DNA of 64,000 nucleotides from contig JAIXPZ010000042.1 of NCBI GenBank assembly GCA_027486005.1, forward strand, positions 2,894 to 66,893. The letters are read 5' to 3'. The stretch is from Legionellales bacterium. Its GTDB lineage: Bacteria > Pseudomonadota > Gammaproteobacteria > JAGOUN01. Position 1 is the stretch's first letter. The number at the start of each line of letters is the position of its first letter. Below, piece by piece: positions 1 through 64,000 of this stretch. The position numbers and the translations under genes are program-made. The notes under the pieces are model-generated. The model saw only the letters and a list, made by a program, of their open reading frames with translations, was not told where the DNA came from and made no database searches.

Positions 1-1495
1 AAACAAACGGATTTGATCCCTCAGGAAATAGTTTCTGTAAATGTTCGTGTTCCTGTAATAAACGATGAAAACCATCATAATCTGTTGTATATAATTCTTG
101 TAAGAGAAAAAATAAATTATCATAGATCGTTTTCTTGTAATGAACATTTTTTATGCTTTTTGTGGTTTTTAAACTATTAGCCACTTCTTCAGATGCTTTT
201 TCTAATGCCTTAATGTGATTATCTCTTTCTGTAACATTATGTAATGCATCCAGAGAAATATTAGCTTTTTTATAACTTGCTTGGCTAAAAATAGGTAGCT
301 TTATTTCATCCAGGTTACAATGCCGATTTCTTTCCGGCTTACTCCACCGTGTCGTTAAATAAGTAACACCGCGATACTGAGCAATAAAAAATTTTGTTTT
401 TAACCCTTGAATACGCAATAAAAATGATTCTAAATTTCCTTTGCTAGCTCTAAATGCTGTATTTAAACTCATTAAGTCATTTCTGGTTTGTGCTACATCA
501 TCCATATTTTCAATTTTTACTCTTTCTGCTTTGCTAAATAAACTCGAAGGATCGTTTGCGCTGATATTTAAGTCTCCTTTGTTTGCACGTTTTGTTTTTA
601 CTTGATAAATCATTTTAGTTCTATTTGCTTTTTCTGAGAATTTATCCGCCTCTAATAATGTTCCATTTCTTTCTTTTACACTTTTTGTAGAAAATAGTGT
701 TTCTTCTTCTGAATCTGATGTATCAGATAAGTAAGAGCCAAAAAAAGTTCCTTGCATTGCTTCTACAGCCCGAATTTTAGAATCAAAATCTTGTAGAATA
801 ATATTAAATTTTGATATGATTTTTCTAACCTGCCCTTGGTCTTTAGAACTTTTAACAACGCCTATATCGCTTAATTCTTCTTCTGGTAGAGATTTTTCAT
901 ATATCTCACCATCTATTGACCAGAACGCGGTTAAAAATCCATTTTTTTGTTGCAAAAAAATTGTTTCTGAGTCAATAGATGTTGGTTTCTCTTTCTTTTC
1001 TGACAGAAACTGTAATTTAAATCTATCTCGCAAAGAATAACTAATGTAGTGATCGTCAATTAACGTAAGATAGTGATGTAATAAATTAAAGTTTTTCTCA
1101 TTTCCACGAAGATTTTCATATAGAAGAGAGGTAATCAATTTGTTTTCTAATATTTCTCGAGTATCTCCTTGTACTATTTCTATCAATCTCTTAGATTGAG
1201 CGGTATAAAAAACAAGCCATGTTCCTGTTTCAGGGTGCTTGCGTGAAAATGCAATTACATACGGCAAATATTGATCTAATTGTGGATGGAGTGAGTTTCC
1301 TGGGATGGAAGGATCAGCGCCTGCCATAATCAGCCGATGAATAGCTTGAAGATTTCCATGATACGAAAACCAATACAGAAGAGTATTACCTGATACGTCA
1401 GTAATGTTTATATTGGAATTGTTTAACAGAAACTCATTAAGCCATATTAAGTCTGTATCATCAGCTATTTTTGTCAGAATAGTGTAAGTTAGCAT
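1..1495 (-). CDS. Ankyrin-repeat protein, partial: start codon at 1495, 3' end runs off the window start
   Basis: Manual minus-strand translation from the ATG at 1495-1493 gives MLTYTILTKIADDTDLIWLNEFLLNNSNINITDVSGNTLLYWFSYHGNLQAIHRLIMAGADPSIPGNSLHPQ. This matches the ankyrin repeat signature (G-TpLh-A---G---vv--Li--GAdp). The open frame continues to position 1, so it is absent from the track because it is incomplete. Confidence 0.5.
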   Translation of the reverse strand, partial: MLTYTILTKIADDTDLIWLNEFLLNNSNINITDVSGNTLLYWFSYHGNLQAIHRLIMAGADPSIPGNSLHPQLDQYLPYVIAFSRKHPETGTWLVFYTAQSKRLIEIVQGDTREILENKLITSLLYENLRGNEKNFNLLHHYLTLIDDHYISYSLRDRFKLQFLSEKKEKPTSIDSETIFLQQKNGFLTAFWSIDGEIYEKSLPEEELSDIGVVKSSKDQGQVRKIISKFNIILQDFDSKIRAVEAMQGTFFGSYLSDTSDSEEETLFSTKSVKERNGTLLEADKFSEKANRTKMIYQVKTKRANKGDLNISANDPSSLFSKAERVKIENMDDVAQTRNDLMSLNTAFRASKGNLESFLLRIQGLKTKFFIAQYRGVTYLTTRWSKPERNRHCNLDEIKLPIFSQASYKKANISLDALHNVTERDNHIKALEKASEEVANSLKTTKSIKNVHYKKTIYDNLFFLLQELYTTDYDGFHRLLQEHEHLQKLFPEGSNPFV

Positions 1496-1688
1496 CGCTT
1501 TTACCCAGCTTAAGTCTGCAAAAACTATACATTAATTTACGATATAATTATATAAGACTCAATCCTTTATTCTAACTTAATATAAATGATTATTTATCAA
1601 TACGTTGAATATTAATCAATACCTAACAGTATTGACTAATAGAGGGTTATCGATATAATATACTGAAGTGAATACTGTTTAACGGGCT

Positions 1689-1860
1689 GGTTTTTGATAT
1701 ACTGGCCGTTATCATGCCCATTACGCCTCTCAAAGAAGCGGACCAGAGTGGGTTATTTTTTATCAGCTTCTGATTGGCAAAAGCCATGGTTTGTTATATA
1801 ATGACTTTGACCATGCCCGCCACGCCACTCAAAGAAGCGCACCACGGTGGGTTTTTTTAT
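1689..1860 (+). promoter_or_regulatory. Tandem ~99-bp direct repeat (2 units) upstream of the abi gene, with a near-consensus sigma70 promoter (TTGGCA-17-TATAAT at 1773-1801)
   Basis: Unit 1 spans 1689-1763 and unit 2 spans 1788-1860 (GGTTTnTnATATAnTG...CATGCCC...ACGCC.CTCAAAGAAGCG.ACCA..GTGGGTT.TTTTTAT). Each ends in a CCAC..GTGG mini-hairpin plus T-run. Confidence 0.5.
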
Positions 1861-2764
1861 GTCTACTACTTTTCAAAAGCCTTCAATCACCGTCCAAGAG
1901 CAGCTCCATTTTTTAGCGCAACAGGGCTTAATTATTACGGATCAACAAGAAGCTAAACATGTTTTATCCATGATTGGCTATTATCGATTCTCGGGTTACC
2001 TGCTTCCTTATAAACAAGATCATTCCTCTACAAAACCACGCTTATTTATAGCCAATACAAAATTTGAAGATATTTGGCAGCTTTATCGTTTCGATCAAGA
2101 ATTACGTGCGCTGCTATCTTGTGCAACTGAAAAGATAGAAATTGCATTTCGCGCTGCGCTTGTTAATACCACCAGCACTGAATTAAGCCCATTCTGGTAT
2201 GCAGATAAAACCTTTCATCGACAACAGAGAACTTTTGAAGGCTTTATGAAGCACGTAAATCAAGTGCTGGATATGAGTCATGATATTTTTATAAAGCATT
2301 ACGTAGACAAGTATGATTCACCAAAATATCCGCCCATCTGGATGATTATTGAAACCTTATCATTTGGAACATGCTCAAAATTATTCAACAACATAACATC
2401 AGTAGCATTAAGAAAAAAAATCGCAAAACAGTTTGATCAACACCCTACTATACTATCTTCTTGGATACATTCTTTAACGTTTACAAGAAACATTTGCGCT
2501 CATCATGCGCGATTGTGGAATCGTTGGTTAGTGAATTCTCCCATGATTCCAAAACATGAACCTTTACGAGATGCCTTTTTAACTACAAAAGAGTATCGGT
2601 TTCATCTGATTGCTTATGTTGTCCAAAAGTTGCTGAAGGTTGTTGATCCTGAATTCAACTGGCAGAAGTCACTCTATGATTTATTTAGTCGATATCCTTC
2701 TTACCCGGGAATTGAAATGGGATTTCAAAAAGACTGGCAAAACGATCCTTTTTGGAAATTATAA
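1847..2764 (+). CDS. Abi_2 (AbiD/AbiF-like) abortive-infection family protein; the true start is probably the second ATG at 1859
   Basis: N-terminal pattern QEQLHFLAQQGLIITDQQEAKHVLSMIGYYRFSGYLLPY is typical of Pfam Abi_2. The first ATG lies inside the T-run of the upstream repeat. The stop TAA at 2762-2764 abuts the next ATG at 2765. Confidence 0.65.
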   Translation: MGFFMSTTFQKPSITVQEQLHFLAQQGLIITDQQEAKHVLSMIGYYRFSGYLLPYKQDHSSTKPRLFIANTKFEDIWQLYRFDQELRALLSCATEKIEIAFRAALVNTTSTELSPFWYADKTFHRQQRTFEGFMKHVNQVLDMSHDIFIKHYVDKYDSPKYPPIWMIIETLSFGTCSKLFNNITSVALRKKIAKQFDQHPTILSSWIHSLTFTRNICAHHARLWNRWLVNSPMIPKHEPLRDAFLTTKEYRFHLIAYVVQKLLKVVDPEFNWQKSLYDLFSRYPSYPGIEMGFQKDWQNDPFWKL

Positions 2765-4009
2765 ATGTCTCAACGTTATCCTCATCCTTTGCCGTTCTTA
2801 GATTCTTTAGAGAATATAGAAAACTGGCCGCTTGCTAAAGATTGCTTGTCGGATGACTTTCAAAAAGATCTTGCCTCAGTAAAAGAGTTTTTATTTCAGT
2901 ATCGTGGCAGTCAAGCCACATTTGAAGTCTATCGACGAGAAATAGAGCGCGTCTTGCAATGGTGTTGGCGTATTAAAAATACGTCATTGCTTACTTTAAA
3001 GCGCATAGATATTGAAGTCTATTTGGATTTTTGCCAAAAACCGCCGCAATCTTGGATCGGCATAAAGCAAGAATTACGCACAAGCTATTGGCAGGGTGAA
3101 AAAATTGCAAATAAAAGATGGCGACCTTTTTTAGCAAAAGTAAGCAAGGCAGAGCGCAAAGAAGGCGCAGAGCCTAATAAAAAGCAGTATCAATTATCCC
3201 AAGCGGGTATCAGCGATATTTTCAAAGTGCTCAATAGTTTTTATCAATCATGCTTGCAAGAAGAAAAAGTGCTCGCCAATCCTGTGGCGCTGATTCGTCA
3301 AAAAAGTAAATACATTCGTCAAAAACAAACAAAAACTAGCGTCAGGCGCTTAACAACAGAACAATGGCAAACTTGCCTCGTCACCGCACAGCAAATGGCA
3401 GAAGATAACCCTGAATCACATGCGCGAACTTTATTTATTATTTCCTCTCTCTATTATCTCTACTTACGTATTTCAGAATTAATTTCTTCTGAACGTTGGA
3501 CTCCACAAATGAAGCATTTTTATCAGGATAGCCAAAAACAATGGTGGTTTAAGACGGTTGGAAAAGGAAATAAAGAGCGCGATATTGCGGTCTCTCAAGA
3601 AATGTTAGCGGCCCTTAAAGCATATCGAAAACACCGTGGTCTCTCCCCTCTTCTACCGACACTGAATGACGATGCATCGCTACTTCATAGTTTACGCGGC
3701 AATGAGAACATCACAAGCCGTGGCGTAATTCAGCGTGCTGTACAAGAGTGCTTTGATCAAACTATTGAGAATTTAAAACAAAAAAGTAAATTAGATGAGG
3801 CTGAATCACTGGCTCATGCTTCTGCGCACTGGTTACGGCACACGGGAATTTCGGATGATATTAATGAACGTCAGCGGCCTTTGGCGCATGTGAGAGATGA
3901 TGCTGGTCACGCTTCAATAGTGACCACAGATTGTTATAATGATATCGAGTTAACAGAACGCTATAAATCTGCGAGGAAAAAAACTTCTAAACAGAAAAAA
4001 GATAAGTAA
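2765..4009 (+). CDS. Tyrosine site-specific recombinase (phage-integrase family)
   Basis: The C-terminal catalytic region HASAHWLRHTGISD...HASIVTTDCYNDIELTERY fits the R..H..R..Y pattern. Size (414 aa) and an N-terminal SAM-like region are typical of integrases. It is directly coupled to the upstream abi gene. Confidence 0.8.
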   Translation: MSQRYPHPLPFLDSLENIENWPLAKDCLSDDFQKDLASVKEFLFQYRGSQATFEVYRREIERVLQWCWRIKNTSLLTLKRIDIEVYLDFCQKPPQSWIGIKQELRTSYWQGEKIANKRWRPFLAKVSKAERKEGAEPNKKQYQLSQAGISDIFKVLNSFYQSCLQEEKVLANPVALIRQKSKYIRQKQTKTSVRRLTTEQWQTCLVTAQQMAEDNPESHARTLFIISSLYYLYLRISELISSERWTPQMKHFYQDSQKQWWFKTVGKGNKERDIAVSQEMLAALKAYRKHRGLSPLLPTLNDDASLLHSLRGNENITSRGVIQRAVQECFDQTIENLKQKSKLDEAESLAHASAHWLRHTGISDDINERQRPLAHVRDDAGHASIVTTDCYNDIELTERYKSARKKTSKQKKDK

Positions 4010-4507
4010 CAAAATCATTGGTCGAATAACAAATATTCAATGCTAAATTTAAATTACGGCTCTCTGAGAGTTAAAGCAGCGGGCATCGTAGCAACAACAG
4101 ATTTTTCTACAAATATCTACTTTTTGAATCAGCATTACTACAAATAGTTGAATAGCTACGATATAGACTGCTGAAAATGGAGATTAATGCCGAAAAAAGC
4201 ACAAACCACCCTATTACTATGACGATTAGGGCTATTATCGAATAAAATAATAGGCAAAGTAGCAGTGCTTCTCTACATTACTACATCTTCTACACTCGAA
4301 ATAGGGCGGAGCAGGTTCTGTATATTTTGTAGCCAACTAATTTTCAATAAGGGTGATAATAATATTTATCACCCCTATTGTCAATCGCCCAGTGTCTAAT
4401 TCAAATCATAGATTGCACCACTGCCTATAAAAAATATAAGATCAAGCAATATGCGTGACTACTTTTTGTATATTGAAAACTACAAGACCGAACAACGAGG
4501 GCATCAT

Positions 4508-5035
4508 TTAATTTTTAAAATGCGTATTCAAAATTTGTTCCACCAAAGGCTCTGATAATTTCCCCTCAAATTCTTTAAGGTTTGTTCTAGCTATCACTCT
4601 CCACCTTTTCAATTGGATTTTTGCAAACCATTTATATTTGCATATAAATTTCTTAAAATTTTCATCTTCTATATATTTTAAATCAAAGTGTTGTTGAATA
4701 TTTTCACTATACCCTATCGTTGACGGAGTTGGATTTATTGAAGAATTTTTTAGCTCTAAAGTGGGATTTATCAGAATTCTCACTGCTTTAGATTTTTTAG
4801 GCTTGAATGCAAAATTAGTTACCAGAATGGATTGATATCCGACGTTAACGCAATACAACATTAAATATTGCTGATTATCTGGATATAAAACACCTATGGT
4901 TGCAAAAACTGATAACTTTGGTTGCTTATCTTTATAACCAAGAAATCCAAACCATAAAGCAACCACTACTGCCCCCACTGTACCCACGGCAGTAAATATA
5001 TTACAAACTATACTAATAATTTGATCAATGCTCAT
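4508..5035 (-). CDS. Hypothetical membrane-anchored protein
   Basis: Complete ORF with an N-terminal TM helix (IISIVCNIFTAVGTVGAVVVALWFGFLGY). It lies immediately downstream of the 678-aa gene on the same strand, so it is probably an operon partner. Confidence 0.45.
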   Translation of the reverse strand: MSIDQIISIVCNIFTAVGTVGAVVVALWFGFLGYKDKQPKLSVFATIGVLYPDNQQYLMLYCVNVGYQSILVTNFAFKPKKSKAVRILINPTLELKNSSINPTPSTIGYSENIQQHFDLKYIEDENFKKFICKYKWFAKIQLKRWRVIARTNLKEFEGKLSEPLVEQILNTHFKN

Positions 5036-5111
5036 TGTTAATTTCTTAAAAAGATTGAAGCTTAATATTAACAGAGTTAATAATAATTTTCACTCTTCAT
5101 CTTTTTCGAAA

Positions 5112-7148
5112 CTATTTTTTTACAAAATTTTGATGATTGACTACAATATCAGTTGTAAGCTTACTTCTTCTCGTCAAAAGAGCTGCCTGAATAATGGGTG
5201 AAGTTTCTTTATCCTTTCTGAGAGCTCTATATTTTTTTAGCTCATCCTGGGTTGGTTGTGGTTGGAGAGAAAATATAGAGCTATATGTCAATACTTTACT
5301 TTCAGATTTCCCATGCTGCTCATTTAATTCCGCCCATTCAAAGCGATAATTCTGAGCCATGTACATAAACTTTCTATTCACAACAGCGTTATCAGACTCA
5401 ACCTGCTTGAAGCCAGCCGTAGCAAACAGTGCATACCTAGTATCATATTTCGCTTTCTTTTGATTCCATTTTTGATCTCCTTTGCTTTTCTTATATTCTG
5501 CAAAATCATTTTTTAGAATAGTATTTTCTATATGATTATACCCATAAACCCAATATGACACAGCAGATAGTTTATGCCCCATTTGTATTGCTGGCTTACC
5601 GTTAGAACGTTTTTCATTTAGACTGACCCACTCACGATCTGACGCATCATTTTTTCTAATAGATACTTCCCAATTTTCCCAGTCCTGAATCCACTCTTGT
5701 CTGTTAACCTTGTTGCCAATATATCTAGCTTTTGCTCGCAATGCCCATCGATACAAAACTTCCTGACAAACCAAATTATTTTTACCACCCAGTTCATCTT
5801 TACTAACAGATGGGTTTTTCCCCAACGTATATCCTCTAGCCTCTCCTTCGTCATATTGTGATATATCAGATAAAGATACGAAGTCAAAAACACCACCGGC
5901 CACCTCTAACAATTCACTTTTTCGCCACTGAGTGATCAGTTCATCTGTATTTGAGTTATCATGCTGTTCACATATTTCAGCAATATACAAAGATTGTTTT
6001 TTGTTGTGTCCCGTGTTTTGATGCAACGCATAAACATCATCACTCTCATTAAAATATGGCGAGCCTGAGAAACTAAATCCTGTCTGTTGAAAGGTTTCTT
6101 GATGAGTACCGATCAATGCCAACGCTGTGCTTTGTGGTATATGATTGGTAAAATACATTTCTTCATCACTATCATAACCAATAAAGGTAAAAGATGCAGG
6201 TTGTCTATCAGAGGATAATTTTGGAATAAATTCATTATTAACCGGTGTCTTTAAACGCAACACAGCATAATCTAATTGCATATGGCTGCCGTCTTCAATT
6301 AACCCGGAAACTTCAACCCCTAAATCAGCATTAAACATGCCTGCAATAGTTCTTAATCCTGTTGAGTGACTTAATAAGTAAGAAAATACTTCTCCAGAAA
6401 TCACCGTGAAACTATGATTTAAAAAATTGAAAAAAGTATTAATCATTGGTGGTGAGAAAGTTAAAAGCCATCTTGTCCATTCCTGCAATGCTTGTAAATA
6501 AGCAATACCTGCGCCACTTCTCTCAGTATTAATATTCGAAGAAGAGGCTGGTGGTATATTTTCTTGAATAATACTTGAGGGAAATACAATTTTTAATTCG
6601 TTCAGTTTAATTCCATTAAGAACATGGCGTGACGTTATAATCATGTTCTTACCAATCAAAAAACAGGTGCCAACACCCATTCCACTTGCGGTAACTAATC
6701 CAACACAACTTTTACTTTTTTTTAATTGATGAACAACTTGATCATGCTCATCAAATTTAAGTTGTGATTCTATATAAAAATTAACATTGTATAAATCACC
6801 ACCTAAGGGTTTACTTGACACCGCTGTTGGCATAAACATACTAGCGTTTGGATCATAAGCTTCAATAATTCTATCGCTAATATTGTTTGGAATATGTCCG
6901 ATTTCTCTGCTTGTTTTCGCACCACGACTTTTCAAAAACTGTACTTTACTAGAATACAGAGGTAAGGATAATGCAACATCCAAAATAGTATTACCTGTTT
7001 GACTCAAAGCATTAACATCTCCGCCCTTTTTCTGAAAAGCTATGACAATTTTTTTAAACTCTACATCAGATCTGTTTTGAGATAGTGCTCGAAATAATAT
7101 TGCACCATTATTAATAACATCCTGCTGATCTGGCGTAAGTTTAAACAT
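5112..7148 (-). CDS. Trypsin-like serine-peptidase-domain protein with an N-terminal ankyrin-like segment and a long unknown C-terminal half
   Basis: GVGTCFLIGKNMIITSRHVLNG matches the Trypsin_2 core (G-GsGfli...ilTnaHVv) with the catalytic His. A later GFSFSGSPYF resembles the GxSGxP catalytic-Ser motif. The N-terminal GDVNALSQTGNTILDVAL is ankyrin-like. Confidence 0.55.
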   Translation of the reverse strand: MFKLTPDQQDVINNGAILFRALSQNRSDVEFKKIVIAFQKKGGDVNALSQTGNTILDVALSLPLYSSKVQFLKSRGAKTSREIGHIPNNISDRIIEAYDPNASMFMPTAVSSKPLGGDLYNVNFYIESQLKFDEHDQVVHQLKKSKSCVGLVTASGMGVGTCFLIGKNMIITSRHVLNGIKLNELKIVFPSSIIQENIPPASSSNINTERSGAGIAYLQALQEWTRWLLTFSPPMINTFFNFLNHSFTVISGEVFSYLLSHSTGLRTIAGMFNADLGVEVSGLIEDGSHMQLDYAVLRLKTPVNNEFIPKLSSDRQPASFTFIGYDSDEEMYFTNHIPQSTALALIGTHQETFQQTGFSFSGSPYFNESDDVYALHQNTGHNKKQSLYIAEICEQHDNSNTDELITQWRKSELLEVAGGVFDFVSLSDISQYDEGEARGYTLGKNPSVSKDELGGKNNLVCQEVLYRWALRAKARYIGNKVNRQEWIQDWENWEVSIRKNDASDREWVSLNEKRSNGKPAIQMGHKLSAVSYWVYGYNHIENTILKNDFAEYKKSKGDQKWNQKKAKYDTRYALFATAGFKQVESDNAVVNRKFMYMAQNYRFEWAELNEQHGKSESKVLTYSSIFSLQPQPTQDELKKYRALRKDKETSPIIQAALLTRRSKLTTDIVVNHQNFVKK

Positions 7149-7362
7149 ATAAATGCTCCTATTCTAATTTTGATCAATATATGGGTTACATAGCCACAGC
7201 GTTTGAGGTATACACTGCTTGTCAATTTAAGAAATACTACCACATAATGTACTCAATGCAGGCATGGGGAATATGTATCAAAAAATACCAAAAATCTTTC
7301 CTTTCCAAGCAAGAGAGATTTCACTACAATCCACTACATTCTAGCTTAAGCTGCACTACAAC

Positions 7363-8814
7363 ATGGAAAAAATCAATTGGCAAACGCCGATACCTTTGAT
7401 TATCAGCTCTGAAAGCTCCACGCCTGCGCCCTACCCTATTGATTCTTTACCCAAAGAAATCAGTACCCCAGTATTAAGCTATCAAAGCTATGGGCAACAA
7501 CCCGTAGCACTCATTGCTTGCGCGGCACTTGCAAATATATCCCTCGCTTGCCAGACGTTAGCTAATGTTGCACGTGATAGTTTACTTAAAAGCCCTACAT
7601 CTGTTTATTTTTTGATCAGCTGCCAAAGTGGAGAGCGCAAATCGGTCGTCGACCATTCTTTTGGTCAAGGTATTCGAGAATGGCAAGCTAAAACACGTGA
7701 AAAGCTAATGCCAAAAGTGATTGAAGCAACTGCGATATATTATGCTTGGAAAGCTGAGCGCGACGGTATTTTAAAACAAATACGACATGCAAATTCTGAG
7801 ATTTCGGCTGCTGACCTTCAATACCAATTGACAATTTTAGCTATGCAAGAACCCGAGATTCCATTATTACCAGAACTCTTTTTTGAAGATGTAACGCAAG
7901 AAGCTTTGATACATAACTTATCGCACGGATGGCCAAGCAGTTCGTTATGGTCGGATGAAGGCGGCATTGTACTATCAGGTGGTGGAATGCAAGCCAACGC
8001 AACAAAGTTTATCTCAACACTAAATCGTCTTTGGGATGGCAATTCATTTAACACCCATCGTAAAACGACTAAAAACAACACTGTCAAAAATCGACGTTTC
8101 ACGATGAGCTTAATGCTCCAACCTTTTCTTTTAGAGCACTTACTTAAAAAACAGGACTCAGTTGCACGTCAGAGTGGCTTTTTAGCACGCACGCTCATTT
8201 CACAACCGGCAAGCTCTATGGGGCAACGTTATTATCAAAGCCCGCCAGCCTCATTATCAGAATTAGATGATTTTCATGCAAGAATTAATGCTTGTTTAGA
8301 TGCCACTTTAGATTTAGATCATCATGGCTGTCATAAAATTCCAGTGCTGGAGTTTTCACCAAAGGCGAAAGAAAGATGGATAAAATTTTTTAACAACATA
8401 GAATCTGGAATAAATAAAGAAAATCATTGGAAATCCATGCCCGATTTCGCTAGTAAAGCAGCGGAAAATGTTGCGCGCCTCAGCGCCCTCTTCCATCTAT
8501 TTCTTGGTAAAGCTGGCGATATCAGTGCCGAGTCTGTGGAGCAAGCTGCCAACATTGTCTACTGGCATTTATTAGAAGCGAAGCGAATTTTTACACCGAC
8601 AGAACATCAAGAAAAACATCAAGAAGCGCAAAAAATATTGAACTGGCTTAAAACAAGAAATGTTACTCAAACATCTTCACGGCAATTACAACAATATGGC
8701 AATTTCCGCGATAAATATAAACGTGAAAATGCCATATGTACGCTCATTGAACATAATTATTTGATTGAAACTATCGAAAATGACAAAAAAATATTATTTG
8801 TTAACCCGGAGTAA
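7363..8814 (+). CDS. Hypothetical protein, 483 aa; possibly DUF3987/YfjI-like, unverified
   Basis: Long complete ORF with typical codon usage, divergent from the 5112..7148 gene with a shared promoter region at 7150-7360. No catalytic motif recognised by eye. Confidence 0.45.
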   Translation: MEKINWQTPIPLIISSESSTPAPYPIDSLPKEISTPVLSYQSYGQQPVALIACAALANISLACQTLANVARDSLLKSPTSVYFLISCQSGERKSVVDHSFGQGIREWQAKTREKLMPKVIEATAIYYAWKAERDGILKQIRHANSEISAADLQYQLTILAMQEPEIPLLPELFFEDVTQEALIHNLSHGWPSSSLWSDEGGIVLSGGGMQANATKFISTLNRLWDGNSFNTHRKTTKNNTVKNRRFTMSLMLQPFLLEHLLKKQDSVARQSGFLARTLISQPASSMGQRYYQSPPASLSELDDFHARINACLDATLDLDHHGCHKIPVLEFSPKAKERWIKFFNNIESGINKENHWKSMPDFASKAAENVARLSALFHLFLGKAGDISAESVEQAANIVYWHLLEAKRIFTPTEHQEKHQEAQKILNWLKTRNVTQTSSRQLQQYGNFRDKYKRENAICTLIEHNYLIETIENDKKILFVNPE

Positions 8815-8907
8815 TTACTACGTTACTACATTCACTACAAAGTTAAATCCGCTATACTCACTTTATCAGTGCATAAAGCGTCTGATTTTGCAAAAGCAAG
8901 TTACAGC

Positions 8908-8937
8908 TTAGGGGCTGATTTATAATTGTGCCCCTAA
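8908..8937. terminator. Hairpin between convergent genes (TTAGGGGC-N14-GCCCCTAA), putative bidirectional terminator
   Basis: Perfect 8-bp inverted repeat located between the + gene ending at 8814 and the - gene ending at 8958. The T-rich tract follows the hairpin only on the minus-strand side. Confidence 0.4.
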
Positions 8938-8957
8938 TCTGCATGTATTCTACGTAT

Positions 8958-11900
8958 TTACCTATTAGTTATGCCTTTTAGATTAACATTGTTTACGGCA
9001 AAAAAATCTATCTTTTGGAAGAATCCAACTTTTCTTAATGCTCCACCTGATTCATTTAATTTAAATTGTTCTGCATAGCCTAGATAAGAAACTGTTGATG
9101 TAAAAAATAATGCAAGTCCTATGGTAGGTTGGAGAGCAAATAATCCCATGCCAGCCATATAAATTATAGTATGGCCCCATCGACCTTCCTCAGCTGTATC
9201 ATTTTTCTTTTTGACTTCTAAAGCAACTTTATCTTTAGCGTCTTTAGTGGCAGGTGATTTTTCTTTAGCCGATAGCTCATCTAATTTATTTTGTGCCTCT
9301 GGATGACCATACGCTATTGCTTCTTGAAAGTAGAATTTTGCAGACTCTACATTTTTTTCATGAACATACAACATCCCTAAATAGAAATTTGCTTGTGGAT
9401 TACCACTTACTGCTGCCACTTTCAGTTCATATTTTTTTGTACAGTTTATTCGATCAAGATTTATATTAAAAACAGTATCTCCAGCCGCCAAGAAAATTTG
9501 TGCTGCTCTTTGAAAAAGCAAAAGGTTTATATAGAAAAGGTTATATGGAATGACCGCACAAACCATCGTAGAATATATCGAAATATTAATGTAATATTTC
9601 TTGAGATACGCTTCCCATGAATACAACATATCTTCCATGGTTTTAAAATAACTTACAGTGTCTTTCATGGAATTTAGTAAATCGCTCATGATTTTTTCTC
9701 GACTTGAGAACAAAGCCATCCCTCTTCTGTTACCTAAATTCTCTAAGAATTTTCCTAAAAACAATCGGCAATATGCTCCCCATTCATTTGGATTCGGCTC
9801 AAGAAAATAATGATGGATTTCAGGGATTTTTAACAGCTGCTCATGAACTCTAGCATCCATTAATCTTTCAAAAGTCAGGTTATTTTTTAAATCAAGCAAT
9901 ATGCTACCTATAGCAATCAACATTTCAATGCAAGGAGACACATAGCGCTCTAAGCGATAGTCGCCAATTTCACTTTTACCGCACAATTGGCGAAAATTTT
10001 TCGCAACAGATAAAACAGACTTAATTACATCTAAAATGTATAATGAAAAAGCCTGTGCGCTTGAAGCTTGTGTATTTACTAAAAGCACGAGGTTTCTTTC
10101 AACTACTTTAAGAGTTAGTTCTGCAAATCCAAGCGCAAGGTCAGCATTATGACGCCATGATTTTAAATTGTTATCTAATTGCTTATTCTGCACCCACAAT
10201 TTGTTCAACCAATAAAAAATATCTAACCCAAATTGAGCTGTATGAGCTCGACAAATAAAATAATTAATAGGCAATGCCTGCTCAAGAATTAGTGTATAGC
10301 GCAATAATATTTTTTCAGGCGTTACTGCTGGAGTATTATCATCCTTTTTAGAGCTATTTGGTAACTCGTCTACTTTTGTCTCCGGCTGAGCAAGATACGC
10401 AAAATGTATTTTTATTTTTTCTTCTAATGCCTGTTTTTCTTTTAAATAGTTTTCTTGATAAGCAAGGTATTCCTCGCTAGTCTTTATGGCTAATGCAATC
10501 TCAGATTCAGCCTCCATAAGCAGCTTAAGTTGCTCCTGAACTTTTTTCTCACTTGTTTTCAATGCTTCTATTTTTTCACTTTCATATTTTTGATGGTCAA
10601 CATGCAGCTTATTTAATTTAAATTCATAAATGCGAGAAATAAATGTATGAATACGAATATTATTTACATCATTAACAAGCGCTTTATTAAGAGTAACGAT
10701 TGCTCCATCTGAATCTTCGGAATGAAACTCCGCCATTGCTTGCATAACAAGAAGTTCAATTTTTTTCTGATCTTCAATATTATCAATAGGAATACCAGAA
10801 ATCATGGGGCGAACTTCTTTAAATTTATTTTGCTGCATGTAACAAATAAGCAGATAATGCTCGAGTGCAGTTTTCAAATCAGCCTGGGGTTTTAACTTTA
10901 TCAATTGATCTATTCGTTTTTCTAAATTTTCCCAAGGAGTATTCTCACTAGGCTGACTAAGCTCTACGGTGATAGCAAGATACTTTAAATATTGTATTTG
11001 AGGGTTTTCGTCAACTTTATTGGCATCATATGTGTCTGTTGCTTGATTATTTTCGACTTCCTTATTGCCAGCAAGCTGTGCGTGCTTTTTATATGCCTTC
11101 TCTAGTTCTGTTACCTTTCCCAAGTACTGTTTGTAAGCTTCGATCTCTTGCGCTATAAGAATAAGCTGTTTTTCCTGCGTAGGTTGAGCCATAACATTTT
11201 TTTGTATATTTGTTATTTCTTGATTTTTATGCTGATGTAATTGATTTTGCTCTTGAATATAACTGTTCGCTAATGCTTGCTGAGCCTGTTGAAAATAAGG
11301 AGCGTCGGCATTTATAGCTAAAAGAATTTTTCGCCCTTCGTTAATTTCATTAAGATCACTTTTTTGTGTTAAAATCGTTCCTTTTATCCATAAAGCAAAT
11401 ACATTCGTTTGTTCCTTCTCAAGCATTTTTTTTGCTTCAGAAAGAGCTTCTTCAGTTTTTCCTCGTTGATAATAGCAAATAGTTAAATCTTGGTTAACTA
11501 ACTGCGCACTGGGATTATCTGCCTTATATTTTTTTAAATCCTTTTCCCATTTCTCTAAATCTTCAGGTGAATCGCCTGGGGATGTTCTGATTGGATTAAT
11601 TAAATATGACAATTCATTATCTCTTTCGTATTTATAAACGCGACCATTTTGTCTTTGTTGATATTTATCCCATGCTGCGCGAGCTCGTGTTTGATCACCT
11701 CTATTGATAGCCATATATCCATTCAAAAGAATATTATGCATATTTCTGTCAGATTGACTCCAACCAACATCACTTGCCAACAGTGCAACTCCAGAACCTA
11801 TGACAACGGGAGCCGAGATAATAGAAGCAATCCCCCCGCTAATCGTAACAACAACGGTGCTTATCCATGGGACACCAGCAGCAGAAACATAAGCGGCTCC

Positions 11901-14900
11901 TTTAGCAACTATGGCTGCTTCTTGTGCTTGCCCCGCTAATTTGCCTGTTCCATCCACACACGCGCTTAAAGTTATCCAGTCATCTTCGGCTTGTTCTTTA
12001 CCTTGCTTAATAATATATTCATCATCTCCATATAGATAAGTAATCCCTGCGCTAGCTGTCCAAGCACCCAAACGCACGAATGTCGCTCCCCCAGTAAGTG
12101 TAAAATTGCTGTAGATTGCATCGGATATTGTGCTGACATTAATGACATCAAGACTACTGATAACGTTCACAATGTTACTAACATCCTTACCCGCTTGAAT
12201 AAGATTGGTACCTTGATAAAGAACAAACGCAGCTTTACTAATTAATTCGTTACCACTAAGATTAAATCCTGTTCCGAACATTTCTCCAAGCACGACTTCA
12301 TCAAAAATCAATGTTACCTGAAGCACACTACTTATCGTACCAAATGACAAGCCACTCTCCAGATCTAATAAAATAGATTGATATTGGGTGCCTCCATAAA
12401 TCAATTTTCCTCCTGATATGCATCGATTGCATACCCATGTAGATGCTTGACGAAGTTTTCCCATAGGTATAAGAGGAACAATCAGTTCTTTGAGCTTAGT
12501 TGCAATTATTTCAATACCTTTTCCAACACACCCTAATCCATCATTGTTTATTCTTTTACATAAATTTCTAATTTCTGAAAGATCATTGCCTTCACCTAAC
12601 ACTTTTTGTATTTCGGCTACTTTTTTAAAATCATTATTTTTGGATGCTTGATCCAACTCTTTCGCAAAACATTGTTTAAAATAAGCAGATCCATCTTCAA
12701 CTTTATCTTCTGGTGTCCGTTGATAATTTTGTATTTCTTGAGAATATTTTCGGTAATGATCGACGGCCTTTTGAAAACTTCCTTTTGAACTGTAATAGTT
12801 AAGGATATTTAAAATAGTATCAGGATTTTCTAATGAGCACAGATTTATCCTTTCTAAAATATTATTGATAGCCACGTCATCGGAGATTTTTGTTTTTTCT
12901 TCTTGCTTCCTATGAGCAAAAAACAATAATTCATCTAGTTGGCTAATTTTCGTCGCGTCAGCTTGATGTTTTAGCGCAAGCTCTCCTAACGATTTAATTG
13001 CATCAGCTTCCAGTCCTTGTTCAAGACTTATACTTGCATCTTTCAATGAATAAAAATACGCTTCTTCTGCAGAACTTGCGATAGCAACAAATAACTTACA
13101 AAGTTTAGAAGCTTCAGGATAATTTTTTACTTGTAATTGATGATAAATTTCATTATGTAACAAAGCTTTAGTTTCTACGCTGAACTCAGATTGATTTGAA
13201 AGTTTTTTTAATTCTCCTACTGCACTAACAAAATCTTTATCTCTAGCATACATGTATGCGCTTTGTTCGACTACTAATTGATCATTTGGGAATTTTTTTG
13301 CTAATTCATGAGTCAGGTTTTTAAATTTTATTCTCTCTCCGCACTGTTCATAAAGATCACGTAATTTATATAAACTTTGCGTATCTGTACGCTTTTCTAA
13401 AACAGGAATATATTTTCCTGCCATCTCTGGATGAGTGTCTTTGTGCTTTTCGTAAAGGGCGTCAAGTTCTTTAGCTATAGAATCTTTTTTTCTTTTACTT
13501 TTAACAGTTTCTTGATAATATTTTCTTTGATCAAATATATTGGCAATTTTTTTAAAATCCTGAATACGATAGTGCTCTTGAATGGCAGATTTTGAGCGGC
13601 CTTCAACGATTTCTGCCTTATTTTGAGAATCAAAAGGTTGCAATTTAATAAATTGTTGCAACATGGGCTGAATATTATTTGAATTGATAGCTTGTTTTAT
13701 CGCTTGGTGTTCAGATTTTTTTTCATCAGGAAAATATCCTGTTTGTTTTGCCTGCAAAGTGGATTGTTCATTATAAGCATTAAGACCTTTTTTTAAGTCT
13801 TTTTTTAAATCTTCATCTGGATGCTTGGACAAAAATGCAGATCTGGCTTCTGGTACATACTCTGGATTATTAATTCCTAACTTTAAAATCATATCTTTTT
13901 TATCAGAATTTAATTTTTGACTATTAAGCACCGTGTCTATAAATCTTTCCATTTGTCGTGGGTTTTTAAAACCTCTATCAATAGCGTCAAAAAAGCGCTT
14001 CATTTCCTTTTGTTCTGGGTTCAACTCATACCAAGCAGCAAAATCTTGAGCTAATCGTATAATGCCAATGACTACACTAGCTGACACCTGAATATCTACA
14101 TTCATTTCACCCGTGATGCTCTGAGAACGAACAACAAAATCAGGCTTTCCATCAGGTCGTATTACAGGCGCGATCGACCACTGAGGTTCATTAGGCATGA
14201 GGTGATGATAGCTTCTTCTAGGATCTGACAGTAAATGGTCAAGCACAATTTTTTCTTGCATTTTCTCATGGAAATCATTAAATACAGCGAGGGTTGGTCT
14301 TCTATTTTCTGGACAAACATTTTCTTGATGAACTGGATTTTGTGATTTTCTGTCAACTGCGATACGTAATAACACTTTTTTAATAAGGTCTATGTCAATT
14401 TTTGGTGAATTTTGTGGTAAAAGTAAAGTAGCAGTGTTAATAGGAGCAGCCGATTTCTCTGTATTTTCAGATTGACCAACTGCCGCATCGTGTACTGCTT
14501 TAACGTCATCATTAACAGTAGATAAAGTGGGTAATTGAGTTTCATCGACCGGAGTAGGGGTTTGCACAAAAAATGAATTTAAAAATTCTCGTAATTGAGG
14601 CTTCCAGCATTCCTCGGTAGGATTCCATAGCGATTCTGTAAGATTTTTTGATATTGGAAGAGATACAATATAAGCCAGAAATAATCCAGAGGCTGTTATA
14701 GGTGCTCCTGCTATTGATGCGACCGCAGAAGCAGCCATAGCAGGCATCAATACAAGTTCTCCGACACGAAAAGGACCTTCTGTTATATGATCAACAATAC
14801 TATTTAAACCAGAGCCTATTGTGTTTTCGTACCATTTCAGCCCTTGAAAAAATACATTTAGTCTTGTCTCTACATTATCCCATATTGTGGCCTCTTGTTT

Positions 14901-15221
14901 TAATAGGCTGCCCATATGATGAAGATCACGAGATTGGTTAGCTAAAGCTTTCCGTCCTGCTTGCCTACCTCCATATAAGTTTTCTGCATTTTTTATTGTG
15001 GCCTTAGGTGCCCAACGTTTAATTTGCTTCCTAGAAATCGTTTGCCCTTCTCTTAAAAGTTTAGGAATAGCATAATATTTAATTTTATTGCTTTCTTTTA
15101 TAGGAGTAACAAAATTTGAATTAAATGAATCGATAGTATCAGATGAAAGAAAATTTTTTTTAGTGGTTTTTGATTTTTCAGAAACAGAATTATTTTCTAC
15201 TTCGCTTATATTACGTTTCAT
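8958..15221 (-). CDS. Giant 2087-aa multidomain protein with Sel1/TPR-like repeats, extensive coiled coil and several TM segments; eukaryotic-like, effector-type
   Basis: Single uninterrupted 6.3-kb ORF. A Sel1-like repeat (GNPQANFYLGMLYVHEKNVESAKFYFQEAIAYGHPEAQNKL) lies near the C-terminus. Gly/Ala-rich hydrophobic stretches (AMAASAVASIAGAPITASGLFLAYIVSLPI; GGIASIISAPVVIGSGVALLASDVGW) and a C-terminal TM segment are present. Long K/E-rich coiled-coil regions run through the middle of the protein. Confidence 0.7.
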   Translation of the reverse strand: MKRNISEVENNSVSEKSKTTKKNFLSSDTIDSFNSNFVTPIKESNKIKYYAIPKLLREGQTISRKQIKRWAPKATIKNAENLYGGRQAGRKALANQSRDLHHMGSLLKQEATIWDNVETRLNVFFQGLKWYENTIGSGLNSIVDHITEGPFRVGELVLMPAMAASAVASIAGAPITASGLFLAYIVSLPISKNLTESLWNPTEECWKPQLREFLNSFFVQTPTPVDETQLPTLSTVNDDVKAVHDAAVGQSENTEKSAAPINTATLLLPQNSPKIDIDLIKKVLLRIAVDRKSQNPVHQENVCPENRRPTLAVFNDFHEKMQEKIVLDHLLSDPRRSYHHLMPNEPQWSIAPVIRPDGKPDFVVRSQSITGEMNVDIQVSASVVIGIIRLAQDFAAWYELNPEQKEMKRFFDAIDRGFKNPRQMERFIDTVLNSQKLNSDKKDMILKLGINNPEYVPEARSAFLSKHPDEDLKKDLKKGLNAYNEQSTLQAKQTGYFPDEKKSEHQAIKQAINSNNIQPMLQQFIKLQPFDSQNKAEIVEGRSKSAIQEHYRIQDFKKIANIFDQRKYYQETVKSKRKKDSIAKELDALYEKHKDTHPEMAGKYIPVLEKRTDTQSLYKLRDLYEQCGERIKFKNLTHELAKKFPNDQLVVEQSAYMYARDKDFVSAVGELKKLSNQSEFSVETKALLHNEIYHQLQVKNYPEASKLCKLFVAIASSAEEAYFYSLKDASISLEQGLEADAIKSLGELALKHQADATKISQLDELLFFAHRKQEEKTKISDDVAINNILERINLCSLENPDTILNILNYYSSKGSFQKAVDHYRKYSQEIQNYQRTPEDKVEDGSAYFKQCFAKELDQASKNNDFKKVAEIQKVLGEGNDLSEIRNLCKRINNDGLGCVGKGIEIIATKLKELIVPLIPMGKLRQASTWVCNRCISGGKLIYGGTQYQSILLDLESGLSFGTISSVLQVTLIFDEVVLGEMFGTGFNLSGNELISKAAFVLYQGTNLIQAGKDVSNIVNVISSLDVINVSTISDAIYSNFTLTGGATFVRLGAWTASAGITYLYGDDEYIIKQGKEQAEDDWITLSACVDGTGKLAGQAQEAAIVAKGAAYVSAAGVPWISTVVVTISGGIASIISAPVVIGSGVALLASDVGWSQSDRNMHNILLNGYMAINRGDQTRARAAWDKYQQRQNGRVYKYERDNELSYLINPIRTSPGDSPEDLEKWEKDLKKYKADNPSAQLVNQDLTICYYQRGKTEEALSEAKKMLEKEQTNVFALWIKGTILTQKSDLNEINEGRKILLAINADAPYFQQAQQALANSYIQEQNQLHQHKNQEITNIQKNVMAQPTQEKQLILIAQEIEAYKQYLGKVTELEKAYKKHAQLAGNKEVENNQATDTYDANKVDENPQIQYLKYLAITVELSQPSENTPWENLEKRIDQLIKLKPQADLKTALEHYLLICYMQQNKFKEVRPMISGIPIDNIEDQKKIELLVMQAMAEFHSEDSDGAIVTLNKALVNDVNNIRIHTFISRIYEFKLNKLHVDHQKYESEKIEALKTSEKKVQEQLKLLMEAESEIALAIKTSEEYLAYQENYLKEKQALEEKIKIHFAYLAQPETKVDELPNSSKKDDNTPAVTPEKILLRYTLILEQALPINYFICRAHTAQFGLDIFYWLNKLWVQNKQLDNNLKSWRHNADLALGFAELTLKVVERNLVLLVNTQASSAQAFSLYILDVIKSVLSVAKNFRQLCGKSEIGDYRLERYVSPCIEMLIAIGSILLDLKNNLTFERLMDARVHEQLLKIPEIHHYFLEPNPNEWGAYCRLFLGKFLENLGNRRGMALFSSREKIMSDLLNSMKDTVSYFKTMEDMLYSWEAYLKKYYINISIYSTMVCAVIPYNLFYINLLLFQRAAQIFLAAGDTVFNINLDRINCTKKYELKVAAVSGNPQANFYLGMLYVHEKNVESAKFYFQEAIAYGHPEAQNKLDELSAKEKSPATKDAKDKVALEVKKKNDTAEEGRWGHTIIYMAGMGLFALQPTIGLALFFTSTVSYLGYAEQFKLNESGGALRKVGFFQKIDFFAVNNVNLKGITNR

Positions 15222-15251
15222 AAAAGCTCCTAAATTATTTTATAAATATAT

Positions 15252-18200
15252 CTAAGCCCATGTCGCGCATAGTGTTTCTGCTTGCTCTAACACTAAGTCA
15301 ATTGCTGCGTCTTCTTTATCTTTTGGATATTTATATTTTCTCAAAATACGCCTCACCAGCAACCGAAGCTTAGCCCGTATACTTTCACGCACTGACCAAT
15401 CTACACTGACATTATTTCGAAGACTCTCTGTAAGCTCATATGCTATTTTCTTAAGCGTTTCATCGCCTAATTCTTTAACAGAAGCTTCATTATTTGCAAG
15501 AGCATCATAGAATGCTAGCTCGTCTTCATTAAGGCCTGTAGCTTCACCACGCTTAACCGCTTCTTGAAATTTTTTTGACATTTCACATAATTCTTCCATG
15601 ACCTGCGCAGTTTCAATCGCACGATTGTGATAACGTCGCATGGTATTGGTTAATAAATCTGAGAATTTTTTCTCTTGTACGACATTAGTAGCGAATCGTG
15701 TTTTAATTTCATCTTCAAGTAATCGTTCTAATAATTCAACGGCTAAATTTTTCTCAGGTAAATTTTGAACTTCTGCCAAGAATGCTTCGTCTAAAATACC
15801 AATATTGGGTTTATCGAGACCCACTGCGTCAAAAATATCGATGACTTCATTCGATACCACAGCAGAGCTAATAATTTGTCGTATCGCAAATTCACGTTCA
15901 TCGTTGGTGCGTTTCTTTTCTCTTTTTTCAGGTTTGGTGATGATGACTTTAATACCCTGCATAAATGCTACTTCTTCACGCACGACTTTAGCTTCATCTA
16001 AAGTGCAACATAAAGTGAATGCTTTCGCCATTGCTAATGCATTATCAGAAAACCGTTTTTTACCGTCATCTAAGCCCACAACATAATCGGCTGCTTTTCC
16101 TAGTAAACTGGGCGCGCACTTTAAAAAATCACTGTAATCAAAGCCATGTAGCATTCCACGTAAGACATCCAATTTTTCTTCCAATACTGCATACGCTTCG
16201 TGGACATCAATGGTGGGTCTGCCGTGTCCTTGGCTCGCAGTATATTCTTTTAAGGCTTTTTTCAAATCATTAGAAATGCCAATATAATCGACTACTAAAC
16301 CACCCTGCTTATCTTTGAAAACACGATTAACACGCGCAATCGCTTGCATGAGGTTATGACCTTTCATCGGTTTATCAACATACAAGGTATGAGCGCACGG
16401 TACGTCAAACCCTGTCAGCCACATATCGCGTACAATCACTAAACGCAAATCGTCGTTATGATCCTTAAACCTCCCTTCTAAATCTTTGCGTGTTTGTTTT
16501 GAATAAATATGCGGACGTAGCAAGGGCTTATCACTCGCGGAGCCTGTCATCACGACTTTCACTACACCAAGCTTGGGATCTTCATTATGCCAATCAGGAC
16601 GTAATGCGATAATCTCATTATAAAGATGCACACAAATATCACGACTCATGCCCACAATCATCGCCTTTCCAATTTGCACTTTGTTACGCTCTTCGAAATG
16701 CGTAACTAAATCTGCAGCCACTTGCTTGATTCGTGGTTCAGAGCCAACAATTTTTTCTAACGCAGCCCAGCGCGATTTTAGTTTTGCTTGTTCGCTGTCT
16801 TCTTCATCTTCGGCTAATTCATCGACGTCATCGTCCAATGCAATAATCTCATTACCATTTAATGATAACTTTGCCAATCGTGGTTCATAATAAATCGCCA
16901 CCGTCGCACCATCTTGTTGTGCTTGTTGCATATCGTAAATATGAATGTAATTACCAAATACTGCACGAGTATCTCGATCTTCACTTGATACGGGCGTTCC
17001 TGTAAATGCAACAAACGTGGCATTCGGCAATGCATCACGTAAATGTTGCGCATAACCGACTTTATATTTTTCGTGGCCTTCTTTACCTTTTAGCTCAGAG
17101 CTAAAACCATATTGCGTGCGATGTGCTTCATCTGCAATCACGACAATATTACGACGGTCCGATAACGTTGGAAAAATATCTTCATCTTCACCCGCCATGA
17201 ATTTTTGAATCGTTGAAAATATGATTCCACCAGAAGGCCGATTATTTAATTTAATTCGCAAATCTTGTCGAGACTCCACTTGCACCGCTTGTTCACGTAA
17301 TAAATCTTGCGATAATGAAAACACGCCAAATAACTGACCATCCAAATCATTGCGATCTGTGATTACAACAATGGTTGGGTTTTCCATTGCAGGTTCACGC
17401 ATCACTCGCGCGGCAAAACAGGTCATCGTAATGCTTTTACCACTACCTTGCGTATGCCAAACAACTCCTCCTTTGCGATCACCACCTGAACGTGAAGCAG
17501 AAACCACTTGTTGAATCGCTGCTCGCACCGCATGAAATTGATGATATCCAGCGATTTTTTTTATCAATGTATCTTTGCTTTCTTCAAATAAAATAAAGAA
17601 TCGTAAATAATCTAAAAAATAAACTGGCGCTAATATGCCACGCGTCAAAGTTTCTAACTCATGAAACTTCCCCAGCGGATCCAGCGTCACACCATCAATC
17701 GTCCGCCACGACATAAACCGTTCCATATCCGAAGACACAGAGCCCATGTGCGCTTCGATGCCATCGGAAATAACCAATATTTCATTGTATTGAAAAATAT
17801 CCGGTATCTGTTCCTTGTAAGTTTGTATCTGATTAAATGCTTTTCCAATATCCGCATTTTCATCAACAGGATTTTTTAGTTCAATTAAGACCAATGGCAA
17901 ACCATTAATAAACAAAACAACATCGGGCTTTCTCGTATGCTTCGCGCCCTTGATCGCAAACTGATTCACCGCCAGCCATTCATTAGCCGACGTATTTTCA
18001 AAATCAATCAAGTTCACAAAGTCGCCGCGGGTTTCATCATCTTTTTGATACTGCACTGGAACGCCATTCACTAAAAAATGATGTAATTGACGATTAGCGG
18101 ATAATAAAACAGGGGTATTTAAATCGCGCACTTGTTGTAACGCATCTGCACGTGCTGCCAAAGGAATCGTTGGATTTAGTCGATCAATGGCATTACGTAA

Positions 18201-18341
18201 ACGCTCAAGCAATAGAACACCTTGGTAATTGCTACGCTCAGGTGACGGCCCGTCACAGGCAATATCTGGGCCATAAAGATGCATATAACCGAGATTGGAT
18301 AACCAAGTTAGCATTTCCTGCTCTAATTTATCTTCTGTCAT
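15252..18341 (-). CDS. hsdR: Type I restriction enzyme R subunit HsdR
   Basis: Contains the DEAH helicase motif II (VVIADEAHRTQYG), the conserved HsdR N-terminal region and the C-terminal domain. The track ORF extends to 18383. The probable true start is MTEDKLEQ at 18341, because the upstream 14 codons lie inside a 20-bp direct repeat. Confidence 0.9.
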   Translation of the reverse strand: MTEDKLEQEMLTWLSNLGYMHLYGPDIACDGPSPERSNYQGVLLLERLRNAIDRLNPTIPLAARADALQQVRDLNTPVLLSANRQLHHFLVNGVPVQYQKDDETRGDFVNLIDFENTSANEWLAVNQFAIKGAKHTRKPDVVLFINGLPLVLIELKNPVDENADIGKAFNQIQTYKEQIPDIFQYNEILVISDGIEAHMGSVSSDMERFMSWRTIDGVTLDPLGKFHELETLTRGILAPVYFLDYLRFFILFEESKDTLIKKIAGYHQFHAVRAAIQQVVSASRSGGDRKGGVVWHTQGSGKSITMTCFAARVMREPAMENPTIVVITDRNDLDGQLFGVFSLSQDLLREQAVQVESRQDLRIKLNNRPSGGIIFSTIQKFMAGEDEDIFPTLSDRRNIVVIADEAHRTQYGFSSELKGKEGHEKYKVGYAQHLRDALPNATFVAFTGTPVSSEDRDTRAVFGNYIHIYDMQQAQQDGATVAIYYEPRLAKLSLNGNEIIALDDDVDELAEDEEDSEQAKLKSRWAALEKIVGSEPRIKQVAADLVTHFEERNKVQIGKAMIVGMSRDICVHLYNEIIALRPDWHNEDPKLGVVKVVMTGSASDKPLLRPHIYSKQTRKDLEGRFKDHNDDLRLVIVRDMWLTGFDVPCAHTLYVDKPMKGHNLMQAIARVNRVFKDKQGGLVVDYIGISNDLKKALKEYTASQGHGRPTIDVHEAYAVLEEKLDVLRGMLHGFDYSDFLKCAPSLLGKAADYVVGLDDGKKRFSDNALAMAKAFTLCCTLDEAKVVREEVAFMQGIKVIITKPEKREKKRTNDEREFAIRQIISSAVVSNEVIDIFDAVGLDKPNIGILDEAFLAEVQNLPEKNLAVELLERLLEDEIKTRFATNVVQEKKFSDLLTNTMRRYHNRAIETAQVMEELCEMSKKFQEAVKRGEATGLNEDELAFYDALANNEASVKELGDETLKKIAYELTESLRNNVSVDWSVRESIRAKLRLLVRRILRKYKYPKDKEDAAIDLVLEQAETLCATWA

Positions 18342-18451
18342 TTTCGTCCTCACTATCCTTTTCTCGGTTTTGCGATGAAGCACTTAAGTATTTGATTTAT
18401 AATAACTTTTAACATTTTAACTCTAATAATCAGGTTTGCGATGAAGCACTT

Positions 18452-19861
18452 TTATGCCCAAAATGGCAAATATTTGATATATCGTGTAGAGCTTGATTCA
18501 ACATCATCGAGTTTAATTAATCCTGCTTCCTTAGTCGCCTTAATAATAGCAGAAACAATAGTCGCCGCCGATTCTGGTAATTTGAACCGCTCCCGCAAGG
18601 TTTGATTCGACATTTTCTGGTGGTTAACATACAGCAAGCAGCAATGCTGATAACAAGCTCTTATCCTGTCTTTTTTGCTCATATCTGCAAAATCTTGATG
18701 CGCAAAAAGTATAGCGGTTGTGCGTATCTCTCCCACTCTAAAATCAGGCGCAGGCAATTGATAATCTTCAACTGCTTTTACAACCTTATCAACACCACTG
18801 CCCTTTTCTTCACAAATACCAAATCGGCGCATAATATCTGCTAATTTCTCATTACGAGATTGGTATTCATCAATAAAGCGTTCGACCTTAATCGAAGGCA
18901 GGCCAGGATTAGAAATTTCTAAACGATTAGAATACATTTCTATCATGACGGACATGCCTGTCATCGTAAAATCTTGATGCACCAGCGCATTAGCAATTAA
19001 TTCACGTAAAGCTTGTTTTGGAAACATTTTAATTTCTTCACGTACTCCTTGCTCAATAAAATGATTTTGCGGCGCAGCTGAATGAATAAAGTCAACGATG
19101 CTATCAAAATCAACCGCATAACCTTTTGTTTCTTGTTTATCATCCTGCGTAGAAAGTTTATCGATACCTTTATAAATAACAATACGAGGTGCTTTACGGG
19201 CTAAAGATGAAGAAAACGCATCTAAACGCTTCGCCAGTAAAATCGCTGCTAAATTTAAAATTATCCAACTACCATCTTCTTGCTTAATGAGGCCTTCTTT
19301 GGCAAAACGATCTAAAACCGCATCACGCGTGGTTGGATAAGGTAACTTCATCAAATCAAAATATATTTGTGTATCTAATAAAGAAATAACATCATCCGAG
19401 CTGGCATCTGTTTTAGCAGCTTGCTCTAACCAACTAGGTTCTCCTTCAGAAAAAATTCGGCGCAACTGATCTTGTGTCATGGGCACTAATTCTTCCCCGG
19501 AACGCATTAAATACTTTCCATCAAGTTGATATGCTTGTCCTATTAATCGAGAAGGAATTTCAAAAATCAATACACGCTCATCAGAATGGTGTAACTCAGT
19601 CACATCAACACGAAAATGTAATTTTGATAAAATATAAGATTTTATATCACCAATATTGAGAAACGCTTGGGTGCCAACAACTTTACGAGGAGGTTTATCA
19701 CTAACACCGAACACCAGATAGCCACCGCGTTCATTAGCAATAGCCACACAATATTCTAATAATTTCGTTTTATCATACTGTTGTTTAGCTTCTTTGAATT
19801 CAAGATTCTCATTTTCTTTTGGAATAATTAGCCAGCGATTTAGCATATCTAGGGTGGTCAT
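18452..19861 (-). CDS. AlbA_2 (Schlafen-like 'divergent AAA') + HATPase_c_4 putative DNA-binding ATPase, of the kind commonly embedded in Type I R-M loci
   Basis: N-terminal region NLEFKEAKQQYDKTKLLEYCVAIANERGGYLVFGVSDK matches the AlbA_2 core. A C-terminal HATPase-like region is present. It sits between hsdS and hsdR. Confidence 0.65.
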   Translation of the reverse strand: MTTLDMLNRWLIIPKENENLEFKEAKQQYDKTKLLEYCVAIANERGGYLVFGVSDKPPRKVVGTQAFLNIGDIKSYILSKLHFRVDVTELHHSDERVLIFEIPSRLIGQAYQLDGKYLMRSGEELVPMTQDQLRRIFSEGEPSWLEQAAKTDASSDDVISLLDTQIYFDLMKLPYPTTRDAVLDRFAKEGLIKQEDGSWIILNLAAILLAKRLDAFSSSLARKAPRIVIYKGIDKLSTQDDKQETKGYAVDFDSIVDFIHSAAPQNHFIEQGVREEIKMFPKQALRELIANALVHQDFTMTGMSVMIEMYSNRLEISNPGLPSIKVERFIDEYQSRNEKLADIMRRFGICEEKGSGVDKVVKAVEDYQLPAPDFRVGEIRTTAILFAHQDFADMSKKDRIRACYQHCCLLYVNHQKMSNQTLRERFKLPESAATIVSAIIKATKEAGLIKLDDVESSSTRYIKYLPFWA

Positions 19862-19891
19862 ATAGAGGCCTTATTCTATAAAAAATTATTT

Positions 19892-20710
19892 TCAGACATG
19901 AGGTTTTTTCGCTTCTTCAGTTTCTATTTTATGATAAACATCAATATATTTTTTGATAACTTCAGCCCCTGTAAAAAATTGAGTGAATTCGCCGTAGTTT
20001 TTGTCAATTGGTTTGAAATACTCTTTAGTTATGCAATCAGTTATTAACACTCCGTTTTCATTAACATCATATGAAACTCGCGCGGCTCGATCTATAAAGC
20101 AAGCTAAAATATACAGGCTTTTTGGTGATATTTTATTTGTCTTGGCTATGTCATATAAAATTTTGTCATCATGCTTCACAGGTGCGCCATGATAATCATT
20201 ATACTCTATGCCAAAGAAAAACTGATAAAAGTCAATTTTTGAAACTATATCAATCAAGCTATAAGCTGTATTAATATAATCGGTTAGATAGATTTCTATG
20301 TGTGCTTTTTCTGTTACTTTTTCGCACAAACCTTCAGTAGCCTTTAATGCATCAATCACTTTATGCCATATTATATTATTTTTCGCAACGGGCACAGATC
20401 TAGACTTGCGATCAATATTGAGTTCAGCAAAACCTTGAAAGTATTTCTGTATTTGTTCAAGATAGAACTTCGACGATTTTTCTTTAGAATCTTTACGGTA
20501 GTTACATATCGCATAAAGCAAGACTGCGGCAGTAAAAGCTGATCCTGAAGCTGTAAAATAATCTTTTTCAGATGGGCCTAATATTAAAAATATAACGCCC
20601 AGACTGAAAAAAATCAAAGTTAAAATAACGATAAAAATAGTTGCTATCAAGCTTAAATATTTTTTTATAATATACCACCATTTTTGGCGTGCAATATCTT
20701 TAGTGCTCAT
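19892..20710 (-). CDS. Hypothetical 2-TM membrane protein, partner of the Abi_C-like gene
   Basis: N-terminal hydrophobic helices (YLSLIATIFIVILTLIFFSLGVIFLILG and FTAAVLLYAICNY) followed by a soluble domain with no recognised motif. Its start overlaps the upstream gene's stop at 20710. Confidence 0.5.
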   Translation of the reverse strand: MSTKDIARQKWWYIIKKYLSLIATIFIVILTLIFFSLGVIFLILGPSEKDYFTASGSAFTAAVLLYAICNYRKDSKEKSSKFYLEQIQKYFQGFAELNIDRKSRSVPVAKNNIIWHKVIDALKATEGLCEKVTEKAHIEIYLTDYINTAYSLIDIVSKIDFYQFFFGIEYNDYHGAPVKHDDKILYDIAKTNKISPKSLYILACFIDRAARVSYDVNENGVLITDCITKEYFKPIDKNYGEFTQFFTGAEVIKKYIDVYHKIETEEAKKPHV

Positions 20711-21579
20711 TATGATATCTCTGTAGTTGTGTTCAGTTTTTCAACGTGTGTTTCAAATAAAAAAGTGACTAACGTTGCGGCGGCTCCAGCCGCAAGCTTT
20801 GCATGTCGGGATTGTAATGCTTGTGTTTTTGCTGGTTTACCATGCCCTGTCCCATATAGCCCTCGAAGTTGAGAAAGGTCATTTCCTATAGTGCCAAGGC
20901 TTCGCAAAATTGCTTTTATTAAATCAGAGCCTCGTTTATTATCTTCAACTCCTTCGGGAACTAGTGATAATTCTTTCAATAGCATTTTTGTTAATGTTGG
21001 TATATCGAGAGCGCCTGTTATCGGGATACCTCTCTCTTCAAGAATTGTTTTGCATGTTGTTTCGATTAATTCTTTAGCAGTACCAATAACCAAGGACGGA
21101 TCTGTTTCTACTGATTCTTTCATGCGTAGAATCTGCAGTTGAATGTGTGCCCCATCAAGCTTGTCAGGAAAACACATTAAATCATTAAATGTTGAGGGAG
21201 ATATCGGTTCGATTAATTTATTATTAATCCACTCTATACCGTCTCTTTTAAGTTGTGTCATTAGTTCTCCCGCAATATTACAATTATTTTCATAAGTAAT
21301 ATTGCAGTAGAAACCTAGAGGTTGAGCTGTAAGATCAAGAATTACATTTTCATAAACTTTTAATATTTTACGCACGCTAATCCGATTGGACCAGTTAACT
21401 GTATGGTAATATTGTTCCACCAGTATTCGCCGTTCACCACTAATACCTTCTGGCTGGTAACTGCTATCACAAAGGACTTCATATGCTTTAAACGCATCGT
21501 GAATTACGCGAAGAGTGCTATTGACAAAATATTCTCTAAATTTAATACGCGTTCTAATGCTGACAATTGATGACGTCAT
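20710..21579 (-). CDS. Abi_C-like (abortive infection C-terminus, HEPN-superfamily) protein
   Basis: C-terminal region NDLSQLRGLYGTGHGKPAKTQALQSRHAKLAAGAAATLVTFLF has the R-x6-H (RGLYGTGH) signature of the HEPN/Abi_C family. Its start overlaps the hsdS stop (21576-21579), indicating co-transcription with the R-M genes. Confidence 0.5.
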   Translation of the reverse strand: MTSSIVSIRTRIKFREYFVNSTLRVIHDAFKAYEVLCDSSYQPEGISGERRILVEQYYHTVNWSNRISVRKILKVYENVILDLTAQPLGFYCNITYENNCNIAGELMTQLKRDGIEWINNKLIEPISPSTFNDLMCFPDKLDGAHIQLQILRMKESVETDPSLVIGTAKELIETTCKTILEERGIPITGALDIPTLTKMLLKELSLVPEGVEDNKRGSDLIKAILRSLGTIGNDLSQLRGLYGTGHGKPAKTQALQSRHAKLAAGAAATLVTFLFETHVEKLNTTTEIS

Positions 21580-22901
21580 GCTGTGACCTCATATTCGCAT
21601 GACTTCAATTGCCCGGAAATTAAGCGTGGCAGCAATATATCACGTAGTGTTGAAAGAGTTTTAATTTGTTTTAAGTTGGCAGAAAATCTATTTCGCAGAG
21701 GCAAGGTCGATAAATCAAATGCATGCAGTACATCGTGGCTTGGAATAATAAGTTTGAGCTTTGCAAGCATTGAGCGGCTTAATTCTGTTTGGCCAGTGGA
21801 ACCTTCACCCAGTTGTTCAATTTCCGCTTGTCGATTTGAAAGCGCTAACCCAAGATAATTCCATGTTAATAATCCTCCCACACGGACTACAGTAACATGT
21901 GAATCAGCAATTATTGGTTCATCAATTGAGAGAATTTGTGCAACACGTCCAAGAGTGCCAACACCTGTGGAATTTACCAGTACATCTCCAACTAATAATT
22001 CTCGACCTTCAATTTTTCTTTGTGCAGGATCATGGGTGCGCGCTTTTGTTAAGTCAACAATATTATCCCGTATACACTTTTGATTGATGACAGTAATCCC
22101 CGCATTTACTGTATATTTGGGTGAGATGCCTCGGCTAAGATATGTGACTGTTTCTCCAAGTGAAGAAACTTTCCATCCTAATGGTATTAATCCCAGCTCT
22201 GACTCTTCAAAACTATCAGGAAAAAGTGCCGCTGTCTCTGCATCCATTCTTTCAGGTTCACGACCTTCAGCTTTTGCACGTACTGGATCGAAATCAATAA
22301 ACCAGGATTTGAAAAGGGTTTGAGCAATGGATTCGATGGTAATATTGCTTTTGCGTAGTAATTCGATACGATCATCAAGCGATCCTAAAATCTCTAAAAT
22401 TTCTTTTTGCTTTTTTAACGGCGGAACCGCAACTTGCATTTTGTCTACACGAGTAATGTAAATATGTTTGATCGTTGAGCCATCAGAATCATTTTCCATA
22501 ACTTGCTGGTAATAATGAGAAGATAAAAGATATTTCAAGAAGTACGGATTAATTAATTTATTTGGCCTCAATAAAGCAACGGATTGATTAATGCATAAGT
22601 TTTCTTTATCGACAACCGCTACTCTACCAATGGAGCCGTCTTTAGTGAGAAGCACATCACCAATTTTCGGTTTACTTTTATTGGACAGTTTATTAGTAAA
22701 TGCATCTAAAGTTGTCCGTCGTGCCGTTACATAATTTATGCGTCCGTCTACTATATCTTTTGCTGTTAATTTCCACGGGCCATCTTTAGCATCAGGCATG
22801 GGATTTGTAAATCCGTAAGTAATCAAATCTAAAAAGTGTCTTAAATCTTCAATATACCAATCGTTAGGAACAAGCCCAATTTCTGCTTGTTTAAAATTCA
22901 T
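21576..22901 (-). CDS. hsdS: Type I restriction-modification specificity subunit HsdS
   Basis: Two target-recognition-domain halves separated and followed by the conserved HsdS repeats (LRKSNITIESIAQTLFKSWFIDFDP and LRDILLPRLISGQL). Position between hsdM and hsdR. Confidence 0.9.
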   Translation of the reverse strand: MNFKQAEIGLVPNDWYIEDLRHFLDLITYGFTNPMPDAKDGPWKLTAKDIVDGRINYVTARRTTLDAFTNKLSNKSKPKIGDVLLTKDGSIGRVAVVDKENLCINQSVALLRPNKLINPYFLKYLLSSHYYQQVMENDSDGSTIKHIYITRVDKMQVAVPPLKKQKEILEILGSLDDRIELLRKSNITIESIAQTLFKSWFIDFDPVRAKAEGREPERMDAETAALFPDSFEESELGLIPLGWKVSSLGETVTYLSRGISPKYTVNAGITVINQKCIRDNIVDLTKARTHDPAQRKIEGRELLVGDVLVNSTGVGTLGRVAQILSIDEPIIADSHVTVVRVGGLLTWNYLGLALSNRQAEIEQLGEGSTGQTELSRSMLAKLKLIIPSHDVLHAFDLSTLPLRNRFSANLKQIKTLSTLRDILLPRLISGQLKSCEYEVTA

Positions 22902-23061
22902 AGCTAGGTCCTTTTGACTTTTTTGAATTAAATTTCTCCAGTAATGATTTTGTGACGCTCTGAACTACTTCATTAAGCTCACAATTACATTCATCTTCCT
23001 TTATTAATTGTGCTATAGCTTGTGCCTCAATTGAGAAATTATCTTTGTAAGCTCTCATCAT

Positions 23062-24618
23062 TTACACCTCAAACCCAAGTTTCGCTAAATTTTTACGAAT
23101 GAAATCATCCAAGTCAGCACCTTTCGTCATTTGATCTCCAAGCTTTGCAGTAAGTTTTTGCATTTTATCTACAAAAGCTTCTACATTATCTTCAACAGCT
23201 TCCGTGCCGACATAGCGGCCTGGGGTTAGTGCATGACCATGTTCTGTAATTTCAGCAAGTGATACGCTTCGACAAAATCCTGCAATATCAGCATATGTTT
23301 CTTTTGCTTCACCATCGCCACGCCACGCTTGTACAATATCAGAAATTTTTTGAATATCTGCGTCGGTGAATTCCATTTGCGAGCGGCTGATCATCGTGCC
23401 GAGCTTGCGTGCATCGAGGAAGAGCACTTCACCTTTGCGGAGAGTTTTATTTTTTGAGAGAAACCATAAACAAGCCGGAATTTGCGTATTAAAAAATAGT
23501 TGTCCAGGTAAAGCGATCATACATTCTACAACATCGGCTTCTACCATTTTTTTACGTATATCGCCTTCGCTATTTTGATTAGAGCTCATCGATCCATTGG
23601 CGAGAACAATGCCCGCGCGGCCGTTGGGTTTGAGATGGTACAACATGTGTTGCAGCCAGGCATAGTTGGCATTGCCTTGAGGTGGTGTTCCATAGACCCA
23701 GCGTGGGTCGTTGTCTAAACTTCCATGCCACCAATCAGAAATATTGAACGGTGGATTAGCTAAAATAAAATCTGCACGTAAATCTGGATGTTGGTTCTTG
23801 GTGAAAGTATCGCCAGGCTCTTTACCGAGGTTGAAATCGATACCGCGAATCGCAAGGTTCATTGCCGCTAAACGCCATGTCGTCGGATTAGATTCTTGTC
23901 CATAAATTGAAACGTCACCTAATTTTCCACCGTGTGCTTCAATAAATTTTTCAGATTGCACAAACATACCACCTGATCCACAACACGGGTCATACACTTT
24001 TCCATGATGCGGCGCGAGAACGGCCACAAGTGTTCGCACAATGCTAGCGGGTGTATAAAACTGTCCGCCCTTCTTGCCTTCAGAGCTAGCAAATTGGCCA
24101 AGAAAATATTCGTAAACCTGCCCTAATAAATCTTTTGCATTTTGACCAGCGGCACCAAATCCAATAGAAGAAATTAAATCGACCAACTCACCTAACTTGC
24201 CATCCGGTAATTGCGCACGCGCATAACGCTTATCAAGAATGCCTTTGAGCTTTGGATTATCTGTTTCGATCAGCGACAGTGCATTATCAATTAGTTTGCC
24301 AATATCAGGTTGCTTTGCTTGCGCTCGTAAACTTTCCCATCGAGCTGCTTCTGGAACCCAGAACGCATTCACTTCTCTATAATAATCACGGTCCTCTAAT
24401 TCTTTCGCAAGAGATTCTGCATCTGTATCATGCAGATAATATTCATCTTCTTTATTGGTAAAACGGCAAGTGAGTTCATCACGACGCATTTGAAAAGTAT
24501 CAGAAATATACTTCAAGAAAATTAAACCCAACACAATGTGTTTGTATTCTGCAGCATCCATGTTGGCGCGCAGTTTGTCAGCGGTTGCCCATAGGGTTTT
24601 CTTTATATCGTCTAACAT
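23062..24618 (-). CDS. hsdM: Type I R-M N6-adenine DNA methyltransferase HsdM
   Basis: N6-MTase motif IV NPPF (ILANPPFNISDW), an AdoMet-binding region (VYDPCCGSGGMF) and the HsdM N-terminal domain. Confidence 0.95.
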   Translation of the reverse strand: MLDDIKKTLWATADKLRANMDAAEYKHIVLGLIFLKYISDTFQMRRDELTCRFTNKEDEYYLHDTDAESLAKELEDRDYYREVNAFWVPEAARWESLRAQAKQPDIGKLIDNALSLIETDNPKLKGILDKRYARAQLPDGKLGELVDLISSIGFGAAGQNAKDLLGQVYEYFLGQFASSEGKKGGQFYTPASIVRTLVAVLAPHHGKVYDPCCGSGGMFVQSEKFIEAHGGKLGDVSIYGQESNPTTWRLAAMNLAIRGIDFNLGKEPGDTFTKNQHPDLRADFILANPPFNISDWWHGSLDNDPRWVYGTPPQGNANYAWLQHMLYHLKPNGRAGIVLANGSMSSNQNSEGDIRKKMVEADVVECMIALPGQLFFNTQIPACLWFLSKNKTLRKGEVLFLDARKLGTMISRSQMEFTDADIQKISDIVQAWRGDGEAKETYADIAGFCRSVSLAEITEHGHALTPGRYVGTEAVEDNVEAFVDKMQKLTAKLGDQMTKGADLDDFIRKNLAKLGFEV

Positions 24619-25100
24619 TAAAAATTTCCCATTGCTGATAATGCATTAAAATTTTGTCTAAACATTTTGTTTGCCTTATTCTGTAACAGCATACACAGAG
24701 TACTATCAGATTTTATCTGTTCATTTTCTTCGTAAATCAAGAGCATTACCTACCGCCCTTCCCTACGCACAAAAAATCAAGTTAAACGTAAATTAACTAT
24801 TTTAAAACTGAGTTCTGAAATTCGCTTATCTGCACATTACATCGATAATTTTAAGAATGAATTATGTATGTCTATCACTGGCCAGTAAAGACAATAAACC
24901 CTATTTACAGCGATAATTAATGCTTGGGATCGCATATTGTTAAAAGTATATAACGCTCAATGCATGAGCACATTGCTGCGATGATAAATTGCACAAAAAT
25001 CTACCTAGACCAGTAAGCCTAGGGAAGCTCTGCAATAAAGTGCCCTCCCCTCATCTTTATCCCCAGAAACTGGGGATAACTTTTTTTGTGGAGTTTGTAA

Positions 25101-26951
25101 ATAAAAGGCTATGGGTGAGTAGACCAGGGGAATCTCACCCCTAGCCCCTCTTAGAACCGTACGTGACAGTCTCCCGTCATACGGCTCCCATTACTCAACC
25201 GGCGACGCTAGTCCATAGCGCCAATGCACAAAGAGTTGAGGATAGTGTTTGAATACTCTCCCCAAGTACCGTCTAGCTCTCTTTTTGCTTGCCTGTCCTG
25301 TATTGCTTGCATATTTGCGTTGCGCCCATCTTTGCAGATGTTTCTCTATCTGCACAAACGCCTCTGTCACTTCACTTCGATAAAATCTTCCATAATAATT
25401 CACCCATCCACTGACTCGCGGATTGGTTAATTTCGCCAGTTCCTTGAGTGACATACAGGTCTTTCGATGCAGACGCCAGCTGCGAATGGTTTGGCGAATG
25501 GCTGTCTTCGCTGCATTGCTTATAGCGGGAACAAAGCCGACAAAACCTTTGCCTTCTTTACTCATGACTAATCTTCTTCTGAAGGTGTAGCCTAAGAAAT
25601 CAAAGCTTCTGGGTATGTCTTCTTTTTCTTCTTTAGCTACGCCACAGTAAACAACTTTCGTTTTCTGCGGATGCAATTGCAGCTTGCACTGCGCCATTCG
25701 AGCCTCAATTTCTGCTTTGAGCTGTAATGCCTCATTTTGTGATGTGCAATGGACAATAATATCATCAGCATAACGCTCAAACTGAACGTTAGGGTGTTGT
25801 TTTCTTATCCATTTATCAAACACGTAGTGCAGAAAAATATTCGCTAACAATGGACTTACAACCCCGCCTTGAGGCGTGCCTGTTGTTCTGGGTTGCAATG
25901 ATCCATCGGCCAATTGAGCTGGAGCTCGTAGCCAATGTTTCACGTGCAACATTATCCATCGATCGATACTGTGCTTTTCTAGCGCCAATATGAGCAATTC
26001 ATGATCAATATTGTCAAAGAAACCCTTAATATCAAGATCGATCACCCAGTCACGCTTCCAGCAGCGCTGCCGACATTGTCCCACCGCATCGAGCGCTGAC
26101 TTGTTTGGTCGATAGCCATACGAGTCTTGATCAAAACGGGGTTCGAAGTGAGGCTCAAGGTGCATCGTGACCACCATTTGAGCAATACGGTCGGCGACCG
26201 TGGGTATTCCCAAATAGCGTTGTCCGCCGTCTTTCTTCGGTATCGCTACCGTTTTCACGGGCGGTGGAAAGTAACTGCCTGAGGACATTCGATTCCACAG
26301 TTTATACAGATTGTCTTTGAGTTTTACCTCAAAGTCTGCAATCGACTGGTTATCGACACCCGCCGCGCCTTGGTTACGCTTTACACGCAAATACGCTTGC
26401 CATACATCCTGTTTAGGAATAGCAAACGGTTTTGTTTTACTCAAAAGTTCCTCCCACCATTGGTTGACCTCTAACTAAAACGGAGTAACTCAACCCCTTC
26501 GCTCCATAGCCATTACAGCCACTTCAACACTACTACGGGTTGATCCGCCCCTGTGCTCTGCGTTGGTATTTTCTCTTGGCTTTTATACCTCGAAAGTTCC
26601 CTTATCATCAGAACGACAGGTTCCCGCAGTTCCATACTTAAGCCTAAAATAGGATCATGCTACCTCTACACCGGACACCGCCTATCCAATCATCAGGCCC
26701 CCGATAGACTTTATTCCTAGAGCCATAGAACTCACCCTAGTTTCGATGTCGTCCGATCCATTTCGACGTGTCAACGGTAGTTCACTTGCGTTCATCTTCC
26801 TATTTCGCACATGACTGTTAAAACAGCCTTTTCCTTATCGCTCACTACCAGGGCTCTTTACCCTAGCAGCATAAGGTTGTTTAAAGCCTACTCCTGAAAG
26901 TCGGCTTTGGTGGGCCTACCACCATCTTAAGTGCAGCTTGCTGCGGCACAC
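25101..26951 (-). mobile_element. Group II intron, about 1.85 kb, encoding an En-less RT/maturase; boundaries are approximate
   Basis: The minus-strand 5' end reads GTGTGCCGCAG (reverse complement of 26941-26951), matching the GUGYG consensus. Domain V reads GAGCCGTATGACGGGAGACTGTCACGTACGGTTC (reverse complement of 25154-25187). Domain VI reads GGCTAGGGGTGAG...CTCACCCATAGCC with a bulged A (about 25107-25150). The RT ORF sits in domain IV. Confidence 0.85.
25191..26444 (-). CDS. Group II intron-encoded reverse transcriptase/maturase, no endonuclease domain
   Basis: RT blocks are present (AIPKKDGGQRYLGIPTVADRIAQ and YADDIIVHC, the YADD active site). A maturase X-domain tail is present and there is no H-N-H motif. 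Confidence 0.9.
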   Translation of the reverse strand: MSKTKPFAIPKQDVWQAYLRVKRNQGAAGVDNQSIADFEVKLKDNLYKLWNRMSSGSYFPPPVKTVAIPKKDGGQRYLGIPTVADRIAQMVVTMHLEPHFEPRFDQDSYGYRPNKSALDAVGQCRQRCWKRDWVIDLDIKGFFDNIDHELLILALEKHSIDRWIMLHVKHWLRAPAQLADGSLQPRTTGTPQGGVVSPLLANIFLHYVFDKWIRKQHPNVQFERYADDIIVHCTSQNEALQLKAEIEARMAQCKLQLHPQKTKVVYCGVAKEEKEDIPRSFDFLGYTFRRRLVMSKEGKGFVGFVPAISNAAKTAIRQTIRSWRLHRKTCMSLKELAKLTNPRVSGWVNYYGRFYRSEVTEAFVQIEKHLQRWAQRKYASNTGQASKKRARRYLGRVFKHYPQLFVHWRYGLASPVE

Positions 26952-27049
26952 TTCCACGTGCAACACTCCAAAATTATACTCTTCTAAAGGTGCTCGGCTG
27001 TATTTTGAATATTATATTTTCATATAGTTCAAATTTTGTACTATATATC

Positions 27050-27822
27050 CATATAAATAGGTACATAAATAGGAACAATATAGGTACGTATATAGGAACA
27101 ATTAATAGTTGGATCGATTATGAAATAAATGAGCGAGGTTACTTCTACTCTGATAGCTTTCATCAACTGCGACAATTAAACCATTTTAGAACTTTTATAC
27201 CCTCCCCTCGCCTCTAAGCCAATTACAACCATGTTAATGATCGCTCTTAAAACATATAGCTTTAAAACGAATCATTATATAGGAACATTAATGGGAACAA
27301 ATATAAGTACATATATAGGTACAATAATTATTAGTACGCTGAAGATATTTTGATTATATACGCGAATATTCTGTTCCTATATTTGTACCTATTTAAAATA
27401 ATAAGTACAAATATGGGGACATATATAGGAACAACATAACAACAGAGATCTGGAGGCTATAAAAAAATAATATAGGAACAAAAATAGGTACAATGTATAT
27501 TTATCAAATATTAAATTTGTCGATTTAATATAGGTACAAATATAGGAACAAAATATTTTATTCCTTATTTTTAAATGTATTATGAAATACATTTGTGCTT
27601 TATAATTTTAAATTAATAAGAAAATACTACAGTTAAAATAGGTACAGTACAATACAATATAGGAACACAAATAGGATCAAATATAGAAACATATATGAGT
27701 ACATATATAGGAACAAATATTGGTGAGATTTTGACAAAGATCTGTTCCTATATTTGTACCTATATTAATAAATAGAAACAAATATAGGAACTTAATTGGG
27801 TACAAATATAGGAACAAAATAT
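27050..27822. repeat. Iteron array: about 30 copies of an 11-bp motif ATATAGGAACA / ATATAGGTACA in both orientations, often as 22-bp dimers (GGTACAAATATAGGAACAAA)
   Basis: Read directly, for example at 27056-27100, 27284-27330, 27375-27400 (inverted), 27404-27440, 27470-27500, 27526-27560, 27635-27725 and 27740-27822. It lies immediately upstream of parA. Confidence 0.85.
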
Positions 27823-27911
27823 AATGGTGATTTTTTACAGCTTTCAAATAATTAGCATCCTGTATTAATGGTTGCAATTTTTGCCATTCGGATAGAAAGC
27901 GACGTAACTCA

Positions 27912-29000
27912 TTGAAATTGTTAAAAAGACCATCTTCACCATCTTTTCTTAAAAAGATCTTGATATTATCACCATATTTGTTTAAGTTAAGGGTATCAGA
28001 ATATCAATTCCTTAAAAAACATGGGGCAATGATGGAAATCGATCCAAAAATTACTGCTGCGGAAATCGCTTTATATCTAAAAATGACTGTTCAAGCTATA
28101 CACAATAAAGTTAAGTCAAAAGGGCTGAAAGTAAAAAAAGCTCAAAATAAAGCCTACTTTGGACACGAGACGGCTAGGGTGATCATTAACCACAATGTTA
28201 ACCAATTGAAAATAGCTATTTCGGTTGTAAAGGGTGGGGTAGGGAAGACTACGTTAGCAGAAGCACTTGCCATTCGTGTAGCTCTATATGGTCTTCGTGT
28301 TCTTTGTATCGATGTGGATCAGCAAGCAAATCTAACTAAAGGCTTGGGCATGGACGAAAAAGCCAAGCACTGCCCAGTGATGATAGATCTTATCGAAGGT
28401 AAGGCAAAGGCTGAAGAAGCTATATTACAAGTAATGCCAGGTCTCGATCTGATTCCTAGTCGTTTAGATAATGTAACACTCGATGGTTATATGATGATTA
28501 ATCGAGTAAACCCAGAGAAAATTTTTAATAAAATTTTTGAGGACGTATTTAAAAACTACGACCTAGTTATCTTTGATTGTCCTCCTACATTAGGTTCTAC
28601 TGTATGCGCTGCGATGTTATGTGCCGATGTAGTAATTTCTCCATTAAATCCAGACGTGTATTCTTATGAAGGAATACAAATCATGGACAAGGAAATTAAA
28701 AATATTCGCGAACAATTTAGTAAAGACATTAATTGGAAAATTCTACTTAATAAATTTGATTCCAGAACTATTCTTTCTACCGGCTATATAAGTCAGCTAA
28801 TGCAAGATCCGGCATATGCTTCAAGATTGCTTGATAGTGTCATCAGAACAAGCCAAGAGTTTCCTAATATGAAACAAAAAGAAAAAACGATTTTTGATTC
28901 TCTTAAGAAATCTACGGCAAAAGAAGATATTGATGCTCTTGCAAAAGAAATAATTGAAATAATGAAGATTCACTCAAAAACAACCCAAGCAGCGAAGTAG
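27912..29000 (+). CDS. parA: ParA/Soj-family partition ATPase with an N-terminal HTH extension (type Ia-like); the likely start is ATG at 28029
   Basis: Deviant Walker A KGGVGKTT, plus Walker A' and B regions. The roughly 60-aa N-terminal extension (EIDPKITAAEIALYLKMTVQAIHNKV) is HTH-like. The track start at 27912 adds 39 low-complexity codons. ATGATG at 28029 is preceded by GGGG. Confidence 0.85.
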   Translation: MKLLKRPSSPSFLKKILILSPYLFKLRVSEYQFLKKHGAMMEIDPKITAAEIALYLKMTVQAIHNKVKSKGLKVKKAQNKAYFGHETARVIINHNVNQLKIAISVVKGGVGKTTLAEALAIRVALYGLRVLCIDVDQQANLTKGLGMDEKAKHCPVMIDLIEGKAKAEEAILQVMPGLDLIPSRLDNVTLDGYMMINRVNPEKIFNKIFEDVFKNYDLVIFDCPPTLGSTVCAAMLCADVVISPLNPDVYSYEGIQIMDKEIKNIREQFSKDINWKILLNKFDSRTILSTGYISQLMQDPAYASRLLDSVIRTSQEFPNMKQKEKTIFDSLKKSTAKEDIDALAKEIIEIMKIHSKTTQAAK

Positions 29001-29014
29001 GGTAGGGGACTTGT

Positions 29015-30271
29015 ATGACAACAGCAGCAGACCTTCTTAAAAAGGCTGAATCTAGAGGTAAAACTCCTCATGTATTTCAACCACAAAAAAGACGTGCATG
29101 GGATTATGCTGTTCAAGAAATAGCTATCAGTGAAGAAATTGTACAAAAAGAAAATAGGAACGAATCTGGGGACAATTGGGTACAGAAATCGGAACAAAGT
29201 GAGGACACAAATAGGAACAATAGGGTACAAATATCGGAACAAAGTAGGGACGAAAATGGGTACGAAAATAGGAACAATTTATCTCAAGAAACTAGTCAAG
29301 ACAAGAAGTTAGACGCTAGTAAATCTATCAATAAATTACCTACTTTACACGATGAAAATATCGAAGCTAATGTGCTAAAGGTATTGAGAAAAATAACAGG
29401 ACATCAACAACAAATTATGGGGCAAATTACAGCTCATATTAAAAGTTTAAAAGAGATAACAAATACAATTAATATACCTATTTCTACGCTATCAGAAAGA
29501 ATAAATGCAGATAAAGATATAACAAGAACTTCCATAAAAAGATTACAGCAAAAATCTATTTTATTAAAAGAATCTGGTAAGAAAGGGCGGCATGGCAGCA
29601 CGTATGTATTGGTTCCTGATTTTATTATAAAAGAGTGTCTAAATTTGTTTGACTGCGGGCCACTTTCTTTTGAAGAAACTGGGTACATAAATAGGAACGA
29701 ATATAGGAACGAATATAGGAACAATAATTCCCTATATAGTAGTAATAATATAAATACTACTACTAGGAATACGGATGACTTACCTGAAAATTGGTTGGCT
29801 ATAAATTTTGAACCGTTAACGGATATTGGATTTTCCCTTACTCAATTACGACAATTGTGTTTGAAATCACTCAATACTCCTGAGGTTGTTCAAGAATCGA
29901 TTAACCACTTTGCGTTTGGTATCGAAAACAATCCTAAGTTTCAGAAGTACTCAGAGCCATTGAACGTATTAATGGGGGTTTTACGCAAAGGAGACGCATG
30001 GTTTGAAAAAAATTATGTATCACCGCAGGAAAAAGCACAACGGCGATTACTTGAATTTAAAAAGGCAGAAGGTGAAAGGCTAAAAGCACTTGAAGAAGAA
30101 GCTTATAAAATTGCTCTAGAAGATTGGAAAGCAAGTTTGTCTGTTGAAGAAATCGAGAATATTGTGCCGAAGCAAGCAAAAAAGGGGGATATTACTCCCC
30201 ATAGTGTAAAAATGAGTGCGTACTTCAGAGAAAATATTTGGCCACTTAAAAAAAATGATTATTTGATTTAA
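29015..30271 (+). CDS. Winged-helix DNA-binding protein with iteron copies embedded in its coding sequence; candidate centromere-binding (ParB-analogue) or Rep-like iteron-binding protein
   Basis: HTH/wing-like segment NIPISTLSERINADKDITRTSIKRLQQKSILLKESGKKGRHGSTYVLVP. It sits downstream of parA and is translationally close (ATG 12 nt after the parA stop). The coding sequence carries iteron copies at 29150-29285 and 29686-29725, which encode NRNEYRNEYRNNN. Confidence 0.5.
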   Translation: MTTAADLLKKAESRGKTPHVFQPQKRRAWDYAVQEIAISEEIVQKENRNESGDNWVQKSEQSEDTNRNNRVQISEQSRDENGYENRNNLSQETSQDKKLDASKSINKLPTLHDENIEANVLKVLRKITGHQQQIMGQITAHIKSLKEITNTINIPISTLSERINADKDITRTSIKRLQQKSILLKESGKKGRHGSTYVLVPDFIIKECLNLFDCGPLSFEETGYINRNEYRNEYRNNNSLYSSNNINTTTRNTDDLPENWLAINFEPLTDIGFSLTQLRQLCLKSLNTPEVVQESINHFAFGIENNPKFQKYSEPLNVLMGVLRKGDAWFEKNYVSPQEKAQRRLLEFKKAEGERLKALEEEAYKIALEDWKASLSVEEIENIVPKQAKKGDITPHSVKMSAYFRENIWPLKKNDYLI

Positions 30272-30288
30272 TAAATTGGGAGATAAAT

Positions 30289-31056
30289 ATGAAAATCGGA
30301 ATTATTGCAGCTGTGCAAGATGAAATAAAAACCATACATGACGATATAAGTTTTGATAAAGAAAAAGTAGTTACTCATGCTGAACGGCAATATTATTTAG
30401 GTACTCATGAAGGAATGGAGCTAGTTCTTGTTTATTCGAGAGTTGGTAAGGTAGCCGCAAGTATGACTGCAACTACATTAATAGAAAAATTTAATGTTGA
30501 CCTCATCATATTTACAGGTTTGGCAGGTGCAGTTTCCAAAAATCTGAATAGAGGGGACATCATTTTATGTGATAAAACATATCAGCACGATTTTGATGGA
30601 CGACCTTTATGTGAGAATCAATTTGAGATACCTTTGACGAACAGAATATTTTTTGAAACTCCTCAAACTCAACTAAACATAGCCAAGAAAGGAATTGAAA
30701 ACTTTTTGGCTAATTTTAACAAATACGTTAATCCTATTGATTTGCAGAAACTAGAGGTTGATAAACCAAAACTATATGTTGGAGTAATAGCGACAGGGGA
30801 TCAATTTATACAAGATATTGATAACCAAAAAACTCTTTATATAAATAAAGTTGAAACGCTAGCTGTAGAAATGGAAGGTGCCGCTGTTGCTCAAGTTTGC
30901 TCAGAATATCAACTGCCATATATATTGGTCAGAATTATTTCTGATAAAGCTAATGATTCAGCGCACGTAAGTTTACAAGAATTTTCAGTAAAAGCGGCTA
31001 GCCATTATGCTAGTGGGATAGTTCAAGAGATACTTTCTTTATTGAAAACCAATTAA
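30289..31056 (+). CDS. MTA/SAH nucleosidase-like (PNP_UDP_1 family, Pfs/MtnN-like) nucleoside hydrolase
   Basis: N-terminus MKIGIIAAVQDEIKTI resembles the Pfs start MKIGIIGAMEEE. Glycine-rich GLAGAV and a C-terminal EMEGAAVAQVC segment are typical of the family. Confidence 0.65.
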   Translation: MKIGIIAAVQDEIKTIHDDISFDKEKVVTHAERQYYLGTHEGMELVLVYSRVGKVAASMTATTLIEKFNVDLIIFTGLAGAVSKNLNRGDIILCDKTYQHDFDGRPLCENQFEIPLTNRIFFETPQTQLNIAKKGIENFLANFNKYVNPIDLQKLEVDKPKLYVGVIATGDQFIQDIDNQKTLYINKVETLAVEMEGAAVAQVCSEYQLPYILVRIISDKANDSAHVSLQEFSVKAASHYASGIVQEILSLLKTN

Positions 31057-31084
31057 TTATTGAATAATTTAGAAATGGGGTTAA

Positions 31085-31774
31085 GTGATGAATTTACGTC
31101 GAGAGTACTCGTTAAATAGTAAGTTTCTTATAGCATTAGTAATGATATATATGGCATTAAATCTCACTTCTGATGCCATTGCATTTAGATTCTATAATAT
31201 TGGACAATTTGCTATATCAGCCTCTGGTTTAATATACCCCCTTACTTTTTTTATCACTGATAGCATAGCTGAAGTGTATGGGTATTCGATCGCACGTAAG
31301 GTGATTTGGATAGGATTGATTTGTGAATTCATGTTTGCAATTCTTATCGAGATACTAATTAGATTACCATTAACCTCAACAGTGGATAATGGCAATGCTT
31401 TTTTAATCACACTCGGTCCGTTACTACAATTTGTTTTATCATGTATAGTTGGCGATATTGTCGGTATTTTTCTAAATGTATACTGCTTAAGTAAATGGAA
31501 AGTCATTCTAAAAGGTAGATTTTTTGCCGCTCGAAGCATTATTTCTACTTGTTTGGGTGAACTCTCTATGACGTTTATTTGTATTCTTTTAGGGTTTTCA
31601 GGCTATAATAATTTAACTACTAATATAAAGGTTGCAATTACAACATACGCTCTTCTTGTTGCATATGCGGTGATATTGGTTTGGCCAACTTGGCTTTTCA
31701 CATCAATTTTGAAACGCGTAGAAAAATTAGATGTTTACGACATCAATACGAATTTTAACCCTTTTCGATTTTAA
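31085..31774 (+). CDS. YhhQ/DUF165 (VUT-family) membrane transporter, queuosine-precursor-transporter-like
   Basis: Multi-TM protein. LTFFITDSIAEVYGYSIARKVIWIGLI aligns with the E. coli YhhQ segment FLATDLTVRIFGAPLARRIIFAVMI. Confidence 0.6.
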   Translation: MMNLRREYSLNSKFLIALVMIYMALNLTSDAIAFRFYNIGQFAISASGLIYPLTFFITDSIAEVYGYSIARKVIWIGLICEFMFAILIEILIRLPLTSTVDNGNAFLITLGPLLQFVLSCIVGDIVGIFLNVYCLSKWKVILKGRFFAARSIISTCLGELSMTFICILLGFSGYNNLTTNIKVAITTYALLVAYAVILVWPTWLFTSILKRVEKLDVYDINTNFNPFRF

Positions 31775-31779
31775 ATAGA

Positions 31780-32430
31780 TTATGCTGCCTTTTTTTGAAG
31801 AAAGGAAAGTGAGCTTAGTATTCTATTCCAAGAAAAATTTTGGTCTAGCTGATCCCTTGAAAATGGCCCTAAGTCTAACTTAGAGGCAAAAGGTACAGCT
31901 AGCACTGGATTTTCAATATCAACATCCGATTTTTCTATTATGGTAATAGCTAATTTATTTTCTTCTGGAAATGAAGTTAAATGAAAAGTTCCTTTTGGAA
32001 CCTCATAAATTTCACCAGCAGAAAATTTACATGATGTTTCTATTTCAAGATTAACTCTTTGGATTTTAGAGTTGTTTAGTATAGAGCAATTTTGTTCTGT
32101 GCATTTTGCGTCTATCAATTGATAATCACCTGCTTCATTTAAAACTGCTTTATAAGTGGTATCTTGTATAGCTCCAGCAATAATTCTACTTTTTAAATGA
32201 AAAACATGTGTGTGCAGGGGCGGTTCAGACATAGATTTAGGTAAATCAGGAGCCCAAAAATGCAAAAACAATCCACCCTCAGAATTTTTTTGTCCATTCA
32301 AGGCAAGACGCATCATGCCAAGAGGTTGAGCTTGAATAGTTGCTCCATTTTCCTTGAGAAAATATAGTCTTTCATTTAGCCAGTTAATTATATCTATTAA
32401 ATCAGTTTTTTCATTAAAAATGTCTATCAT
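31780..32430 (-). CDS. Hypothetical protein, possibly cupin-like
   Basis: Complete ORF. His-rich segment LHTHVFHLKS and a beta-rich C-terminal region. No firm family assignment. Confidence 0.35.
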   Translation of the reverse strand: MIDIFNEKTDLIDIINWLNERLYFLKENGATIQAQPLGMMRLALNGQKNSEGGLFLHFWAPDLPKSMSEPPLHTHVFHLKSRIIAGAIQDTTYKAVLNEAGDYQLIDAKCTEQNCSILNNSKIQRVNLEIETSCKFSAGEIYEVPKGTFHLTSFPEENKLAITIIEKSDVDIENPVLAVPFASKLDLGPFSRDQLDQNFSWNRILSSLSFLQKKAA

Positions 32431-32457
32431 TAGAAATCCCCTTAAATTTAGCTGTTG

Positions 32458-32976
32458 TTACGTTTTATTCTGTACAAGATTTTTCAGTACTTCTTTTTTC
32501 TGCTTAAAATCTTCCGCTGAATTTTCTGTAGCAGCTAAATATCCGACTTCACGAGAATCTACTGGACACATGCTTTGTATAATATCCTTTTCATCCATTA
32601 AATCGAGCGCAGACTTTAGAATAATTTTTTTATCACCTTTTTTTCTGATAGAAAATATTATCTTATTATTTTCTTGAGATAGATGTTTGGCAAGAATAGT
32701 GTATTTTGGGCTATTGATTCCCATATAACCTAAATAAGTTAAAGTCCGCACATCTCTTGGCGAGAACATGTCAACGAATGAATCGTCTTCTAATATTTCT
32801 TCTGGATAAACATCAAAAGCAACATTTTTGTTTATTATCTGTATTATAGCGATAAATTCATTTAGCTCTGTCTTACTGATTTCAATAACCCTGAGTCGTG
32901 GCCTATATACTTCTTGAGTCATGCTTGATTTCAATTCATGAATATAGTTCTTTATTTTTTCAATAGACTTAGCCAT
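32458..32976 (-). CDS. Hypothetical protein
   Basis: Complete 172-aa ORF co-oriented with neighbours. No recognised motif. Confidence 0.35.
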   Translation of the reverse strand: MAKSIEKIKNYIHELKSSMTQEVYRPRLRVIEISKTELNEFIAIIQIINKNVAFDVYPEEILEDDSFVDMFSPRDVRTLTYLGYMGINSPKYTILAKHLSQENNKIIFSIRKKGDKKIILKSALDLMDEKDIIQSMCPVDSREVGYLAATENSAEDFKQKKEVLKNLVQNKT

Positions 32977-32996
32977 TTAAGCTTTCCCCCAATTTC

Positions 32997-33662
32997 CTAT
33001 TTAAAGCAATTTCTTGATTCAACTAATGTCGCTAAAATCCTATCATCGTGATCCAATAACCTCATTGGAAAACTAGCTACGTTAGGATTTAATGGTTTCA
33101 AATATTTATGTTCACCATCGTCAATTAATTGTCTAAGTACTGCTTTTGAAGCTATGTTTACTAAAATATAGCTTCTATCTTGATATTTTGCATCTGGATC
33201 AAAAATTAATATGCAATTATAAGAAAAAATAGGTTCCATTGAGGTGTCAGGCATAATTAATGCAAAAGCATTGTCACTGATATGATTGCCGACGGTAATT
33301 TTGCCTAACTCTAAAGTTTGAGCGGAGGTACCTCCAGAAAAGCTACTCCATGACAATATGGGAATGGCTTTTATATGGTGTGACATTAGTTCATGAGTAT
33401 CATCGGTTTTATCGTCCGAAGCCGACTCTTCTATATTAATAGGCATAGGCTTTTCACCTACTAATTGGTCCATATCGATAGAAAAAAAATCAGCGATTGG
33501 TTGTAAAGAGGTGGCGTAGGGCCTTGTGGATTTGCCAGTTACTAACCTATGAATCGTTGGAGCAGGCAAATCAACTGCTCTTGCTAAATCTACAGGCTTA
33601 ATGTCTTTATCAAACAATAGTTTTTTAAGAATTTTTGCGAGATCTGGATATTTTTTAGACAT
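32997..33662 (-). CDS. CI/LexA-like repressor: XRE-family HTH + S24 peptidase domain
   Basis: N-terminal HTH (IKPVDLARAVDLPAPTIHRLVTGKS). The C-terminal S24 region has the catalytic Ser in MPDTSMEPIF and a Lys in NIASKAVLRQL. It is divergent from the T4SS-side genes. Confidence 0.7.
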   Translation of the reverse strand: MSKKYPDLAKILKKLLFDKDIKPVDLARAVDLPAPTIHRLVTGKSTRPYATSLQPIADFFSIDMDQLVGEKPMPINIEESASDDKTDDTHELMSHHIKAIPILSWSSFSGGTSAQTLELGKITVGNHISDNAFALIMPDTSMEPIFSYNCILIFDPDAKYQDRSYILVNIASKAVLRQLIDDGEHKYLKPLNPNVASFPMRLLDHDDRILATLVESRNCFK

Positions 33663-34069
33663 TTTGGCCTAGTTAATCTTAGTTCCATCACTTGTAATTA
33701 TATTGCATATATATTAAAAAGTACAGGTAAAATGAAAATAAACCCCATAAAAGTAAATTTTATGTACAATAAATCATTATTAATCAATGTTTTAGCAAAA
33801 ACTAGTAATTTATTTACATTTATCATTGACGAATATTGTACAAACATGTATTATTATTGCATGTTTTGGCTTTTCTTGTTTGAATGAAATTTTACTTTGT
33901 AAAGGAAGTTCAATATGAGGGGATGTCTAAAAAAAATCTGAGCCAAAGTTGTAGCTTTAGCTCAGAGAATAGTAACACAGACCATTGATGATCTATGAGA
34001 TCTAAGCATTCTCATTCTATCACTTCATTGTGATATCACCAAATGAATCTGTAGAAGCAGAGGTATAAG

Positions 34070-34483
34070 GTGATGTCATATCCATCAAAAAACTTACAAA
34101 TTCTATTGGTTGAAGACGATTTAGTCACTCGATTGTATATGCGTCTGCTATTGCAAGAGCTGAATTGCAAAGTATTGTTTACAAAAAATGGCGAAGAAGC
34201 CGTGGAAAAGTTTAACAATCAAGTTGACGGCATTCTCATGAATATCAGCTTACCTGGTATAGATGGGTGTGAAGCCGCAAGAGTTATCAATCAACAAAAT
34301 CCAAATAATAGAGCAATAATTTATGCGCTTTCCTCAGCTGCGCCTAATACCGATACATATTTTCTTAAGGCAGGAATTCAAGGCTTTGTCCAAAAGCCCT
34401 GTCTAAAAAGCGATTTAAAAAAGTTTTTATTACTGGTAAGTCAAAAAAAGCATAGTAGCCGTGGAAAGAGCATGTCTGTGTGA
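34070..34483 (+). CDS. Stand-alone response-regulator receiver domain, atypical: Asn in place of the phospho-acceptor Asp
   Basis: CheY-like fold signature (LLVEDD acidic pocket, LPGIDG, conserved K in the FVQKP region). When DGILMNISLPGIDG is aligned to the consensus LLDIMLPGMDG, N falls at the phospho-Asp position. Confidence 0.6.
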   Translation: MMSYPSKNLQILLVEDDLVTRLYMRLLLQELNCKVLFTKNGEEAVEKFNNQVDGILMNISLPGIDGCEAARVINQQNPNNRAIIYALSSAAPNTDTYFLKAGIQGFVQKPCLKSDLKKFLLLVSQKKHSSRGKSMSV

Positions 34484-34707
34484 CAGATATGATAGGAAAG
34501 CGTATTTGTTTGAAAAAAATGCTGTTGAAAGCACAACAAACAAGTACGCAATCACCTAAGCGAATGTTGAATTGAATGTATTTATTTGTGTTATGGAAAA
34601 GTGCACTTCTTACGGTCATGGTCGTTTAGGGGCTGGGTTATTCACGTAATGAGTGCGCTCTCCGCCTTTAGCAAGGCATTAAGTATTTTATTAGAAGAGA
34701 CAGTGCA

Positions 34708-35145
34708 ATGATGAAATTAGTAAGCTTATCGTGTTTGTTGTTATTAACTTTTACCTCGGTATGTTCTGCAGAAGAACTGACAGAAGTTTCGCGTTATACC
34801 ACCGTAAAGAATCAAGCAACGCGCGCGCAAATTAATCCACTTTTAATGACGATTCAAACGCGTTTTCCTCAAGCGGTACAAACTGTGGGAGATGCAATGA
34901 ATTATTTATTGCGTTATTCCGGCTACTCGTTGATAGAGCGCAATGCAATGGAAGAAAGTGTGAAACAAATGTTAGATCAACCACTACCGATTGTCGATAG
35001 AACGCTTGGTCCTTTAAGTTTACAAGAAGCACTGGAAATTTTAGCAGGTAAACACGTTTTTCGATTAACCGAAGATCCATTACATCGAAAGCTTTCGTTT
35101 GACGTTTTACCTGATATTAAAAAACACTATGGCAACCAAGAATAA
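34708..35145 (+). CDS. Secreted ICE-associated protein with signal peptide, first gene of the T4SS cluster
   Basis: Signal peptide MMKLVSLSCLLLLTFTSVCSA. Position at the head of a co-directional, tightly packed gene cluster. Confidence 0.45.
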   Translation: MMKLVSLSCLLLLTFTSVCSAEELTEVSRYTTVKNQATRAQINPLLMTIQTRFPQAVQTVGDAMNYLLRYSGYSLIERNAMEESVKQMLDQPLPIVDRTLGPLSLQEALEILAGKHVFRLTEDPLHRKLSFDVLPDIKKHYGNQE

Positions 35146-35159
35146 GAGGACCATCACTC

Positions 35160-35891
35160 ATGATGAATGAAAAAGAAAAGAAATCGTTAATTAATCGATG
35201 CAAAGATAAAATTAGTTATATTTCAGCTGCTTGCTTGAATATTAAGAACAGTCAAATTGTTTCACGCAAAATAATTCTATTCGGCAGTGCAGCATTAGTG
35301 ATTATTGTTTTTGCTGTCACTGCAACACAATGCCATAAAAAATCGAAAAACGAATCACAAACAGAAAAGTTTAATACGATCATTATTGACCAAATGAAAA
35401 AATCATCTGAATCATTAATAAATTTGCAACAACAAATAAATGATTTAACGAAGGCATTGAATACACCACAAGCTGTAGTTGATGTTGATGGCCTTAAGCT
35501 AGGACTATCACAAATTTCTTCTCAAATTGACACATTGCAAAAAGATAATGCCACATCTTTGAAAGAAATTATGGAAAATGAGAATGCTGTTGTTAATAAA
35601 AAACTGGATGATTTGCAGGCAGGTGTGACCGAATTAAAGGATCTTCAACATCCGATTAAATATCTCCCAGCGAAAGAATTACCTTTTGCAGTGCAAAGTA
35701 TTGATCTTATTCAGCAACAACCGGTGGTAACGATTGCGTATGCGAATAAATCACAACCCTTAGATCTAGGTTATTCTGTTGCCAGTTGGGAACTCATTAA
35801 AGCCAATTACACACAACAACGCGCAGAATTTAAAAATAAAGATGATATGCATATCGTTATCAATTTAGCGATGCAAGGAGTCTCCACATGA
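35160..35891 (+). CDS. ICE T4SS-cluster membrane-anchored coiled-coil protein
   Basis: One TM helix (IILFGSAALVIIVFAVTA) followed by a coiled-coil region. Translationally coupled to its neighbours. Confidence 0.4.
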   Translation: MMNEKEKKSLINRCKDKISYISAACLNIKNSQIVSRKIILFGSAALVIIVFAVTATQCHKKSKNESQTEKFNTIIIDQMKKSSESLINLQQQINDLTKALNTPQAVVDVDGLKLGLSQISSQIDTLQKDNATSLKEIMENENAVVNKKLDDLQAGVTELKDLQHPIKYLPAKELPFAVQSIDLIQQQPVVTIAYANKSQPLDLGYSVASWELIKANYTQQRAEFKNKDDMHIVINLAMQGVST

Positions 35892-36100
35892 CTATTTTAA
35901 TCAGTGTTGTGATTGCGCTTGGTGTCATGTTTGGAATAGGAGAGTACCAATCAACGACTGAAAAGAATGCCGATCTTTCTGCGCAAGTAAGCGAGCAGGC
36001 TCAAGAAATTCAACAACTTAAAGATAATAAAAAGAATGTGCCCGCGGTTCAATCGATTGATGGCGTACTGGTTCAAAATTTATCAGAGAAATCCTCATGA
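35888..36100 (+). CDS. Small T4SS-cluster membrane protein
   Basis: 70-aa ORF with an N-terminal TM helix. Its start overlaps the upstream stop (ATGA at 35888-35891). Confidence 0.35.
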   Translation: MTILISVVIALGVMFGIGEYQSTTEKNADLSAQVSEQAQEIQQLKDNKKNVPAVQSIDGVLVQNLSEKSS

Positions 36101-36939
36101 AACACGCATGGCTTTTTTTAATGCTTTGTCCTGCCATTTCGTTTGCAAACGATTGGAATGTACAGGACATGAAAACTAAATCTTCAGACTCTGCAGCCAA
36201 AGACAGTGGCGTTTATGCCGTAAGTCAAAAACAGTTTCAAGATGATATTACCGTGGATCAAGATATCGATAAACTCACTTTGACAGAAGAACAGCTGCAT
36301 CAAGCGAAAGTGTGGGCGTTAAGCGAATCTGACGAAAAGCGCTATGTACTTTTGATGCAAAATAGAAGTAGCGTTTACTACAAGGACACCACGCTGTCGC
36401 CTACCGAGATTTTGGGGCTCAACGCTCGAACTGAAGAGGAAAGAGAGCGTTATGCTACGCTAGCGGCTGAACAAAATGAACAGCAAATTGCAGAATTACT
36501 CGCGTGGCGTAATGCGTATCAAAAGGCGTATCAAGATCGTATTAAAGACATGCCCGTCATTAAACCTTTCGATAGCTCACCCTTTAGTCCGTATCACTAT
36601 CAAGCAATTGATTTAAAATCAGGCGATAAACTTTATTTTTACTTAAGAATTACCGATCCTGTTAAAGCGCAATTAGCGGTGATTTATCGTTTATTGGAAA
36701 ACACACCTAATACCGAATTGAATATTTATTTTATTGGTAATGATGCTGATAAAGCGAGTATCAACTCATGGGCCAAAGCGCATTCATTGCCGCTTTCACT
36801 TGTGAAACAAAAACGTATTATTTTAAATGCAGGGCACTCTTCTGATTTAAGTAAAATTAATCAAAGTGGTGAAACATTACCTTTGATCGTGCATTCGTCT
36901 AAAGGAAAGACGTCCATTATAAAGATGTCGAGATTTTAA
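36097..36939 (+). CDS. Secreted/periplasmic ICE T4SS-cluster protein
   Basis: Signal peptide MKHAWLFLMLCPAISFA. Overlapping start/stop with neighbours. Confidence 0.4.
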   Translation: MKHAWLFLMLCPAISFANDWNVQDMKTKSSDSAAKDSGVYAVSQKQFQDDITVDQDIDKLTLTEEQLHQAKVWALSESDEKRYVLLMQNRSSVYYKDTTLSPTEILGLNARTEEERERYATLAAEQNEQQIAELLAWRNAYQKAYQDRIKDMPVIKPFDSSPFSPYHYQAIDLKSGDKLYFYLRITDPVKAQLAVIYRLLENTPNTELNIYFIGNDADKASINSWAKAHSLPLSLVKQKRIILNAGHSSDLSKINQSGETLPLIVHSSKGKTSIIKMSRF

Positions 36940-36940
36940 T

Positions 36941-37474
36941 ATGAAACCTTATTTAGAAGCTGCTTTTATAAAATATGCGCTCGTGCTGGCAGGTTTTTCA
37001 ACCAGTGCTTTTGCACTTGAAGGTCAGACGTTGACGTCACCAATGTTAACCGTTGCATCATCTACCACTCCATCAGAAGCAGCGCCGCTTGCAATGTCAG
37101 CGAGTGAAAAAGCAGAGTTATTAAGTATTGAGAAAAATGCTAAGAAAACACTTTTTCCATTTAAAAGTATGTTAACGCCGGGCGTTGTTGAAGCGCATAC
37201 CTTATCAGAAAAAAATGCTAATAATATTCCGGCCATGTTTGTGATCGGTGATGATTCGACGTCTATTGATTGGCTGAAGAGCCATAAAAATGTACTCACA
37301 GAAATTCATGCAGTGGGTATGATTACGAACGTTGAATCTCAAACACGTGTTGATGCCATTCAAGAAGAAACAGGCTGGAAGCTGCTCATTCCTGTTTCTA
37401 TGGATGGAGCTTCTAATGTGTTTCAAGTGACGCATCTTCCTTTTTATATCAATAAAGGGGCGGTTGCTCAATGA
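36941..37474 (+). CDS. Secreted/periplasmic ICE T4SS-cluster protein
   Basis: Signal peptide (ALVLAGFSTSAFA). Coupled to its neighbours. Confidence 0.4.
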   Translation: MKPYLEAAFIKYALVLAGFSTSAFALEGQTLTSPMLTVASSTTPSEAAPLAMSASEKAELLSIEKNAKKTLFPFKSMLTPGVVEAHTLSEKNANNIPAMFVIGDDSTSIDWLKSHKNVLTEIHAVGMITNVESQTRVDAIQEETGWKLLIPVSMDGASNVFQVTHLPFYINKGAVAQ

Positions 37475-38208
37475 AAAAGCCGATCAAAGCCACTTATAAA
37501 CAATCGACTCATTGGATAGAAAAATTTGTGTTTACACTTTTTTTAGCCACATGCATTCATTTTGCGTTGAGCACATATCACTACACACAAGACGGATTTG
37601 ATGCAGCTTATCAAGAGGTTGTTGATCAAGGCGAAGAAGAGCTTTTCATACTGTTTGGCTATCATCCGACGATTACCATTAACATGCTCGGCACAATGCT
37701 TGATGCTAAAAATTGGTTAATTGATAAAGTCAGCACGTTTTGGTCTCAAGAAACTGCATCACTCTTGGATAAAACATCGAAACTTGATTTTTCAGAAAAG
37801 AAAAATCACTGGGGATTAGGCGACAAAAAACAAGCCGTGACGACATGGTGGCAAGGGAGTTGGTCGCTTGTTAAAAATTTATTTTGGCTTTTTATCGAAA
37901 ATAGCAAAGTTGTTCTTTATAAAGCGATTGTGTTTGTCTATGCCATACCGTTATTGGCCGTTAGCAGTGTTGTGGGAAGTATCGATGGGTTAATTCATCG
38001 TGAAATCCGTACGCAAGAGATGGGCCGTGAGTCATCATTTTTATTTCATAAATTTTCACGCCTTTCATCGCGTCTCATTGCAACGCTTATGATGGCCTAT
38101 TTTATTTTACCACTGTCTCTTAGCTTGCCACTATTTTTATTACCGATGGCTTTATTAACTTGTGGTTTGAGTTCGATGACCTGTCGTCATTTAAAGAAAT
38201 ATCTCTAA
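37471..38208 (+). CDS. Integral membrane ICE T4SS-cluster protein
   Basis: Multiple TM helices. Start overlaps the upstream stop. Confidence 0.4.
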   Translation: MKKPIKATYKQSTHWIEKFVFTLFLATCIHFALSTYHYTQDGFDAAYQEVVDQGEEELFILFGYHPTITINMLGTMLDAKNWLIDKVSTFWSQETASLLDKTSKLDFSEKKNHWGLGDKKQAVTTWWQGSWSLVKNLFWLFIENSKVVLYKAIVFVYAIPLLAVSSVVGSIDGLIHREIRTQEMGRESSFLFHKFSRLSSRLIATLMMAYFILPLSLSLPLFLLPMALLTCGLSSMTCRHLKKYL

Positions 38209-38209
38209 G

Positions 38210-38578
38210 GTGAAGCCCATGAAAAAAACTATGACATTCAAAATGAAACTCAGTGTCCTCGTAACGGTTGGATTGTTGGGATTTAGTTCACCTATTTTTG
38301 CAGACCAAGCACAAATGAACGAAACGTTGGTGCGTCTTGTGAATCAATTGGATGCCTTATTGCCACTAGTGGATGAAGCTGAGCGCGAACAACCTCAAAA
38401 CGAACGCTTTACATTTCATTTTAGTTCGTTTGAAGGTTCCGATGGTAAAACCCATAACGGATTACGTGAAGATATTATGTCGATGAAAGAAGCTTTAATT
38501 GTGCAAATTAATCAACCTGCAATTGATCCAGAAACGGTTGCACCTTTAAGCAATGATTTTATAGGAGGTGCACCATGA
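38210..38578 (+). CDS. RAQPRD-family ICE protein (secreted)
   Basis: Signal peptide. The ERE motif region and INQPAIDPETVAPLSNDFIG resemble the RAQPRD signature of this ICE family (TIGR01690-like). Confidence 0.5.
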   Translation: MKPMKKTMTFKMKLSVLVTVGLLGFSSPIFADQAQMNETLVRLVNQLDALLPLVDEAEREQPQNERFTFHFSSFEGSDGKTHNGLREDIMSMKEALIVQINQPAIDPETVAPLSNDFIGGAP

Positions 38579-38805
38579 GTACGTTTACGGATGCATTTTC
38601 TGCAGGCGCTGGTTTTTCCCCAGAAAATTTAAACCATTTTTATCAAGGATTTTTAGGACTTATGGTGATTATCTGGGCGGGATTTTTGGTTAAAGGTTTT
38701 ATTCAAAAAGCGGAAACCGTGAATAATTCAGGCAGTTATTTGATTCATCAATTTTCGATTGTGTTTGTGACGGTTCTTGTGTTTTGTGTTGTTTCTTATT
38801 GGTAA
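38575..38805 (+). CDS. Small 2-TM ICE membrane protein (PFL_4701-like?)
   Basis: 76 aa with two hydrophobic helices. Start overlaps the upstream stop. Confidence 0.4.
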   Translation: MSTFTDAFSAGAGFSPENLNHFYQGFLGLMVIIWAGFLVKGFIQKAETVNNSGSYLIHQFSIVFVTVLVFCVVSYW

Positions 38806-38821
38806 TAAGTGGAGAGAGATT

Positions 38822-39196
38822 ATGTGGTTAGTTATTTTAAAAAGTAGTTGGAAAAAAATTAAAAAAAGATTGAGATTTGTATCAATGATTCCGGCGAGTT
38901 CATTTGCGACGACGGATAACCCGTTTGATGTGATGGGTATACAAGACGATCTGGGTAATCAAGATATTGTGACGTGGTTTAAAGGTCTTCTACAAACGCA
39001 GTACATGCCACTCATTTTAGGAGCAGTAGGTTTGATGATTTTAGCCTCCAGTGCGATGCATATTCATCACGGTATAAAAAAGGCGCGCGAAGAGGGCAGC
39101 CAAGTGGCTATTACCGATTTCTCTAGTTCACTGATCGCTGCAATTGTGGGCGTGGCAATCATTGGACTCGGTTTCAGTATTAATGCGAATTGGTAG
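38822..39196 (+). CDS. Small ICE membrane protein, pilin-like (PFL_4702-like?)
   Basis: The track ORF starts at 38777 and overlaps the upstream gene. The internal ATG at 38822 is preceded by GGAGAGAG. Two TM helices flank a polar loop. Confidence 0.4.
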   Translation: MWLVILKSSWKKIKKRLRFVSMIPASSFATTDNPFDVMGIQDDLGNQDIVTWFKGLLQTQYMPLILGAVGLMILASSAMHIHHGIKKAREEGSQVAITDFSSSLIAAIVGVAIIGLGFSINANW

Positions 39197-39202
39197 AAAG
39201 AT

Positions 39203-39565
39203 ATGTCATTACCTTCAAGCAAATACCTCAGCTACAAACATCCCTTGTGGTATGGCTGTACGTTACAAGAAATCATGATGATTTCGCTCGTGGGGCTTGT
39301 CGGTGTGAGTTTAGTGTTTGTTGTACTCCCTTGTCTTTTGGGATTACCTGCTTGGATCGGCATTATTGTGGGTGGCATTGCTATTAAAACAGTCGTCAAA
39401 CGAATGATTGTGGCCGTTGGAGATTGGAAAAAAGATAAACCCTACGGTTATCTCATGACAATCGTTTTTATTAAATGCGCAGATCTTGGAATGATGACGC
39501 TGCCTTATGTTCGACGCGCAGGTCCTTGGCGCACGGTTCGACGTCTTTATCGGAGAGAAAAATAA
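39203..39565 (+). CDS. Small 2-TM ICE membrane protein
   Basis: 120 aa with two TM helices. Its stop overlaps the next start (TAATG at 39563-39567). Confidence 0.4.
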   Translation: MSLPSSKYLSYKHPLWYGCTLQEIMMISLVGLVGVSLVFVVLPCLLGLPAWIGIIVGGIAIKTVVKRMIVAVGDWKKDKPYGYLMTIVFIKCADLGMMTLPYVRRAGPWRTVRRLYRREK

Positions 39566-40203
39566 TGTTGGCTTTGTTTAAAAATACGTGGCGTAAAACC
39601 GATGAATATAAAAAATTGATTCGCCTGTATCAGATTATTCTTTTGATCTTGCTGGGATTTATTTTCCTACAACATGAACATTTAAATAGCGCACTAACGT
39701 CTCAACGTATTTATGTGACACCTACGCTTGAAACAGCCGGAGGATTTACGCAAGCGAATCATATATCCGATGAACTTTTATTTGGATTTGCGTTTAAAAC
39801 ATTTACTGAAATCAACACCTGGCGTGGTGGTGAAGACGTTGAAGAATATAAACGGCAAATTGAAGCGAATCGTTACTTTTTAACGCCTGCGTATTACGAA
39901 CAACTGACTGCGGACTTTTCTAAAAAGAAGATGTTAGGTGAACTCGCACGATTGCGCGTGTTATCAGGTTATCACGGAGAAGATTTCCAAGGAATGGATA
40001 TTAAACCACTAGGACCGAATGCATGGGAAGTGGATTTAACTTTACGTTTAGAAGAACGTGTAGGAGATACCGCTGTCAAAGATGTGTTGATTCGTTATCC
40101 GATTAAAGTCGTGCGTAGCACATTGACACCTGAATTAAATCCATACGGATTAGCAATTGATGGTTATGTGCGCGAACCTGAACGAGTGAACACATTAATT
40201 TAG
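39565..40203 (+). CDS. ICE T4SS membrane-anchored protein (PFL_4703-like?)
   Basis: The TAATG overlap suggests the start at 39565 (MLALFKNTW...), with an N-terminal TM helix. The track ORF's upstream extension from 39475 overlaps the previous gene. Confidence 0.45.
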   Translation: MLALFKNTWRKTDEYKKLIRLYQIILLILLGFIFLQHEHLNSALTSQRIYVTPTLETAGGFTQANHISDELLFGFAFKTFTEINTWRGGEDVEEYKRQIEANRYFLTPAYYEQLTADFSKKKMLGELARLRVLSGYHGEDFQGMDIKPLGPNAWEVDLTLRLEERVGDTAVKDVLIRYPIKVVRSTLTPELNPYGLAIDGYVREPERVNTLI

Positions 40204-40223
40204 TTACTTTAGCGCTTTGTGAG

Positions 40224-41102
40224 ATGAGAGGTTTGATAATGAATAAAATATTAGTACTTATGATTATGCTTTTGTGCTTACCACTATTGGCAAATGCACA
40301 GGCAGTGTCAACGCTGAATGATGCAGCACAATTGCAAGCAGAGCATGTCGTATGGAATAAATTACCCATTCAATTTTCAGTAGTAGTGGGTAAAGAACGT
40401 TTATTATCTTTTCCTGAAAAAGTGAAAGTCGTCAATGATGATCCAGCGCTTACAAGTGAAAAAGTGAGTATTTTAAATAATTCAGGCACGTTGTATATAA
40501 AAGCAAAACAAGTGTTTGAGCCTGTGCGATTGCGCATCGTGGTCGTTTCTACCGGCGAAACAATCTTAGTAGATTTATCAGGCGTTGCAAGCGGTGATGA
40601 TTTGCCCGTTGAAGTCGTGTTAGCGTCAAATACGTCGGTGAATATCAATAATGCAACTCAATCTAATAGTGCAACTGAAGGTACTAAAAAAAATAATGAA
40701 ACTGCGAATGTGGTTTCTTTAACACGCTTTGCAACACAGCAATTGTATTCGCCGACACGGCTATTAGAAGAGAACTCCAATATTTACCGCACACCCATGT
40801 ATACGCAAAAAACTGTGGTATTAACGAGCGGTGATAGTCTTGCTGCCTTTCCACTCATTTCTTGGCGAGGAGGGGATCTTTACGTCACGGCAGTGTTGCT
40901 TCGTAATAATTTACATCAAGCAATTTCGATTAATCCAAATAGTTTTTTAGGCTGTTGGCAATCCATCAGTGTTTATCCACTCACGACTTTAAGTGCAATG
41001 GGGTCGCAAGGAGATCGTTCTACCGTATTTCTTGTTTCAAGCGCACCCTTTGGTGATGCGCTTAAACAAAATTGTCAGGTGTCACGTGGAGGTTCATTAT
41101 GA
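40224..41102 (+). CDS. Secreted ICE T4SS protein (PFL_4704-like; TraK/VirB9-like?)
   Basis: Signal peptide MNKILVLMIMLLCLPLLANA. Beta-rich C-terminal region. Confidence 0.45.
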   Translation: MRGLIMNKILVLMIMLLCLPLLANAQAVSTLNDAAQLQAEHVVWNKLPIQFSVVVGKERLLSFPEKVKVVNDDPALTSEKVSILNNSGTLYIKAKQVFEPVRLRIVVVSTGETILVDLSGVASGDDLPVEVVLASNTSVNINNATQSNSATEGTKKNNETANVVSLTRFATQQLYSPTRLLEENSNIYRTPMYTQKTVVLTSGDSLAAFPLISWRGGDLYVTAVLLRNNLHQAISINPNSFLGCWQSISVYPLTTLSAMGSQGDRSTVFLVSSAPFGDALKQNCQVSRGGSL

Positions 41103-42403
41103 AGTGGACTACGGGAAAACTCTTTATTGTTGCAGCTGTTGTATTAGTATTTATTATTTTTTATTCAGTCATGCATAAAAAATCAGACAGCGCGCCTTCA
41201 CTTACAACACAAGCGATGCCGCATGATAAAGCCTCTGGCGATACCAATGAAGAAGTGATTAAAACCTTTGCAAAAGAACTCGCGGATGTAAAAGGTGAAA
41301 ATACTACACTTCAAAAGCAAATTACTTCTTTATCAACGCATGCCGATGAAGCATCGTTGAAAGTGATTGATACTTTAAGGGCGCAGGTCATTAAAAATGA
41401 AACGCAAATGAAGCAATTGGCCGTGCAAATGCGCGATGCATCTTCAAGTGATAAAAATAATTATGCAGTTCAAACAGATAGTTTAGATGATTCACCACAT
41501 GTTATACACGAAATTAATGATATCAGCCAAGCGCCCCCGTTATCACCTGAAGAAGTGCTTGCATTATCGAGAGCGGCTAAGAAATCAGCTTCAAAACCGA
41601 CAACCAATGACGAAGCGGTTAACACGGTTGAGCCTTATTATTCTATTCCACCTGGCACCAATGCAATTCATACCACGTTATTAACTGCGTTGCTCGGTGA
41701 AGTACCGAATAATGGCACGTTTCAGCAACCGCCGTTTCCATTTCAAGGAATGATTGGTCGCAAGGATTTATTGGCGGCGAATGGAAAAGAATTACCGCCA
41801 GAAGTGGGCGGCATGAAAATATCCGGTTATGCCATTGGGGTCGGAAGTTTTCTTGATAACCTTTCTTGTACGCGCGTCTATATCACGCAAGCCGTTTATA
41901 TTTTTAATGATGGGCATATTAGCGTGATTGGAAAGAACCAAGACACGAAAGATGTGGTCAATCCTTCAGAAACTTTAGGCTACTTAAGTGATCCATGGGG
42001 TAACACTTGTATTCCGGGAGAATATATTACCAATGCACCGCGTGTATTAGCCGCTCTCACTGCAACAGGTGTGGTTTCGGGTTTTGGCAGCGCGATTTCA
42101 CAAGCACAAACCACGACGTACACCGGCAGCCAAGATGCGAATACTGTTATGAACGGAAGCACTGTTAAGTATGGACTTGGTACGGGACTTTCGTATGGTA
42201 TGAATCAAGCTACCGATTGGATGCTCGACCGCTTAAAAGGTTCGTTTGATTTGGTGTACGTCCCTGCATCGCAAGATAACCATCCGACACAAGTGGTTGC
42301 AAACTTCACACAAATGATTCCGATTGATTTAGATGAAAAGAGTAGGAAATTACGTTATGAACATACGTCAGAATATCAAGTACAAGCCACAACGTTGGAT
42401 TAA
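41100..42403 (+). CDS. Bitopic ICE T4SS protein (PFL_4705-like; TraB/VirB10-like?)
   Basis: Start ATG at 41100 preceded by GGAGG. N-terminal TM helix, coiled coil and a large C-terminal domain. Confidence 0.45.
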
Positions 42404-42824
42404 TTTTATTGTTGCGTCAGTACTGATTGCCAGCTTAACAAGCTGTGCAAGCAGCTCGAAATCAGGGTCAAAACAAGATCATCTGATTCCGCAAGAAGGT
42501 TTAACCGTACAACAAATATATCGCCAATCAAGTTCGGGTGAAAATAATGGCCTGTATGAAGGTGAATTTGGAAGTAGCAACGATGATCAATCGGTTGAAG
42601 CGGCACGCGCACAAATTCCTGCGGTATATCCAGCAACGGTACAAGCATCGCCTTTTCAAACACCTAAAACACAGTTTGCATTGATGGATAATCCCTCTGT
42701 GCCGATTTATGTTTATCCGCATTTAGTCAAGATGGGCAATGATGAAGTGCCGGTTGATGGCTATGCAACGACATTCTTTCTTTATTCACAGAATCACTAT
42801 GCACTACCTTGGGAGCATTATTAA
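42357..42824 (+). CDS. Conjugal-transfer-region lipoprotein (TraV-like?)
   Basis: Lipobox LTSC after a hydrophobic leader (INFIVASVLIASLTSCASSSK). The internal ATG at 42357 is preceded by AGGAAA. The track ORF starts at 42333. Confidence 0.45.
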   Translation: MNIRQNIKYKPQRWINFIVASVLIASLTSCASSSKSGSKQDHLIPQEGLTVQQIYRQSSSGENNGLYEGEFGSSNDDQSVEAARAQIPAVYPATVQASPFQTPKTQFALMDNPSVPIYVYPHLVKMGNDEVPVDGYATTFFLYSQNHYALPWEHY

Positions 42825-45670
42825 TGTTGAATGTGCAACAAGCGTTAAAGAAATACTTTCGCCCCTTTATTGAAAAGAAAGACATTGAACGCCAACAAGA
42901 CATCTTTCCTTCTTTTTCAGAGCGCTTAGGCTTTGAAGAATGGTCAGAAAGTGAAAAATGCTTTTTATTACAAGATGGCAGGTCAGTCGCGCGTGTGTTT
43001 GAAGTACGTGATGTGGCGACCGATTCTCGCCCTCAAGAAATGATTAACGAATTTCATGAAAAAATTACACAGGCACTTTCTCAAATTATTCCACTTGAAA
43101 AAGAGAATCCTTGGGTACTACAAATTTTTGTGCAAGAAGAAGCAACGCTGGATCCTTTGATGCAACGTTTAAAAAACTATGTACCCGAGTCACAAAAAGA
43201 TGATTCTTTAACTCAAGACTATCTTGCGATGATGCAAGATCATTTAAGTTATTTGGCACAAAAGGAAGGTATTTTCAAAGATCCTTTGTCGGGCGTTGCG
43301 TTTAGAGGTAAAACCAAACGTATTCGTTTAGTGCTTTATCGCCGATTTTCACTGATTAAAAAAGGCGTGACTAAACCAGCAGAAAACTTGCTGGCATTGA
43401 ATCGTGTCAGTGAACAACTGATATCACGTTTACAAACACTAGGATTACTCGTCAGAACTTTGAAAGGGAAGCAGTGCTATGAATGGCTTGTACGCTGGTT
43501 TAACCCAGCACCACAACGTTTCAATCATGAGATCAATGAATTATTAAAAAAGAGACCCTATCCAAAAGAATCAGAAAGACCATTTGGCTGGAATATAGCA
43601 GAAAATATATTTTTTAATGAACCCAAAAGTACTTCTACCACTTGGCAGTTTGATGACATACATCACAAAGTGATGTGTCTACATCGATTAGAACGATTGC
43701 CAGAAATCGGCGCGATCACGAAAGAACGTAAGCAATCGTCTACGCTTTGTTATGCGCTATTAGATAAGTTGCCTGAGGGAAGTATTTTCTCAACCCATAT
43801 TGTCTTTGAAGACAGCGATACCATTGAAAAACATTTAAGCATTATTGAAAAAAGCGCAATGGGGTTTGACCGTGAACCTCAACTTATCAAAGCCGATATT
43901 GAAACGGCACGTTATGAAATGAAAAATGGGAATCGTCTCTTTCGTGTGGTTCACGCGATTTATTACGCGAGTCCAACGTTAGAGGGATTATCGTCGATTG
44001 AAAATCAAATTATGAATGAACTTAATCTTGTGAATTTGAATGCAATATTACCCGAGTATGAAAAAAATCCACTTGATATGTATTTACGCTTCTTGCCGAT
44101 GAATTTTGATTATCAGTTTGAAAAGCAACGCGTATTTCGATCGACCTATCAATTTGCAACGGAAGTCGCGGCACTTTTGCCGTTTTATGGACGTTCTCGG
44201 GGCGATGGGTTACATCCCTTATTTACACTTTTTAATCGAGGCGGCGAAGCGTTTATTTTTGACCCGTATCACAAAGATTTTAAAATGGCGAATTCGCATA
44301 TGTTTGTCGTGGGTGGTACGGGTGCCGGTAAATCGGTATTTATTAATACCGTCGTATTACCTTTACTTGCGATTAAGAATGCGCGTGTCTTTATTATTGA
44401 AGCAGGGGGCTCTTTTGATCTGTTAACGCAATACATTCGTAGTCATGGTAAAAAAATAACGCAAATGACGTTTGATCGAAAAAATCCCATTGCTATCAAC
44501 CCTTTTTCAGAAAGTTACGAAGCTCTTGAAAAAATCTTAGAAGAAGAGACATTTTTATTACAACAACGCGAGGCAAGTGAAGAGGATGCTTTAATAAAAG
44601 TGATTCATCGACATACTGAAAAAATTCAAGAAGTTTTAGATTCACCCGTTGAGAATGTGCGAAATAAGAGTGCTCAAAAAAGCGCAGAGGAAAATCGCGA
44701 TATTTTATCTGAAATGGTGATGGCGCTGCGTAATATGATTACAGGAGGTATGCCACAAGAAGAAGCACGGTTTACGTTAGCGGATTTGAATTTAATTAGT
44801 GAGACGCTCGTTGAAGCAATCAAAGAGTGTAAAGAAAATCATGTGCCGCAAGTACTCATTCAGCATATTGTGGAGTATTTTGAGAAAAAATCAAAAACCA
44901 TTAAAGCGGAATATCTTGCGCGTCGTTTAGATGAAATGGCACGTACCATGAAAAGCTTTACAACGATGCCGACAAAATCTCGATTTTTCAATCGGCCATC
45001 GGAAGCCCTTATGGATTCTGATTATATGCACATCAATCTTGGATTTCTTCAAGATACAAGTGATGCGAATAACATGGTGATGATGTCACTCTTGATGATT
45101 TCCTTGTTATCAAAAATATTATCCATTGCTGAAGCGAATCAGCGCAGTACACGGCCTACGATATTAATTATCGATGAAGCGCATATTCCCATGAAAAATC
45201 CTTTGGTCTGTGCTTTTCTAGTCTTGATGGCGAAAGTTGCGAGAAAATTGGGGCTCTGGTTAATTCCTGTCACACAAAACGTTAAAGATTTTAGTGATAA
45301 CGAAGCTAAAAAAGTACTCGCGATGATGGAGACGTGGTTGTGTTTAGCATTGTCGCCCGATGAAGTCGATAACGTTGAGCAATTGCGACAACTCACCGCT
45401 GAGCAACGCTCGCTGATTTTAAATGTTCAAAAACATGCAGGACTTTATTCAGAAGGGGTGCTTCTCAGTTCTCGTTATCAGGGTCTGTTTAGAAACATTC
45501 CACCCCGTTTTGCGCTTGCGATGGCGATGACCGAACAAAGTGAAAAAGCAGAGCGTCAGCATATTATGCAAGAAAATAATGTGTCTGAATTGGAAGCAGC
45601 CAAAGTGGTCGGTGAACGGTTAAAAAATATTACTCAAAAAACGCGAGAAGATGAGGGTTTTGATGATTAA
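42809..45670 (+). CDS. traC: Conjugative transfer ATPase TraC/VirB4 family (genomic-island-type, PFL_4706-like)
   Basis: 953 aa. Walker A GGTGAGKS (FVVGGTGAGKSVFINT). Walker B/hydrophobic-DE region ILIIDEAH. Confidence 0.85.
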   Translation: MGALLMLNVQQALKKYFRPFIEKKDIERQQDIFPSFSERLGFEEWSESEKCFLLQDGRSVARVFEVRDVATDSRPQEMINEFHEKITQALSQIIPLEKENPWVLQIFVQEEATLDPLMQRLKNYVPESQKDDSLTQDYLAMMQDHLSYLAQKEGIFKDPLSGVAFRGKTKRIRLVLYRRFSLIKKGVTKPAENLLALNRVSEQLISRLQTLGLLVRTLKGKQCYEWLVRWFNPAPQRFNHEINELLKKRPYPKESERPFGWNIAENIFFNEPKSTSTTWQFDDIHHKVMCLHRLERLPEIGAITKERKQSSTLCYALLDKLPEGSIFSTHIVFEDSDTIEKHLSIIEKSAMGFDREPQLIKADIETARYEMKNGNRLFRVVHAIYYASPTLEGLSSIENQIMNELNLVNLNAILPEYEKNPLDMYLRFLPMNFDYQFEKQRVFRSTYQFATEVAALLPFYGRSRGDGLHPLFTLFNRGGEAFIFDPYHKDFKMANSHMFVVGGTGAGKSVFINTVVLPLLAIKNARVFIIEAGGSFDLLTQYIRSHGKKITQMTFDRKNPIAINPFSESYEALEKILEEETFLLQQREASEEDALIKVIHRHTEKIQEVLDSPVENVRNKSAQKSAEENRDILSEMVMALRNMITGGMPQEEARFTLADLNLISETLVEAIKECKENHVPQVLIQHIVEYFEKKSKTIKAEYLARRLDEMARTMKSFTTMPTKSRFFNRPSEALMDSDYMHINLGFLQDTSDANNMVMMSLLMISLLSKILSIAEANQRSTRPTILIIDEAHIPMKNPLVCAFLVLMAKVARKLGLWLIPVTQNVKDFSDNEAKKVLAMMETWLCLALSPDEVDNVEQLRQLTAEQRSLILNVQKHAGLYSEGVLLSSRYQGLFRNIPPRFALAMAMTEQSEKAERQHIMQENNVSELEAAKVVGERLKNITQKTREDEGFDD

Positions 45671-46682
45671 TGTTTTAACGTTTCTTATCAGCTTTATTTT
45701 AATCGCCAGTTTTCCGGTAGCGAGTAGTGCGGACACAGCGCCACCCTCAACAATCACTACACCAGAAATTTTAGCAAAAATTTATCCGCATTATCTTGAG
45801 TATACACATTTTAAAATTATTGGAGAATGCCAGTGGCTGGATACCTCTTCAGGTGTACCCGTAACTCATACGACGTTAGAGCTTGATGAATATTTACCCG
45901 ATTTAATTGTCAGTGTGTTTAATGCAGCGGGAGATAATCCTTGGTGGGAAGCTGCCACGATGTTAGATATTGAATCGGATGCTTTAGGTTCATCACTTGT
46001 TTATGCGATGACCGGATTCCCGATGGGAACAGGACATAACGGATCGCAAAGTGGTAATCAACACGCCGATCATATTGTCATGAAAGAAGTCGATGTGATT
46101 GGTAACCCTCAAACATTTTATCAATTTCCGTTTGCAAAGTTGGATGTCGATACTGAGCCCTTTATGCCGTATTACCAATCAAGCTTGGATATGGGAGATC
46201 GTAGTGGCACGGCTGAATTATTGCGCCCAGAAGCTGTGGATCCTTTTGATTATTATGTGGGCCCTGATTTTTATAATCATTGGGGATATGAATTCCCACG
46301 ATCCATGACAGTTAATATCGATAACGATTATAAAGCATCTGTTGTGCTCGCACTCCATGCGGCAGATATCGTGACGAATAGAAATGCGTTGCACACGGTT
46401 CAATCGACAGAAGATTCGTGTGGAGATAATTGTGCGGTTGCGAATGTTATTGAAGAAATGAATGAAGAGCATGCGGTCTGGCAAGAAGTCTATCCAAATG
46501 ATCGACACATTAAGCTCGGCGAAGATGATTCGACAGAGCTTGAATCATTAGGCGCAGACGATGAAGACGCAGGTAATGGAAATTATGTGTTTGTGATTTG
46601 GAGACATTATAAGGGTTGTCAGCAAGCGCCCGGTCATATTGTGCTTAAAACTGTTTCTGTTCCTGATACAGAAAAACGTTAA
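45651..46682 (+). CDS. Secreted ICE T4SS protein (PFL_4710-like?)
   Basis: Signal peptide MRVLMINVLTFLISFILIASFPVASSA. Start overlaps the traC stop. Confidence 0.45.
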   Translation: MRVLMINVLTFLISFILIASFPVASSADTAPPSTITTPEILAKIYPHYLEYTHFKIIGECQWLDTSSGVPVTHTTLELDEYLPDLIVSVFNAAGDNPWWEAATMLDIESDALGSSLVYAMTGFPMGTGHNGSQSGNQHADHIVMKEVDVIGNPQTFYQFPFAKLDVDTEPFMPYYQSSLDMGDRSGTAELLRPEAVDPFDYYVGPDFYNHWGYEFPRSMTVNIDNDYKASVVLALHAADIVTNRNALHTVQSTEDSCGDNCAVANVIEEMNEEHAVWQEVYPNDRHIKLGEDDSTELESLGADDEDAGNGNYVFVIWRHYKGCQQAPGHIVLKTVSVPDTEKR

Positions 46683-46707
46683 CTTTAAAGAGAAGGTAAA
46701 ATAAACC

Positions 46708-48120
46708 ATGAAAAAAAGAGAACTGATTTTATTATTGATGCGAGTAAGTTGTTTAAGTGGTTTATCGTCAGCTGCTTTTGCTTTAGATATGATTCCAGCT
46801 CAATCACATTATTATTATGATATGGGCGGCGGTTCACTTTGGAGTACGCCACCTGCAAGTCCCGACCAAAGTATTACCGTAGGCGGCGGCTCTAATAATC
46901 ATCTGGGCTATAGCTGTAACGCATTTAATCCCTCTGTGTCGATGGCCAATTCGATGAATAATATTGGAGATTCAGTCGAGGCCATGAGTGAGACGGTGCT
47001 GAGTTCCGCAACCACAGCAGTTGGTTCTTTTCCTATGTATGTTTTGGAAAAAGCGTCTCCTGAATTGTATAACCTGATTCAAAACTCAATGACGAGTGCT
47101 TCTGATACTTTTAATTTATCGACAAAATCATGCCAAGACAGCCTGGGTGATATTCGTGATGGAAAATCTCCTTATGAAGATTGGTTTTCAGTTTCCGATT
47201 CACAAGGTTGGATGAATTATGCAGATTCAGCCGCCGACGGCCAAGAAGTTGATATTAATACTGCACAAAAAACGTTGACGCAAAATCAAGGAAAATACGG
47301 TGTGCCTTGGTTTCATGACGGTGCTAATTCAGGCGGAAGTGTGGGAGATCAAGTGCCTATTCAAGCGCTCTATGATGTAACTGTCGCCGGATATAATATT
47401 TTAGTCGATCCATTGCGCCAAACGCGTACGTTAGATGATGTGAGCGCACCTCCTTCCAGTAATTTCTTAACGACGTATTGGACCACTCCAAAAGATGCGG
47501 GTGAATGGGGTCAATTGGTTCTAGGGGATATCAATATTTCTTCAGAAAAAACGGACGCTGCAACACAAACACACGCTGGTGTCGGTTTAATGCCCATTAT
47601 GAGCTCTTGTCCGCATGTAGCAAACTTTGAGAAAACATGCCCTGCGATTATTTCAGAAAATTTATGGGATTTGATTAAAGGAACGAGCTCACAAACACCG
47701 GATAATTTGCGTGAAGTGAGCGCTGATCAATTAATGATTTCACCGCAAGTGATTCAAGCGTTACAAAATCAAACGTCGGAAGAGCAAACCATTTCTGTGA
47801 ATGAAATTTCACAAGAGGTAGCATTGCAAAATTTAACGGATGAAGCGCTTGATTTTAGAAGAATTCTGATTGCAGGAATGGGAACTACGCAAGTGCAAAA
47901 CTTAGATCCCGCTAAAAAACAAGTGGCGACCTCTATTAAAACATTGGAACAAGATATTGATGAGCTTTCTTACGATGTCAATAAACGTAAAGAAATGATG
48001 TCTACTTCTCTTGTGAAAATTCTTGATCATGAAAGCTTGAAAGCCATCGATAGTCAGAATCAACGTGAAGAAGTGCCTGCGACGACGATGAGCAATGGGG
48101 CGGTTTACACTAATAATTGA
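46708..48120 (+). CDS. Secreted ICE T4SS protein (PFL_4711-like?)
   Basis: Signal peptide (LLLMRVSCLSGLSSAAFA). 470 aa. Confidence 0.45.
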   Translation: MKKRELILLLMRVSCLSGLSSAAFALDMIPAQSHYYYDMGGGSLWSTPPASPDQSITVGGGSNNHLGYSCNAFNPSVSMANSMNNIGDSVEAMSETVLSSATTAVGSFPMYVLEKASPELYNLIQNSMTSASDTFNLSTKSCQDSLGDIRDGKSPYEDWFSVSDSQGWMNYADSAADGQEVDINTAQKTLTQNQGKYGVPWFHDGANSGGSVGDQVPIQALYDVTVAGYNILVDPLRQTRTLDDVSAPPSSNFLTTYWTTPKDAGEWGQLVLGDINISSEKTDAATQTHAGVGLMPIMSSCPHVANFEKTCPAIISENLWDLIKGTSSQTPDNLREVSADQLMISPQVIQALQNQTSEEQTISVNEISQEVALQNLTDEALDFRRILIAGMGTTQVQNLDPAKKQVATSIKTLEQDIDELSYDVNKRKEMMSTSLVKILDHESLKAIDSQNQREEVPATTMSNGAVYTNN

Positions 48121-48145
48121 AATTAGAAAAAAGTGGTAAAGAAAA

Positions 48146-49735
48146 ATGTTAGTAAATAATCCATTAGAACTGTATAGCGTTTATATCGGTTGGCGAGAAT
48201 ATGATTATATTTTCTCGGCACTCTATCAAATTGGTTTAACGTTATTGCCGTTTTTAATGCTGATTTTTGAAAACATTACGCAACCCTTTGAGCAGCCATT
48301 TGGTGATGCTGCTGATACGTCATTACGACGTGTCAGCATTGAACTTTTCTTTATGGCAATTATATTCATGGTGTGTGTTTATCCAAATTGGCCACTGCAA
48401 ATAAGTGATATTCAATATAAGCCACATTGTTCAACGACTGGGTCTGTTTCAACGCCAGGAAACTCAGGTACTACTTACGATTCTGTTTTTGATAATGCGA
48501 CATCGAGTGGAGAAGCCGTTTATATGCCACCGGCATTCGCCCTGGTGCTCAGCGTTTCCTCTGGACTTACGAATGGGTTGATCGAGTGGAGCATTCCCTG
48601 TGAAACCAATATGGTCACGATGATGAATCAAATGAGCCTGTCGCATTTTTCCAATGATTTATCGGAACAAATTAAACGGTTTAATAGTGAATGTTACCAA
48701 CGAGCGAATAATCAATTTCAAACGCAACAACCGAGTAGTTCGAGTTATCAATCAACCATGGAGGCTAATGGCGGTGAATCCGACTTGCAATGGATTGGAT
48801 CACATGTTTATCAATCACTTTACTATTCTAAGTTAACCTCGAATAAACCCGTGGCAGGTTTTCCGTACAGTCAATTTCCTTCGCAATATGTTGATGATGC
48901 CGTTGAAAAAGGAGAAATGAATACGCCAACCGATGGTTATCCAACATGTCAGCAATGGTGGAGTGATAGTACCTATGGTATTCAACATCGTATTGTGGAT
49001 GAAACAGATGCACAAACGCCCAGTAGTAGTTTTCTAGGAGCGCCTTCTTTTTCAGAGGATGTTGGGAATTATATCTCTCGCTCCAATCACACGTGGGGAA
49101 ATAATTTAAGCAAAGATGATTTCATCGCACGTCAAACTTTATATGCATCCGTGAATTCCGATGGAGCGCGCAGCGTAAAAAATTCTAGTCTGGATGCGAA
49201 TCAAGGTTTTATCGGTTCTCTTTCAGGAATGCTCGTTGATCTTGGACAATTAAAAAATCGTTATACCACGATGCCAGGACAACGCGCTGCAATTTCTGAA
49301 ATATATCCTATGATGCAAGCCTTTTTATATATGTTTATTGTGATGTTCATGCCGCTTGTTTTAGTGCTAGGTCGATATCGATTTCGTGTGTTTTTTACAC
49401 TTGCGATTCTTTTGTTTTCAGTGATTTTCTGTAACTTCATCTGGGAAATGTTGCAATGGTTTGAAAGTGCATTATTAGAAAGTTTATCGAATCCTGCTAT
49501 ACCTGGAGCACGCTTTTTACAAAACTCAGCGCTTTCTACATTCTTTACGGTTTTATACGTCATTGCACCTATGTTCTTTTTAAGTTTGATGAGTATCGCT
49601 GGGTATCAAGTTGGCAGCGTTATGGAACGATCATTTTCTAGCGGCACAGGTACATCTGCTAACGTTGCATCGCAAGCAGTTTCTGCATCTAGCGTGATCT
49701 CTGGAGCAAAGAAACTAGGGAAGTTTTTATTATGA
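48146..49735 (+). CDS. TraG-N-like mating-pair-stabilisation/entry-exclusion-type polytopic membrane protein
   Basis: 529 aa. Several TM helices at both ends flank a large periplasmic-type domain. It sits after the PFL_4711-like gene, as in GI-type T4SS clusters. Confidence 0.45.
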   Translation: MLVNNPLELYSVYIGWREYDYIFSALYQIGLTLLPFLMLIFENITQPFEQPFGDAADTSLRRVSIELFFMAIIFMVCVYPNWPLQISDIQYKPHCSTTGSVSTPGNSGTTYDSVFDNATSSGEAVYMPPAFALVLSVSSGLTNGLIEWSIPCETNMVTMMNQMSLSHFSNDLSEQIKRFNSECYQRANNQFQTQQPSSSSYQSTMEANGGESDLQWIGSHVYQSLYYSKLTSNKPVAGFPYSQFPSQYVDDAVEKGEMNTPTDGYPTCQQWWSDSTYGIQHRIVDETDAQTPSSSFLGAPSFSEDVGNYISRSNHTWGNNLSKDDFIARQTLYASVNSDGARSVKNSSLDANQGFIGSLSGMLVDLGQLKNRYTTMPGQRAAISEIYPMMQAFLYMFIVMFMPLVLVLGRYRFRVFFTLAILLFSVIFCNFIWEMLQWFESALLESLSNPAIPGARFLQNSALSTFFTVLYVIAPMFFLSLMSIAGYQVGSVMERSFSSGTGTSANVASQAVSASSVISGAKKLGKFLL

Positions 49736-49743
49736 AAATAATA

Positions 49744-50037
49744 TTAACTTTTCGAGTTTATTGTGTTTGTCCAATAGCTTTTCCAGTCTTGGCTTTCTCC
49801 GTAGGTCATATTTCCAGAGAGAAACGCAGAATTATATGTGGCCTCAATATCTTGTATCGCTCGCTGTTTCTTTTCTTCAACAGAAGGTTCCAATTGCGCA
49901 ATAAGCTCAATCAATTCGAGACTTTTTTTAGCAAATTTTTTCCAGTTCATGTGAGGCTTTATTCCTATGCGTAAACACATTCTTGCTCGCTTCAGTATAG
50001 CATTTTTTATTGTTATTTTGTTAGTGGCTCTAGCCAT
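49744..50037 (-). CDS. Small hypothetical protein on the opposite strand inside the T4SS cluster
   Basis: 97-aa ORF with no motif. Its 3' end overlaps the 49967..50302 ORF. Confidence 0.25.
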   Translation of the reverse strand: MARATNKITIKNAILKRARMCLRIGIKPHMNWKKFAKKSLELIELIAQLEPSVEEKKQRAIQDIEATYNSAFLSGNMTYGESQDWKSYWTNTINSKS

Positions 50038-50302
50038 TTTTTCATGTGCGTATTTACTTCATGAATCTGCCCAGCTTAATAGTATCGCAAGTAGTATTAA
50101 TGATCACAGAGTAATACTTACCTTGTTACGAATTTGTTTTTTTCTCAGTTTTTTCTTAGCTTGGCCAAAAATTGTTGCTTATCGCGCAAAGAGAGCCGGC
50201 TGGCCTTCTGAAAATGTGCCTAAAGCAGTGCGATTGCGCTACCCCATTTTTCTGTTTTTCTTGTTTTTGGAAGCGATGGGGCAATTAAGCCATGGGTTTT
50301 AA
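49967..50302 (+). CDS. Small 2-TM membrane protein preceding traD
   Basis: Hydrophobic helices (FSIAFFIVILLVALAIFSCAYLL; ICFFLSFFLAWPKIV). Confidence 0.4.
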   Translation: MRKHILARFSIAFFIVILLVALAIFSCAYLLHESAQLNSIASSINDHRVILTLLRICFFLSFFLAWPKIVAYRAKRAGWPSENVPKAVRLRYPIFLFFLFLEAMGQLSHGF

Positions 50303-50318
50303 AGTAGGATGATAAAAA

Positions 50319-52346
50319 ATGTCACGTTATGCGTTTGAAAATTTATTCCGAGAACCGATAGAACTTTATGGCGGTGTGCTGTTATTGATCATCGGATTGT
50401 TCCTATATTTGTTCCCATATCTGTTCCTATTATTAGGCGTTACAAAGTGGGTGGCTTTGGCGCTGGTATTGGGATTAGCATTGAAACATATTACTAGCGG
50501 CCTGCGTGTTTTTCGCTTCAAACGCAGGCTTTTACAAATGAATGCTTTTTCAATGAGCACACAAGCGCTACCTGCTAATCGCCATCAACTTTATTTAGGA
50601 GAAGGGTTCCAGTGGCAGCCCATACACCGTCAGCGATTACACCTATTAAATCAACTGGATAACCAAGGGTATTTGCAACCTTCAAAGCTTTATCAGTGGA
50701 TCGATACAGCAGCACGTCGTCATCCTGAAGGTCGATTAAATCAGTGGCGTACATTACCGCTTTCACCGTTTAAACCTATGCCTGATATTGGAGGAAAACC
50801 GTCGTTGCACGGTGTTGGAAGTGATACTGAACAACCTGTGTATCTACATCAGCATAATCGCAATAGTCACATGGTTGTGTTTGGGATGACGCGTGTCGGC
50901 AAAACACGATTGATGTGCAATATCGTTGCGCAAGATATCCGTAACGGTGAGGCTGTTTTAATCATTGATCCTAAAAGCGATCTTGAGTTGCTGCAGGATA
51001 TTGTGGCTGCTTGTAAGGTGGCTGGACGTGATAAAGATTTAATGATTTTACACGCTGGGATGCCAGAGTTTTCTGCCAAATATAATCCATTGAATAATTT
51101 TGTGAACATCAGTGAAATTGCGACCCGTGTGACAGGCGCTATTTCGGCCGAAGGAGAAGGCCAACAGTTTAAAGATTTTGCGTGGAAGTTTTTAAATATC
51201 GTATCTACCTGTTTAATGGAGATGGGTGAGCCAATTAGCTACGCCACGCTTGCCTTTTATGTGACACGCCCAAAACAGCTTCTTTATCAGTACGGCGAAA
51301 AAATGTTTCCGATGAAAGACCCTCGCTATCAAGAAAAAATTGAACAAATACTGGCAGAAAATAGTAATAAGATTGATAAGAAAGGTAATAAAAAAGGTGA
51401 TATGACGCAACAAGAAGCGGTACAAGTGTATGTCGAAAATTATATTCAAGAAACGCTCGAAAGAGGAGACCGTAGTATTTATGACGCTATCATTGTCGAT
51501 CTGCATTATGCCGCGAATCTAGGCGAAGAATACTATTCTAAAATTACCGCAAGCTTAGGTCCTGTTTTTGATAAAATTAATAAGACATCTGCGCGCGATG
51601 TATTTTCTTGGGAAGGTGAAAGCACACTTCCTGTTATTCGACTTGAAGAAGTCATTCGCGATAAAAAAGTCGTATACATGGGGCTCGATGCACTTTCTAA
51701 CGAAGCGATGGCCAAAGCTATTAGTCAAGCCTTAATTGCCGATTTAGTAACACTTATCGGTAAGCTCTATAAAACTGCACCTGATAAAAAATTTCCATTA
51801 TGCTTACACGTTGACGAATTTAGTAACATGGTCAGAGATGAGTTTATTAATCTTTTAAATAAAGCCGGTGGTGCAGGGATTAAAGTTGCGGCTTATACAC
51901 AAACCGTCAATGATTTGGGTGCGGTTTTTGGAACCAATAAAGATAAGCCTAAAATGCTTCTGGGTAACTTTGGTACGATGATTATGCTGCGTGTTGCTAA
52001 TGACGACACTGCAGAAGTTTTTGTGAATTGCTTAGAGCGAACTCAAACACGTAGTGCCGTACCTTACACCACGACATCCGATAAACCAGACGCACAGGAT
52101 GGCGATTTTTTCACGACGCAAAATACCGATTCAGTGAGTGAAGAATATCAATCGATCATTGAGGTCAATCATTTATTTTCATTGCCTAAGGGACAAGCGT
52201 TTGTGCTGACTGACGGCGGGAAACTTTACAAGATTCGAATTCCGCTTCCTGAAGCTCAAAAAGGGCTGCCGAATAACTTTGAAGAAATTCTAAAAAAAAT
52301 TAATACGAAGTCAGGCTTAAATCAGTATGAAGAGGTGAAATTATGA
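50319..52346 (+). CDS. traD: Type IV coupling protein TraD (conjugative coupling factor, SXT/TOL-like)
   Basis: Two N-terminal TM helices. Walker A GMTRVGKT. Walker B/DE region (CLHVDEFSNM). 675 aa. Confidence 0.85.
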   Translation: MSRYAFENLFREPIELYGGVLLLIIGLFLYLFPYLFLLLGVTKWVALALVLGLALKHITSGLRVFRFKRRLLQMNAFSMSTQALPANRHQLYLGEGFQWQPIHRQRLHLLNQLDNQGYLQPSKLYQWIDTAARRHPEGRLNQWRTLPLSPFKPMPDIGGKPSLHGVGSDTEQPVYLHQHNRNSHMVVFGMTRVGKTRLMCNIVAQDIRNGEAVLIIDPKSDLELLQDIVAACKVAGRDKDLMILHAGMPEFSAKYNPLNNFVNISEIATRVTGAISAEGEGQQFKDFAWKFLNIVSTCLMEMGEPISYATLAFYVTRPKQLLYQYGEKMFPMKDPRYQEKIEQILAENSNKIDKKGNKKGDMTQQEAVQVYVENYIQETLERGDRSIYDAIIVDLHYAANLGEEYYSKITASLGPVFDKINKTSARDVFSWEGESTLPVIRLEEVIRDKKVVYMGLDALSNEAMAKAISQALIADLVTLIGKLYKTAPDKKFPLCLHVDEFSNMVRDEFINLLNKAGGAGIKVAAYTQTVNDLGAVFGTNKDKPKMLLGNFGTMIMLRVANDDTAEVFVNCLERTQTRSAVPYTTTSDKPDAQDGDFFTTQNTDSVSEEYQSIIEVNHLFSLPKGQAFVLTDGGKLYKIRIPLPEAQKGLPNNFEEILKKINTKSGLNQYEEVKL

Positions 52347-52963
52347 GAGAGACAATGAATGTTTATCTTTCTACCCCACTGTGCCAGGAATTTTTCAAAA
52401 AATCACAACATCATGGCCATAGTCTTTATCGGCATATAGAACGTAAGCTCAGAAAGCTTTCGCATAAGACTCGACAAGATAATTTATCAGCAATTATTCA
52501 CAGCAACTTGTTTTATCGAAATATTATTCGCTATACGCAGGATATTGAATCTGAAATAAAAAAATATCAATCCATCATAAAAGATAAAACAGTCATTGAT
52601 AATGTGAGACAAAAGATGAAAGCTGAAAAACACGCATTCAGCGAACTTAATCCGTTAATGAAAATTTTAAATCGCGCACTTATTGAGACAGATCGTCTTA
52701 TGGTGCTATTGAGCGCTGCTCATGAAAATCAGAACTTTGAGGTGTCTAATACAATGTATTCATTGAGCGCTAAACTCAGAAATAAGTTTTTTGTGATCAT
52801 TGGACAAATTCAACGTTTATCGATAAAGAATTTTGATGAAAAAACAGTTGTCGAGTTTTTTAATACGCGGCATCTGTATCCTGAAATAGAGAGAAATAAG
52901 ATTCTCAATATTCTTGCTATCGGGTTTATTCCCGCGTATCGACATCATCGACAAGCAGCTTAA
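52343..52963 (+). CDS. Hypothetical protein
   Basis: Start overlaps the traD stop (ATGA). No motif recognised. Confidence 0.35.
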   Translation: MRETMNVYLSTPLCQEFFKKSQHHGHSLYRHIERKLRKLSHKTRQDNLSAIIHSNLFYRNIIRYTQDIESEIKKYQSIIKDKTVIDNVRQKMKAEKHAFSELNPLMKILNRALIETDRLMVLLSAAHENQNFEVSNTMYSLSAKLRNKFFVIIGQIQRLSIKNFDEKTVVEFFNTRHLYPEIERNKILNILAIGFIPAYRHHRQAA

Positions 52964-52989
52964 TTATATAAAAAATAAAAAGGTGAAAA

Positions 52990-55122
52990 ATGAGTATATG
53001 TGTATTGTGTGAAAAACCCAGTCAAGCAAGAGATATTGCGAATGTGTTGGGAGCAAGACAACGTCAAGAAGGTTTTATTGAAGGTAATGGTTATCTGGTC
53101 ACGTGGTGTTTGGGGCATCTTTTAGAACTCGCACCGCCCGAGCATTATCAACCCAACTTACAACCTTGGCGATTAGAAGTGTTACCTGTAATTCCTCAAG
53201 CGTGGGCCGTGCTTCCGAATAAAAAAACGAGTCAACAATTAACAGTCATTAAAAAATTATTGAAGCAAGTCAATCATGTCATTATAGCAACGGATGCGGA
53301 TAGAGAGGGGGATGTGATAGGGCGAGAAGTATTAGATTTTTGTCATTATCAAGGAAAGATTGAACGCTTATGGTTATCGGCGTTAGATGATCAGTCCATT
53401 AAGCAAGCGCTTAAGGATATTAAGCCGAACAGTTTTAGTATTAACTTATATCAAGCCGGGCTTGGCAGACAGAGAGCCGATTGGCTGGTCGGAATGACAT
53501 GTACTATGGCAGCAACCGTTCAGTTTTCAAAAGGAAATGGTGTGCTCTCCGTAGGCCGTGTACAAAGTCCAACGCTAAAACTTATTGTGGATCGTGATTT
53601 TGTTATCGAGAATTTTAAATCACAAGATTACTATGATTTGTTGATTACGGTGACGCACCCAATGGGAAACTTCCAAGCGAAATGGCAAGTGCCAGAAACT
53701 TTGGCGGATGAAGAAGGTCATTGTCGCCATCGAAACCATGTTGAAGCGGTGTTACTTACGGTAAAAGATAAACCGGTTCAAGTGATAAACTATTCTGAAC
53801 AAGAAAAAACTCAAAAACCACCGTTAGGACTCTCTTTATCTGTTTTACAAAAGCTATGTTCAAGCAAGTTTGGATTTACAGCGAAAAAAACATTAGAGAT
53901 CGCACAGTCGCTCTATGAAACACATAAAGCAACGACGTATCCAAGAACAGATTGTCAGTATTTACCGTCAAGTCAGTTTTCTGACGTAAGCACAATTTTC
54001 AAGCACTTATCAAATAAAAATAAAGAGTATGTGGATTTAATTGCGAAATGCAATGTGTCGTTCACGAGCCCCATTTGGAATGATAAAAAAATTACTGCCC
54101 ACCACGCTATTATTCCGACGTTAAATGATAGTGTTGTTATCAGCAAGTTAAGTGATGATGAAAAGAAATTATATGACCTCGTATGCCGCACCTACATCGC
54201 ACAGTTTTTAGGCGATTACTATTATCTACAAAAAGAAGTTGAACTTTCGGTAGAAAGCGAGCATTTCAAGGCAGGTTCACATACTTCAAAATCTGTTGGC
54301 TGGAAATTGGCGCTCACGAATGCAGACGATGATGAGCAGCTGGAATCACTTGGCGATATCACTATTCCGACATTAGCAATAGATGAGAGCTTGCTTTGTC
54401 AGGATGCAATAATTCAGGGAAAACAAACAAAACCACTATCACGCTTTACAGAAGGTACACTGATCACCGCAATGAAAAATATTGCAAGCGTCATAGACGA
54501 TGTCGCTTTAAAGAAAATCTTACGTGAGTCAGCGGGCATTGGTACAGAAGCCACGCGCGCCAATATTATCGAAACGCTCATTCATAGAGAATATATAGAG
54601 CGAAAGGGTAAACAGCTTATTTCAACGACAAAAGGGCGTGAGTTGATTCGACTTTTGCCGAGTCACGTGACGAATCCCGCATTAACGGCTAATTGGGAAA
54701 GCAAACTTGATGAAATAGCACAAGGCAAATATGCATTGGAAGATTTTATGACTGCGCAAGTGGATTTGCTGAGAGAAATGTTGCATGAAATTACAGCGCA
54801 ATCATCTTCAGTGACTGCATCTAAAACATCTGAATATCATTGCACAAAGTGTAAGAGTGCTTTATTTCGTAGAAATGGAAAGTTTGGGTACTTTTGGGGA
54901 TGCAGTGGCTATCCTGAGTGTAAAGAAGTGTACAAAGACAATAAGGGTAAACCAATACTTAACAACGAACAGTATGCCTGCCATAATTGCAAAGAAGGGT
55001 TTTTGCAATTACGTTCAAGTAAGAAAGGAAAATTTTGGGGATGCTCAACGTATCCAGCCTGTCAAACAATCGTGAATGATAAACGCGGAAAACCAGAAGC
55101 GTGGAGAAAAAAAGATGCTTAA
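52990..55122 (+). CDS. topB: DNA topoisomerase III (TopB), ICE-associated type IA topoisomerase with C-terminal zinc ribbons
   Basis: TOPRIM start MSICVLCEKPSQARDIANVLGA with an acidic DxDxEG cluster. The catalytic Tyr region and repeated C4 zinc-ribbon motifs (CTKCKS...CSGYPEC; CHNCKEG...CSTYPAC) are present. Confidence 0.9.
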   Translation: MSICVLCEKPSQARDIANVLGARQRQEGFIEGNGYLVTWCLGHLLELAPPEHYQPNLQPWRLEVLPVIPQAWAVLPNKKTSQQLTVIKKLLKQVNHVIIATDADREGDVIGREVLDFCHYQGKIERLWLSALDDQSIKQALKDIKPNSFSINLYQAGLGRQRADWLVGMTCTMAATVQFSKGNGVLSVGRVQSPTLKLIVDRDFVIENFKSQDYYDLLITVTHPMGNFQAKWQVPETLADEEGHCRHRNHVEAVLLTVKDKPVQVINYSEQEKTQKPPLGLSLSVLQKLCSSKFGFTAKKTLEIAQSLYETHKATTYPRTDCQYLPSSQFSDVSTIFKHLSNKNKEYVDLIAKCNVSFTSPIWNDKKITAHHAIIPTLNDSVVISKLSDDEKKLYDLVCRTYIAQFLGDYYYLQKEVELSVESEHFKAGSHTSKSVGWKLALTNADDDEQLESLGDITIPTLAIDESLLCQDAIIQGKQTKPLSRFTEGTLITAMKNIASVIDDVALKKILRESAGIGTEATRANIIETLIHREYIERKGKQLISTTKGRELIRLLPSHVTNPALTANWESKLDEIAQGKYALEDFMTAQVDLLREMLHEITAQSSSVTASKTSEYHCTKCKSALFRRNGKFGYFWGCSGYPECKEVYKDNKGKPILNNEQYACHNCKEGFLQLRSSKKGKFWGCSTYPACQTIVNDKRGKPEAWRKKDA

Positions 55123-55696
55123 ATCACTACTCTTAAAATTTAAAGCTAAATGGACAGAAAAAGAGCGTGAAGAAAAAGATAGAATAGGTCGAGAAATGGT
55201 CACAACTAAAATGATTATAGATCTTTACGCTTACACCTCTAAGCGATTACAGAAGCGTCTAAGTGAAAATTGTATCGTCTCTGAGGGGATTTGCTATTTT
55301 ATGAGGACCTATGCCATGGAGGAATTTATCGAGCAACTTGCTAATCGAGATCTTTCTTATTTAATGCGCTGTTATCCGAGCGATAATTATATCATTGAGC
55401 TTCATGCTGATTTGAACTGCAATGGAAAAATATCCTATCGTGATGCAGTTACGAATCAGCTGTTCTATCGTGATGCCTTTATTTGGCCACAAAGTTTTAT
55501 CTCTCTATCGTCTTTGAAGTTTAAGTTGAAAAAATTACCGCTTCTTTACGCGAGTGAGCGAGTAAGTTTTGGAATGAAAAAAGACGAAGATATTAGCAAT
55601 CTTTATGGTCTATTTATTTGTTCAGAAATGCAAGAAAACCCATTTAATTTGCATTCCGAGAAAGCAATGGCTTGCTATTTAGAAAAAAATGGATAG
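55115..55696 (+). CDS. Hypothetical protein
   Basis: The track ORF starts at 55076, overlapping the topB 3' end. The internal ATG at 55115 (MLKSLLLKF) is more likely. No motif recognised. Confidence 0.35.
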   Translation: MLKSLLLKFKAKWTEKEREEKDRIGREMVTTKMIIDLYAYTSKRLQKRLSENCIVSEGICYFMRTYAMEEFIEQLANRDLSYLMRCYPSDNYIIELHADLNCNGKISYRDAVTNQLFYRDAFIWPQSFISLSSLKFKLKKLPLLYASERVSFGMKKDEDISNLYGLFICSEMQENPFNLHSEKAMACYLEKNG

Positions 55697-56213
55697 AATT
55701 ATTAATAATAAAGCACTGTGTTGTGCTGAATTAATTTACCTACTGCTGATAACTCATCCCTTTAATCGTCAGCGGAGCGTTTAGCTAGGGACATCAGGAT
55801 ATAAATGCAAAGCTTATTTGCCAATCGTCCTGACAGATCGTCGATCTGAACACCCATAGAATACCTATTTGATTGAATTTATTCAATTTCGTAGATGCTA
55901 TGGTCGTTCTTTAACAATGTGATATCACAAATTAAGTTTCTGTTTTGAATGAAGTGACTTTTAAATAAGAAGTATTAAAAAAATGATACTTTTGAAAATG
56001 CGTTTTTGAACATAATGACTTGCCAAGAATCAACTTAATGCACAAGGAGAATATACCTTGAATATTATGTTTTTTCTTAATCGAGACAACACCGATATTA
56101 TTCATAATGTTAGTGTTTTACCTACCGCTGCTGCGGAAGAATAACTCTTCCTGCAGTCGCGGAAGTGTTTTCTTCAGTAGCTTTTCTTAAACAAACTACT
56201 GAAGGAGACAATT

Positions 56214-56462
56214 ATGTCTAATTGCGCTAGAGACGATATGTTTTTAATTGGTTCTGTCGAAAAAGAGCCGAGTTCTATAACAGAAACATATCGTGAATTA
56301 TTTGAGAGCGTATCGTTTGAAATGCAGTCAAATGCAGAAATTATTGATTATCATCTTGCGCATTTCGGTGCTGTTGAAGGTGGTTTCATTAATAATTTCA
56401 GAAACAGAATGATGTCTATCGTCAATGCCATTGATAATAGTCGTCATTTATTGTCGATATAA
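56214..56462 (+). CDS. Small hypothetical protein preceded by a structured leader
   Basis: 82-aa ORF. SD AAGGAG is partly buried in the hairpin CTTCAGTAG-N15-CTACTGAAG. Confidence 0.45.
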   Translation: MSNCARDDMFLIGSVEKEPSSITETYRELFESVSFEMQSNAEIIDYHLAHFGAVEGGFINNFRNRMMSIVNAIDNSRHLLSI

Positions 56463-56546
56463 TATTGTGTATAAAACCCCCCGCTGGGAGAGATAATCTC
56501 CTTGCGGAGCAATTATATTCTCAGCTAATAATGTGAGGATATAATT

Positions 56547-56909
56547 ATGAGCAACGGAACTTTTAGATCATGGATGGAAACGCAATACTCACCCGAGACG
56601 ATGAATGATATTTATCATCATGGGTGTGGCGGTGGTGTTTCAGGATTAATTTATTATTCAGAAACAACTGCGTTGTATGCTGCTTATCAAGAAGAAATTT
56701 GGGAGATTTTACAAGAAAGTGCAGAAGAGTTTGGATATGACAATGTGATTGAGTTACTTGCAAGTCACTCAAAAGCAGATTTAAGTACTCCGGCTACTTT
56801 TGCGAATCATCTTGTTTGGTTTGCTGCTGAAACTATTGCTAGTCAATGGATACAGCAGCATGAACAAGACGAGGATGAAAACGAAAAAGTTTTTTCTTTT
56901 AAGCATTAG
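56547..56909 (+). CDS. Small acidic hypothetical protein preceded by a conserved leader element
   Basis: 120 aa with an acidic tail QHEQDEDENEKVF. The conserved double-hairpin leader lies at 56478-56546. Confidence 0.45.
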   Translation: MSNGTFRSWMETQYSPETMNDIYHHGCGGGVSGLIYYSETTALYAAYQEEIWEILQESAEEFGYDNVIELLASHSKADLSTPATFANHLVWFAAETIASQWIQQHEQDEDENEKVFSFKH

Positions 56910-57030
56910 ATGCGAGCCTACTTATAGTATTTACTATGTGTAGGCACATTTAAACAATTTTTAAACCCTGCTGGGACATGTTTCCCAGCAGGGGAATTAT
57001 GTCCTCAGCAATAATCGTGAGGACGTAATA

Positions 57031-57453
57031 ATGAAAGATACAATGTTGCCACCCGAGAAAATAACAGGAGGGCAGTTACGATACGCATTGAGAGGATTTA
57101 CTTGCACAGCAAACTGGTACAGTCATCCGCTGACTAAGCGGTTAGTGTATACAGATGGAGTGCGGCATTTAGCTCAAATATGTAAATCGTATTGGTTAAT
57201 TGATTTAATTGCTCTGCAATTTTTACCAGAGTTGATAAAAACATCAAATGACTGGTTTTATAGCGTGAGAATTAACGTGACTGACCATCAAACAGGTGTA
57301 GTGATTGTGACGGATGGAAATAGTAAGAAGCCTATCTTAACAGAAGTGCTGCCGTATACGACTTTTCCTAAAGTGAAAAATTTTATGCTTTTTATTGAAA
57401 GTATGGATCATGAAAACAACACATACTGTTTGCTGTTACCTTCTGAGCATTAG
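57031..57453 (+). CDS. Small hypothetical protein, paralogue A
   Basis: 140 aa, clearly paralogous to 57575..58000 (shared NWY-H....YTDGVRHL core). Conserved double-hairpin leader at 56967-57030. Confidence 0.5.
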   Translation: MKDTMLPPEKITGGQLRYALRGFTCTANWYSHPLTKRLVYTDGVRHLAQICKSYWLIDLIALQFLPELIKTSNDWFYSVRINVTDHQTGVVIVTDGNSKKPILTEVLPYTTFPKVKNFMLFIESMDHENNTYCLLLPSEH

Positions 57454-57574
57454 AATATTTTTTGCGCTTAGCCGAATCTAAGCGCAAAAATTTAAATGCA
57501 AAACATTTTTTACCCAGCAGGGGAGTAATCTCCTGCTGGGAGATTATGTCCTCAGCAATAACTATGAGGTCATA

Positions 57575-58000
57575 ATGATGAAAGATGCTGTGTTAGAACT
57601 AGAAAAAATAAAAGAAGAGGAGTTTCGACAAGAACTTGGACAGTTTACAGGAACGGTTAATTGGTATCGTCACAGGCAAAATGCTCAATTTATTTATACT
57701 GATGGTGTTCGCCATTTGATTGAATGTTACCGAGCCATTAGGTTTATTGACATGATTGCATTAGAAGTACTGCCAACCGTCAAAAAAATAAATGATGATT
57801 GGTGTTACTGCTTGATGCTGGCAACTACTGCACAGGAAACAGGTGAATTGACTGTTTTCAATGATGATGATGCAAAATTACTGCTGACAATAAAATTGTC
57901 CTACAGCACCATTCCTCAAATTAGTGAGTTAAGATTTGTCTTAAGTTGTGTTGATGAAAAAGCTGAAGTGTTTTGTTTATCTCTGTCTTCTGAAAATTGA
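57575..58000 (+). CDS. Small hypothetical protein, paralogue B
   Basis: 141 aa, paralogous to 57031..57453. Conserved double-hairpin leader at 57510-57577. Confidence 0.5.
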   Translation: MMKDAVLELEKIKEEEFRQELGQFTGTVNWYRHRQNAQFIYTDGVRHLIECYRAIRFIDMIALEVLPTVKKINDDWCYCLMLATTAQETGELTVFNDDDAKLLLTIKLSYSTIPQISELRFVLSCVDEKAEVFCLSLSSEN

Positions 58001-58165
58001 ATGATTGCCTGTATTTAGCTTTGGCTGGATGCAGGCAATGCTTATCTAAACTGTATATTTTTATTTGCTCGACTTGCAAAACTTGACGCGAGTGCCATTA
58101 TCGAATCAAAATAGCGAAGCCTGGATTTTCTGGGCAATTATTATTAATTTTGAGGATGATTACCC

Positions 58166-58459
58166 ATGGCTAAACCAGTAAATGTTGATAAATTCAAAGC
58201 AACGATTGCAGCACAAAAAGAACAGATCGCTACACTAAAAGCGTCTGTACGTGAACTAAAGGCTGAATTAAAAGCAAAACCTAAGGCCGCAAAAGCAAGC
58301 AGCAAACCTGCTAAACCAGTCGCTAAGAAAAAAGTAGCTGCAAAAAAGGCGGCAAAGCCTGTTGTTAAAAAAACAGCTGCGCCAAAGAAGGTGGCTAAAA
58401 AGCCTGCCAAGAAAACTGCGGCTAAAAAAGCCAAAGTAGTTGCACCACAAGCTGCATAA
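58166..58459 (+). CDS. Lysine/alanine-rich histone H1-like DNA-binding protein
   Basis: N-terminal coiled-coil segment, then AKPKAAKASSKPAKPVAKKKVAAKKAAKPVVKKTAAPKKVAKKPAKKTAAKKAKVV, which are KPAAKKA-type H1-like repeats. The antisense ORFs at 58144..58434 and 58268..58450 are artefacts of the repeat. Confidence 0.65.
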   Translation: MAKPVNVDKFKATIAAQKEQIATLKASVRELKAELKAKPKAAKASSKPAKPVAKKKVAAKKAAKPVVKKTAAPKKVAKKPAKKTAAKKAKVVAPQAA

Positions 58460-58470
58460 GTGTGTGAATT

Positions 58471-58504
58471 CTATTAGTGCGCCACTTTTGGTGGCGCACT
58501 AATA
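58471..58504 (+). terminator. Strong perfect hairpin (15-bp stem, UUUU loop) after the H1-like gene; putative terminator, but no U-tract
   Basis: CTATTAGTGCGCCAC-TTTT-GTGGCGCACTAATAG read directly. It lies 12 nt after the stop codon. Confidence 0.45.
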
Positions 58505-58658
58505 GAATATGCTAAATAGGGGTTGTGTGGAGTTCTGCTTTTGTCCATCAAGAGTAATTATGCAAAAAAGAAGCAGTAATGCGGATTGCTGGAGAAATGG
58601 GAATATTTAACGTATCATTGGCTTAATTCCGATATGGCGTGATTTTTCATAAAAAATA

Positions 58659-59324
58659 TTATGTAATTTTACTTATTTTTAATTTTTCATCTACTTTATT
58701 TACCGTGAGAATACATTGCATTTCACAAGCCGGTGATTCTAATGAGGTAGCGCGTAATGTAATATGATGCTCTTCATAACCTGGAATAAATATATCAGGG
58801 GCAAGCGCGCCATGCAGAAAGTACAATTTAATTTTCCCATCTTTTTTCGCTTCATTATAGTTAGCTATAGGTATAAAGGTTTTTTCTCCTTTATTAAGTG
58901 AAAAATTGTGTTTAAAATGATGTGTTATTTTTTCACTTTTAGCGCCAATAGTTTCAATAACGAATTCGCAATTTGATAAAAGTTTATTACCTGTGTTGTG
59001 AATTGCTATGGAAATTATTCGATATCGATCGCTAGGACTGGTACTTTGAATTTTTTCAAAATTTCCCTCGGTACCGATTAGAATAGTAAGAGAATATGTC
59101 GGCATCAACTGAATGATACAAGCGAACACTATAAATCCCACTAAAAAGCACATAGCAAAAACAGAAGTTAAAGATTGTGCCGGTATGAGTCCATAGTGCA
59201 TTAGAATAAGGCAACCAGCTACGCCGAAAATGGCAAAAAGCACACCCGCTACGCAGCATGTCACAAATTGCCGTTGAGAAAAGCTTTGACTACATCGCTC
59301 TAAAATAGAGTAAAATTTATCCAA
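58659..59324 (-). CDS. Hypothetical membrane protein
   Basis: N-terminal TM helices (VAGVLFAIFGVAGCLILMHYGLI; FAMCFLVGFIVFACIIQLM) followed by a soluble domain. Confidence 0.4.
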   Translation of the reverse strand: MDKFYSILERCSQSFSQRQFVTCCVAGVLFAIFGVAGCLILMHYGLIPAQSLTSVFAMCFLVGFIVFACIIQLMPTYSLTILIGTEGNFEKIQSTSPSDRYRIISIAIHNTGNKLLSNCEFVIETIGAKSEKITHHFKHNFSLNKGEKTFIPIANYNEAKKDGKIKLYFLHGALAPDIFIPGYEEHHITLRATSLESPACEMQCILTVNKVDEKLKISKIT

Positions 59325-59449
59325 AATGAAACCTGCTGAATTAGTGTGATTGTTTAGTCTAAGATATTGATTACTAAAATCAAAGTCGTATTTTTTTTAG
59401 GTAAGGGGGTTCCGACGCTTTCGCCTCCACAACCCCAAATACTTCAATT

Positions 59450-59737
59450 TTAATCGTCAGACTTACTGTTAACCGCTTCTTTCAACTGAGTCGCTGGCTT
59501 GAAGTTGACCACTACTGAGCGTGGGATAATCATTTCTTTTCCCGTTGATGGATTGCGGCCTTTTCTTTCTTCTCTTATTTTAGTCGCAAAGTTACCGAAT
59601 TTTGGCACAGCAATCTTATCTTGTTTAGCAAGATTCTCTGTGATTGTTTCAAATATCGCCATAAAAATGGTATCTACATCTACTTTAGTAGCGCCTGTTT
59701 TTTCTGCAATAACGGCAAGGAGTTCGGCTTTAGTCAT
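59450..59737 (-). CDS. HU/IHF-family nucleoid-associated DNA-binding protein
   Basis: MTKAELLAVIAEKTGATKVDVDTIFMAIFETITENLAKQDKIAVPKFGNFATKIREERKGRNPSTGKEMIIPRSVVVNFKPATQLKEAV is the canonical HU fold signature, including the arm RNPSTGKEMIIP. Confidence 0.9.
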   Translation of the reverse strand: MTKAELLAVIAEKTGATKVDVDTIFMAIFETITENLAKQDKIAVPKFGNFATKIREERKGRNPSTGKEMIIPRSVVVNFKPATQLKEAVNSKSDD

Positions 59738-60906
59738 CGATTATCTCTCTTTTTGTGGTTAAAAGTGAGCGCAGATCCTATCATATCTGTAGATCAACCT
59801 CATGCTCTTATTTCATTTGATCGTCTTGGAGTGAGCAATAAACAGCCATATTATTGCGTCAAGACGATCATTTTTCTTAGATTCTTTGGGCAATAAATAA
59901 GAACAACTATCCCAAATAGCTGTGTATTTTTGCTTAAAGAATCTTGCGTTTTTGTTTGAAAATTTTGGTGATAGGTCAAAAATTTGGAACAAAAAACGCT
60001 CCTATAGTAAACATGTACTTAATGATTTTGTTGCAAAGTTTAGCGCAACCTAGTCATTAAGTGGGTGTTTGCGGTTCTGGCAAAAGCGTTAGCGTTGCGA
60101 TGCGTCACTGCGATGAGCGCTTTACTAAGCGTGATATTACGCAGTGACGCAGCGAAAGCTGTTCGAAAAAGCGTTTGTAATCAACTGATTACAAACACAT
60201 GGAAGCGTGGAAAAAAACGCTCGGCGTTTTTTTGCAGTTTTTAAGCGCGGACATCAAAAAAATCCGCGCGCCTGTTGGCTGTGGAACTCGTGTGTCAAAC
60301 CGCAGGTTTGTCTACATTTCCACATATTGTGAAATTGTGAATTGCGTGCGTAAACTTTTTTTGTAAGCACCTGTTTGCAAAAAAATGTTTTCCACGCTAT
60401 TCACAATTTTTTCTAAAAAATATTGAAAAAGTAAAAGAATTCGGTAATATAAGGAAATGAGGATTACTGATGAGCGGGCGAAATTCCTGTGAAACCAGAA
60501 ATGGTCTAATCCAAACTGCTGTTATCTTAACTCTTTAGTCGTCAGCGGAGCATTTAGCTTAGAGTCATTGGGATATAAATGCAAAACTTAGCTTTTGCCA
60601 ATCGTCCTGACAAATCGTTCGCGATTTGACCTACCTTTATTTTGTTACAACTTAACATTTTGAAACTTTATTATTTAAAAATTTAACATTGACAACGGCG
60701 ATTATTTGATTGGTCTATTTTTAATCCATTTAAATTTAACATAACGAATTGTCTGACAATTAGAAGTGAAAAATTGAGTTTGGTATTGACTAAACAATTA
60801 ACGCGTAACACGACAATGGCATTGTCGCTCAAGTTATTTGAGCGACCTGCTTTAAACATTTACTGACTGATACTGTAATATTTTACTTAACACTTTAGGA
60901 ACACCT

Positions 60907-61131
60907 ATGGAAACGCTAGAAAAACTGAACATAGAAAATGACACAACTGAAGCATCGAAAAAGCAACGACTATTAAGCGACGAAACGTATCAACTATTGA
61001 TGAACACTCAAGAAACGATATTTAATGAAACTGGATTTAGGGTACCTCTTAGAAAGATATTCGATAAACTTGTTAACACGGAATCAATGCATCACATATC
61101 AAGTACATTTATTCAAAAATTTAATTCTTAA
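60907..61131 (+). CDS. Small hypothetical protein
   Basis: 74-aa ORF preceded by AGGAACACC. Possibly an excisionase/regulator-sized protein, but no motif recognised. Confidence 0.3.
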   Translation: METLEKLNIENDTTEASKKQRLLSDETYQLLMNTQETIFNETGFRVPLRKIFDKLVNTESMHHISSTFIQKFNS

Positions 61132-61298
61132 TTCACTTAAAACTTAACATTCAACACTTAAAAAAGGAGAACTTATGACTGAAACTTGTAAGCAATAAAA
61201 AAACTGAGACTTGAGCATCTTTTTAAGATGCTTACCACTTATGGGATAACTGTAACGTGGTAGCTCATTTACACTAAACTAATGTAGAGTTTGACGAA

Positions 61299-62129
61299 AT
61301 GGCATATACCATACAGCGGCCACTTGCTGAATTTAGAGAAATTCTAGCGACTTATAAACAAGGGTCACCCAGAACAAGAAACGGCTATAAGTCGGTTATT
61401 AAAGTCATTATTAAAGACTTATTCTTTTTGAAAGTGTTTTTCAATTCATTTCATGAGGTGTCTCTCGACCAGATTAATAGCCTTATTAATCATTGGAAAA
61501 AAAGAAAATTATTGAATGTGACTATTGGGAGTAGGCTTTCAATTTTACGAAAATATTTAGGATTGTTAAATCATTCAGTTCCCTTTCCATCCAATTTAGA
61601 GCTGGGCCTTACAAGAAAAAAATCAAAGTTAACGGTGGCACTTATTGCTGCTCCACTACAAATACTCGATCAAGTTGAACATCGGTTGACGAAATATATT
61701 TTGAAATTACAAATTTATTTCGGTCTTACGAAGCAGGAAGCCATAAAATTTCGAATTCAACCTTATCAGGCCGTTAAAAATGCACTGTATATATCGAAAT
61801 CAGTTTCTCATAATAACAAGGATAGATTGATCAGCCTCCATTTTCCAGAACAAGAACAGTTGCTAAGTCAACTTGCTATTGAGCTCGGGTTAAAACTCTC
61901 ACTATCTGAAAAATATGATAAGGTTACCCTTGTGAATTTATATAACACCGAACTTGTGCTTGCTAATCATTCATCGAAAACTTCATTTAGAGCGCTTTAC
62001 GCACGCAATCTTTTTGACTATCTCGTTAATCAACAGCAACTCACAAAAAAAGAAGCGCTTGTTGAAATAGCAGGGGAGATGGGGATTTCTGATTTAAAAT
62101 TGATACGGGATTGGATAAGCGATGAGTAA
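61299..62129 (+). CDS. Integrase-like (tyrosine-recombinase-fold) paralogue, probably degenerate
   Basis: Shares the block LQIYFGLTKQEAIKF with the downstream paralogue (LQKEFGLRREEAIKF). That block carries K where the downstream copy has R (candidate catalytic Arg I), so it is probably degenerate. Confidence 0.4.
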   Translation: MAYTIQRPLAEFREILATYKQGSPRTRNGYKSVIKVIIKDLFFLKVFFNSFHEVSLDQINSLINHWKKRKLLNVTIGSRLSILRKYLGLLNHSVPFPSNLELGLTRKKSKLTVALIAAPLQILDQVEHRLTKYILKLQIYFGLTKQEAIKFRIQPYQAVKNALYISKSVSHNNKDRLISLHFPEQEQLLSQLAIELGLKLSLSEKYDKVTLVNLYNTELVLANHSSKTSFRALYARNLFDYLVNQQQLTKKEALVEIAGEMGISDLKLIRDWISDE

Positions 62130-63015
62130 TACCGCGTTAGGAAGTGCTTATTATACGGCTTCTAAGACGATTAGTCGGGCAAGGCTATCGCATCAGTCTT
62201 TGAACGATTACAAAGGTATTCTGCGCCTTAGTCTGCAGCAGTTAAGTCAGTTGGGATTTAAATTACGTTCTATTGATCAACTAAAACAAAAACATGTCGA
62301 TAAACTTATTATGGGTTGGAAGGAAAGTCAGCTATCCTCTGGAACGATTAAAAATCGGCTTTCTGTTTTAAGACGTGTGACGGAACTAACGGGAAGAGAG
62401 CAAGTTATTAAAAATAATGCAGAATATCATATTGCGCCGCGACGATATTATACCGAAATATCAAAAGCAGTACATGTTATCGATTTAGATAGAATTGAAG
62501 ACCCTTATGTACGAGCGTCATTAGAATTACAAAAGGAGTTTGGTTTGCGCAGGGAGGAGGCGATTAAATTTAAGCCCCATCAAGCAGATGAAAAATTAGC
62601 CATTAGATTACAAGGTTCCTGGACAAAAGGAGGAATCCCCCGATTAATACCCATTACACGCCAATCACAACGTGAATGTTTAGATCGAATCAAGTTGTTA
62701 GTAGGTAAAAAAGATTCACTCATTCCAAAAGAACTAACCTATCGGCAACAACGTAATCGCTATGATTATTTTACAAAGAAAAATGGATATCACAAGCTTC
62801 ATGGGTTGCGCCACGCGTATGCGCAACACCGATATGAAGCAATCACGAATGAAATGACAAAAGGCTATGGTTGGAAATCACCTATTGATGGTGGGCCAAG
62901 TACATCACAGATGAATGCTTATGAAAGACACGTTGATCTACAAGCGCGACTTATGATCAGCCACGAACTCGGGCATTCGAGACTAGCCATAGTGAGGAGC
63001 TATTGTGGAAAGTAG
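62122..63015 (+). CDS. Integrase-like protein (tyrosine-recombinase catalytic-domain-like)
   Basis: GLRREEAIKF (candidate Arg I). HGLRHAYAQHRY (H-x-x-R box). A C-terminal Tyr lies in RLAIVRSYCGK. Start overlaps the upstream paralogue's stop. Confidence 0.45.
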   Translation: MSNTALGSAYYTASKTISRARLSHQSLNDYKGILRLSLQQLSQLGFKLRSIDQLKQKHVDKLIMGWKESQLSSGTIKNRLSVLRRVTELTGREQVIKNNAEYHIAPRRYYTEISKAVHVIDLDRIEDPYVRASLELQKEFGLRREEAIKFKPHQADEKLAIRLQGSWTKGGIPRLIPITRQSQRECLDRIKLLVGKKDSLIPKELTYRQQRNRYDYFTKKNGYHKLHGLRHAYAQHRYEAITNEMTKGYGWKSPIDGGPSTSQMNAYERHVDLQARLMISHELGHSRLAIVRSYCGK

Positions 63016-63271
63016 TTGGGCCAAATTACCATTATCTGTTGTTTTTAATATCAAGCTCGATGATTTTTTCATGATAAATCTTGTATTGCGATTTGTTACG
63101 GTATAAGTGAAAAATAATCAGACATATTTTTTAAAATTTGATGACCCCATAACCTCAGTTATCGGACCACAACTACGATAATGTTTTTTATTTTATCATT
63201 ATATATTTATAAAATGTCTGTTTTAGCAAAAGCAAATTACGTTTTAGGGGCAGAAATGTAATCGCTCCCTG

Positions 63272-63668
63272 AGTTACACTTTTAGACCGCTTTTGGAGTT
63301 GGAGCCAGAAATTTTCCTATTCATTATTTCAAAATCATCAAGGTAATAAATTTACACGCGCCGGTATAAATTATATACTTCAAAAATACGAACGTAAGGT
63401 ACAAGAAATTTATCCGCATTTTAAGCAGACTATCAGTCCGCATACGCTACGGCATACAAAGGGTATGCACTTACTGCAAGGAGGCGTTTCTTTAGATATA
63501 ATTCGTGATTTCTTGGGTCATGTAGACATTAAAACAACAGAAATTTATGCAAGAGCCAATCTTGAGATGAAACGTGCAGCACTTGAAAAAGTAAGTACAA
63601 CACAAACGCCTAAACTGCCTTCCTGGAAAGAAAATAAGTCGTTATTGCAATGGCTACAATCGTTATAG
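63272..63668 (+). pseudogene. Truncated tyrosine recombinase: C-terminal catalytic ~130 aa only, no start codon
   Basis: Open frame after TGA at 63269-63271 encodes ...ISPHTLRHTKGMHLLQGGVSLDIIRDFLGHVDIKTTEIYARANLE. This is a XerC/D-like HxxR...LLGH...T..Y box. There is no ATG until 63465 and no N-terminal core-binding domain upstream in any frame. Confidence 0.6.
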
Positions 63669-63872
63669 AATAACGTATACGTTGCTCTAATCGCGGCCCA
63701 CAAATAAATCTTAGAATGCCCAGCGTTTTCAGTGCTATTTTTGCTCATTTTGAAGCAATATTTTCTACGATTTGCAATTAACGCATTATTTTTTTATACC
63801 TTCATATTTATTTAATGTTTCAGTGTAAGAATGCTGAAAATTGCTCTCTAGAAAATTAAAAGGTGAAGCAGT

Positions 63873-64000
63873 ATGGATCCAGTTAGTATAGCAAGTGCCA
63901 TAGTCAAATTAGCGCAAGAAATATATCGTTTAGTGAATTTGGCGGAGAGCAACCAAAAAAAACTAAAAACATTAGCAAAAACCATTGAGCAAACTATCAC
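63873..64000 (+). CDS. Partial CDS running off the window end, hypothetical
   Basis: ATG at 63873 preceded by AAAAGGTGAAG. Open through 64000 (MDPVSIASAIVKLAQEIYRLVNLAESNQKKLKTLAKTIEQTI...). Confidence 0.3.
   Translation, partial: MDPVSIASAIVKLAQEIYRLVNLAESNQKKLKTLAKTIEQTI

Follow-up and report, generated by a model that had tools for sequence, protein, structure and literature searches.

The window, by which we mean the whole stretch of 64 000 nucleotides of Legionellales DNA analysed in this study, carries on its minus strand seven tightly packed genes that form a single operon, namely that of a Type I restriction-modification (R-M) system. The operon sits on a conjugative element. The genes run in the order hsdM, a 56-aa ORF, hsdS, an Abi_C gene, the gene of a 272-aa membrane protein, an AlbA_2/HATPase_c_4 gene and hsdR:

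23062-24618, minus strand: hsdM methyltransferase, 518 aa (Pfam N6_Mtase, E = 6e-112, and HsdM_N; PADLOC MTase_I, E = 1.5e-179)
22891-23061, minus strand: small ORF of 56 aa between hsdM and hsdS, family-less
21576-22901, minus strand: hsdS specificity subunit, 441 aa (Pfam Methylase_S in two stretches; PADLOC Specificity_I, E = 2e-123)
20710-21579, minus strand: Abi_C/AbiJ-type HEPN protein, 289 aa (PF14355, E = 1.2e-21)
19892-20710, minus strand: membrane-anchored protein of an apparent orphan family, 272 aa (hydrophobic helices, family alignment, AlphaFold model)
18452-19861, minus strand: SLFN_AlbA_2 + HATPase_c_4 protein, 469 aa, third embedded gene (Pfam, E = 7.6e-16 and 2.7e-22)
15252-18383, minus strand: hsdR restriction subunit, 1043 aa (Pfam HSDR_N, SWI2_SNF2, T1R_D3-like and T1RH-like_C; PADLOC REase_I, 1182 bits)
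19890-22197, minus strand: block differing from the sister locus L024 (blastn), composed of the second half of hsdS, the Abi_C gene and the membrane protein gene

Judging from its domains, the Type I set appears complete, with full-length HsdM, an HsdS with two target-recognition domains, and an HsdR with nuclease, motor and C-terminal domains. All seven ORFs of a preliminary description of this DNA were found on the minus strand at the coordinates it gave, and its placing of the Abi_C and membrane protein genes within a Type I R-M operon is supported. Both stop/start overlaps that it reported can be read in the junction sequences: hsdS and the Abi_C gene share an ATGA (gcATGAcg, 21576-21579), and the stop codon of the Abi_C gene overlaps the start codon of the membrane protein gene by one base (caTAATGag, 20710). 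The AlbA_2 gene is preceded by a gap of 30 nt that contains AAGG. Within the operon, sites resembling terminators or promoters showed no excess over the shuffled expectation. Since the overlaps are real and such sites are not in excess, co-transcription of the embedded genes with the R-M genes, which the preliminary description had taken as a consequence of the overlaps, is plausible. As a side observation, the conjugation ATPase encoded in the window is 38% identical to one found on Legionella plasmids.

The assignment of the protein encoded at 20710-21579 to the Abi_C/HEPN group was borne out by profile searching. The Pfam profile PF14355 scored 77.1 bits (cutoff, 24), with the full model (1-83) aligned to residues 194-276. 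The HEPN catalytic motif Rx4-6H is present and intact as R239-GLYGTG-H246 (RGLYGTGH, residues 239-246 of 289), with R239 and H246 kept without exception by 28 homologues (48-62% identity). The C-terminal HEPN domain follows a conserved N-terminal domain (approximately residues 1-145), for which no Pfam family was found at E <= 0.1. The alignment with the PADLOC AbiJ model was confined to residues 159-277 (E = 2.9e-8; 164-276 of the 281 model positions). Because the N-terminus matches no Pfam family and the AbiJ model covers the C-terminal part only, the protein is not regarded as an orthologue of lactococcal AbiJ.

More than 2886 homologues of this protein were found, the closest being 50-62% identical over the full length, and its relatives are labelled 'abortive infection family protein' by NCBI. 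The genomic context of the close subfamily was sampled at three loci besides the window (L014, L016 and L017; 50-61% identity), and all three genes lie within hsd operons. L016 has the order hsdM, 58-aa ORF, hsdS, Abi_C, hsdR, with an identical 4-nt overlap with hsdS, while L014 and L017 have neighbours different from those of L016. More distant Abi_C proteins borne on plasmids occur outside R-M operons. The close subfamily habitually follows hsdS directly. In addition to the domain, the motif and the conserved hsd linkage, which are documented at the level of sequence, an RNase activity, a coupling to the R-M complex and a trigger may be proposed on the pattern of PrrC/EcoprrI and of the general HEPN-R-M model of Anantharaman and colleagues (2013). 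The protein would most likely be a latent RNase of the AbiJ type, to be freed once restriction fails or is inhibited; the freed enzyme would stop translation and thereby abort the infection.

The preliminary description had assigned two transmembrane segments to the 272-aa protein, and was right in substance, as the N-terminus has one such helix or two. Hydrophobicity is strong over residues ~19-46 but only moderate over residues 52-70, and the AlphaFold model folds these two segments into a helical hairpin. Basic residues are present on both sides, so that, by the positive-inside rule, the C-terminal domain is predicted to be cytoplasmic. This soluble part is confidently modelled as a helical domain of ~200 aa (AF2 pLDDT, 89.5 over the entire chain and 86.9 for the domain). 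Membrane anchoring is retained in 47 out of 49 members of the family. The motifs of the family are S-x-FYL-x-QI, NNNIKWH, TE-x-x-H and FFYG/FFFG; in the window protein, IIWH stands for NNNIKWH (N112, W115, H116), H137 belongs to TE-x-x-H and G167 to FFYG/FFFG. Among the polar residues, N112, H116, H137 and S80 are conserved, but no arginine is.

An exhaustive search of 1.84 billion cluster representatives retrieved 58 that belong to this family, and these ~58 clusters come mostly from uncultured Gammaproteobacteria. A word-indexed search returned four homologues, and a profile search of the word-indexed database only six proteins. No member was found in GTDB genomes when the close-homologue alignment was used as the query; searching with a motif-rich sub-alignment gave three MAG loci and one TARA locus, the latter being a duplicate. 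The family was not found in IMG/VR, among PLSDB plasmids or among GenBank phages. The preliminary description had recognised no family for the membrane protein, and the libraries searched likewise contained none: there was no match in Pfam, PADLOC, PHROG or the PDB (the last by sequence-profile search), and Foldseek returned no fold from BFVD at E <= 0.001. Within the reach of these comparisons, the protein appears to belong to a small orphan family.

Three candidate identities were considered and rejected. As a divergent HEPN domain, the soluble part gave an hhalign probability of 0.1% against Abi_C, the sole HEPN family compared, and has neither a conserved arginine nor an Rx4-6H motif. As an HD-domain phosphohydrolase, it should have an H...HD...D metal-binding motif on an HD fold, and it has not. 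As a known membrane effector or holin, the window protein matched none of the PADLOC two-transmembrane effector, KwaA and Abi models and none of the PHROG holins; the matches obtained with the 49 family members were each single, weak (E >= 2e-4) and to differing models, and can be explained by the composition of transmembrane helices.

The dN/dS ratio was 0.17 both for the membrane protein gene (window versus L001) and for the Abi_C gene (window versus L016), a sign of purifying selection, and therefore both are real genes rather than chance ORFs. In L001, this selection maintains the membrane protein gene even though hsdM is gone, as are the AlbA gene and the greater part of hsdS.

The comparison of the window with related hsd operons showed that all four combinations of the Abi_C and membrane protein genes exist. 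Both are present in the window, only the Abi_C gene in L016, only the membrane protein gene in L001 and L002, and neither in L024. The Abi_C gene is the single insert between hsdS and hsdR in L016, as is the membrane protein gene in L002, which reads hsdS tail, membrane protein gene, hsdR. L001, which has no Abi_C gene, reads hsdS tail, membrane protein gene, AlbA remnant, hsdR. In the blastn alignment with L024, the window is 93.9% identical over 25000-22198 and 94.8% identical over 19889-15242, with nothing aligned between; the DNA identity ends at 22198, so the second half of hsdS (from ~22197 downstream) is also part of the segment that differs. In L024, the slot is occupied by PDC-S06 and a remnant of the N-terminal part of hsdR. 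PDC-S06 in this slot is an ABC-ATPase protein with weak similarity to PrrC. The hsdS-hsdR interval is probably a recombination-prone cargo slot, and the view of Type I R-M loci as collectors of anti-phage genes, put forward in the preliminary description, is supported.

The AlbA_2/HATPase_c_4 protein, which also matches PHROG 12156 ('DNA helicase', E = 1e-42), has a counterpart 93% identical in L024, survives in L001 only as a remnant of 29 codons and is missing from L002 and L016; its gene would be a third passenger, independent of the other two inserts. The 56-aa ORF gave no match in any of the libraries searched (Pfam, PADLOC, PHROG and others). Its counterpart in L024 is 86% identical, and the 58-aa ORF at the equivalent position of L016, between hsdM and hsdS, has no detectable similarity to it.

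Contexts of the membrane protein family could be read at ~10 independent loci, several of them on short contigs. In L010, the gene is monocistronic and adjoins decayed AbiLi/AbiLii genes; in L019, it lies 2 nt upstream of a SIR2-like PDC-S21 gene; in L018, it comes after an HTH gene and beside a gene with a Panacea antitoxin domain. In L011, it follows an HTH-S24 repressor on an element that has VirB4, and in L021 it follows an integrase-AlpA-primase series on a satellite-like element. No obvious defence genes are found nearby in L012 and L020. In this small sample, genes of the family are usually solitary, either adjoining defence or toxin-antitoxin genes or carried as mobile-element cargo.

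The reading that we prefer, with a probability of roughly 0.65, is that of a seven-gene Type I R-M operon on a conjugative element, whose slot has received three independently assorting accessory genes: an Abi_C gene for a putative latent RNase, a stand-alone membrane protein module and an AlbA_2 passenger. The 272-aa protein would be a self-contained single-gene module and not a partner of the Abi_C protein, with one or two N-terminal helices as its inner-membrane anchor and a rigid helical domain in the cytoplasm. Judged by its neighbourhood alone, its gene may reasonably be counted among the candidates for stand-alone defence, and our best guess is an abortive-infection or exclusion protein whose cytoplasmic domain would sense a phage or stress cue and whose membrane helices would carry out the response. 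Such a role and mechanism go beyond the family, the topology signals, the independence and the context documented above. It is only a tentative suggestion that the protein founds a new single-gene, membrane-anchored anti-phage family (abortive-infection or exclusion), in which NNNIKWH and FFYG, as a conserved distal patch, would serve as the infection sensor and the rigidly connected membrane helices as the effector part.

It is rather unlikely that the membrane protein plays no part in phage defence and is encoded by a hitch-hiking mobile-element gene, serving for instance as an addiction toxin, in entry exclusion or in an envelope function. Such an origin would agree with the lack of homology to any defence model, with the surroundings of the gene in L012 and L020 and with the conjugative nature of the element in the window; however, the family turns up repeatedly next to Type I R-M genes, AbiL, PDC-S21 and a Panacea toxin-antitoxin module, and at those cargo sites of mobile elements in which defence genes collect.

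The three closest homologues of the membrane protein (44-74% identity) are encoded immediately upstream of AlbA/hsdR in the same hsd family, the gene overlaps the start of hsdR by 4 nt in L002, and in L001 it survives together with hsdR where hsdM, hsdS and AlbA have been lost. One might therefore see in it an accessory of the restriction subunit, which would, for example, tether or regulate HsdR at the membrane, with or without the AlbA_2 protein. We consider this unlikely, because distant members of the family (23-46% identity), which keep the same motifs and the same architecture, are found in loci without any hsd genes.

The preliminary description had interpreted the Abi_C and membrane protein genes as a two-gene cassette, possibly an abortive-infection or toxin-sensor pair. 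When 23 loci were searched by tblastn, this interpretation received no support, as the two genes were never found together outside the window and its identical copies: none of the nine other loci of the membrane protein family contains the Abi_C gene, and none of the six other Abi_C loci contains a gene of the membrane protein family. What links the two is limited to local signs, i.e. their one-base overlap and their shared location in the stretch not matched by the near-identical L024. The TAATG overlap suggests translational coupling at this locus, and the two genes, both contained in the sole block that distinguishes the window from L024, may have arrived together. A dedicated pair, with the membrane protein as infection sensor or as a brake on the HEPN RNase, is accordingly the least probable of the alternatives, since each gene also occurs as the sole insert (or, in L001, the surviving one) and since the membrane protein KwaA, which follows a close Abi_C homologue in L014/L015, forms in L015 one half of Kiwa, a distinct system, and bears no relation to the present family. 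As far as gene distribution can tell, the two genes appear to be separate add-ons rather than a matched pair.

AbiJ-type HEPN proteins within R-M operons were described in 2013 (Anantharaman et al., 2013; PMC3710099). The Abi_C protein of the window resembles them in its C-terminal Abi_C domain, in the invariant Rx6H and in the position of its gene directly after hsdS. However, the AbiJ proteins of R-M operons mostly lack the N-terminal domain (Anantharaman et al., 2013), whereas the present subfamily has a conserved one; lactococcal AbiJ is set apart by the same region. The only experimentally worked-out model of a latent RNase held by an R-M complex is PrrC/EcoprrI, in which the HEPN-type RNase is released by an anti-restriction factor (PMC3710099). 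The likeness to PrrC in the EcoprrI Type Ic operon consists in the presence of a gene for a HEPN-type RNase, in our case a predicted one, inside an hsd operon; like PrrC in its complete Type I operon, the Abi_C gene is flanked by full-length hsdM, hsdS and hsdR. In PrrC and RloC, however, the HEPN domain is joined to an N-terminal ABC (AAA_13) ATPase, while Pfam and PADLOC found no ATPase domain in the Abi_C protein.

The interruption of a complete hsd operon by foreign defence genes is shared with TgvAB of Vibrio cholerae VPI-2, with the 'embedded' candidates of Payne et al. and with PDC-S06, and L024 is a case in which embedded cargo was exchanged by recombination and the N-terminal remnant of hsdR stayed behind. 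TgvAB needs both of its genes and is a true two-protein system, whereas the Abi_C and membrane protein genes of the window assort independently. The lactococcal AbiC and AbiP proteins are single-gene, membrane-anchored Abi proteins with one or two N-terminal transmembrane helices and a soluble domain (PMC13064643). The family of the 272-aa protein is similar in its one or two N-terminal helices, its ~200-aa soluble domain, its single gene and its location on mobile elements, but the analogy would be one of architecture only, as no sequence relationship was detected and none of the PADLOC Abi models was hit by the window protein or by the 49 family members.

The HEPN part of the locus represents nothing new in kind. 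What stands apart is the membrane protein family, which is rare, well folded and absent from the databases searched; its repeated occurrence in defence and mobile-element cargo positions makes it a cheap candidate for plaque assays. If the protein does protect, it would add one more single-gene membrane Abi, a useful addition that would leave the thinking in the field unchanged. Five related hsd operons with five different contents between hsdS and hsdR, one of which keeps an hsdR remnant as a recombination scar, represent a clear natural case of combinatorial cargo exchange, and this exchange supports the Type I 'slot' as a hunting ground for new defence genes.

An ORF scan found the seven successive minus-strand ORFs of the hsd operon to lie exactly where the preliminary description had placed them, with both of its stop/start overlaps present (ATGA between hsdS and the Abi_C gene, TAATG between the Abi_C gene and the gene of the membrane protein, hereafter TM gene).

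Features of the hsd operon and of its surroundings (window coordinates)
23062-24618, minus strand: HsdM, 518 aa (ORF scan and profile searches)
22891-23061, minus strand: 56-aa ORF, no family (ORF scan and profile searches)
21576-22901, minus strand: HsdS, 441 aa (ORF scan and profile searches)
20710-21579, minus strand: Abi_C, 289 aa (PF14355, E=1.2e-21; partial PADLOC AbiJ match)
19892-20710, minus strand: TM protein, 272 aa (zero matches in Pfam, NCBIfam, PADLOC and PHROGs)
18452-19861, minus strand: SLFN_AlbA_2 + HATPase_c_4 protein (AlbA_2 gene), 469 aa (profile searches)
15252-18383, minus strand: complete HsdR, 1043 aa (profile searches)
8958-15221, minus strand: 2087-aa ORF, same strand as hsdR, beginning 31 nt past its stop
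25114-26923, minus strand: complete group II intron (Rfam), just upstream of hsdM
27912-55122 and 7363-8814, plus strand: conjugative backbone (ParA-like, PFL_4706-type conjugative ATPase, TraG_N, coupling protein, topoisomerase III, DUF3987 primase-like)

The TM gene is separated from the AlbA_2 gene by 30 nt, and promoter-like and terminator-like matches within the operon showed no excess over the shuffled expectation. The G+C content of the embedded genes (0.32-0.38) is somewhat below that of hsdM and hsdR (0.41-0.43). Three related operons have a small ORF of 56-58 codons between hsdM and hsdS: the window (22891-23061, minus strand), L024, a near-identical sister locus (2620-2790), and L016, a related operon (5615-5791). 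The window and L024 versions share 86% identity, whereas similarity to that of L016 is undetectable, and profile libraries returned no family match.

The window is a conjugative element; the closest relatives of its conjugative ATPase are carried by Legionella plasmids and reach only 38% identity. The group II intron (G+C 0.46, vs 0.37 for the window) comprises D1-D4 (26810-26923, 112.6 bits), an RT/maturase ORF (25191-26444) and D5-D6 (25114-25189, 58.5 bits).

The assignment of the gene following hsdS to the Abi_C/HEPN proteins was upheld by the HMM search, and the R-x6-H motif is intact: RGLYGTGH occupies residues 239-246, and R239 and H246 are invariant in 28 homologues (48-62% identity). 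The family is large (> 2886 matches), the closest members being 50-62% identical over their full length. All three close homologues whose context was examined lie within Type I operons. The gene order is hsdM, 58-aa ORF, hsdS, Abi_C, hsdR in L016, where hsdS and Abi_C overlap by 4 nt as in the window (hsdM 85% and hsdR 82% identity to the window); hsdM, a nucleotidyltransferase pair fused to hsdS, a 321-aa unknown, Abi_C and a Kiwa KwaA gene in L014/L015; and hsdM, hsdS, DUF6119, Abi_C, a nuclease-like gene and a GmrSD-like gene in L017. More distant, plasmid-borne Abi_C proteins (30-49% identity, with differing N-termini) are found outside R-M operons, although genes related to defence (e.g. 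DUF4145 and Hachiman) still neighbour them. Among IMG/VR viral contigs, Abi_C residues 141-278 match L022 (6001-6414) and residues 5-126 match L023 (2118-2492); these separate matches suggest that the N-terminal domain is a swappable module.

AbiJ-type HEPN proteins inside R-M operons were described in 2013 and proposed to be second-line suicidal RNases restrained by the R-M system, like PrrC in EcoprrI (Anantharaman et al., 2013; PMC3710099). The HEPN component of the window is therefore a further example of already-described biology. We adopt the PrrC-type model, in which a latent HEPN RNase would be freed once restriction is overwhelmed or inhibited; both RNase activity and R-M coupling are inferred here, and mechanistic information on AbiJ itself is not yet available according to a 2026 review (PMC13064643). 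Unlike PrrC, the window Abi_C is without an ATPase domain and bears a conserved, unassigned N-terminal domain.

The closest homologues of the TM gene all lie in hsd operons of the same family as that of the window, all without Abi_C. In L001 (TM protein 74% identical), uvrA is followed by the final ~32 codons of hsdS; the TM gene overlaps this tail and precedes a 29-codon AlbA_2 remnant, after which comes hsdR (85% identity). The TM gene is under purifying selection there (dN/dS 0.17) despite the decay of its neighbours. This locus (9862-14152) is chromosomal, adjoins uvrA and keeps an orphan but intact hsdR alongside the TM gene. In L002-L005 (44% identity), the TM gene lies after an hsdS tail that carries a frameshift, and its stop codon overlaps with the start of hsdR. 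More distant members are entirely outside hsd loci: a monocistronic gene beside a decayed AbiLi/AbiLii pair (L010); directly 3' of the gene of an HTH-peptidase S24 repressor, in an element that also encodes VirB4 and a phage replication protein (L011); 3' of a small HTH gene and adjoining a Panacea antitoxin-domain gene (L018); 2 nt upstream of a DUF4917/SIR2-like gene, the PADLOC single-gene candidate PDC-S21 (E=1e-107; L019, 221-2133); and in a satellite-like element, behind genes for integrase, AlpA and primase (L021). Outside hsd loci, L019 is the only case found in which a family member may share an operon with another effector. Obvious defence genes were not found around the TM genes of L012 and L020. 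All named loci of the family belong to uncultured Gammaproteobacteria.

The preliminary description had read the Abi_C and TM genes as a two-gene cassette, possibly a toxin-sensor pair. Its HEPN identification, the R-M embedding and the unrecognised membrane family stand, but the pairing is not supported and fails the refutation test set by that description: when all window proteins were compared by tblastn with the 23 loci sampled to that point, Abi_C was found in 0 of 9 other TM loci, and a TM-family gene in 0 of 6 other Abi_C loci. The most revealing comparison is with the sister locus L024, whose DNA is 93.9% identical to window 25000-22198 and 94.8% to 19889-15242. Between these flanks, the second half of hsdS differs in L024 and is followed by PDC-S06, a PADLOC candidate (E=5e-241), and by a foreign hsdR N-terminal remnant. 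The latter, an ORF after PDC-S06 (6411-6695, 94 aa), is 48% identical to window HsdR residues 15-110, and is the scar of cargo exchange through recombination between hsd operons. Therefore, all four states occur among related hsd operons: both genes (window), Abi_C only (L016), TM gene only (L001, L002) and neither (L024). Presence of the AlbA_2 gene is likewise independent. What argues for a link is local only, namely the one-base overlap of the two genes and their location inside the single segment that sets the window apart from L024, while the four-state pattern and the lack of co-occurrence elsewhere argue against it. Such a pattern is that of modules assorting independently within one slot between hsdS and hsdR that is prone to recombination, not of an obligate pair. 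As the identity with L024 stops at window 15242, right at the start of the 2087-aa ORF, this ORF, which has no match in Pfam, NCBIfam or PDB sequences, is therefore another variable cargo gene.

The TM protein itself represents a rare orphan family. Only 4 relatives were retrieved by a word-indexed search of 5.8 billion proteins, and 58 (E<=0.001) by an exhaustive search of 1.84 billion cluster representatives. Pfam, PADLOC and PHROGs gave only isolated weak matches of 49 members to transmembrane models; a PDB sequence-profile search, a Foldseek search of the model against viral predicted structures (no significant match) and a profile-profile comparison with the Abi_C family were all negative. 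At the N-terminus, 47 of 49 members retain one or two hydrophobic helices; these are followed by a conserved soluble domain of ~200 aa with (near-)invariant S80, N112, W115, H116, H137 and G167 and the motifs S-x-FYL-x-QI, NNNIKWH, TE-x-x-H and FFYG. The hydrophobic hairpin has basic residues on either side, which by the positive-inside rule should place the soluble domain in the cytoplasm. AlphaFold2 with the family alignment gave confident, all-helical models of the full protein (pLDDT 89.5, pTM 0.83) and of the domain alone (pLDDT 86.9, pTM 0.83), in which membrane helix 2 is directly continuous with helix 1 of the bundle. From the helix order, a conserved patch of NNNIKWH and FFYG should lie far from the membrane, and a second one, of S80 and H137, near it.

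These data support an outline of mechanism only. The protein would be anchored in the inner membrane, with a cytoplasmic helical domain bearing conserved polar residues rigidly attached to the anchor, and would act as an autonomous single gene among defence and mobile-element cargo genes. Its most likely role, with a probability of roughly 0.3-0.4, is that of a protein acting alone in abortive infection or exclusion, with an overall plan resembling lactococcal AbiC/AbiP (PMC13064643). The rival explanations are an accessory role linked to HsdR, which the three closest homologues suggest, and a non-defence hitch-hiker. While nothing in the data shows a new mechanism, the TM protein, as a member of a rare orphan family, merits a simple phage-challenge test.

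What the first reader, a model, noticed from the sequence alone, without database searches (positions are those of the whole stretch)
27050..27822. Large iteron array (about 30 copies of ATATAGG[A/T]ACA in both orientations) upstream of a type-Ia-like parA
Dense, alternating GGTACA/GGAACA 11-bp units, often paired into 22-bp dimers and including inverted copies (27375-27400, 27740-27765), fill about 770 bp of non-coding DNA. This is the architecture of a plasmid centromere (parS/sopC-like) or an iteron-type replication origin, not a CRISPR array: there are no regular spacers. On an element that also carries a GI-type T4SS it suggests an autonomously maintained episomal stage. The spurious ORFs 27389..27592 and 27677..27877 are read through these repeats.
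Basis: seen in the sequence. Interest (0 to 1): 0.6.

Follow-up and report, generated by a model that had tools for sequence, protein, structure and literature searches.

The report
Iteron array of a ParA–winged-helix plasmid cassette
The repeats are real binding sites for the uncharacterised DNA-binding protein encoded just after parA, and with more copies hidden inside that protein's own gene they mark a widespread, unnamed plasmid-maintenance module that is the only visible replication/partition system on several Legionella and Piscirickettsia plasmids.

Summary
Between 27054 and 27817 there are 20 exact ATAGGWAC cores, or 25 units by a weight matrix, against about 0.5 in shuffles. The period is 12 bp, not 11, and four copies are inverted.

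The array is one of three clusters. About 11 units lie at 29151-29277 and 3 at 29688-29724, inside the downstream 418-aa ORF. There they encode its two disordered linkers, on either side of a winged helix.

This layout recurs across a large unannotated family (722 cluster representatives at E<=1e-30). In most of about 45 related loci (Legionellales, Piscirickettsia and others), each locus has its own core on a shared TAG-N3-4-WCA frame. That core repeats upstream of parA and in both linkers, usually read in two or three frames.

The core varies with the winged helix, not with ParA's conserved N-terminal HTH.

Complete plasmids of L. pneumophila, L. israelensis, Cardinium and P. salmonis carry this pair and no recognisable Rep or ParB.

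Best reading: the iterons are bound by the winged-helix protein. They act as centromere and operator for ParA and probably also as origin or copy-control sites. Function is inferred, not shown.

I rate it a new variant of a known kind, moderately interesting.

The parts
27054..27817 (.). Upstream iteron array of 25 matrix-scored 12-bp units (consensus AATATAGGWACA), 21 direct and 4 inverted. Clusters lie at 27054-27101, 27276-27324, 27371-27395 (inverted pair), 27398-27434, 27469-27493, 27527-27551, 27635-27647, 27656-27716, 27742-27766 (inverted pair) and 27769-27817.
27550..27640 (.). Iteron-free stretch of >=90% A+T inside the array, flanked by iteron pairs and holding two imperfect 25-nt direct repeats (27566-27590 and 27603-27627). 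It is a candidate unwinding element if the origin lies here.
   Evidence: the role is inferred
28029..29000 (+). parA. It is a Walker-type partition ATPase (AAA_31/CbiA) with a roughly 62-aa N-terminal HTH-like extension. The mechanical ORF starts at 27912; the likely start is ATG 28029 or 28032 (MMEIDPK).
29015..30271 (+). Gene for a 418-aa protein, the proposed iteron binder. Its layout is: a conserved K/R-rich N-terminal peptide (1-31), disordered linker 1 (33-111), a winged helix (114-211), disordered linker 2 (223-253), and a conserved helical C-domain (258-416). It has no Pfam or NCBIfam family.
29151..29277 (+). Intragenic iteron cluster 1. About 11 contiguous 11-12-bp units (TAGGAACA, TGGGGACA, TGGGTACA, TCGGAACA and others), all direct, encode linker 1. 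They are read in two frames (NRN versus SEQ).
29688..29724 (+). Intragenic iteron cluster 2. Three perfect-phase 12-bp units encode NRNEYRNEYRNN in linker 2, between the winged helix and the C-domain.
50397..50433 (-). Outlying cluster of three tandem 12-bp iterons inside the N-terminal membrane-segment coding part of GI-type traD. It may be an extra binding site; its function is unknown.

Best explanation
The array is the promoter-proximal member of three clusters of 12-bp iterons. They are recognised by the winged-helix protein encoded at 29015-30271. Together with ParA (28029-29000), this makes a self-contained two-gene plasmid-maintenance cassette.

Proposed mechanism:
1. Winged-helix dimers bind tandem units spaced one helical turn apart and coat the array. 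They also coat the two clusters inside their own gene.
2. This nucleoprotein complex is the partition complex. ParA is engaged through the protein's conserved K/R-rich N-terminal peptide, which is tethered by a disordered linker. Binding next to the operon start also autoregulates parA and the winged-helix gene.
3. The same protein-iteron pair most likely supplies replication initiation and copy control. The origin would be either at the A+T-rich gap in the array (27550-27640) or at the intragenic iterons, as in RepA_N plasmids.

Shown here: the repeats, their tripartite placement, its conservation with locus-specific cores, DNA-level selection on the intragenic copies, and the absence of any other recognisable Rep or ParB on complete plasmids. 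Inferred: binding, partition, autoregulation and initiation.
For: - Enrichment is far above chance.
- Placement is tripartite. In most of 36 full-length loci, exact 7-mer seeds are concentrated upstream of parA, in linker-1 DNA and in linker-2 DNA. They are almost absent from the parA body, the winged-helix and C-domain coding DNA, the downstream DNA and the rest of each locus.
- Each locus has its own core: ATAGGWACA, AGATAACA, GGTAACA, GATATC, AGRGTTCA, GAGACAA, CGAACACA, CCGTTAGCA and others.
- Intragenic copies are read in 2-3 reading frames in 24 of 28 loci and almost never inverted. Selection is therefore on the DNA, not the peptide. They fall in the two segments with pLDDT <50.
- Core classes track the recognition helix and wing of the winged helix. 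ParA's HTH (S.QAVHKQLK.K.I.C.K.GNK) is nearly identical across loci with at least 5 different cores. The correlation with iteron similarity is 0.18 for the winged-helix DNA-binding segment and 0.08 for the ParA HTH.
- parA sits immediately upstream in nearly all loci. The gap is 14 bp in the window.
- The N-terminal motif has F21, R27, W29 and D30 conserved at >=90%.
- Several complete plasmids carry the pair and no recognisable Rep or ParB: L. pneumophila 33.4 kb, L. israelensis 47 kb, Cardinium 33.8 kb, and P. salmonis 18.9 and 31.9 kb.
- A published analysis could not find a rep gene or oriV for P. salmonis pPSLF89-2 and -3 (PMC6963756).
- Where the weak domain matches of the winged helix carry an annotation more specific than a generic regulatory wHTH, they are mostly replication-related: HTH_36, Phage_rep_O, DnaD_N, DnaD-like loader, replication initiation protein.
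- There is a precedent for an origin inside a dispensable linker-coding part of a winged-helix initiator gene: pSK41 (PMC5703833).
Against: - There is no experimental evidence for binding, partition or replication.
- No DnaA box lies in or beside the array.
- The GC-skew minimum at about 27.5 kb cannot be separated from the switch in gene orientation. Only 3 of 7 against-the-grain genes fit a replication-driven skew.
- GATC enrichment is marginal (6 against 2.4 expected, P=0.04).
- The C-terminal domain has no structural neighbour in the PDB or BFVD, so nothing links it to helicase or primase recruitment.
- The replication-type domain hits are weak, and generic MarR/TrmB matches are more numerous.
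- The covariation statistics are weak and confounded by phylogeny.
- One protein acting as both initiator and ParA adaptor is unusual.
- The plasmid gene tables are incomplete, and small unannotated ORFs or RNA-primed origins cannot be excluded.
- L039 and L047 lack an upstream array, and P. salmonis L001 lost its array to an IS30. The upstream array itself may therefore be dispensable.
Confidence: 0.55

Rival explanations
1. Pure replication reading. The 418-aa protein is only a Rep initiator, and the iterons are origin plus copy-control (handcuffing) sites. ParA either works with an unidentified partner or binds DNA through its own HTH.
For: - It is the only initiator candidate on complete plasmids.
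- Members give weak HTH_36, Phage_rep_O, DnaD_N and DnaD-like hits.
- Iterons inside linker-coding DNA recall pSK41.
- An A+T-rich gap is flanked by iterons.
- Intragenic copies are all direct.
Against: - parA is coupled to this gene in nearly every locus, and no other centromere-binding protein is present on the 33-kb plasmid.
- Arrays of 15-45 units with an 11-12-bp period upstream of an operon look more like parC/tubC centromeres than classical origins with 3-7 iterons of 17-22 bp.
- There is no DnaA box.
Confidence: 0.2
2. Pure partition reading. The 418-aa protein is only a non-canonical ParB analogue, and the iterons are a split centromere plus operator. Replication is provided by something not recognised here, such as a small ORF, an RNA-primed origin or a host initiator.
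For: - The operon is coupled to parA.
- A K/R-rich N-terminal peptide sits on a disordered tether.
- Long phased arrays lie upstream of the operon.
- Binding sites inside the binder's own gene are known for chromosomal ParB/parS (established knowledge).
Against: Four independent complete plasmids from three genera would then have no recognisable replicon (PMC6963756). The domain order winged helix, iteron-encoded linker, conserved C-domain mirrors RepA_N initiators.
Confidence: 0.2
3. The array is an operator bound by ParA's own N-terminal HTH, as in type Ia autoregulation. The downstream protein is unrelated to the repeats.
For: ParA has an HTH-like extension. Type Ia ParAs repress their own promoters (established knowledge).
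Against: The ParA HTH is almost invariant across loci whose iteron cores differ completely. The same core recurs inside the downstream gene, in both linkers, in most loci.
Confidence: 0.04
4. The array is a non-functional A+T-rich minisatellite, or a relic of slippage or duplication.
For: The region is 26% G+C and repeat-prone. Some relatives carry perfectly homogenised arrays, for example 42 x 12 bp in L019.
Against: The same placement, with locus-specific cores, is conserved across about 45 loci in distant hosts. The ATAGGWAC core is identical between the window and P. salmonis plasmids although the proteins are only 44-49% identical.
Confidence: 0.01

Closest known systems
RepA_N replicons of Firmicutes (pSK41, pAD1/pCF10)
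   Same: A winged-helix DNA-binding domain is joined to a C-terminal domain by a linker whose coding DNA carries the protein's own binding repeats. In pSK41 that DNA is the origin and the linker peptide is dispensable (PMC5703833). pAD1-type plasmids also pair the initiator with a ParA-like gene and flanking short iterons (own knowledge). Some family members give weak DnaD_N or DnaD-like hits.
   Different: No RepA_N (PF06970) match was listed, and no PDB RepA_N chain was found by profile. Here there are two iteron-encoded linkers plus a large upstream array. The gene follows parA in one operon and there is no separate centromere-binding protein. The hosts are Gram-negative Legionellales and Piscirickettsia, and the C-domain fold is unassigned.
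Type II/III centromeres: R1 parC (ParR) and tubC (TubR, a winged helix)
   Same: Tandem 11-12-bp iterons, one per helical turn, sit upstream of the partition operon. They are coated by a small site-specific adaptor that also autoregulates (own knowledge). The phasing is seen here.
   Different: The motor here is a Walker ParA, not actin-like ParM or tubulin-like TubZ. The adaptor is 418 aa with extra domains, and there are additional sites inside its own gene.
Type Ia ParABS (P1 parABS, F sopABC)
   Same: ParA has an N-terminal HTH extension, followed directly by the gene of the presumed centromere-binding protein. Repeated sites lie next to the operon.
   Different: The second gene has no ParB/Spo0J domain. 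The ParA extension is shorter (about 62 aa), and its scores against the SopA and RepA models are far below cut-off. The centromere is upstream and intragenic rather than downstream.
repABC operons of Alphaproteobacteria
   Same: The partition ATPase and the initiator are co-transcribed, and the origin lies inside the initiator gene (own knowledge).
   Different: There is no RepB/ParB gene and no RepC homology. Here short iterons, not an A+T-rich block, are the intragenic element.
Classical iteron plasmids (F RepE, pSC101 RepA, R6K pi, RK2 TrfA)
   Same: Direct repeats are bound by a plasmid-encoded winged-helix protein. Extra repeat clusters are available for handcuffing and autoregulation, and an A+T-rich stretch adjoins the repeats.
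   Different: Units are 12 bp, not 17-22 bp. The protein has a single winged helix and no Rep_3 or TrfA match. There are no DnaA boxes, and copy numbers per array are far higher.

Membership tests
Classical iteron-type origin (Rep_3/RepE/pi/TrfA class) | Initiator with a Rep_3, TrfA or dual winged-helix domain | tested here: not met
   No Pfam or NCBIfam family matches the 418-aa protein. The model shows a single winged helix.
Classical iteron-type origin (Rep_3/RepE/pi/TrfA class) | 3-7 direct iterons of 17-22 bp next to an A+T-rich unwinding element and DnaA boxes | tested here: not met
   Units are 12 bp and number 25 or more. An A+T-rich gap is present at 27550-27640. No DnaA box lies in 27000-27900.
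Classical iteron-type origin (Rep_3/RepE/pi/TrfA class) | The region supports autonomous replication when the initiator is supplied | not testable with these tools
   This needs a mini-replicon assay.
RepA_N replicons | RepA_N domain (PF06970) in the initiator | tested here: not met
   RepA_N was not among the families listed for the 57 members (25 of 64 matched families shown). The replication-type matches were weak DnaD_N, HTH_36 and Phage_rep_O hits. The profile search of PDB sequences returned no RepA chain.
RepA_N replicons | The protein's binding repeats lie inside its own gene, in DNA encoding a dispensable linker | tested here: met
   Iterons fall in the two segments with pLDDT <50 and are read in 2-3 frames in 24 of 28 loci. 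Whether the linker is dispensable was not tested.
Type Ia ParABS | Walker ParA with an N-terminal HTH extension | tested here: met
   AAA_31 at 4e-40. Walker A follows about 62 residues that align as an HTH. A homologue gives HTH_17 at 0.003.
Type Ia ParABS | Partner protein with a ParB/Spo0J N-terminal domain and HTH | tested here: not met
   There is no ParB-type match in Pfam, NCBIfam or PDB sequences.
Type Ia ParABS | Repeated centromere sites adjacent to the operon, bound by the partner | tested here: inconclusive
   The sites are present and co-vary with the partner's DNA-binding segment. Binding was not tested.
parC/tubC-type centromere (types II and III) | Phased 11-12-bp iterons upstream of the operon | tested here: met
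   The period is 12 bp here and 11-12 bp in relatives, at -200 to -750 from parA.
parC/tubC-type centromere (types II and III) | The motor is ParM (actin-like) or TubZ (tubulin-like) | tested here: not met
   The motor is a Walker ParA.
CRISPR array | Constant repeats separated by unique spacers of near-constant length | tested here: not met
   Units are tandem at 12 bp or separated by irregular gaps of 20-176 bp, and some are inverted.
GI-type (MPF_G) conjugative element, as context | PFL_4706-type TraC and the TIGR0374x-0375x protein set | tested here: met
   TIGR03744 scores 780 bits against a cut-off of 520. TIGR03755, 03749, 03756 and 03759 are also above their cut-offs.

The most novel reading that the evidence does not exclude
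One protein does both jobs. The winged-helix protein would be both the replication initiator and the ParA-activating centromere adaptor, using one iteron vocabulary at three sites. Two of those sites are written into the DNA that encodes its own disordered linkers. The cis element, the specificity determinant and the trans factor would then co-evolve as a single unit. This two-gene cassette would be the missing replicon of many Legionella, Piscirickettsia, Rickettsiella and Cardinium plasmids.
Probability: 0.35. Interest if true: 0.75.

Novelty: new variant of a known kind. Interest (0 to 1): 0.6.

Why it matters
Plasmids of Piscirickettsia salmonis, an important salmon pathogen, have no identified rep gene or origin. 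That includes pPSLF89-2 and -3, whose size classes (about 33 and 51.5 kb) match records carrying this cassette (PMC6963756). The Legionella plasmids that carry the cassette got no replicon type from MOB-suite.

A defined parA/winged-helix/iteron cassette gives a concrete, testable candidate for their replication and segregation. It also offers a basis for incompatibility typing by iteron core, and a starting point for native shuttle vectors in Legionellales.

More generally, it is a clear case of cis-acting DNA sites embedded in coding DNA and tolerated because the encoded peptide is a disordered linker. It extends to Gram-negative bacteria a design so far described for RepA_N plasmids of Firmicutes.

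On this element it suggests that a GI-type conjugative island can persist as a low-copy episome.

Tried and rejected
- **GC skew as origin evidence.** The V-shaped minimum at 27-27.5 kb coincides with the switch in gene orientation. Genes lying against the grain do not separate the two causes, with 3 of 7 fitting.
- **DnaA boxes.** None lie in the array.
- **GATC clustering.** Only marginal.
- **Promoter and terminator scan of 26900-28100.** Uninformative: one minus-strand hit, fewer than in shuffles.
- **Near-identity DNA search of 26900-30300 against plasmids.** No match.
- **Small circular contigs carrying only the cassette.** The 4-8-kb contigs fetched are fragments cut at genes. The 8.6-kb P. 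salmonis record is linear.
- **Coxiella QpH1 as a relative.** It has separate ParB, ParA, RepB and RepA genes, and no Coxiella record appeared among the homologue hits.
- **Literature search for a description of this family.** Nothing found in the held library.
- **Automated covariation statistics.** They point in the expected direction but are weak. The argument therefore rests on the hand-read alignments.

Full report
**1. The observation**

Reading 26700-28300 shows the repeats directly.
- Tandem Repeats Finder reports six short arrays between 27053 and 27823. All have period 12 and consensus AATATAGGAACA.
- The core ATAGGWAC occurs 29 times in the window against 2.2 expected from shuffles (largest 6). 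Twenty of these are in 27057-27815, four of them on the minus strand.
- A 13-nt weight matrix built from those 20 finds 25 units at >=8 bits in 27040-27830. Shuffles of the same A+T-rich region give a mean of 0.45.
- The period is 12 bp rather than 11.
- The units come in about ten clusters separated by unique spacers, so they do not fill the 770 bp.
- The inverted pairs are at 27371-27395 and 27742-27766.
- There is no CRISPR-like repeat/spacer regularity.

**2. The surroundings**

- To the left lie a type I restriction-modification system on the minus strand (hsdR, hsdS, hsdM) and a group II intron on the minus strand, about 25105-26985. Rfam RF01999 and RF00029 match it, and its reverse-transcriptase/maturase ORF is 25191-26444. 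The intron ends about 70 bp from the first iteron.
- To the right is parA. The mechanical ORF starts at 27912; the likely start is 28029. It matches AAA_31 at 4e-40 and has about 62 N-terminal residues that align as an HTH.
- Fourteen bases later starts a 418-aa ORF (29015-30271) with no Pfam or NCBIfam family.
- Then come an MTA/SAH nucleosidase, a queuosine-precursor transporter and an S24/HTH repressor.
- Next is a T4SS that is indeed GI-type/MPF_G: TIGR03744 at 780 bits, plus TIGR03755, 03749, 03756 and 03759 above their cut-offs (03746 and 03752 match just below theirs). A SXT/TOL-type TraD matches too. Topoisomerase III follows.
- A tyrosine integrase lies at 2765-4009.

**3. More copies of the repeat**

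The same motif recurs inside the 418-aa ORF.
- 29151-29277 is a run of about 11 phased 11-12-bp units, all direct (TAGGAACA, TGGGGACA, TGGGTACA, TCGGAACA and others).
- 29688-29724 holds three perfect-phase units translated as NRNEYRNEYRNN.
- Three further tandem units lie on the minus strand at 50397-50433, inside the membrane-segment coding part of traD.

**4. The protein**

An AlphaFold2 model built on 57 homologues gives this layout:

| Residues | Feature |
|---|---|
| 1-31 | short N-terminal helix |
| 33-111 | disordered segment (pLDDT <50) |
| 114-211 | confident winged helix |
| 223-253 | second disordered segment |
| 258-416 | confident helical C-domain |

- The two disordered segments are exactly the parts encoded by the intragenic iterons.
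- The winged helix matches generic winged-helix regulators by Foldseek (CodY, MarR, HlyU) and by PDB profile (2d1h, 3r0a at E about 0.01).
- Individual family members hit MarR/TrmB, and more tellingly HTH_36, Phage_rep_O and DnaD_N. In PHROGs they hit a DnaD-like helicase loader (1.9e-5), 'replication initiation protein' and 'O-like'. These hits are weak.
- The C-domain was modelled alone at pLDDT 92. It has no significant neighbour in the PDB or BFVD.
- The N-terminus carries a conserved K/R-rich motif, MPxxxDxLKKxxxKKFxKKxYRxWD. F21, R27, W29 and D30 are conserved at >=90%.

**5. The family**

- The protein has 218 relatives at E<=0.001 in the word-indexed search. They come from Piscirickettsia salmonis plasmids, Legionella, Fluoribacter, Rickettsiella/Aquirickettsiella and many MAGs, and almost all are named 'hypothetical'.
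- An exhaustive profile search finds 722 cluster representatives at E<=1e-30 and 1451 at E<=1e-10.
- In the plasmid collection it is on 92 records: 77 Piscirickettsia, 12 Legionella, 2 Candidatus and 1 Cysteiniphilum. Eighty are non-mobilizable and 11 conjugative.

**6. Comparative anatomy**

I fetched 45 genomic loci and several complete plasmids, and asked which 7-8-mers are most repeated around the gene.
- In most loci a locus-specific word is concentrated in three places: a few hundred bp upstream of parA (often 15-45 units at -200 to -750), linker-1 DNA, and linker-2 DNA.
- The same word is essentially absent from the parA body, the winged-helix and C-domain coding DNA, the downstream DNA and the rest of the locus.
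- The word differs between loci:

| Iteron core | Loci |
|---|---|
| ATAGGWACA | window, P. salmonis L002, L003, L004, L009 |
| AGATAACA / GGTAACA | L012, L013, L026, L029, L030, L035 |
| GATATC | L015, L019, L021 |
| AGRGTTCA | L005, L006, L028 |
| GAGACAA | L017, L040 |
| CGAACACA | L038 |
| AACGGAACACAA | L048 |
| CCGTTAGCA | L032, L033, L046 |

- Read in the gene's orientation, most cores fit a common frame: TAG, 3-4 variable bases, then WCA.
- The period is 11-12 bp throughout.
- In 24 of 28 loci with at least four intragenic copies, the motif is read in two or three different frames, giving unrelated peptides. It is almost never inverted. What is conserved is therefore DNA, not peptide.
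- The ATAGGWAC core is identical between the window and P. salmonis plasmids, although the proteins are only 44-49% identical.

**7. Which protein reads the iterons?**

- When the winged-helix segment is sorted against the iteron core, recognition helix and wing group with the core:

| Recognition helix and wing | Core |
|---|---|
| TRTSIKRL...GERGRHG | ATAGGWACA |
| GSAKTSLxRL...GKxxKGGH | AGATAACA / GGTAACA |
| GTxKTTxKRL...GKNAKGGY | GATATC |
| NGRETAxKRL...GKTGxNG | AGRGTTCA |

- ParA's N-terminal HTH is almost the same sequence (S.QAVHKQLK.K.I.C.K.GNK) across loci with at least five different cores.
- A crude pairwise statistic agrees but is weak. The Spearman correlation with iteron similarity is 0.18 for the winged-helix DNA-binding segment and 0.08 for the ParA HTH. 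Partial correlations are 0.19-0.22 against -0.04 to 0.12.
- I conclude that the 418-aa protein, not ParA, is the sequence-specific binder. This is inference.

**8. What the cassette does**

*Partition.*
- parA sits directly upstream of the gene in nearly all loci.
- The protein has the layout of a ParA adaptor: a basic N-terminal peptide on a flexible tether, a site-specific DNA-binding domain, and a helical C-domain with a long coiled helix.
- Long arrays with one unit per helical turn upstream of the operon resemble R1 parC and tubC (own knowledge).

*Replication.*
- The 33.4-kb circular conjugative plasmid of L. pneumophila C9_S carries parA, the homologue, F-type tra genes, a relaxase, a resolvase and a few small ORFs. 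No ORF of 120 aa or more has a Rep-like domain.
- The same holds for annotated genes of the L. israelensis 47-kb plasmid, the Cardinium 33.8-kb plasmid, and the P. salmonis 18.9- and 31.9-kb plasmids.
- The published analysis of P. salmonis LF-89 plasmids states that no rep gene or oriV could be found for pPSLF89-2 and -3 (PMC6963756). LF-89's 51.5-kb plasmid is among the records carrying the homologue.
- The order winged helix, iteron-encoded linker, conserved C-domain mirrors pSK41. There the Rep boxes, which are the origin, lie centrally within rep, and the linker they encode is dispensable (PMC5703833).
- Within the window's array there is an iteron-free stretch of >=90% A+T (27550-27640), flanked by iteron pairs. 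It could serve as an unwinding element.

*Against an origin in the array.*
- There are no DnaA boxes.
- The GC-skew minimum is not separable from gene orientation.
- L039 and L047 have only intragenic iterons.
- P. salmonis L001 lost its upstream array to an IS30 yet is deposited as a complete plasmid.

*Conclusion.* On small low-copy plasmids both partition and initiation are needed, and only this pair is available. A dual role is therefore the most economical reading, but it is not shown.

**9. Comparison with known systems**

- It works like a hybrid of a parC/tubC-type centromere and a RepA_N-type replicon, driven by a Walker ParA that resembles type Ia in carrying an HTH extension.
- It is not a member of RepA_N, Rep_3/TrfA, ParB/Spo0J or repABC by any sequence test I could run.
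- Coxiella QpH1, the best-studied Legionellales plasmid, uses separate ParB, ParA, RepB and RepA genes and 21-bp iteron-like repeats, and is unrelated.
- I found no paper describing this family in the held library.

**10. Verdict**

- The added value is that the array belongs to a conserved, unannotated, widespread two-gene maintenance cassette. Its iterons are partly written into the disordered linkers of their own binding protein.
- The kind is known (iteron-based plasmid maintenance), but the variant is new.
- The functional assignments need the experiments listed.

Noticed in passing
window 25105-26985 (- strand): A group II intron ends about 70 bp from the first iteron. Rfam RF01999 matches 26810-26923 and RF00029 matches 25114-25189. 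The RT/maturase ORF is 25191-26444 and no endonuclease domain was detected. Its orientation would place it in the lagging-strand template of a fork leaving the array leftwards, which suits endonuclease-less introns. I did not test this idea.
   Followed up: partly
window 50397-50433 (- strand), inside traD 50319-52346: Three tandem 12-bp iterons (matrix scores 20.0, 11.5 and 12.1 bits) are embedded in DNA coding the membrane segment LFLYLFPYLFLL of the GI-type coupling protein. They could be an extra binding site linking maintenance and transfer, or a coincidence of a repetitive peptide.
   Followed up: partly
window 30289-33662; L049 9471-11902; L002 4641-7095: A queuosine-precursor transporter follows the cassette: directly in the L. 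pneumophila plasmid, after an MTA/SAH nucleosidase in the window. An S24/HTH repressor lies nearby in both. The L. pneumophila plasmid also has a SAM methyltransferase beside the transporter. The P. salmonis plasmid L002 carries the same transporter, methyltransferase and HTH-regulator trio, about 6 kb past the cassette across the record start. This looks like a conserved cargo neighbourhood.
   Followed up: partly
window 29774-30268 (residues 254-418 of the 418-aa protein): The conserved helical C-terminal domain is modelled at pLDDT 92. It has no significant structural neighbour in the PDB (best E=6) or BFVD (best E=0.11).
   Followed up: yes
L001 (NZ_CP050943.1) 4881-6140: In this 18.9-kb P. 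salmonis plasmid an IS30 element abuts the parA promoter region and the upstream iteron array is absent. Six intragenic iterons at 45-bp spacing remain. parA also looks frameshifted in this record and in L002, possibly from sequencing error.
   Followed up: partly
L019 about 2793-3104 bp before the gene end; L016; L007; L021: Some relatives carry long, almost perfectly homogenised upstream arrays: 42 x 12 bp in Legionella sp. km772, 19 x 11 bp in L016 and 13 x 12 bp in L007. Others (L029, L030, L026) have a block of inverted units followed by a block of direct units.
   Followed up: partly
L039 and L047: Two loci with more than 4.5 kb of upstream sequence show the iteron only inside the gene (linkers 1 and 2), with no upstream array.
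   Followed up: partly
window 27925-27972: Short direct repeats (CCATCTT x2, CACCAT x3) lie between the last iteron and the parA start. They could be the operator of ParA's conserved N-terminal HTH.
   Followed up: no
window 25057-25090: A plus-strand hairpin (TTATCCCCAG/CTGGGGATAA) followed by a T-run lies beside the 3' end of the intron. No obvious plus-strand gene is there for it to terminate.
   Followed up: no
window 8958-15221 (- strand) and 7363-8814 (+): A 2087-aa ORF that I did not examine lies next to a DUF3987 protein, left of the type I restriction-modification genes.
   Followed up: no

Follow-up and report, generated by a model that had tools for sequence, protein, structure and literature searches.

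Iteron arrays inside the gene of a winged-helix protein encoded after parA: a candidate replicon of an unannotated plasmid family

It is clear that the repeated unit occupying the 0.8 kb 5' of parA, the 12-bp iteron aATAGGWACAa, recurs inside the gene that follows parA. In the window analysed here (the whole stretch of 64,000 nucleotides), the open reading frame 29015-30271 carries two arrays of this unit, a recurrence that an earlier note on this DNA had claimed and on which motif counts, a weight matrix and Tandem Repeats Finder now agree. We are highly confident that the intragenic arrays have been selected as DNA sites. We propose that the product of the gene is a winged-helix protein that binds the iterons of a large family of plasmid replicons lacking annotation, and the mechanism as a whole, consisting of a winged-helix initiator, three arrays, an intragenic origin and a probable ParA partner, is put forward with moderate confidence. 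The region 5' of the gene contains the following features.

27038 to 27830, no strand given: iteron field 5' of parA, made up of some 25-29 copies of aATAGGWACAa, most of them in + orientation, defined by exact matches, matrix and Tandem Repeats Finder
27550 to 27640, no strand given: stretch of at least 90% A+T between iteron clusters, the sole one in 26900-30300 (40-nt windows)
28032 to 29000, + strand: parA, encoding a partition ATPase of the Walker type, 322 aa (Pfam AAA_31 at 2.5e-40, CbiA, ParA)

The core ATAGGWAC is present in 29 copies in the 64-kb window versus 2.2 expected, a count matched by no shuffle, and 20 of the exact copies lie at 27057-27815, in the intergenic region 5' of parA. 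A position weight matrix trained on the upstream copies alone finds 29 matches of at least 8 bits in this field, 23 of them at 12 bits or above. According to Tandem Repeats Finder, the upstream field and the open reading frame 29015-30271 alike contain arrays with periods of 12 and 23. The upstream field also contains two inverted iteron pairs, at 27373-27392 and 27744-27763 (inverted repeats I3-I6), and the cumulative G-C minimum of the window, at 27268. DnaA boxes with up to one mismatch were found neither in the iteron field nor in linker 2, and a simple sigma-70 scan gave no + strand promoter 5' of parA. The field may serve as centromere, operator and copy-control array. The start of parA at 28032 is the one chosen by gene callers. 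Its product matches ParA_partition, PrgP and SopA-like models of NCBIfam and shows a weak helix-turn-helix signal at the N-terminus, and some of the repeats could be bound by this helix-turn-helix instead of by the downstream protein.

The downstream gene has been divided on the basis of an AlphaFold2 model built with 31 homologues, in which a short N-terminal helix is followed by disorder (residues 33-112), a winged helix (113-212), a second disordered stretch (222-253) and a helical domain (257-418).

29015 to 30271, + strand: maintenance protein of 418 aa, with basic N-terminal peptide, linker 1, winged helix, linker 2 and C-terminal helical domain
29015 to 29107, + strand: basic peptide at the N-terminus (aa 1-31), with the consensus M..L......K.F.....R.W in the family
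29151 to 29278, + strand: linker-1 iteron array, 11 degenerate consecutive units, all on the + strand
29351 to 29650, + strand: winged helix-turn-helix, aa 113-212, AlphaFold2 pLDDT about 80-90, the presumed iteron-binding module
29676 to 29725, + strand: linker-2 iteron array, 4 near-perfect units spaced by exactly 12 nt, encoding GYINRNEYRNEYRNN
29783 to 30268, + strand: C-terminal all-helical domain, aa 257-418, the best-conserved portion of the protein

Exact copies of ATAGGWAC are found three times in linker 1 (29154, 29211 and 29268) and three times in linker 2 (29691, 29703 and 29715), and at a threshold of 8 bits the matrix finds 11 matches in the gene versus 0.8 in shuffles (shuffle maximum 4). 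The linker-1 units are spaced by 10-12 nt, with a mean of 11.4, and are read in two codon phases, one of which gives NRN and the other SEQ or WVQ. The linker-2 array begins 9 codons past the end of the winged helix. Both arrays coincide with the two segments that AlphaFold2 predicts to be disordered, and AlphaFold2 and Foldseek agree with the earlier proposal that the linkers flank a winged-helix segment. The description of the repeats as in-frame NRNEYRN units applies to the second array but not to the first, where two phases are used. The two peptides quoted for the arrays are indeed present in the translation and the near-perfect copies exist, although the 45-nt string quoted for them spans 29681-29725 and not 29686-29725. 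The open reading frame 29130..29312, which had been dismissed as antisense, actually lies on the + strand in another frame, the antisense frames being 29113..29277 and 28970..29242.

The window protein has 218 close homologues, which are named in their sources as hypothetical proteins or generic regulators. They are encoded on Piscirickettsia and Legionella plasmids, in Rickettsiella, Aquirickettsiella and Fluoribacter genomes or contigs and, distantly, on a Rickettsiales plasmid. At E<=1e-3, a search with the C-terminal domain retrieved the representatives of 900 clusters (50% identity), a number that fell to 578 at E<=1e-10; in all of the 150 best representatives listed the domain is C-terminal, mostly in proteins of 300-550 aa. 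Co-variation between the two sides of parA was assessed by taking the most repeated 7-mers from the 1.1 kb 5' of parA at each locus and counting them elsewhere. The upstream iteron recurs inside the locus's own open reading frame in about 20 homologous loci. The own-iteron 7-mers occur 7.7 times on average in the own gene versus 1.8 times in the genes of other loci, giving a block-diagonal matrix across loci, and within a locus they number 2-20 in the gene and about 0 (0-2) in parA and are rare downstream. There are at least six iteron types, namely TAGGWAC, AGGAATC, AGATATC/AGGTATC, AGAGTTC, AGRTAAC and AGAGACA, and in a distant branch from Piscirickettsia the unit is AACGGAACACA, repeated every 11 bp. 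The intragenic copies are nearly all on the coding strand and are confined to linkers 1 and 2, save for locus L018, which has two own 7-mers inside the gene, one of them in a linker. Locus L020 has 18 upstream units and none in its shorter gene, and L034 has no clear repeat. The apparent peptide repeats of the linkers (RN, DN, GN, GI or DI) are the translation of the plasmid's own iteron. The suggestion that this DNA may do double duty, as a protein-binding site and as coding sequence for linkers, is supported by the co-variation, the placement in linkers only and the predicted disorder.

The manner in which the units are read argues in the same direction. The unit spacing, about 11-11.5 bp, is helical and not a multiple of three, and identical DNA units give different peptides according to their phase (NRN, SEQ and WVQ, or NGT, TEH and KRN); in locus L045 the unit is read in all three codon phases. 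Where the phase of a linker-1 unit would produce an in-frame TAG, the unit has TCG or TGG instead, with the remaining core kept, and it is because of these replacements that linker 1 appears degenerate. In comparison with a 67%-identical homologue, synonymous codons at conserved residues are most often identical in the linkers (0.92 for linker 1, 0.83 for linker 2) and less so in the folded parts (0.64 for the winged helix, 0.50 for the C-terminal domain), and amino-acid identity is lowest in linker 1, at 0.48. Given that the linkers are encoded by what are predicted to be the protein's own binding sites, the linker peptide would be largely a by-product, with selection there acting mainly on the DNA.

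Repeat number does vary among homologues, a point that the earlier note had singled out for comparison. A 98%-identical gene has exactly one 12-bp unit (RNEY) fewer in linker 2, a 45-bp block of four units is present four times in linker 1 of the Piscirickettsia locus L003 and six times in that of L004, and linker-1 lengths vary further among the aligned homologues. This difference in unit number between close relatives, together with the disorder and poor conservation of the linker peptides, is what would be expected if the intragenic repeats had no function as DNA and were low-complexity linkers expanded by slippage and homogenised with the upstream repeats by recombination. This explanation is nonetheless very improbable: the two positions, the strand and the helical spacing are constant across at least six iteron types, synonymous conservation is highest precisely in the linkers, the substitutions that avoid stop codons leave the rest of the unit intact, and parA, which lies between the arrays, has about 0 copies.

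Directly beyond the linker-2 array there is a further conserved element.

29727 to 29770, + strand: conserved palindrome forming an imperfect hairpin, core at 29738-29764, directly 3' of the linker-2 array

Its core consists of AGTAGT, then AATAATATAAAT, then ACTACTACT, and encodes YSSNNINTTT. The spacer is 100% A/T, and the hairpin has a DNA folding energy of -5.9 kcal/mol (z -2.4). In the family the element takes the form TAT(AGT)2-6, 9-27 nt of pure A/T and (ACT)2-4, with arms that are mutually reverse complementary, and it lies 10-25 nt past the linker-2 iterons in nearly all members. The strict pattern is found in 21 of the 32 homologous genes, in phase 0 each time and just 3' of the linker-2 iterons, and has a single occurrence in the 64-kb window. 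The palindrome is independent of the iteron type and co-conserved with the C-terminal domain. It encodes a conserved family peptide, YSSSNINTTT, in which 80 of the 84 serine codons are AGT, versus 17% elsewhere in the same genes, and 65 of the 67 threonine codons are ACT, versus 31% elsewhere. Because these codons are used almost invariably, the constraint is on the nucleotides. The element is a candidate for unwinding or loading at an intragenic origin, and its conservation beside the linker-2 array lends support to the earlier idea of a second origin inside the gene.

Selection on the peptide (the RN, DN and GN repeats) or on the mRNA, where an (AGU)n/(ACU)n hairpin might affect translation or mRNA stability, would account for the conservation of YSSSNINTTT, and the palindrome could fold as RNA as well as DNA. 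Little credence can be given to this reading, since one DNA unit gives different peptides in different phases, and the peptide repeats are wholly different between iteron types yet match the upstream non-coding repeat. The AGT/ACT bias, as a nucleotide constraint, would fit DNA or RNA, and the hairpin is weak. An Rfam search over the module gave no RNA family, the sole match being the adjacent group II intron.

The protein itself belongs to no family in Pfam, NCBIfam or PHROGs. Sub-threshold similarities to Sigma54_DBD, TatD and sigma factors in these databases were set aside as noise, and a sequence-profile search of the PDB with the window protein gave two weak generic winged-helix regulators and no family. 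The winged helix has Foldseek matches to CodY, MarR, ArsR, TubR and the Orc1 winged helix, and in some relatives weak matches to Phage_rep_O, HTH_36, MarR and Rep3_N. The residues of the recognition helix and wing cluster by iteron type, although this is confounded by shared ancestry; the grouping fits a protein that would act as an iteron binder, as far as sequence comparison goes. In the N-terminal peptide R27, W29 and D30 are invariant and F21 nearly so among 31 members, and the motif can still be discerned in the consensus of 115 distant members. This peptide is a putative point of contact with ParA. The C-terminal domain, when modelled alone, reaches a pLDDT of 91; it has no fold match in the PDB (Foldseek E<2) and no Pfam or PHROGs family. 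Our guess is that it recruits host replication proteins or mediates oligomerisation.

The surroundings of the gene bear on its function. A domain scan of 30 window open reading frames (a subset of the total) found no second Rep or ParB gene, and no other Rep or ParB gene is annotated on two complete plasmids that carry the module, the 33-kb Legionella plasmid and the 18.9-kb Piscirickettsia plasmid. GC-skew minima fall inside the module in the window and in both of these plasmids; the upstream field and linker 2, which are 2.3 kb apart, are not separable by GC skew. A megablast search of 26900-30400 against PLSDB gave no match. For the P. salmonis plasmids pPSLF89-2 and pPSLF89-3 no rep gene, iterons or oriV were reported, and the study speculated on passive replication (PMC6963756).

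The model proposed below concerns what the protein binds, where replication starts, how ParA is engaged and what each array does. All three arrays would be bound by the winged helix. The four phased linker-2 sites and the A/T-only palindrome would form an origin within the gene, to which the C-terminal domain would bring host replication proteins. The upstream field would be the centromere and the operator of the parA operon, and the linker-1 array an auxiliary site for control, pairing or centromere function. The same protein probably doubles as the partner of ParA, through its basic N-terminal peptide, given that no ParB gene and no other Rep gene accompanies the pair formed by parA and this gene. 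A short phased iteron array beside an A/T-only palindrome is a classical origin layout. The precedents of known initiators, the plasmids that have no other Rep and the skew minima are the reasons for reading the protein as the missing initiator. In its fullest form, the model has one protein acting as initiator and as ParB-like adaptor for an orphan ParA, with one iteron type at three places (upstream centromere/operator, linker-1 control array and linker-2 origin) and the palindrome for unwinding or loading; in this form it is held tentatively, as possible rather than probable.

Given that the skew minimum at 27268 and the A+T stretch at 27550-27640 are both in the upstream field, the origin could also be there. 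A rival reading takes the protein to be only a novel ParB-like, centromere-binding adaptor for ParA, with the intragenic arrays serving as extra centromere or nucleation sites, like the parS sites inside parB/spo0J genes, and replication starting from the upstream field or depending on host factors or an unrecognised element. In 31 of 40 related loci the gene occupies the position of parB, with a ParA homologue encoded just 5' of it in the same orientation, and the protein begins with a conserved basic peptide that leads into a long disordered linker. The size of the upstream field (23-29 units) and the location of both the skew minimum and the A+T-rich stretch agree with this as well. We nevertheless consider a pure adaptor rather unlikely. 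Complete plasmids of 19-33 kb would be left without any initiator, and the family-wide A/T palindrome located 10-25 nt past a short phased array, a layout that is origin-like, would have no explanation. Moreover, the ParB/Sulfiredoxin domain is absent, and known initiators share the arrangement seen here, in which a linker encoded by sites joins a winged helix to a conserved C-terminal domain.

Origins and iterons inside initiator genes are already known, and the initiator model proposed here can be compared with several such systems. In phage lambda, gene O has ori-lambda in its middle, and a pair of additional iterons lengthens the O protein by 13 residues; an N-terminal winged helix is connected to a C-terminal domain that recruits the helicase loader, and the iterons together with an A/T-rich tract encode the linker between the two (PMC7466680; lambda record). 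The gene described here resembles O in having iterons and an A/T-rich tract directly after the part encoding the DNA-binding domain. The likeness at the level of sequence profiles is weak: Phage_rep_O (PF04492) matches one of 31 and four of 115 relatives, with a best E of 3e-6, while the window protein has no Pfam match, and when the family and O profiles were compared with hhalign, the winged helix aligned to O residues 40-108 with a probability of 21% and an E of 1e-3. Whether run with a single sequence or with a profile of 12 sequences, the hhalign comparison with lambda O was weak, and no P-like gene was found near the module. Unlike lambda O, the present gene is part of a plasmid module coupled to parA. 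It has a second intragenic array before the winged helix, besides a large array upstream, and its product has a basic peptide at the N-terminus and an unrelated C-terminal domain; its units are short and asymmetric, of 11-12 bp, whereas the lambda iterons are longer (18-bp sites in the annotated record).

In the RepA_N initiator of pSK41, the N-terminal domain is a winged helix that binds four Rep boxes in the central part of rep, the linker that the origin encodes is not needed as protein, and a conserved, lineage-specific C-terminal domain binds DnaG (PMC5703833). As in the RepA_N initiators of pSK41 and pAD1, the repeats here are in the central linker of the gene, where by analogy they are a candidate origin. 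The RepA_N domain (PF06970) has no match in the window protein or in 146 relatives, however, and unlike those of RepA_N the hosts are Gammaproteobacteria and Rickettsiales and not Gram-positive bacteria. Further differences are the two intragenic arrays, the (AGT)n/(ACT)n palindrome and the operon shared with parA, which has no ParB gene of its own.

The repABC plasmids of Alphaproteobacteria likewise combine a partition ATPase and an initiator (here presumed) in one operon, and share the idea of an intragenic origin. Their oriV lies inside repC at an A+T-rich region, where silent mutations abolish replication, and in the p42d study repC was found to lack iterons (PMC3155836). In the present module there is no equivalent of RepB, the iterons are the dominant feature, and no RepC Pfam domain was found in the window protein or the relatives scanned. 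Type Ia ParABS systems (P1 ParB, F SopB) are similar in that the gene comes right after parA, repeat arrays flank the operon, and the protein combines a basic N-terminal peptide with a long flexible region and a helix-turn-helix. They differ from the present system, where the repeats are inside the gene and the plasmids have no separate Rep gene; neither the window protein nor the relatives scanned have a Pfam or NCBIfam match to a ParB/Sulfiredoxin or SopB domain. The tandem winged helices of Rep_3 (PF01051) are absent, the model having a single winged helix, and among 115 relatives there was one weak match, at 8e-4, to Rep3_N of the Rep_3/WH1-WH2 initiators (pPS10, F, R6K).

Nothing specific to this family, or to a bifunctional Rep and centromere-binding protein, was found in the literature. 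What is new is an unannotated family with two intragenic arrays flanking a DNA-binding domain, the (AGT)n/(ACT)n palindrome, the coupling to an orphan parA and the clear co-variation across at least six iteron types. Should the model hold, this would be a new class of replicon, responsible for maintaining plasmids in Legionella, Piscirickettsia, Rickettsiella/Aquirickettsiella and some Rickettsiales. It offers a concrete candidate replicon for plasmids whose replication is unexplained, such as those of Piscirickettsia salmonis, and would allow incompatibility typing by iteron type, shuttle vectors and curing tools for intracellular pathogens that are hard to manipulate. The linkers are also an unusually clear natural example of overlapping constraints from DNA sites and coding, with one array passing through different frames across lineages, and a protein that is both Rep and ParB-like would be a minimal coupling of replication and segregation.

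Outside the module, one more group of iterons was observed.

50396 to 50433, - strand: outlying iteron triplet with 12-nt spacing, inside a traD-like coupling-protein gene, in the 5' part coding for membrane helices

These are the only matrix matches of at least 12 bits beyond the parA region of the window, and the complete Legionella plasmid has no outlying iteron cluster beyond the module. The same module is present in Legionella conjugative plasmids.

In the 64-kb window, the only strong matches outside the parA region to the position weight matrix, which was built from the upstream iteron copies, form one triplet of units with 12-nt spacing.

50396-50433, minus strand: iteron triplet, weight-matrix matches

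The three units score 19.9, 12.5 and 13.0 bits, encode the peptide GLFLYLFPYLFLLL, and sit in the 5' part of a traD-like coupling-protein gene (50319-52346) that codes for membrane helices. This triplet could be a link between maintenance and transfer, or a further pairing site. No such outlying iteron cluster was found on the complete Legionella plasmid that carries the same module.

A group II intron directly adjoins the iteron field on its left side and ends approximately 115 bp from the first unit.

25114-26923, minus strand: complete group II intron (Rfam D1-D4 and domain V/VI matches)
25191-26444, minus strand: its reverse transcriptase/maturase ORF

An identical maintenance gene is present on short-read contigs L049 and L048/L050 (Logan assemblies SRR16126900-03). 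These contigs end in or beside the upstream iteron field, which suggests that assemblies are broken by the repeat array; this type of replicon may be under-described for that reason.

A homologue of the maintenance gene (L046) also lies behind parA on the Candidatus Bandiella plasmid NZ_CP110821 (Rickettsiales), at 3050-4765. Its linker 1 contains ten perfect 33-bp repeats encoding KESGTESGTNT. Upstream iterons matching these repeats were not found in the region upstream of L046, which is disrupted by transposase remnants.

The window also carries a restriction-modification region and a further gene cluster.

1847-8814: clustered Abi_2 abortive-infection gene, tyrosine integrase and DUF3987 protein
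8958-15221: 2087-aa ORF adjoining the type I system, with no Pfam domain
15252-24618, minus strand: type I restriction-modification system
15252-18383, minus strand: hsdR
18452-19861: Schlafen/AlbA_2-HATPase_c_4 gene, between the subunit genes
21576-22901, minus strand: hsdS
23062-24618, minus strand: hsdM

The Abi_2, integrase and DUF3987 cluster may be a separate element integrated into the plasmid.

The maintenance gene is followed by two putative cargo genes.

30289-31774: PNP_UDP_1 nucleosidase and Vut_1 queuosine-precursor transporter

The Legionella C9_S plasmid (L005) has a queuosine-precursor transporter at the equivalent position (5155-6084), which suggests that cargo adjacent to the replicon is conserved.

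Follow-up and report, generated by a model that had tools for sequence, protein, structure and literature searches.

Fold-back pairing of the ribosome-binding site lowers translation of the IS10 and IS50 transposase mRNAs and of mRNAs bearing the rpoS leader; IS10's own promoter starts 3′ of the inhibitory arm, and the rpoS hairpin is opened by sRNAs. At the DNA level, IncN plasmids reportedly carry CUP elements that are repeated before establishment-type genes. The mechanisms that time and limit expression of ssb-clustered genes in conjugative elements are known for few plasmids, where they are either single-strand promoters (Frpo) or circuits of repressor and operator. The Frpo/ssi elements recur in plasmid leading regions as long, imperfect DNA hairpins whose transferred strand carries −35, −10, and UP elements (PMC11541004), and Reg576 of p576 comprises repressor operators placed before establishment genes (PMC6294495). 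Closest to the case described here are the traH and parA genes of the gonococcal genetic island, whose 5′ UTRs form two stem-loops that occlude the Shine-Dalgarno (SD) sequence and start codon (Ramsey et al. 2015; Callaghan et al. 2021, PMC8716806). Deletion of the inner leg raises expression from these switches 10- to 400-fold, weakening of SL1 abolishes it, and in parA SL1 keeps SL2 from extending (PMC8716806).

The window (the whole 64-kb stretch of DNA that was analyzed) contains an MPF-G-type ICE in which small genes preceded by repeated leaders form an ssb-linked array adjoining the DNA-transfer genes. That this is a T4SS-encoding island is indicated by TraC_F_IV, TraG_N, TraU, a coupling protein, DUF2859, DUF4400, RAQPRD, DUF3487, DUF2895, DUF3438, topoisomerase III, and integrases, all encoded in the window; neither an oriT nor a relaxase was identified within the 64 kb. 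A prior sequence-only reading had described four small genes, each behind a double hairpin of a kind it did not recognize. The hairpins are where it placed them, and the design has a precedent in the gonococcal SD-occluding two-stem-loop switches (PMC8716806). We give a probability of roughly 0.6 to the reading that the repeated element is a cis-acting 5′ mRNA leader serving as a modular translational lock on each gene of the array; so read, the leader is a new example of the lock shown experimentally in the gonococcal genetic island. The features are as follows, where opening energy denotes the cost of opening positions −16 to +3, ranked among 51 window genes.

55697..56124, + strand: conserved non-coding region 5′ of the array, holding a 12-bp palindrome, TGTGATATCACA, at 55918-55929
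56125..56162, + strand: H1′ of the ssb-type leader, a GC-rich but interrupted hairpin, CCGCTGCTGCGGAAG...CTTCCTGCAGTCGCGG; the L034 orthologue folds; weak covariance-model match
56163..56213, + strand: H2′ of the ssb-type leader, about 15 bp, GAAGGAG SD in the 3′ arm; −19.3 kcal/mol; opening energy 16.4 kcal/mol, 2nd of 51
56214..56462, + strand: 82-aa ORF, the 5′ end of ssb fused by deletion to the 3′ part of a 64-aa ORF
56479..56509, + strand: leader A H1, with a U·U mismatch and G·U pairs; −17.3 kcal/mol
56511..56546, + strand: leader A H2, 13 bp, GAGG in the 3′ arm, abutting the ATG; opening energy 12.1 kcal/mol
56547..56909, + strand: DUF7222 gene, 120 aa, acidic, all-helical model; Pfam PF23864, E=2.7e-20
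56916..56945, + strand: H0 hairpin after the DUF7222 stop codon; no clear U-tract
56966..56993, + strand: leader B H1, perfect 11-bp stem CCCTGCTGGGA/TCCCAGCAGGG; −22.2 kcal/mol
56996..57029, + strand: leader B H2, 12 bp, SD sequestered; opening energy 13.3 kcal/mol, 3rd of 51
57031..57453, + strand: DUF6876 gene, paralogue B, 140 aa
57459..57490, + strand: H0 after the paralogue B stop codon, 13-bp hairpin with a T-run 5′ and an A-run 3′
57513..57540, + strand: leader C H1, the stem of B with its arms swapped; −23.3 kcal/mol
57543..57576, + strand: leader C H2, sequestering the SD, its stem running two bases into the ATG at 57575
57575..58000, + strand: DUF6876 gene (Pfam), paralogue C, 141 aa, 37% identical to B
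58004..58039, + strand: H0-like hairpin 3′ of the last leader-bearing gene
58166-58459: gene for a Lys/Ala-rich 97-aa protein, next after the array and without such a leader

The leaders of 56547, 57031, and 57575 (A, B, and C) are homologous, each about 75 nt long, and consist of the GC-rich H1, 2 to 3 nt, and the 12- to 13-bp H2. In the predicted fold, H2 pairs the GAGG SD and reaches the AUG; the GAGG lies in its 3′ arm, 5 to 8 nt 5′ of the ATG, which bears out the earlier statement that the second hairpin sequesters the SD. H2 of leader C has a single U·U mismatch, at which the L115 orthologue has U-A. The leader of 56214 shares the architecture of A to C with a different sequence, so that three of the four elements reported earlier are homologous and the fourth is analogous in architecture only.

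Relative to dinucleotide shuffles, the leaders of 56547, 57031, and 57575 fold with z-scores of −3.7, −7.9, and −6.4, and that of 56214 with −4.2. H1 energies range from −17 to −23 kcal/mol and those of H2 from −9 to −15 kcal/mol, with −19 for the ssb-type leader; locks of such strength (−9 to −19 kcal/mol) should all but silence translation. The opening energies of the four leaders (16.4, 13.3, 12.1, and 8.5 kcal/mol) rank 2nd, 3rd, 5th, and 12th of 51 against a median of about 6, whereas the leaderless gene at 58166 has a value near that median (6.8 kcal/mol). H1 and H2 fold independently, and no anti-sequestor pairing between them that would free the SD was found: H2 stayed intact in five of five leaders when the 5′ arm of H1 was blocked. 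A riboswitch-like alternative H1/H2 fold was ruled out on the same ground.

Selection on the pairing was assessed with a MAFFT alignment of 16 leaders. Standard pairs occupy 93% of cells, compared with 48 to 56% when partners are slid by one to three columns, and the observed covariation score was reached by none of 500 shuffles, although phylogenetic depth is small (about a dozen close contigs) and independent compensatory events number perhaps 10. At least two canonical pair types occur at 6 of the 11 H1 positions (14 distinct sequences), H1 position 5 of class D runs through A-U, G·U, and G-C, and H2 position 7 alternates between A-U and G-C. The arm swap noted in the sequence-only reading, CCCTGCTGGGA/TCCCAGCAGGG versus CCCAGCAGGGG/CTCCTGCTGGG, is real and amounts to compensated changes at H1 positions 4, 7, and 11.

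The same alignment distinguishes the strands. Changes in the anti-SD arm are nearly all C-to-U, so that pairing persists as G·U, and on the sense strand there are 34 G·U cells versus 4 A·C cells (about 18 versus 4 when counted as events). At asymmetric H1 positions G·T occurs 15 times and A·C twice, and class A orthologues retain their U·G, U·U, and G·U positions. In addition, all 17 leaders examined are more stable when folded as sense than as antisense strand, the margin being 3.4 to 11.3 kcal/mol. The excess of G·U over A·C together with the better fold argues that the structure under selection is that of the sense strand, most simply as mRNA. Note that single-stranded DNA also tolerates G·T mismatches, so that the + strand could conceivably act as DNA.

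Judged by sequence identity, the leaders are more conserved than the coding sequences: those of B and C are 71% identical, compared with 55% (DNA) and 37% (protein) for their genes, and leaders A and B are 69% identical even though the downstream genes are unrelated. Gene-less leaders at L111 1367-1449 and L035 560-631 have accumulated uncompensated mismatches, and because leaders decay once the downstream gene is deleted, each is tied to its own gene.

The array genes themselves are partly as first described. Two are indeed paralogues, but 56214-56462 is no ordinary gene: it joins the first ~20 ssb codons to the 3′ part of orf64 (compare L034 500-871, SSB, and 971-1165), and its L006 and L112 orthologues are annotated by Pfam as SSB. 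The protein families, not recognized in the sequence-only reading, are cataloged in Pfam as DUF6876 (the paralogues) and DUF7222 (the acidic protein), the latter also matching PHROG 2543. PADLOC, PHROGs, a PDB sequence search, and a fold search gave no informative function for the array proteins; the fold search returned no structural match for the DUF7222 protein, and the suggestion that it is a DNA mimic or anti-restriction protein found no support in PADLOC or in the PDB sequence and fold searches. Upstream, 55697..56124 contains long invariant blocks across seven related loci and is probably the promoter or regulatory region of the array, as judged from this conservation; its palindrome TGTGATATCACA has a second copy at 34029-34040. 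A 28-codon ORF at 56059-56145 was rejected as a leader peptide, since L034 conserves neither its frame nor its stop codon.

A covariance model built from the leaders scored 97, 86, and 72 bits at the three homologous sites, and the sole other plausible sense-strand match in the 64 kb was weak (56118-56216, 17.7 bits); other matches above 17.7 bits come from reading the palindromic H1 in copies B and C on the antisense strand. The other search suggested earlier, against Rfam, was negative: at the gathering threshold the motif belongs to none of the Rfam 15 families, and group II introns alone pass in the window. A permissive scan (E≤10) of 55600-58600 gave nothing but chance matches to miRNAs and snoRNAs, all lying outside the leaders, and the ROSE and FourU thermometer models had no match at that threshold. 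Outside the window, the model finds the motif only in some dozen ICE contigs that are close relatives, and these supply a fourth leader class, D. A plasmid DNA similarity search gave no match, and 19 matches of the leader pattern to viral contigs were all due to chance and lacked the hairpins. None of the distant DUF6876 loci (2 genome, 6 viral, and 73 metagenome) carries the leader, and the motif is therefore specific to the ICE clade rather than to the protein family. Its practical scope is limited, the motif having been found only in a small clade of environmental gammaproteobacterial ICEs.

As a translational lock, the leader would work as follows. Because H2 pairs the SD and reaches or enters the start codon, transcripts that include the H2 5′ arm should have an occluded ribosome-binding site. 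Translation would be intrinsically low and would depend on transient or factor-assisted opening of H2. By analogy with SL1 of gonococcal parA, H1 is most likely an insulator, a very stable GC clamp 2 to 3 nt 5′ of H2 that would shield the lock from preceding sequence; it may also protect the 5′ side of a cistron after cleavage in the AU-rich H0-H1 spacer. As a net result, ssb, orf64, DUF7222, and both DUF6876 genes would all be gated alike after transcription. The lock might be opened by a protein, an sRNA, or a physical cue, or be bypassed by a transcription start within H2. It counts against the lock that no complement of the anti-SD arm was found in the window beyond the leaders themselves and that no CsrA, Hfq, ProQ, or CspA homologues are encoded there. 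The translational-control RNA proposed from sequence is supported by the compensatory pairing, the G·U excess over A·C, the buried SD and AUG, and the decay after gene loss. A uORF in H2 of copies B and C (ATGTCC...TAA), considered for translational coupling, was rejected because its ATG is missing in class A and in the L006 copy of class C.

A more specific and, in our estimation, doubtful extension is that a portable gate silences the ssb-linked establishment genes in read-through transcripts of the resident ICE, with translation arising only from transcripts started inside H2 or after an entry-specific factor opens H2. The H1-H2 junction does hold a conserved, −10-like NATTAT. If true, the gate would do at the RNA level what Frpo promoters do in zygotic induction. 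A sigma-70 promoter in H1 or at the H1-H2 junction was rejected for want of a conserved −35 box; moreover, the −11 A is G in two orthologues, with pairing retained as G·U.

Among the rival explanations, the hairpins may be chiefly RNA processing or stability elements, the polycistron being cut in the AU-rich H0-H1 spacer so that H0 guards the 3′ end of the upstream mRNA, H1 guards the 5′ end of the downstream one, and burial of the SD is secondary. We consider this unlikely, despite a regular intergenic order (H0, a 20- to 25-nt AU-rich spacer, H1, H2), H0 pairing at 56916..56945 that is retained by a compensated change (CCTAC/GTAGG here versus CCTGC/GCAGG in L001), and an H1 that folds independently of H2. 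It leaves unexplained both the anchoring of H2 at one fixed distance to the SD and AUG in four leader classes and the near-exclusive C-to-U, pairing-preserving changes of the anti-SD arm, and leader A in the window has no H0 at all, its H1 starting 17 nt after the preceding stop codon. Processing and a translational lock are nevertheless compatible rather than exclusive.

It is quite improbable that the hairpins act instead in single-stranded DNA during conjugative transfer, as promoters or priming signals on the transferred strand and a counterpart of Frpo/ssi. The setting is akin to that of Frpo, with structured repeats before ssb and small accessory genes (PMC11541004), and the hairpins also appear in DNA folding. 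However, on both strands that folding yields local 11- to 13-bp stems only, rather than a long hairpin with −35 and −10 boxes, and promoter-like sites are not in excess (17 versus 16.6 in shuffled sequence). Transcription on entry would also need a folded template (−) strand, whereas the wobble pattern and energies favor the + strand, and no DNA-level feature accounts for the constant placement of H2 on the SD and AUG.

The sequence-only reading had offered a protein-binding palindrome as its other option. In this form, H1 would be a double-stranded DNA operator for a dimeric ICE repressor before each gene, for which precedent exists in repressor-controlled establishment genes (PMC6294495). 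A perfect 11-bp inverted repeat does recur before consecutive genes, half-sites of palindromes co-vary too, and T(A/T)TAAA immediately 5′ of H1 could be a −10 box. Against this, the spacing of the 11-nt arms is not constant but 4, 6, 9, or 10 nt (classes D, B/C, and A), and complementarity always extends to the 3- to 6-nt loop, which together indicate a hairpin rather than fixed half-site geometry. The arm centers also differ by class (TGCT, AGCA, TAAC, and TGAC), and both the 15-to-2 ratio of G·T to A·C at asymmetric H1 positions and the noncanonical positions kept by class A orthologues run counter to an operator, which we regard as very unlikely.

Least probable, and only barely credible, is that the hairpins serve the upstream genes as intrinsic terminators or represent a selfish REP/MITE/attC-type palindrome with no regulatory role: the palindromes are intergenic and repeated, and a T/A-rich run follows H1 on the minus strand, where one such site was flagged as terminator-like, but directly 3′ of H1 the + strand reads GAAUUAUG, AGAUUAUG, or GAGCAAUU and lacks a U-tract (3′ flanks GAGCAATTAT, GAATTATGTC, and AGATTATGTC) and neither H1 nor H2 was flagged, so the terminators that might have undone the earlier proposal are not seen, attC core sites (RYYYAAC/GTTRRRY) are absent from 56100-58200, no further copies exist in the 64-kb window or at >70 distant DUF6876 loci, and the SD of the element always lies 5 to 8 nt 5′ of a start codon.

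Control of the array by a translational lock can be set against the known systems. As in the RNA thermometers ROSE and FourU, the SD is paired within a hairpin, but the stems here are long, nearly perfect, and far more stable than is typical. The array resembles Frpo/ssi in that repeated structured elements precede the ssb and small accessory genes carried by a conjugative element, and it differs in its short stems, absent promoter boxes, and preferred sense strand. With Reg576 and CUP it shares a conserved element that recurs 5′ of each of several establishment-type genes; those, however, are promoter/operator DNA of fixed geometry, whereas the arms here are variably spaced and the wobble pattern points to an RNA-type hairpin. 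As in IS10, IS50, and rpoS, the ribosome-binding site is paired by sequence lying 5′ of it, but promoter-site and window complement searches found no start site within the element, as in IS10, and no sRNA, as in rpoS.

The nearest likeness is to the traH and parA switches, which, compared by their description, also place two SD-occluding stem-loops in a T4SS-encoding island. As in parA, no alternative fold releases the SD, and there too the first stem-loop is a structural helper, albeit with −8.3 kcal/mol for parA SL1 versus −17 to −23 kcal/mol for H1 here. The gonococcal switches are shown by experiment, whereas the present leader is described from sequence and folding. Unlike them, the module recurs in tandem ahead of four or five successive genes that are in part unrelated, and control here appears to be post-transcriptional and modular, with one leader design before unrelated genes. 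The array is also compact and easily mutated, which suits it to the search for whatever opens locks of this type. Taken together with the traH and parA switches, it suggests that T4SS islands may repeatedly rely on two-stem-loop translational locks for regulation.

The + strand carries four genes in head-to-tail order within 56125–58000 (56214–56462, 56547–56909, 57031–57453, and 57575–58000), and each of the last three is preceded by a homologous leader of about 75 nt (leaders A, B, and C). Each leader comprises a GC-rich first hairpin (H1), a linker, and a second hairpin (H2), the 3′ arm of which carries a GAGG Shine-Dalgarno (SD) sequence 5 to 8 nt upstream of the ATG; in copy C, the H2 stem also extends two bases into the start codon. 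The repeated two-hairpin elements proposed by a sequence-only reading were confirmed by folding far better than that of dinucleotide shuffles (z = −3.7, −7.9, and −6.4 for A, B, and C) and by scores of 97, 86, and 72 bits with a covariance model trained on 16 leader variants. H1 alone folds with −17 to −23 kcal/mol and H2 with −9 to −15 kcal/mol. An AU-rich spacer of 20 to 25 nt separates H1 from a further hairpin (H0) that follows the stop codon of the preceding gene. Gene 56214 has a leader built along these lines but of different sequence, which, at 17.7 bits, was the only other plausible sense-strand match to the model in the 64-kb window.

Hairpins of the gene array
56125–56162, +, interrupted GC-rich hairpin of the 56214 leader (sequence, folding)
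56163–56213, +, hairpin of about 15 bp covering GAAGGAG, 56214 leader (−19.3 kcal/mol)
56479–56509, +, H1 of leader A
56966–56993, +, H1 of leader B
57513–57540, +, H1 of leader C
2–3 nt, +, linker between H1 and H2 in leaders A, B, and C
56511–56546, +, H2 of leader A (H2 stems, 12–13 bp)
56996–57029, +, H2 of leader B
57543–57576, +, H2 of leader C
56916–56945, 57459–57490, and 58004–58039, +, H0, 3′ of upstream-gene stop codons (folding)

The window is an integrative conjugative element (ICE) with an MPF-G-type transfer system. It encodes TraC_F_IV, TraG_N, TraU, a coupling protein (50319–52346), the families DUF2859, DUF4400, RAQPRD, DUF3487, DUF2895, and DUF3438, ParA, topoisomerase III (52990–55122), and integrases. 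Its cargo includes a group II intron (25114–26923, − strand; Rfam RF00029, RF01999; reverse transcriptase/maturase ORF 25191–26444) adjoining a type I restriction-modification system (15252–24618) and other defense-like genes. In fuller relatives, topoisomerase III is followed by ssb, orf64 (a 64-aa ORF), DUF7222, two DUF6876 genes, a gene for a Lys/Ala-rich 97-aa protein, and HU on the opposite strand. Comparison with contig L034 (500–871, 971–1165) reveals that the 82-aa ORF at 56214–56462 arose by a deletion that fused the start of ssb (the first ~20 codons) to the 3′ portion of orf64, and therefore intact ssb is missing at this position in this ICE copy. The fusion recurs in L001, L005, L111, L115, and L116. 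Thus, the fourth element, earlier described as related to the other three, shares their plan but not their sequence and is the ssb leader.

The product of 56547 belongs to DUF7222 (PF23864), and those of 57031 and 57575 belong to DUF6876 (PF21781). PADLOC returned nothing for the array proteins, PHROGs matched only DUF7222 (to a family of unknown function), and PDB sequence searches gave no matches. A structural model of DUF7222 is all-helical (pLDDT 79.9) and had no significant structural match. These searches gave evidence neither for nor against an anti-restriction role. Plasmid DUF6876 genes adjoin ParB-like and mobilization genes. Directly 3′ of the array lie the Lys/Ala-rich gene (58166–58459; histone H1-like, with an N-terminal coiled coil), a perfect 18-bp inverted repeat (58468–58508), and then the HU-family gene (59450–59737, − strand); both genes are without a two-hairpin leader.

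No Rfam family matched the leaders. Among loci gathered from public assemblies as relatives of the array genes, the leader is confined to about a dozen closely related contigs (L001–L006, L034, L035, L111–L113, L115, and L116), two of which belong to the gammaproteobacterial MAG GCA_018061255.1, and it was not found at >70 loci encoding distant DUF6876 proteins. The relatives contribute a fourth class, D, which sits before the 64-aa ORF.

Class D leaders, upstream of the 64-aa ORF
L006 2925–3007
L034 889–973
L112 840–923

Several relatives are rearranged. In the second ICE copy of the MAG (L115 9433–10236), a single 267-aa ORF unites DUF7222 with the first DUF6876, and no class B leader is present. 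In L005, a deletion has placed an internal ATG directly after the H2 SD, truncating the second DUF6876 gene to 58 aa. An IS66-family element (L112 1548–4032; TnpB_IS66, DDE_Tnp_IS66) lies directly 3′ of DUF7222 in place of the DUF6876 genes.

In an alignment made blind to structure, standard pairs occupy 93% of cells, a value that falls to 48 to 56% when the 3′ partners are shifted by 1 to 3 columns, and none of 500 shuffles matched the observed covariation score. Among 14 distinct H1 sequences in fixed register, 6 of 11 positions display at least two canonical pair types: positions 4 and 7 each occur as U-A, A-U, and C-G, position 11 as A-U and G-C, and position 5 in the class D series as A-U (L006), G·U (L112), and G-C (L034). 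Position 7 of H2 alternates between A-U and G-C with one G·U intermediate, and where the anti-SD arm alone has changed, the substitution is nearly always C-to-U, with pairing retained as U·G. H1 and H2 together contain 34 G·U cells versus 4 A·C cells (roughly 18 versus 4 independent events, as estimated by count). In all 17 leaders compared, the sense strand folds into the more stable structure, with a margin of 3.4 to 11.3 kcal/mol over its complement, and this asymmetry is also seen with DNA energy parameters. Two leaders whose downstream gene is deleted (L111 1367–1449 and L035 560–631) have accumulated uncompensated mismatches, which ties the constraint to the following gene. Leaders are also conserved better than their genes: B and C are 71% identical, versus 55% DNA and 37% protein identity for the genes, and A and B are 69% identical although their downstream genes are unrelated.

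Because the structure is on the sense strand, lies at a fixed distance from the SD and AUG, and decays upon gene loss, the simplest and most likely reading is an mRNA leader acting in cis to hide the ribosome-binding site. Exposing nucleotides −16 to +3 of the four genes costs 16.4, 13.3, 12.1, and 8.5 kcal/mol, which rank 2nd, 3rd, 5th, and 12th among 51 window genes (median about 6 kcal/mol). A riboswitch-like anti-sequestor is ruled out, since H1 and H2 are independent and H2 stays intact in folding when the H1 5′ arm is blocked. By analogy with the gonococcal switches described below, H1 would act as an insulator or clamp that allows H2 to fold autonomously. Among candidates for opening the lock, no complementary sequence occurs elsewhere in the window, nor were CsrA, Hfq, ProQ, or CspA homologues found there.

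A role for the hairpins in RNA processing and stability is compatible with ribosome-site occlusion and may coexist with it; H1 may in addition shield the 5′ side once the AU-rich spacer is cleaved. Of the two readings offered in the original proposal, the RNA-level one is supported and the protein-binding palindrome is the less likely. H1 as a DNA operator for a dimeric repressor is disfavored because the 11-nt arms stand 4, 6, 9, or 10 nt apart depending on class, complementarity always reaches a 3- to 6-nt loop, and asymmetric positions are G·T rather than A·C. A single-strand promoter of the Frpo/ssi type would require a long template-strand hairpin bearing −35 and −10 boxes, but the stems are short and local, promoter-like sites equal shuffled expectation, and the favored strand is the non-template one. 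Simple intrinsic terminators, the counter-scenario named with the original proposal, do not describe H1, which lacks a + strand U-tract and is not flagged as a terminator, and attC core motifs are absent.

Separately, a 12-bp palindrome, TGTGATATCAC(A/C), occurs in two near-identical copies that may be a shared operator. One (34029–34040) lies upstream of a receiver-domain gene (34070) and is also the 5′ arm of a hairpin pairing the start-codon region; the other (55918–55929) is invariant in seven relatives and lies 5′ of the ssb leader, in a conserved non-coding region of about 430 bp (55697–56124). This region, which has long blocks invariant across relatives and several short inverted repeats (e.g., CAGATCgtcGATCTG, ATTGAATttATTCAAT, and ACATTATtcATAATGT), could be a promoter/regulatory region or oriT. 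An apparent 28-codon ORF (56059–56145) is not conserved as such.

The motif was previously uncatalogued, and its kind, an SD-occluding two-stem-loop leader in a T4SS island, is already known. The nearest documented counterpart is in the gonococcal genetic island, where two ‘RNA switches’, one for traH and one for parA, each bury the SD and start codon by means of two upstream stem-loops (PMC8716806). For parA, expression rises 10- to 400-fold when the inner legs of the structure are removed and is abolished when SL1 is weakened, as SL2 then extends; parA has no alternative fold (PMC8716806). SD occlusion by two stem-loops is common to both systems, whereas the leaders described here are set apart by the strength of both hairpins and by their reuse as a module in front of four or five successive genes, some of them unrelated.
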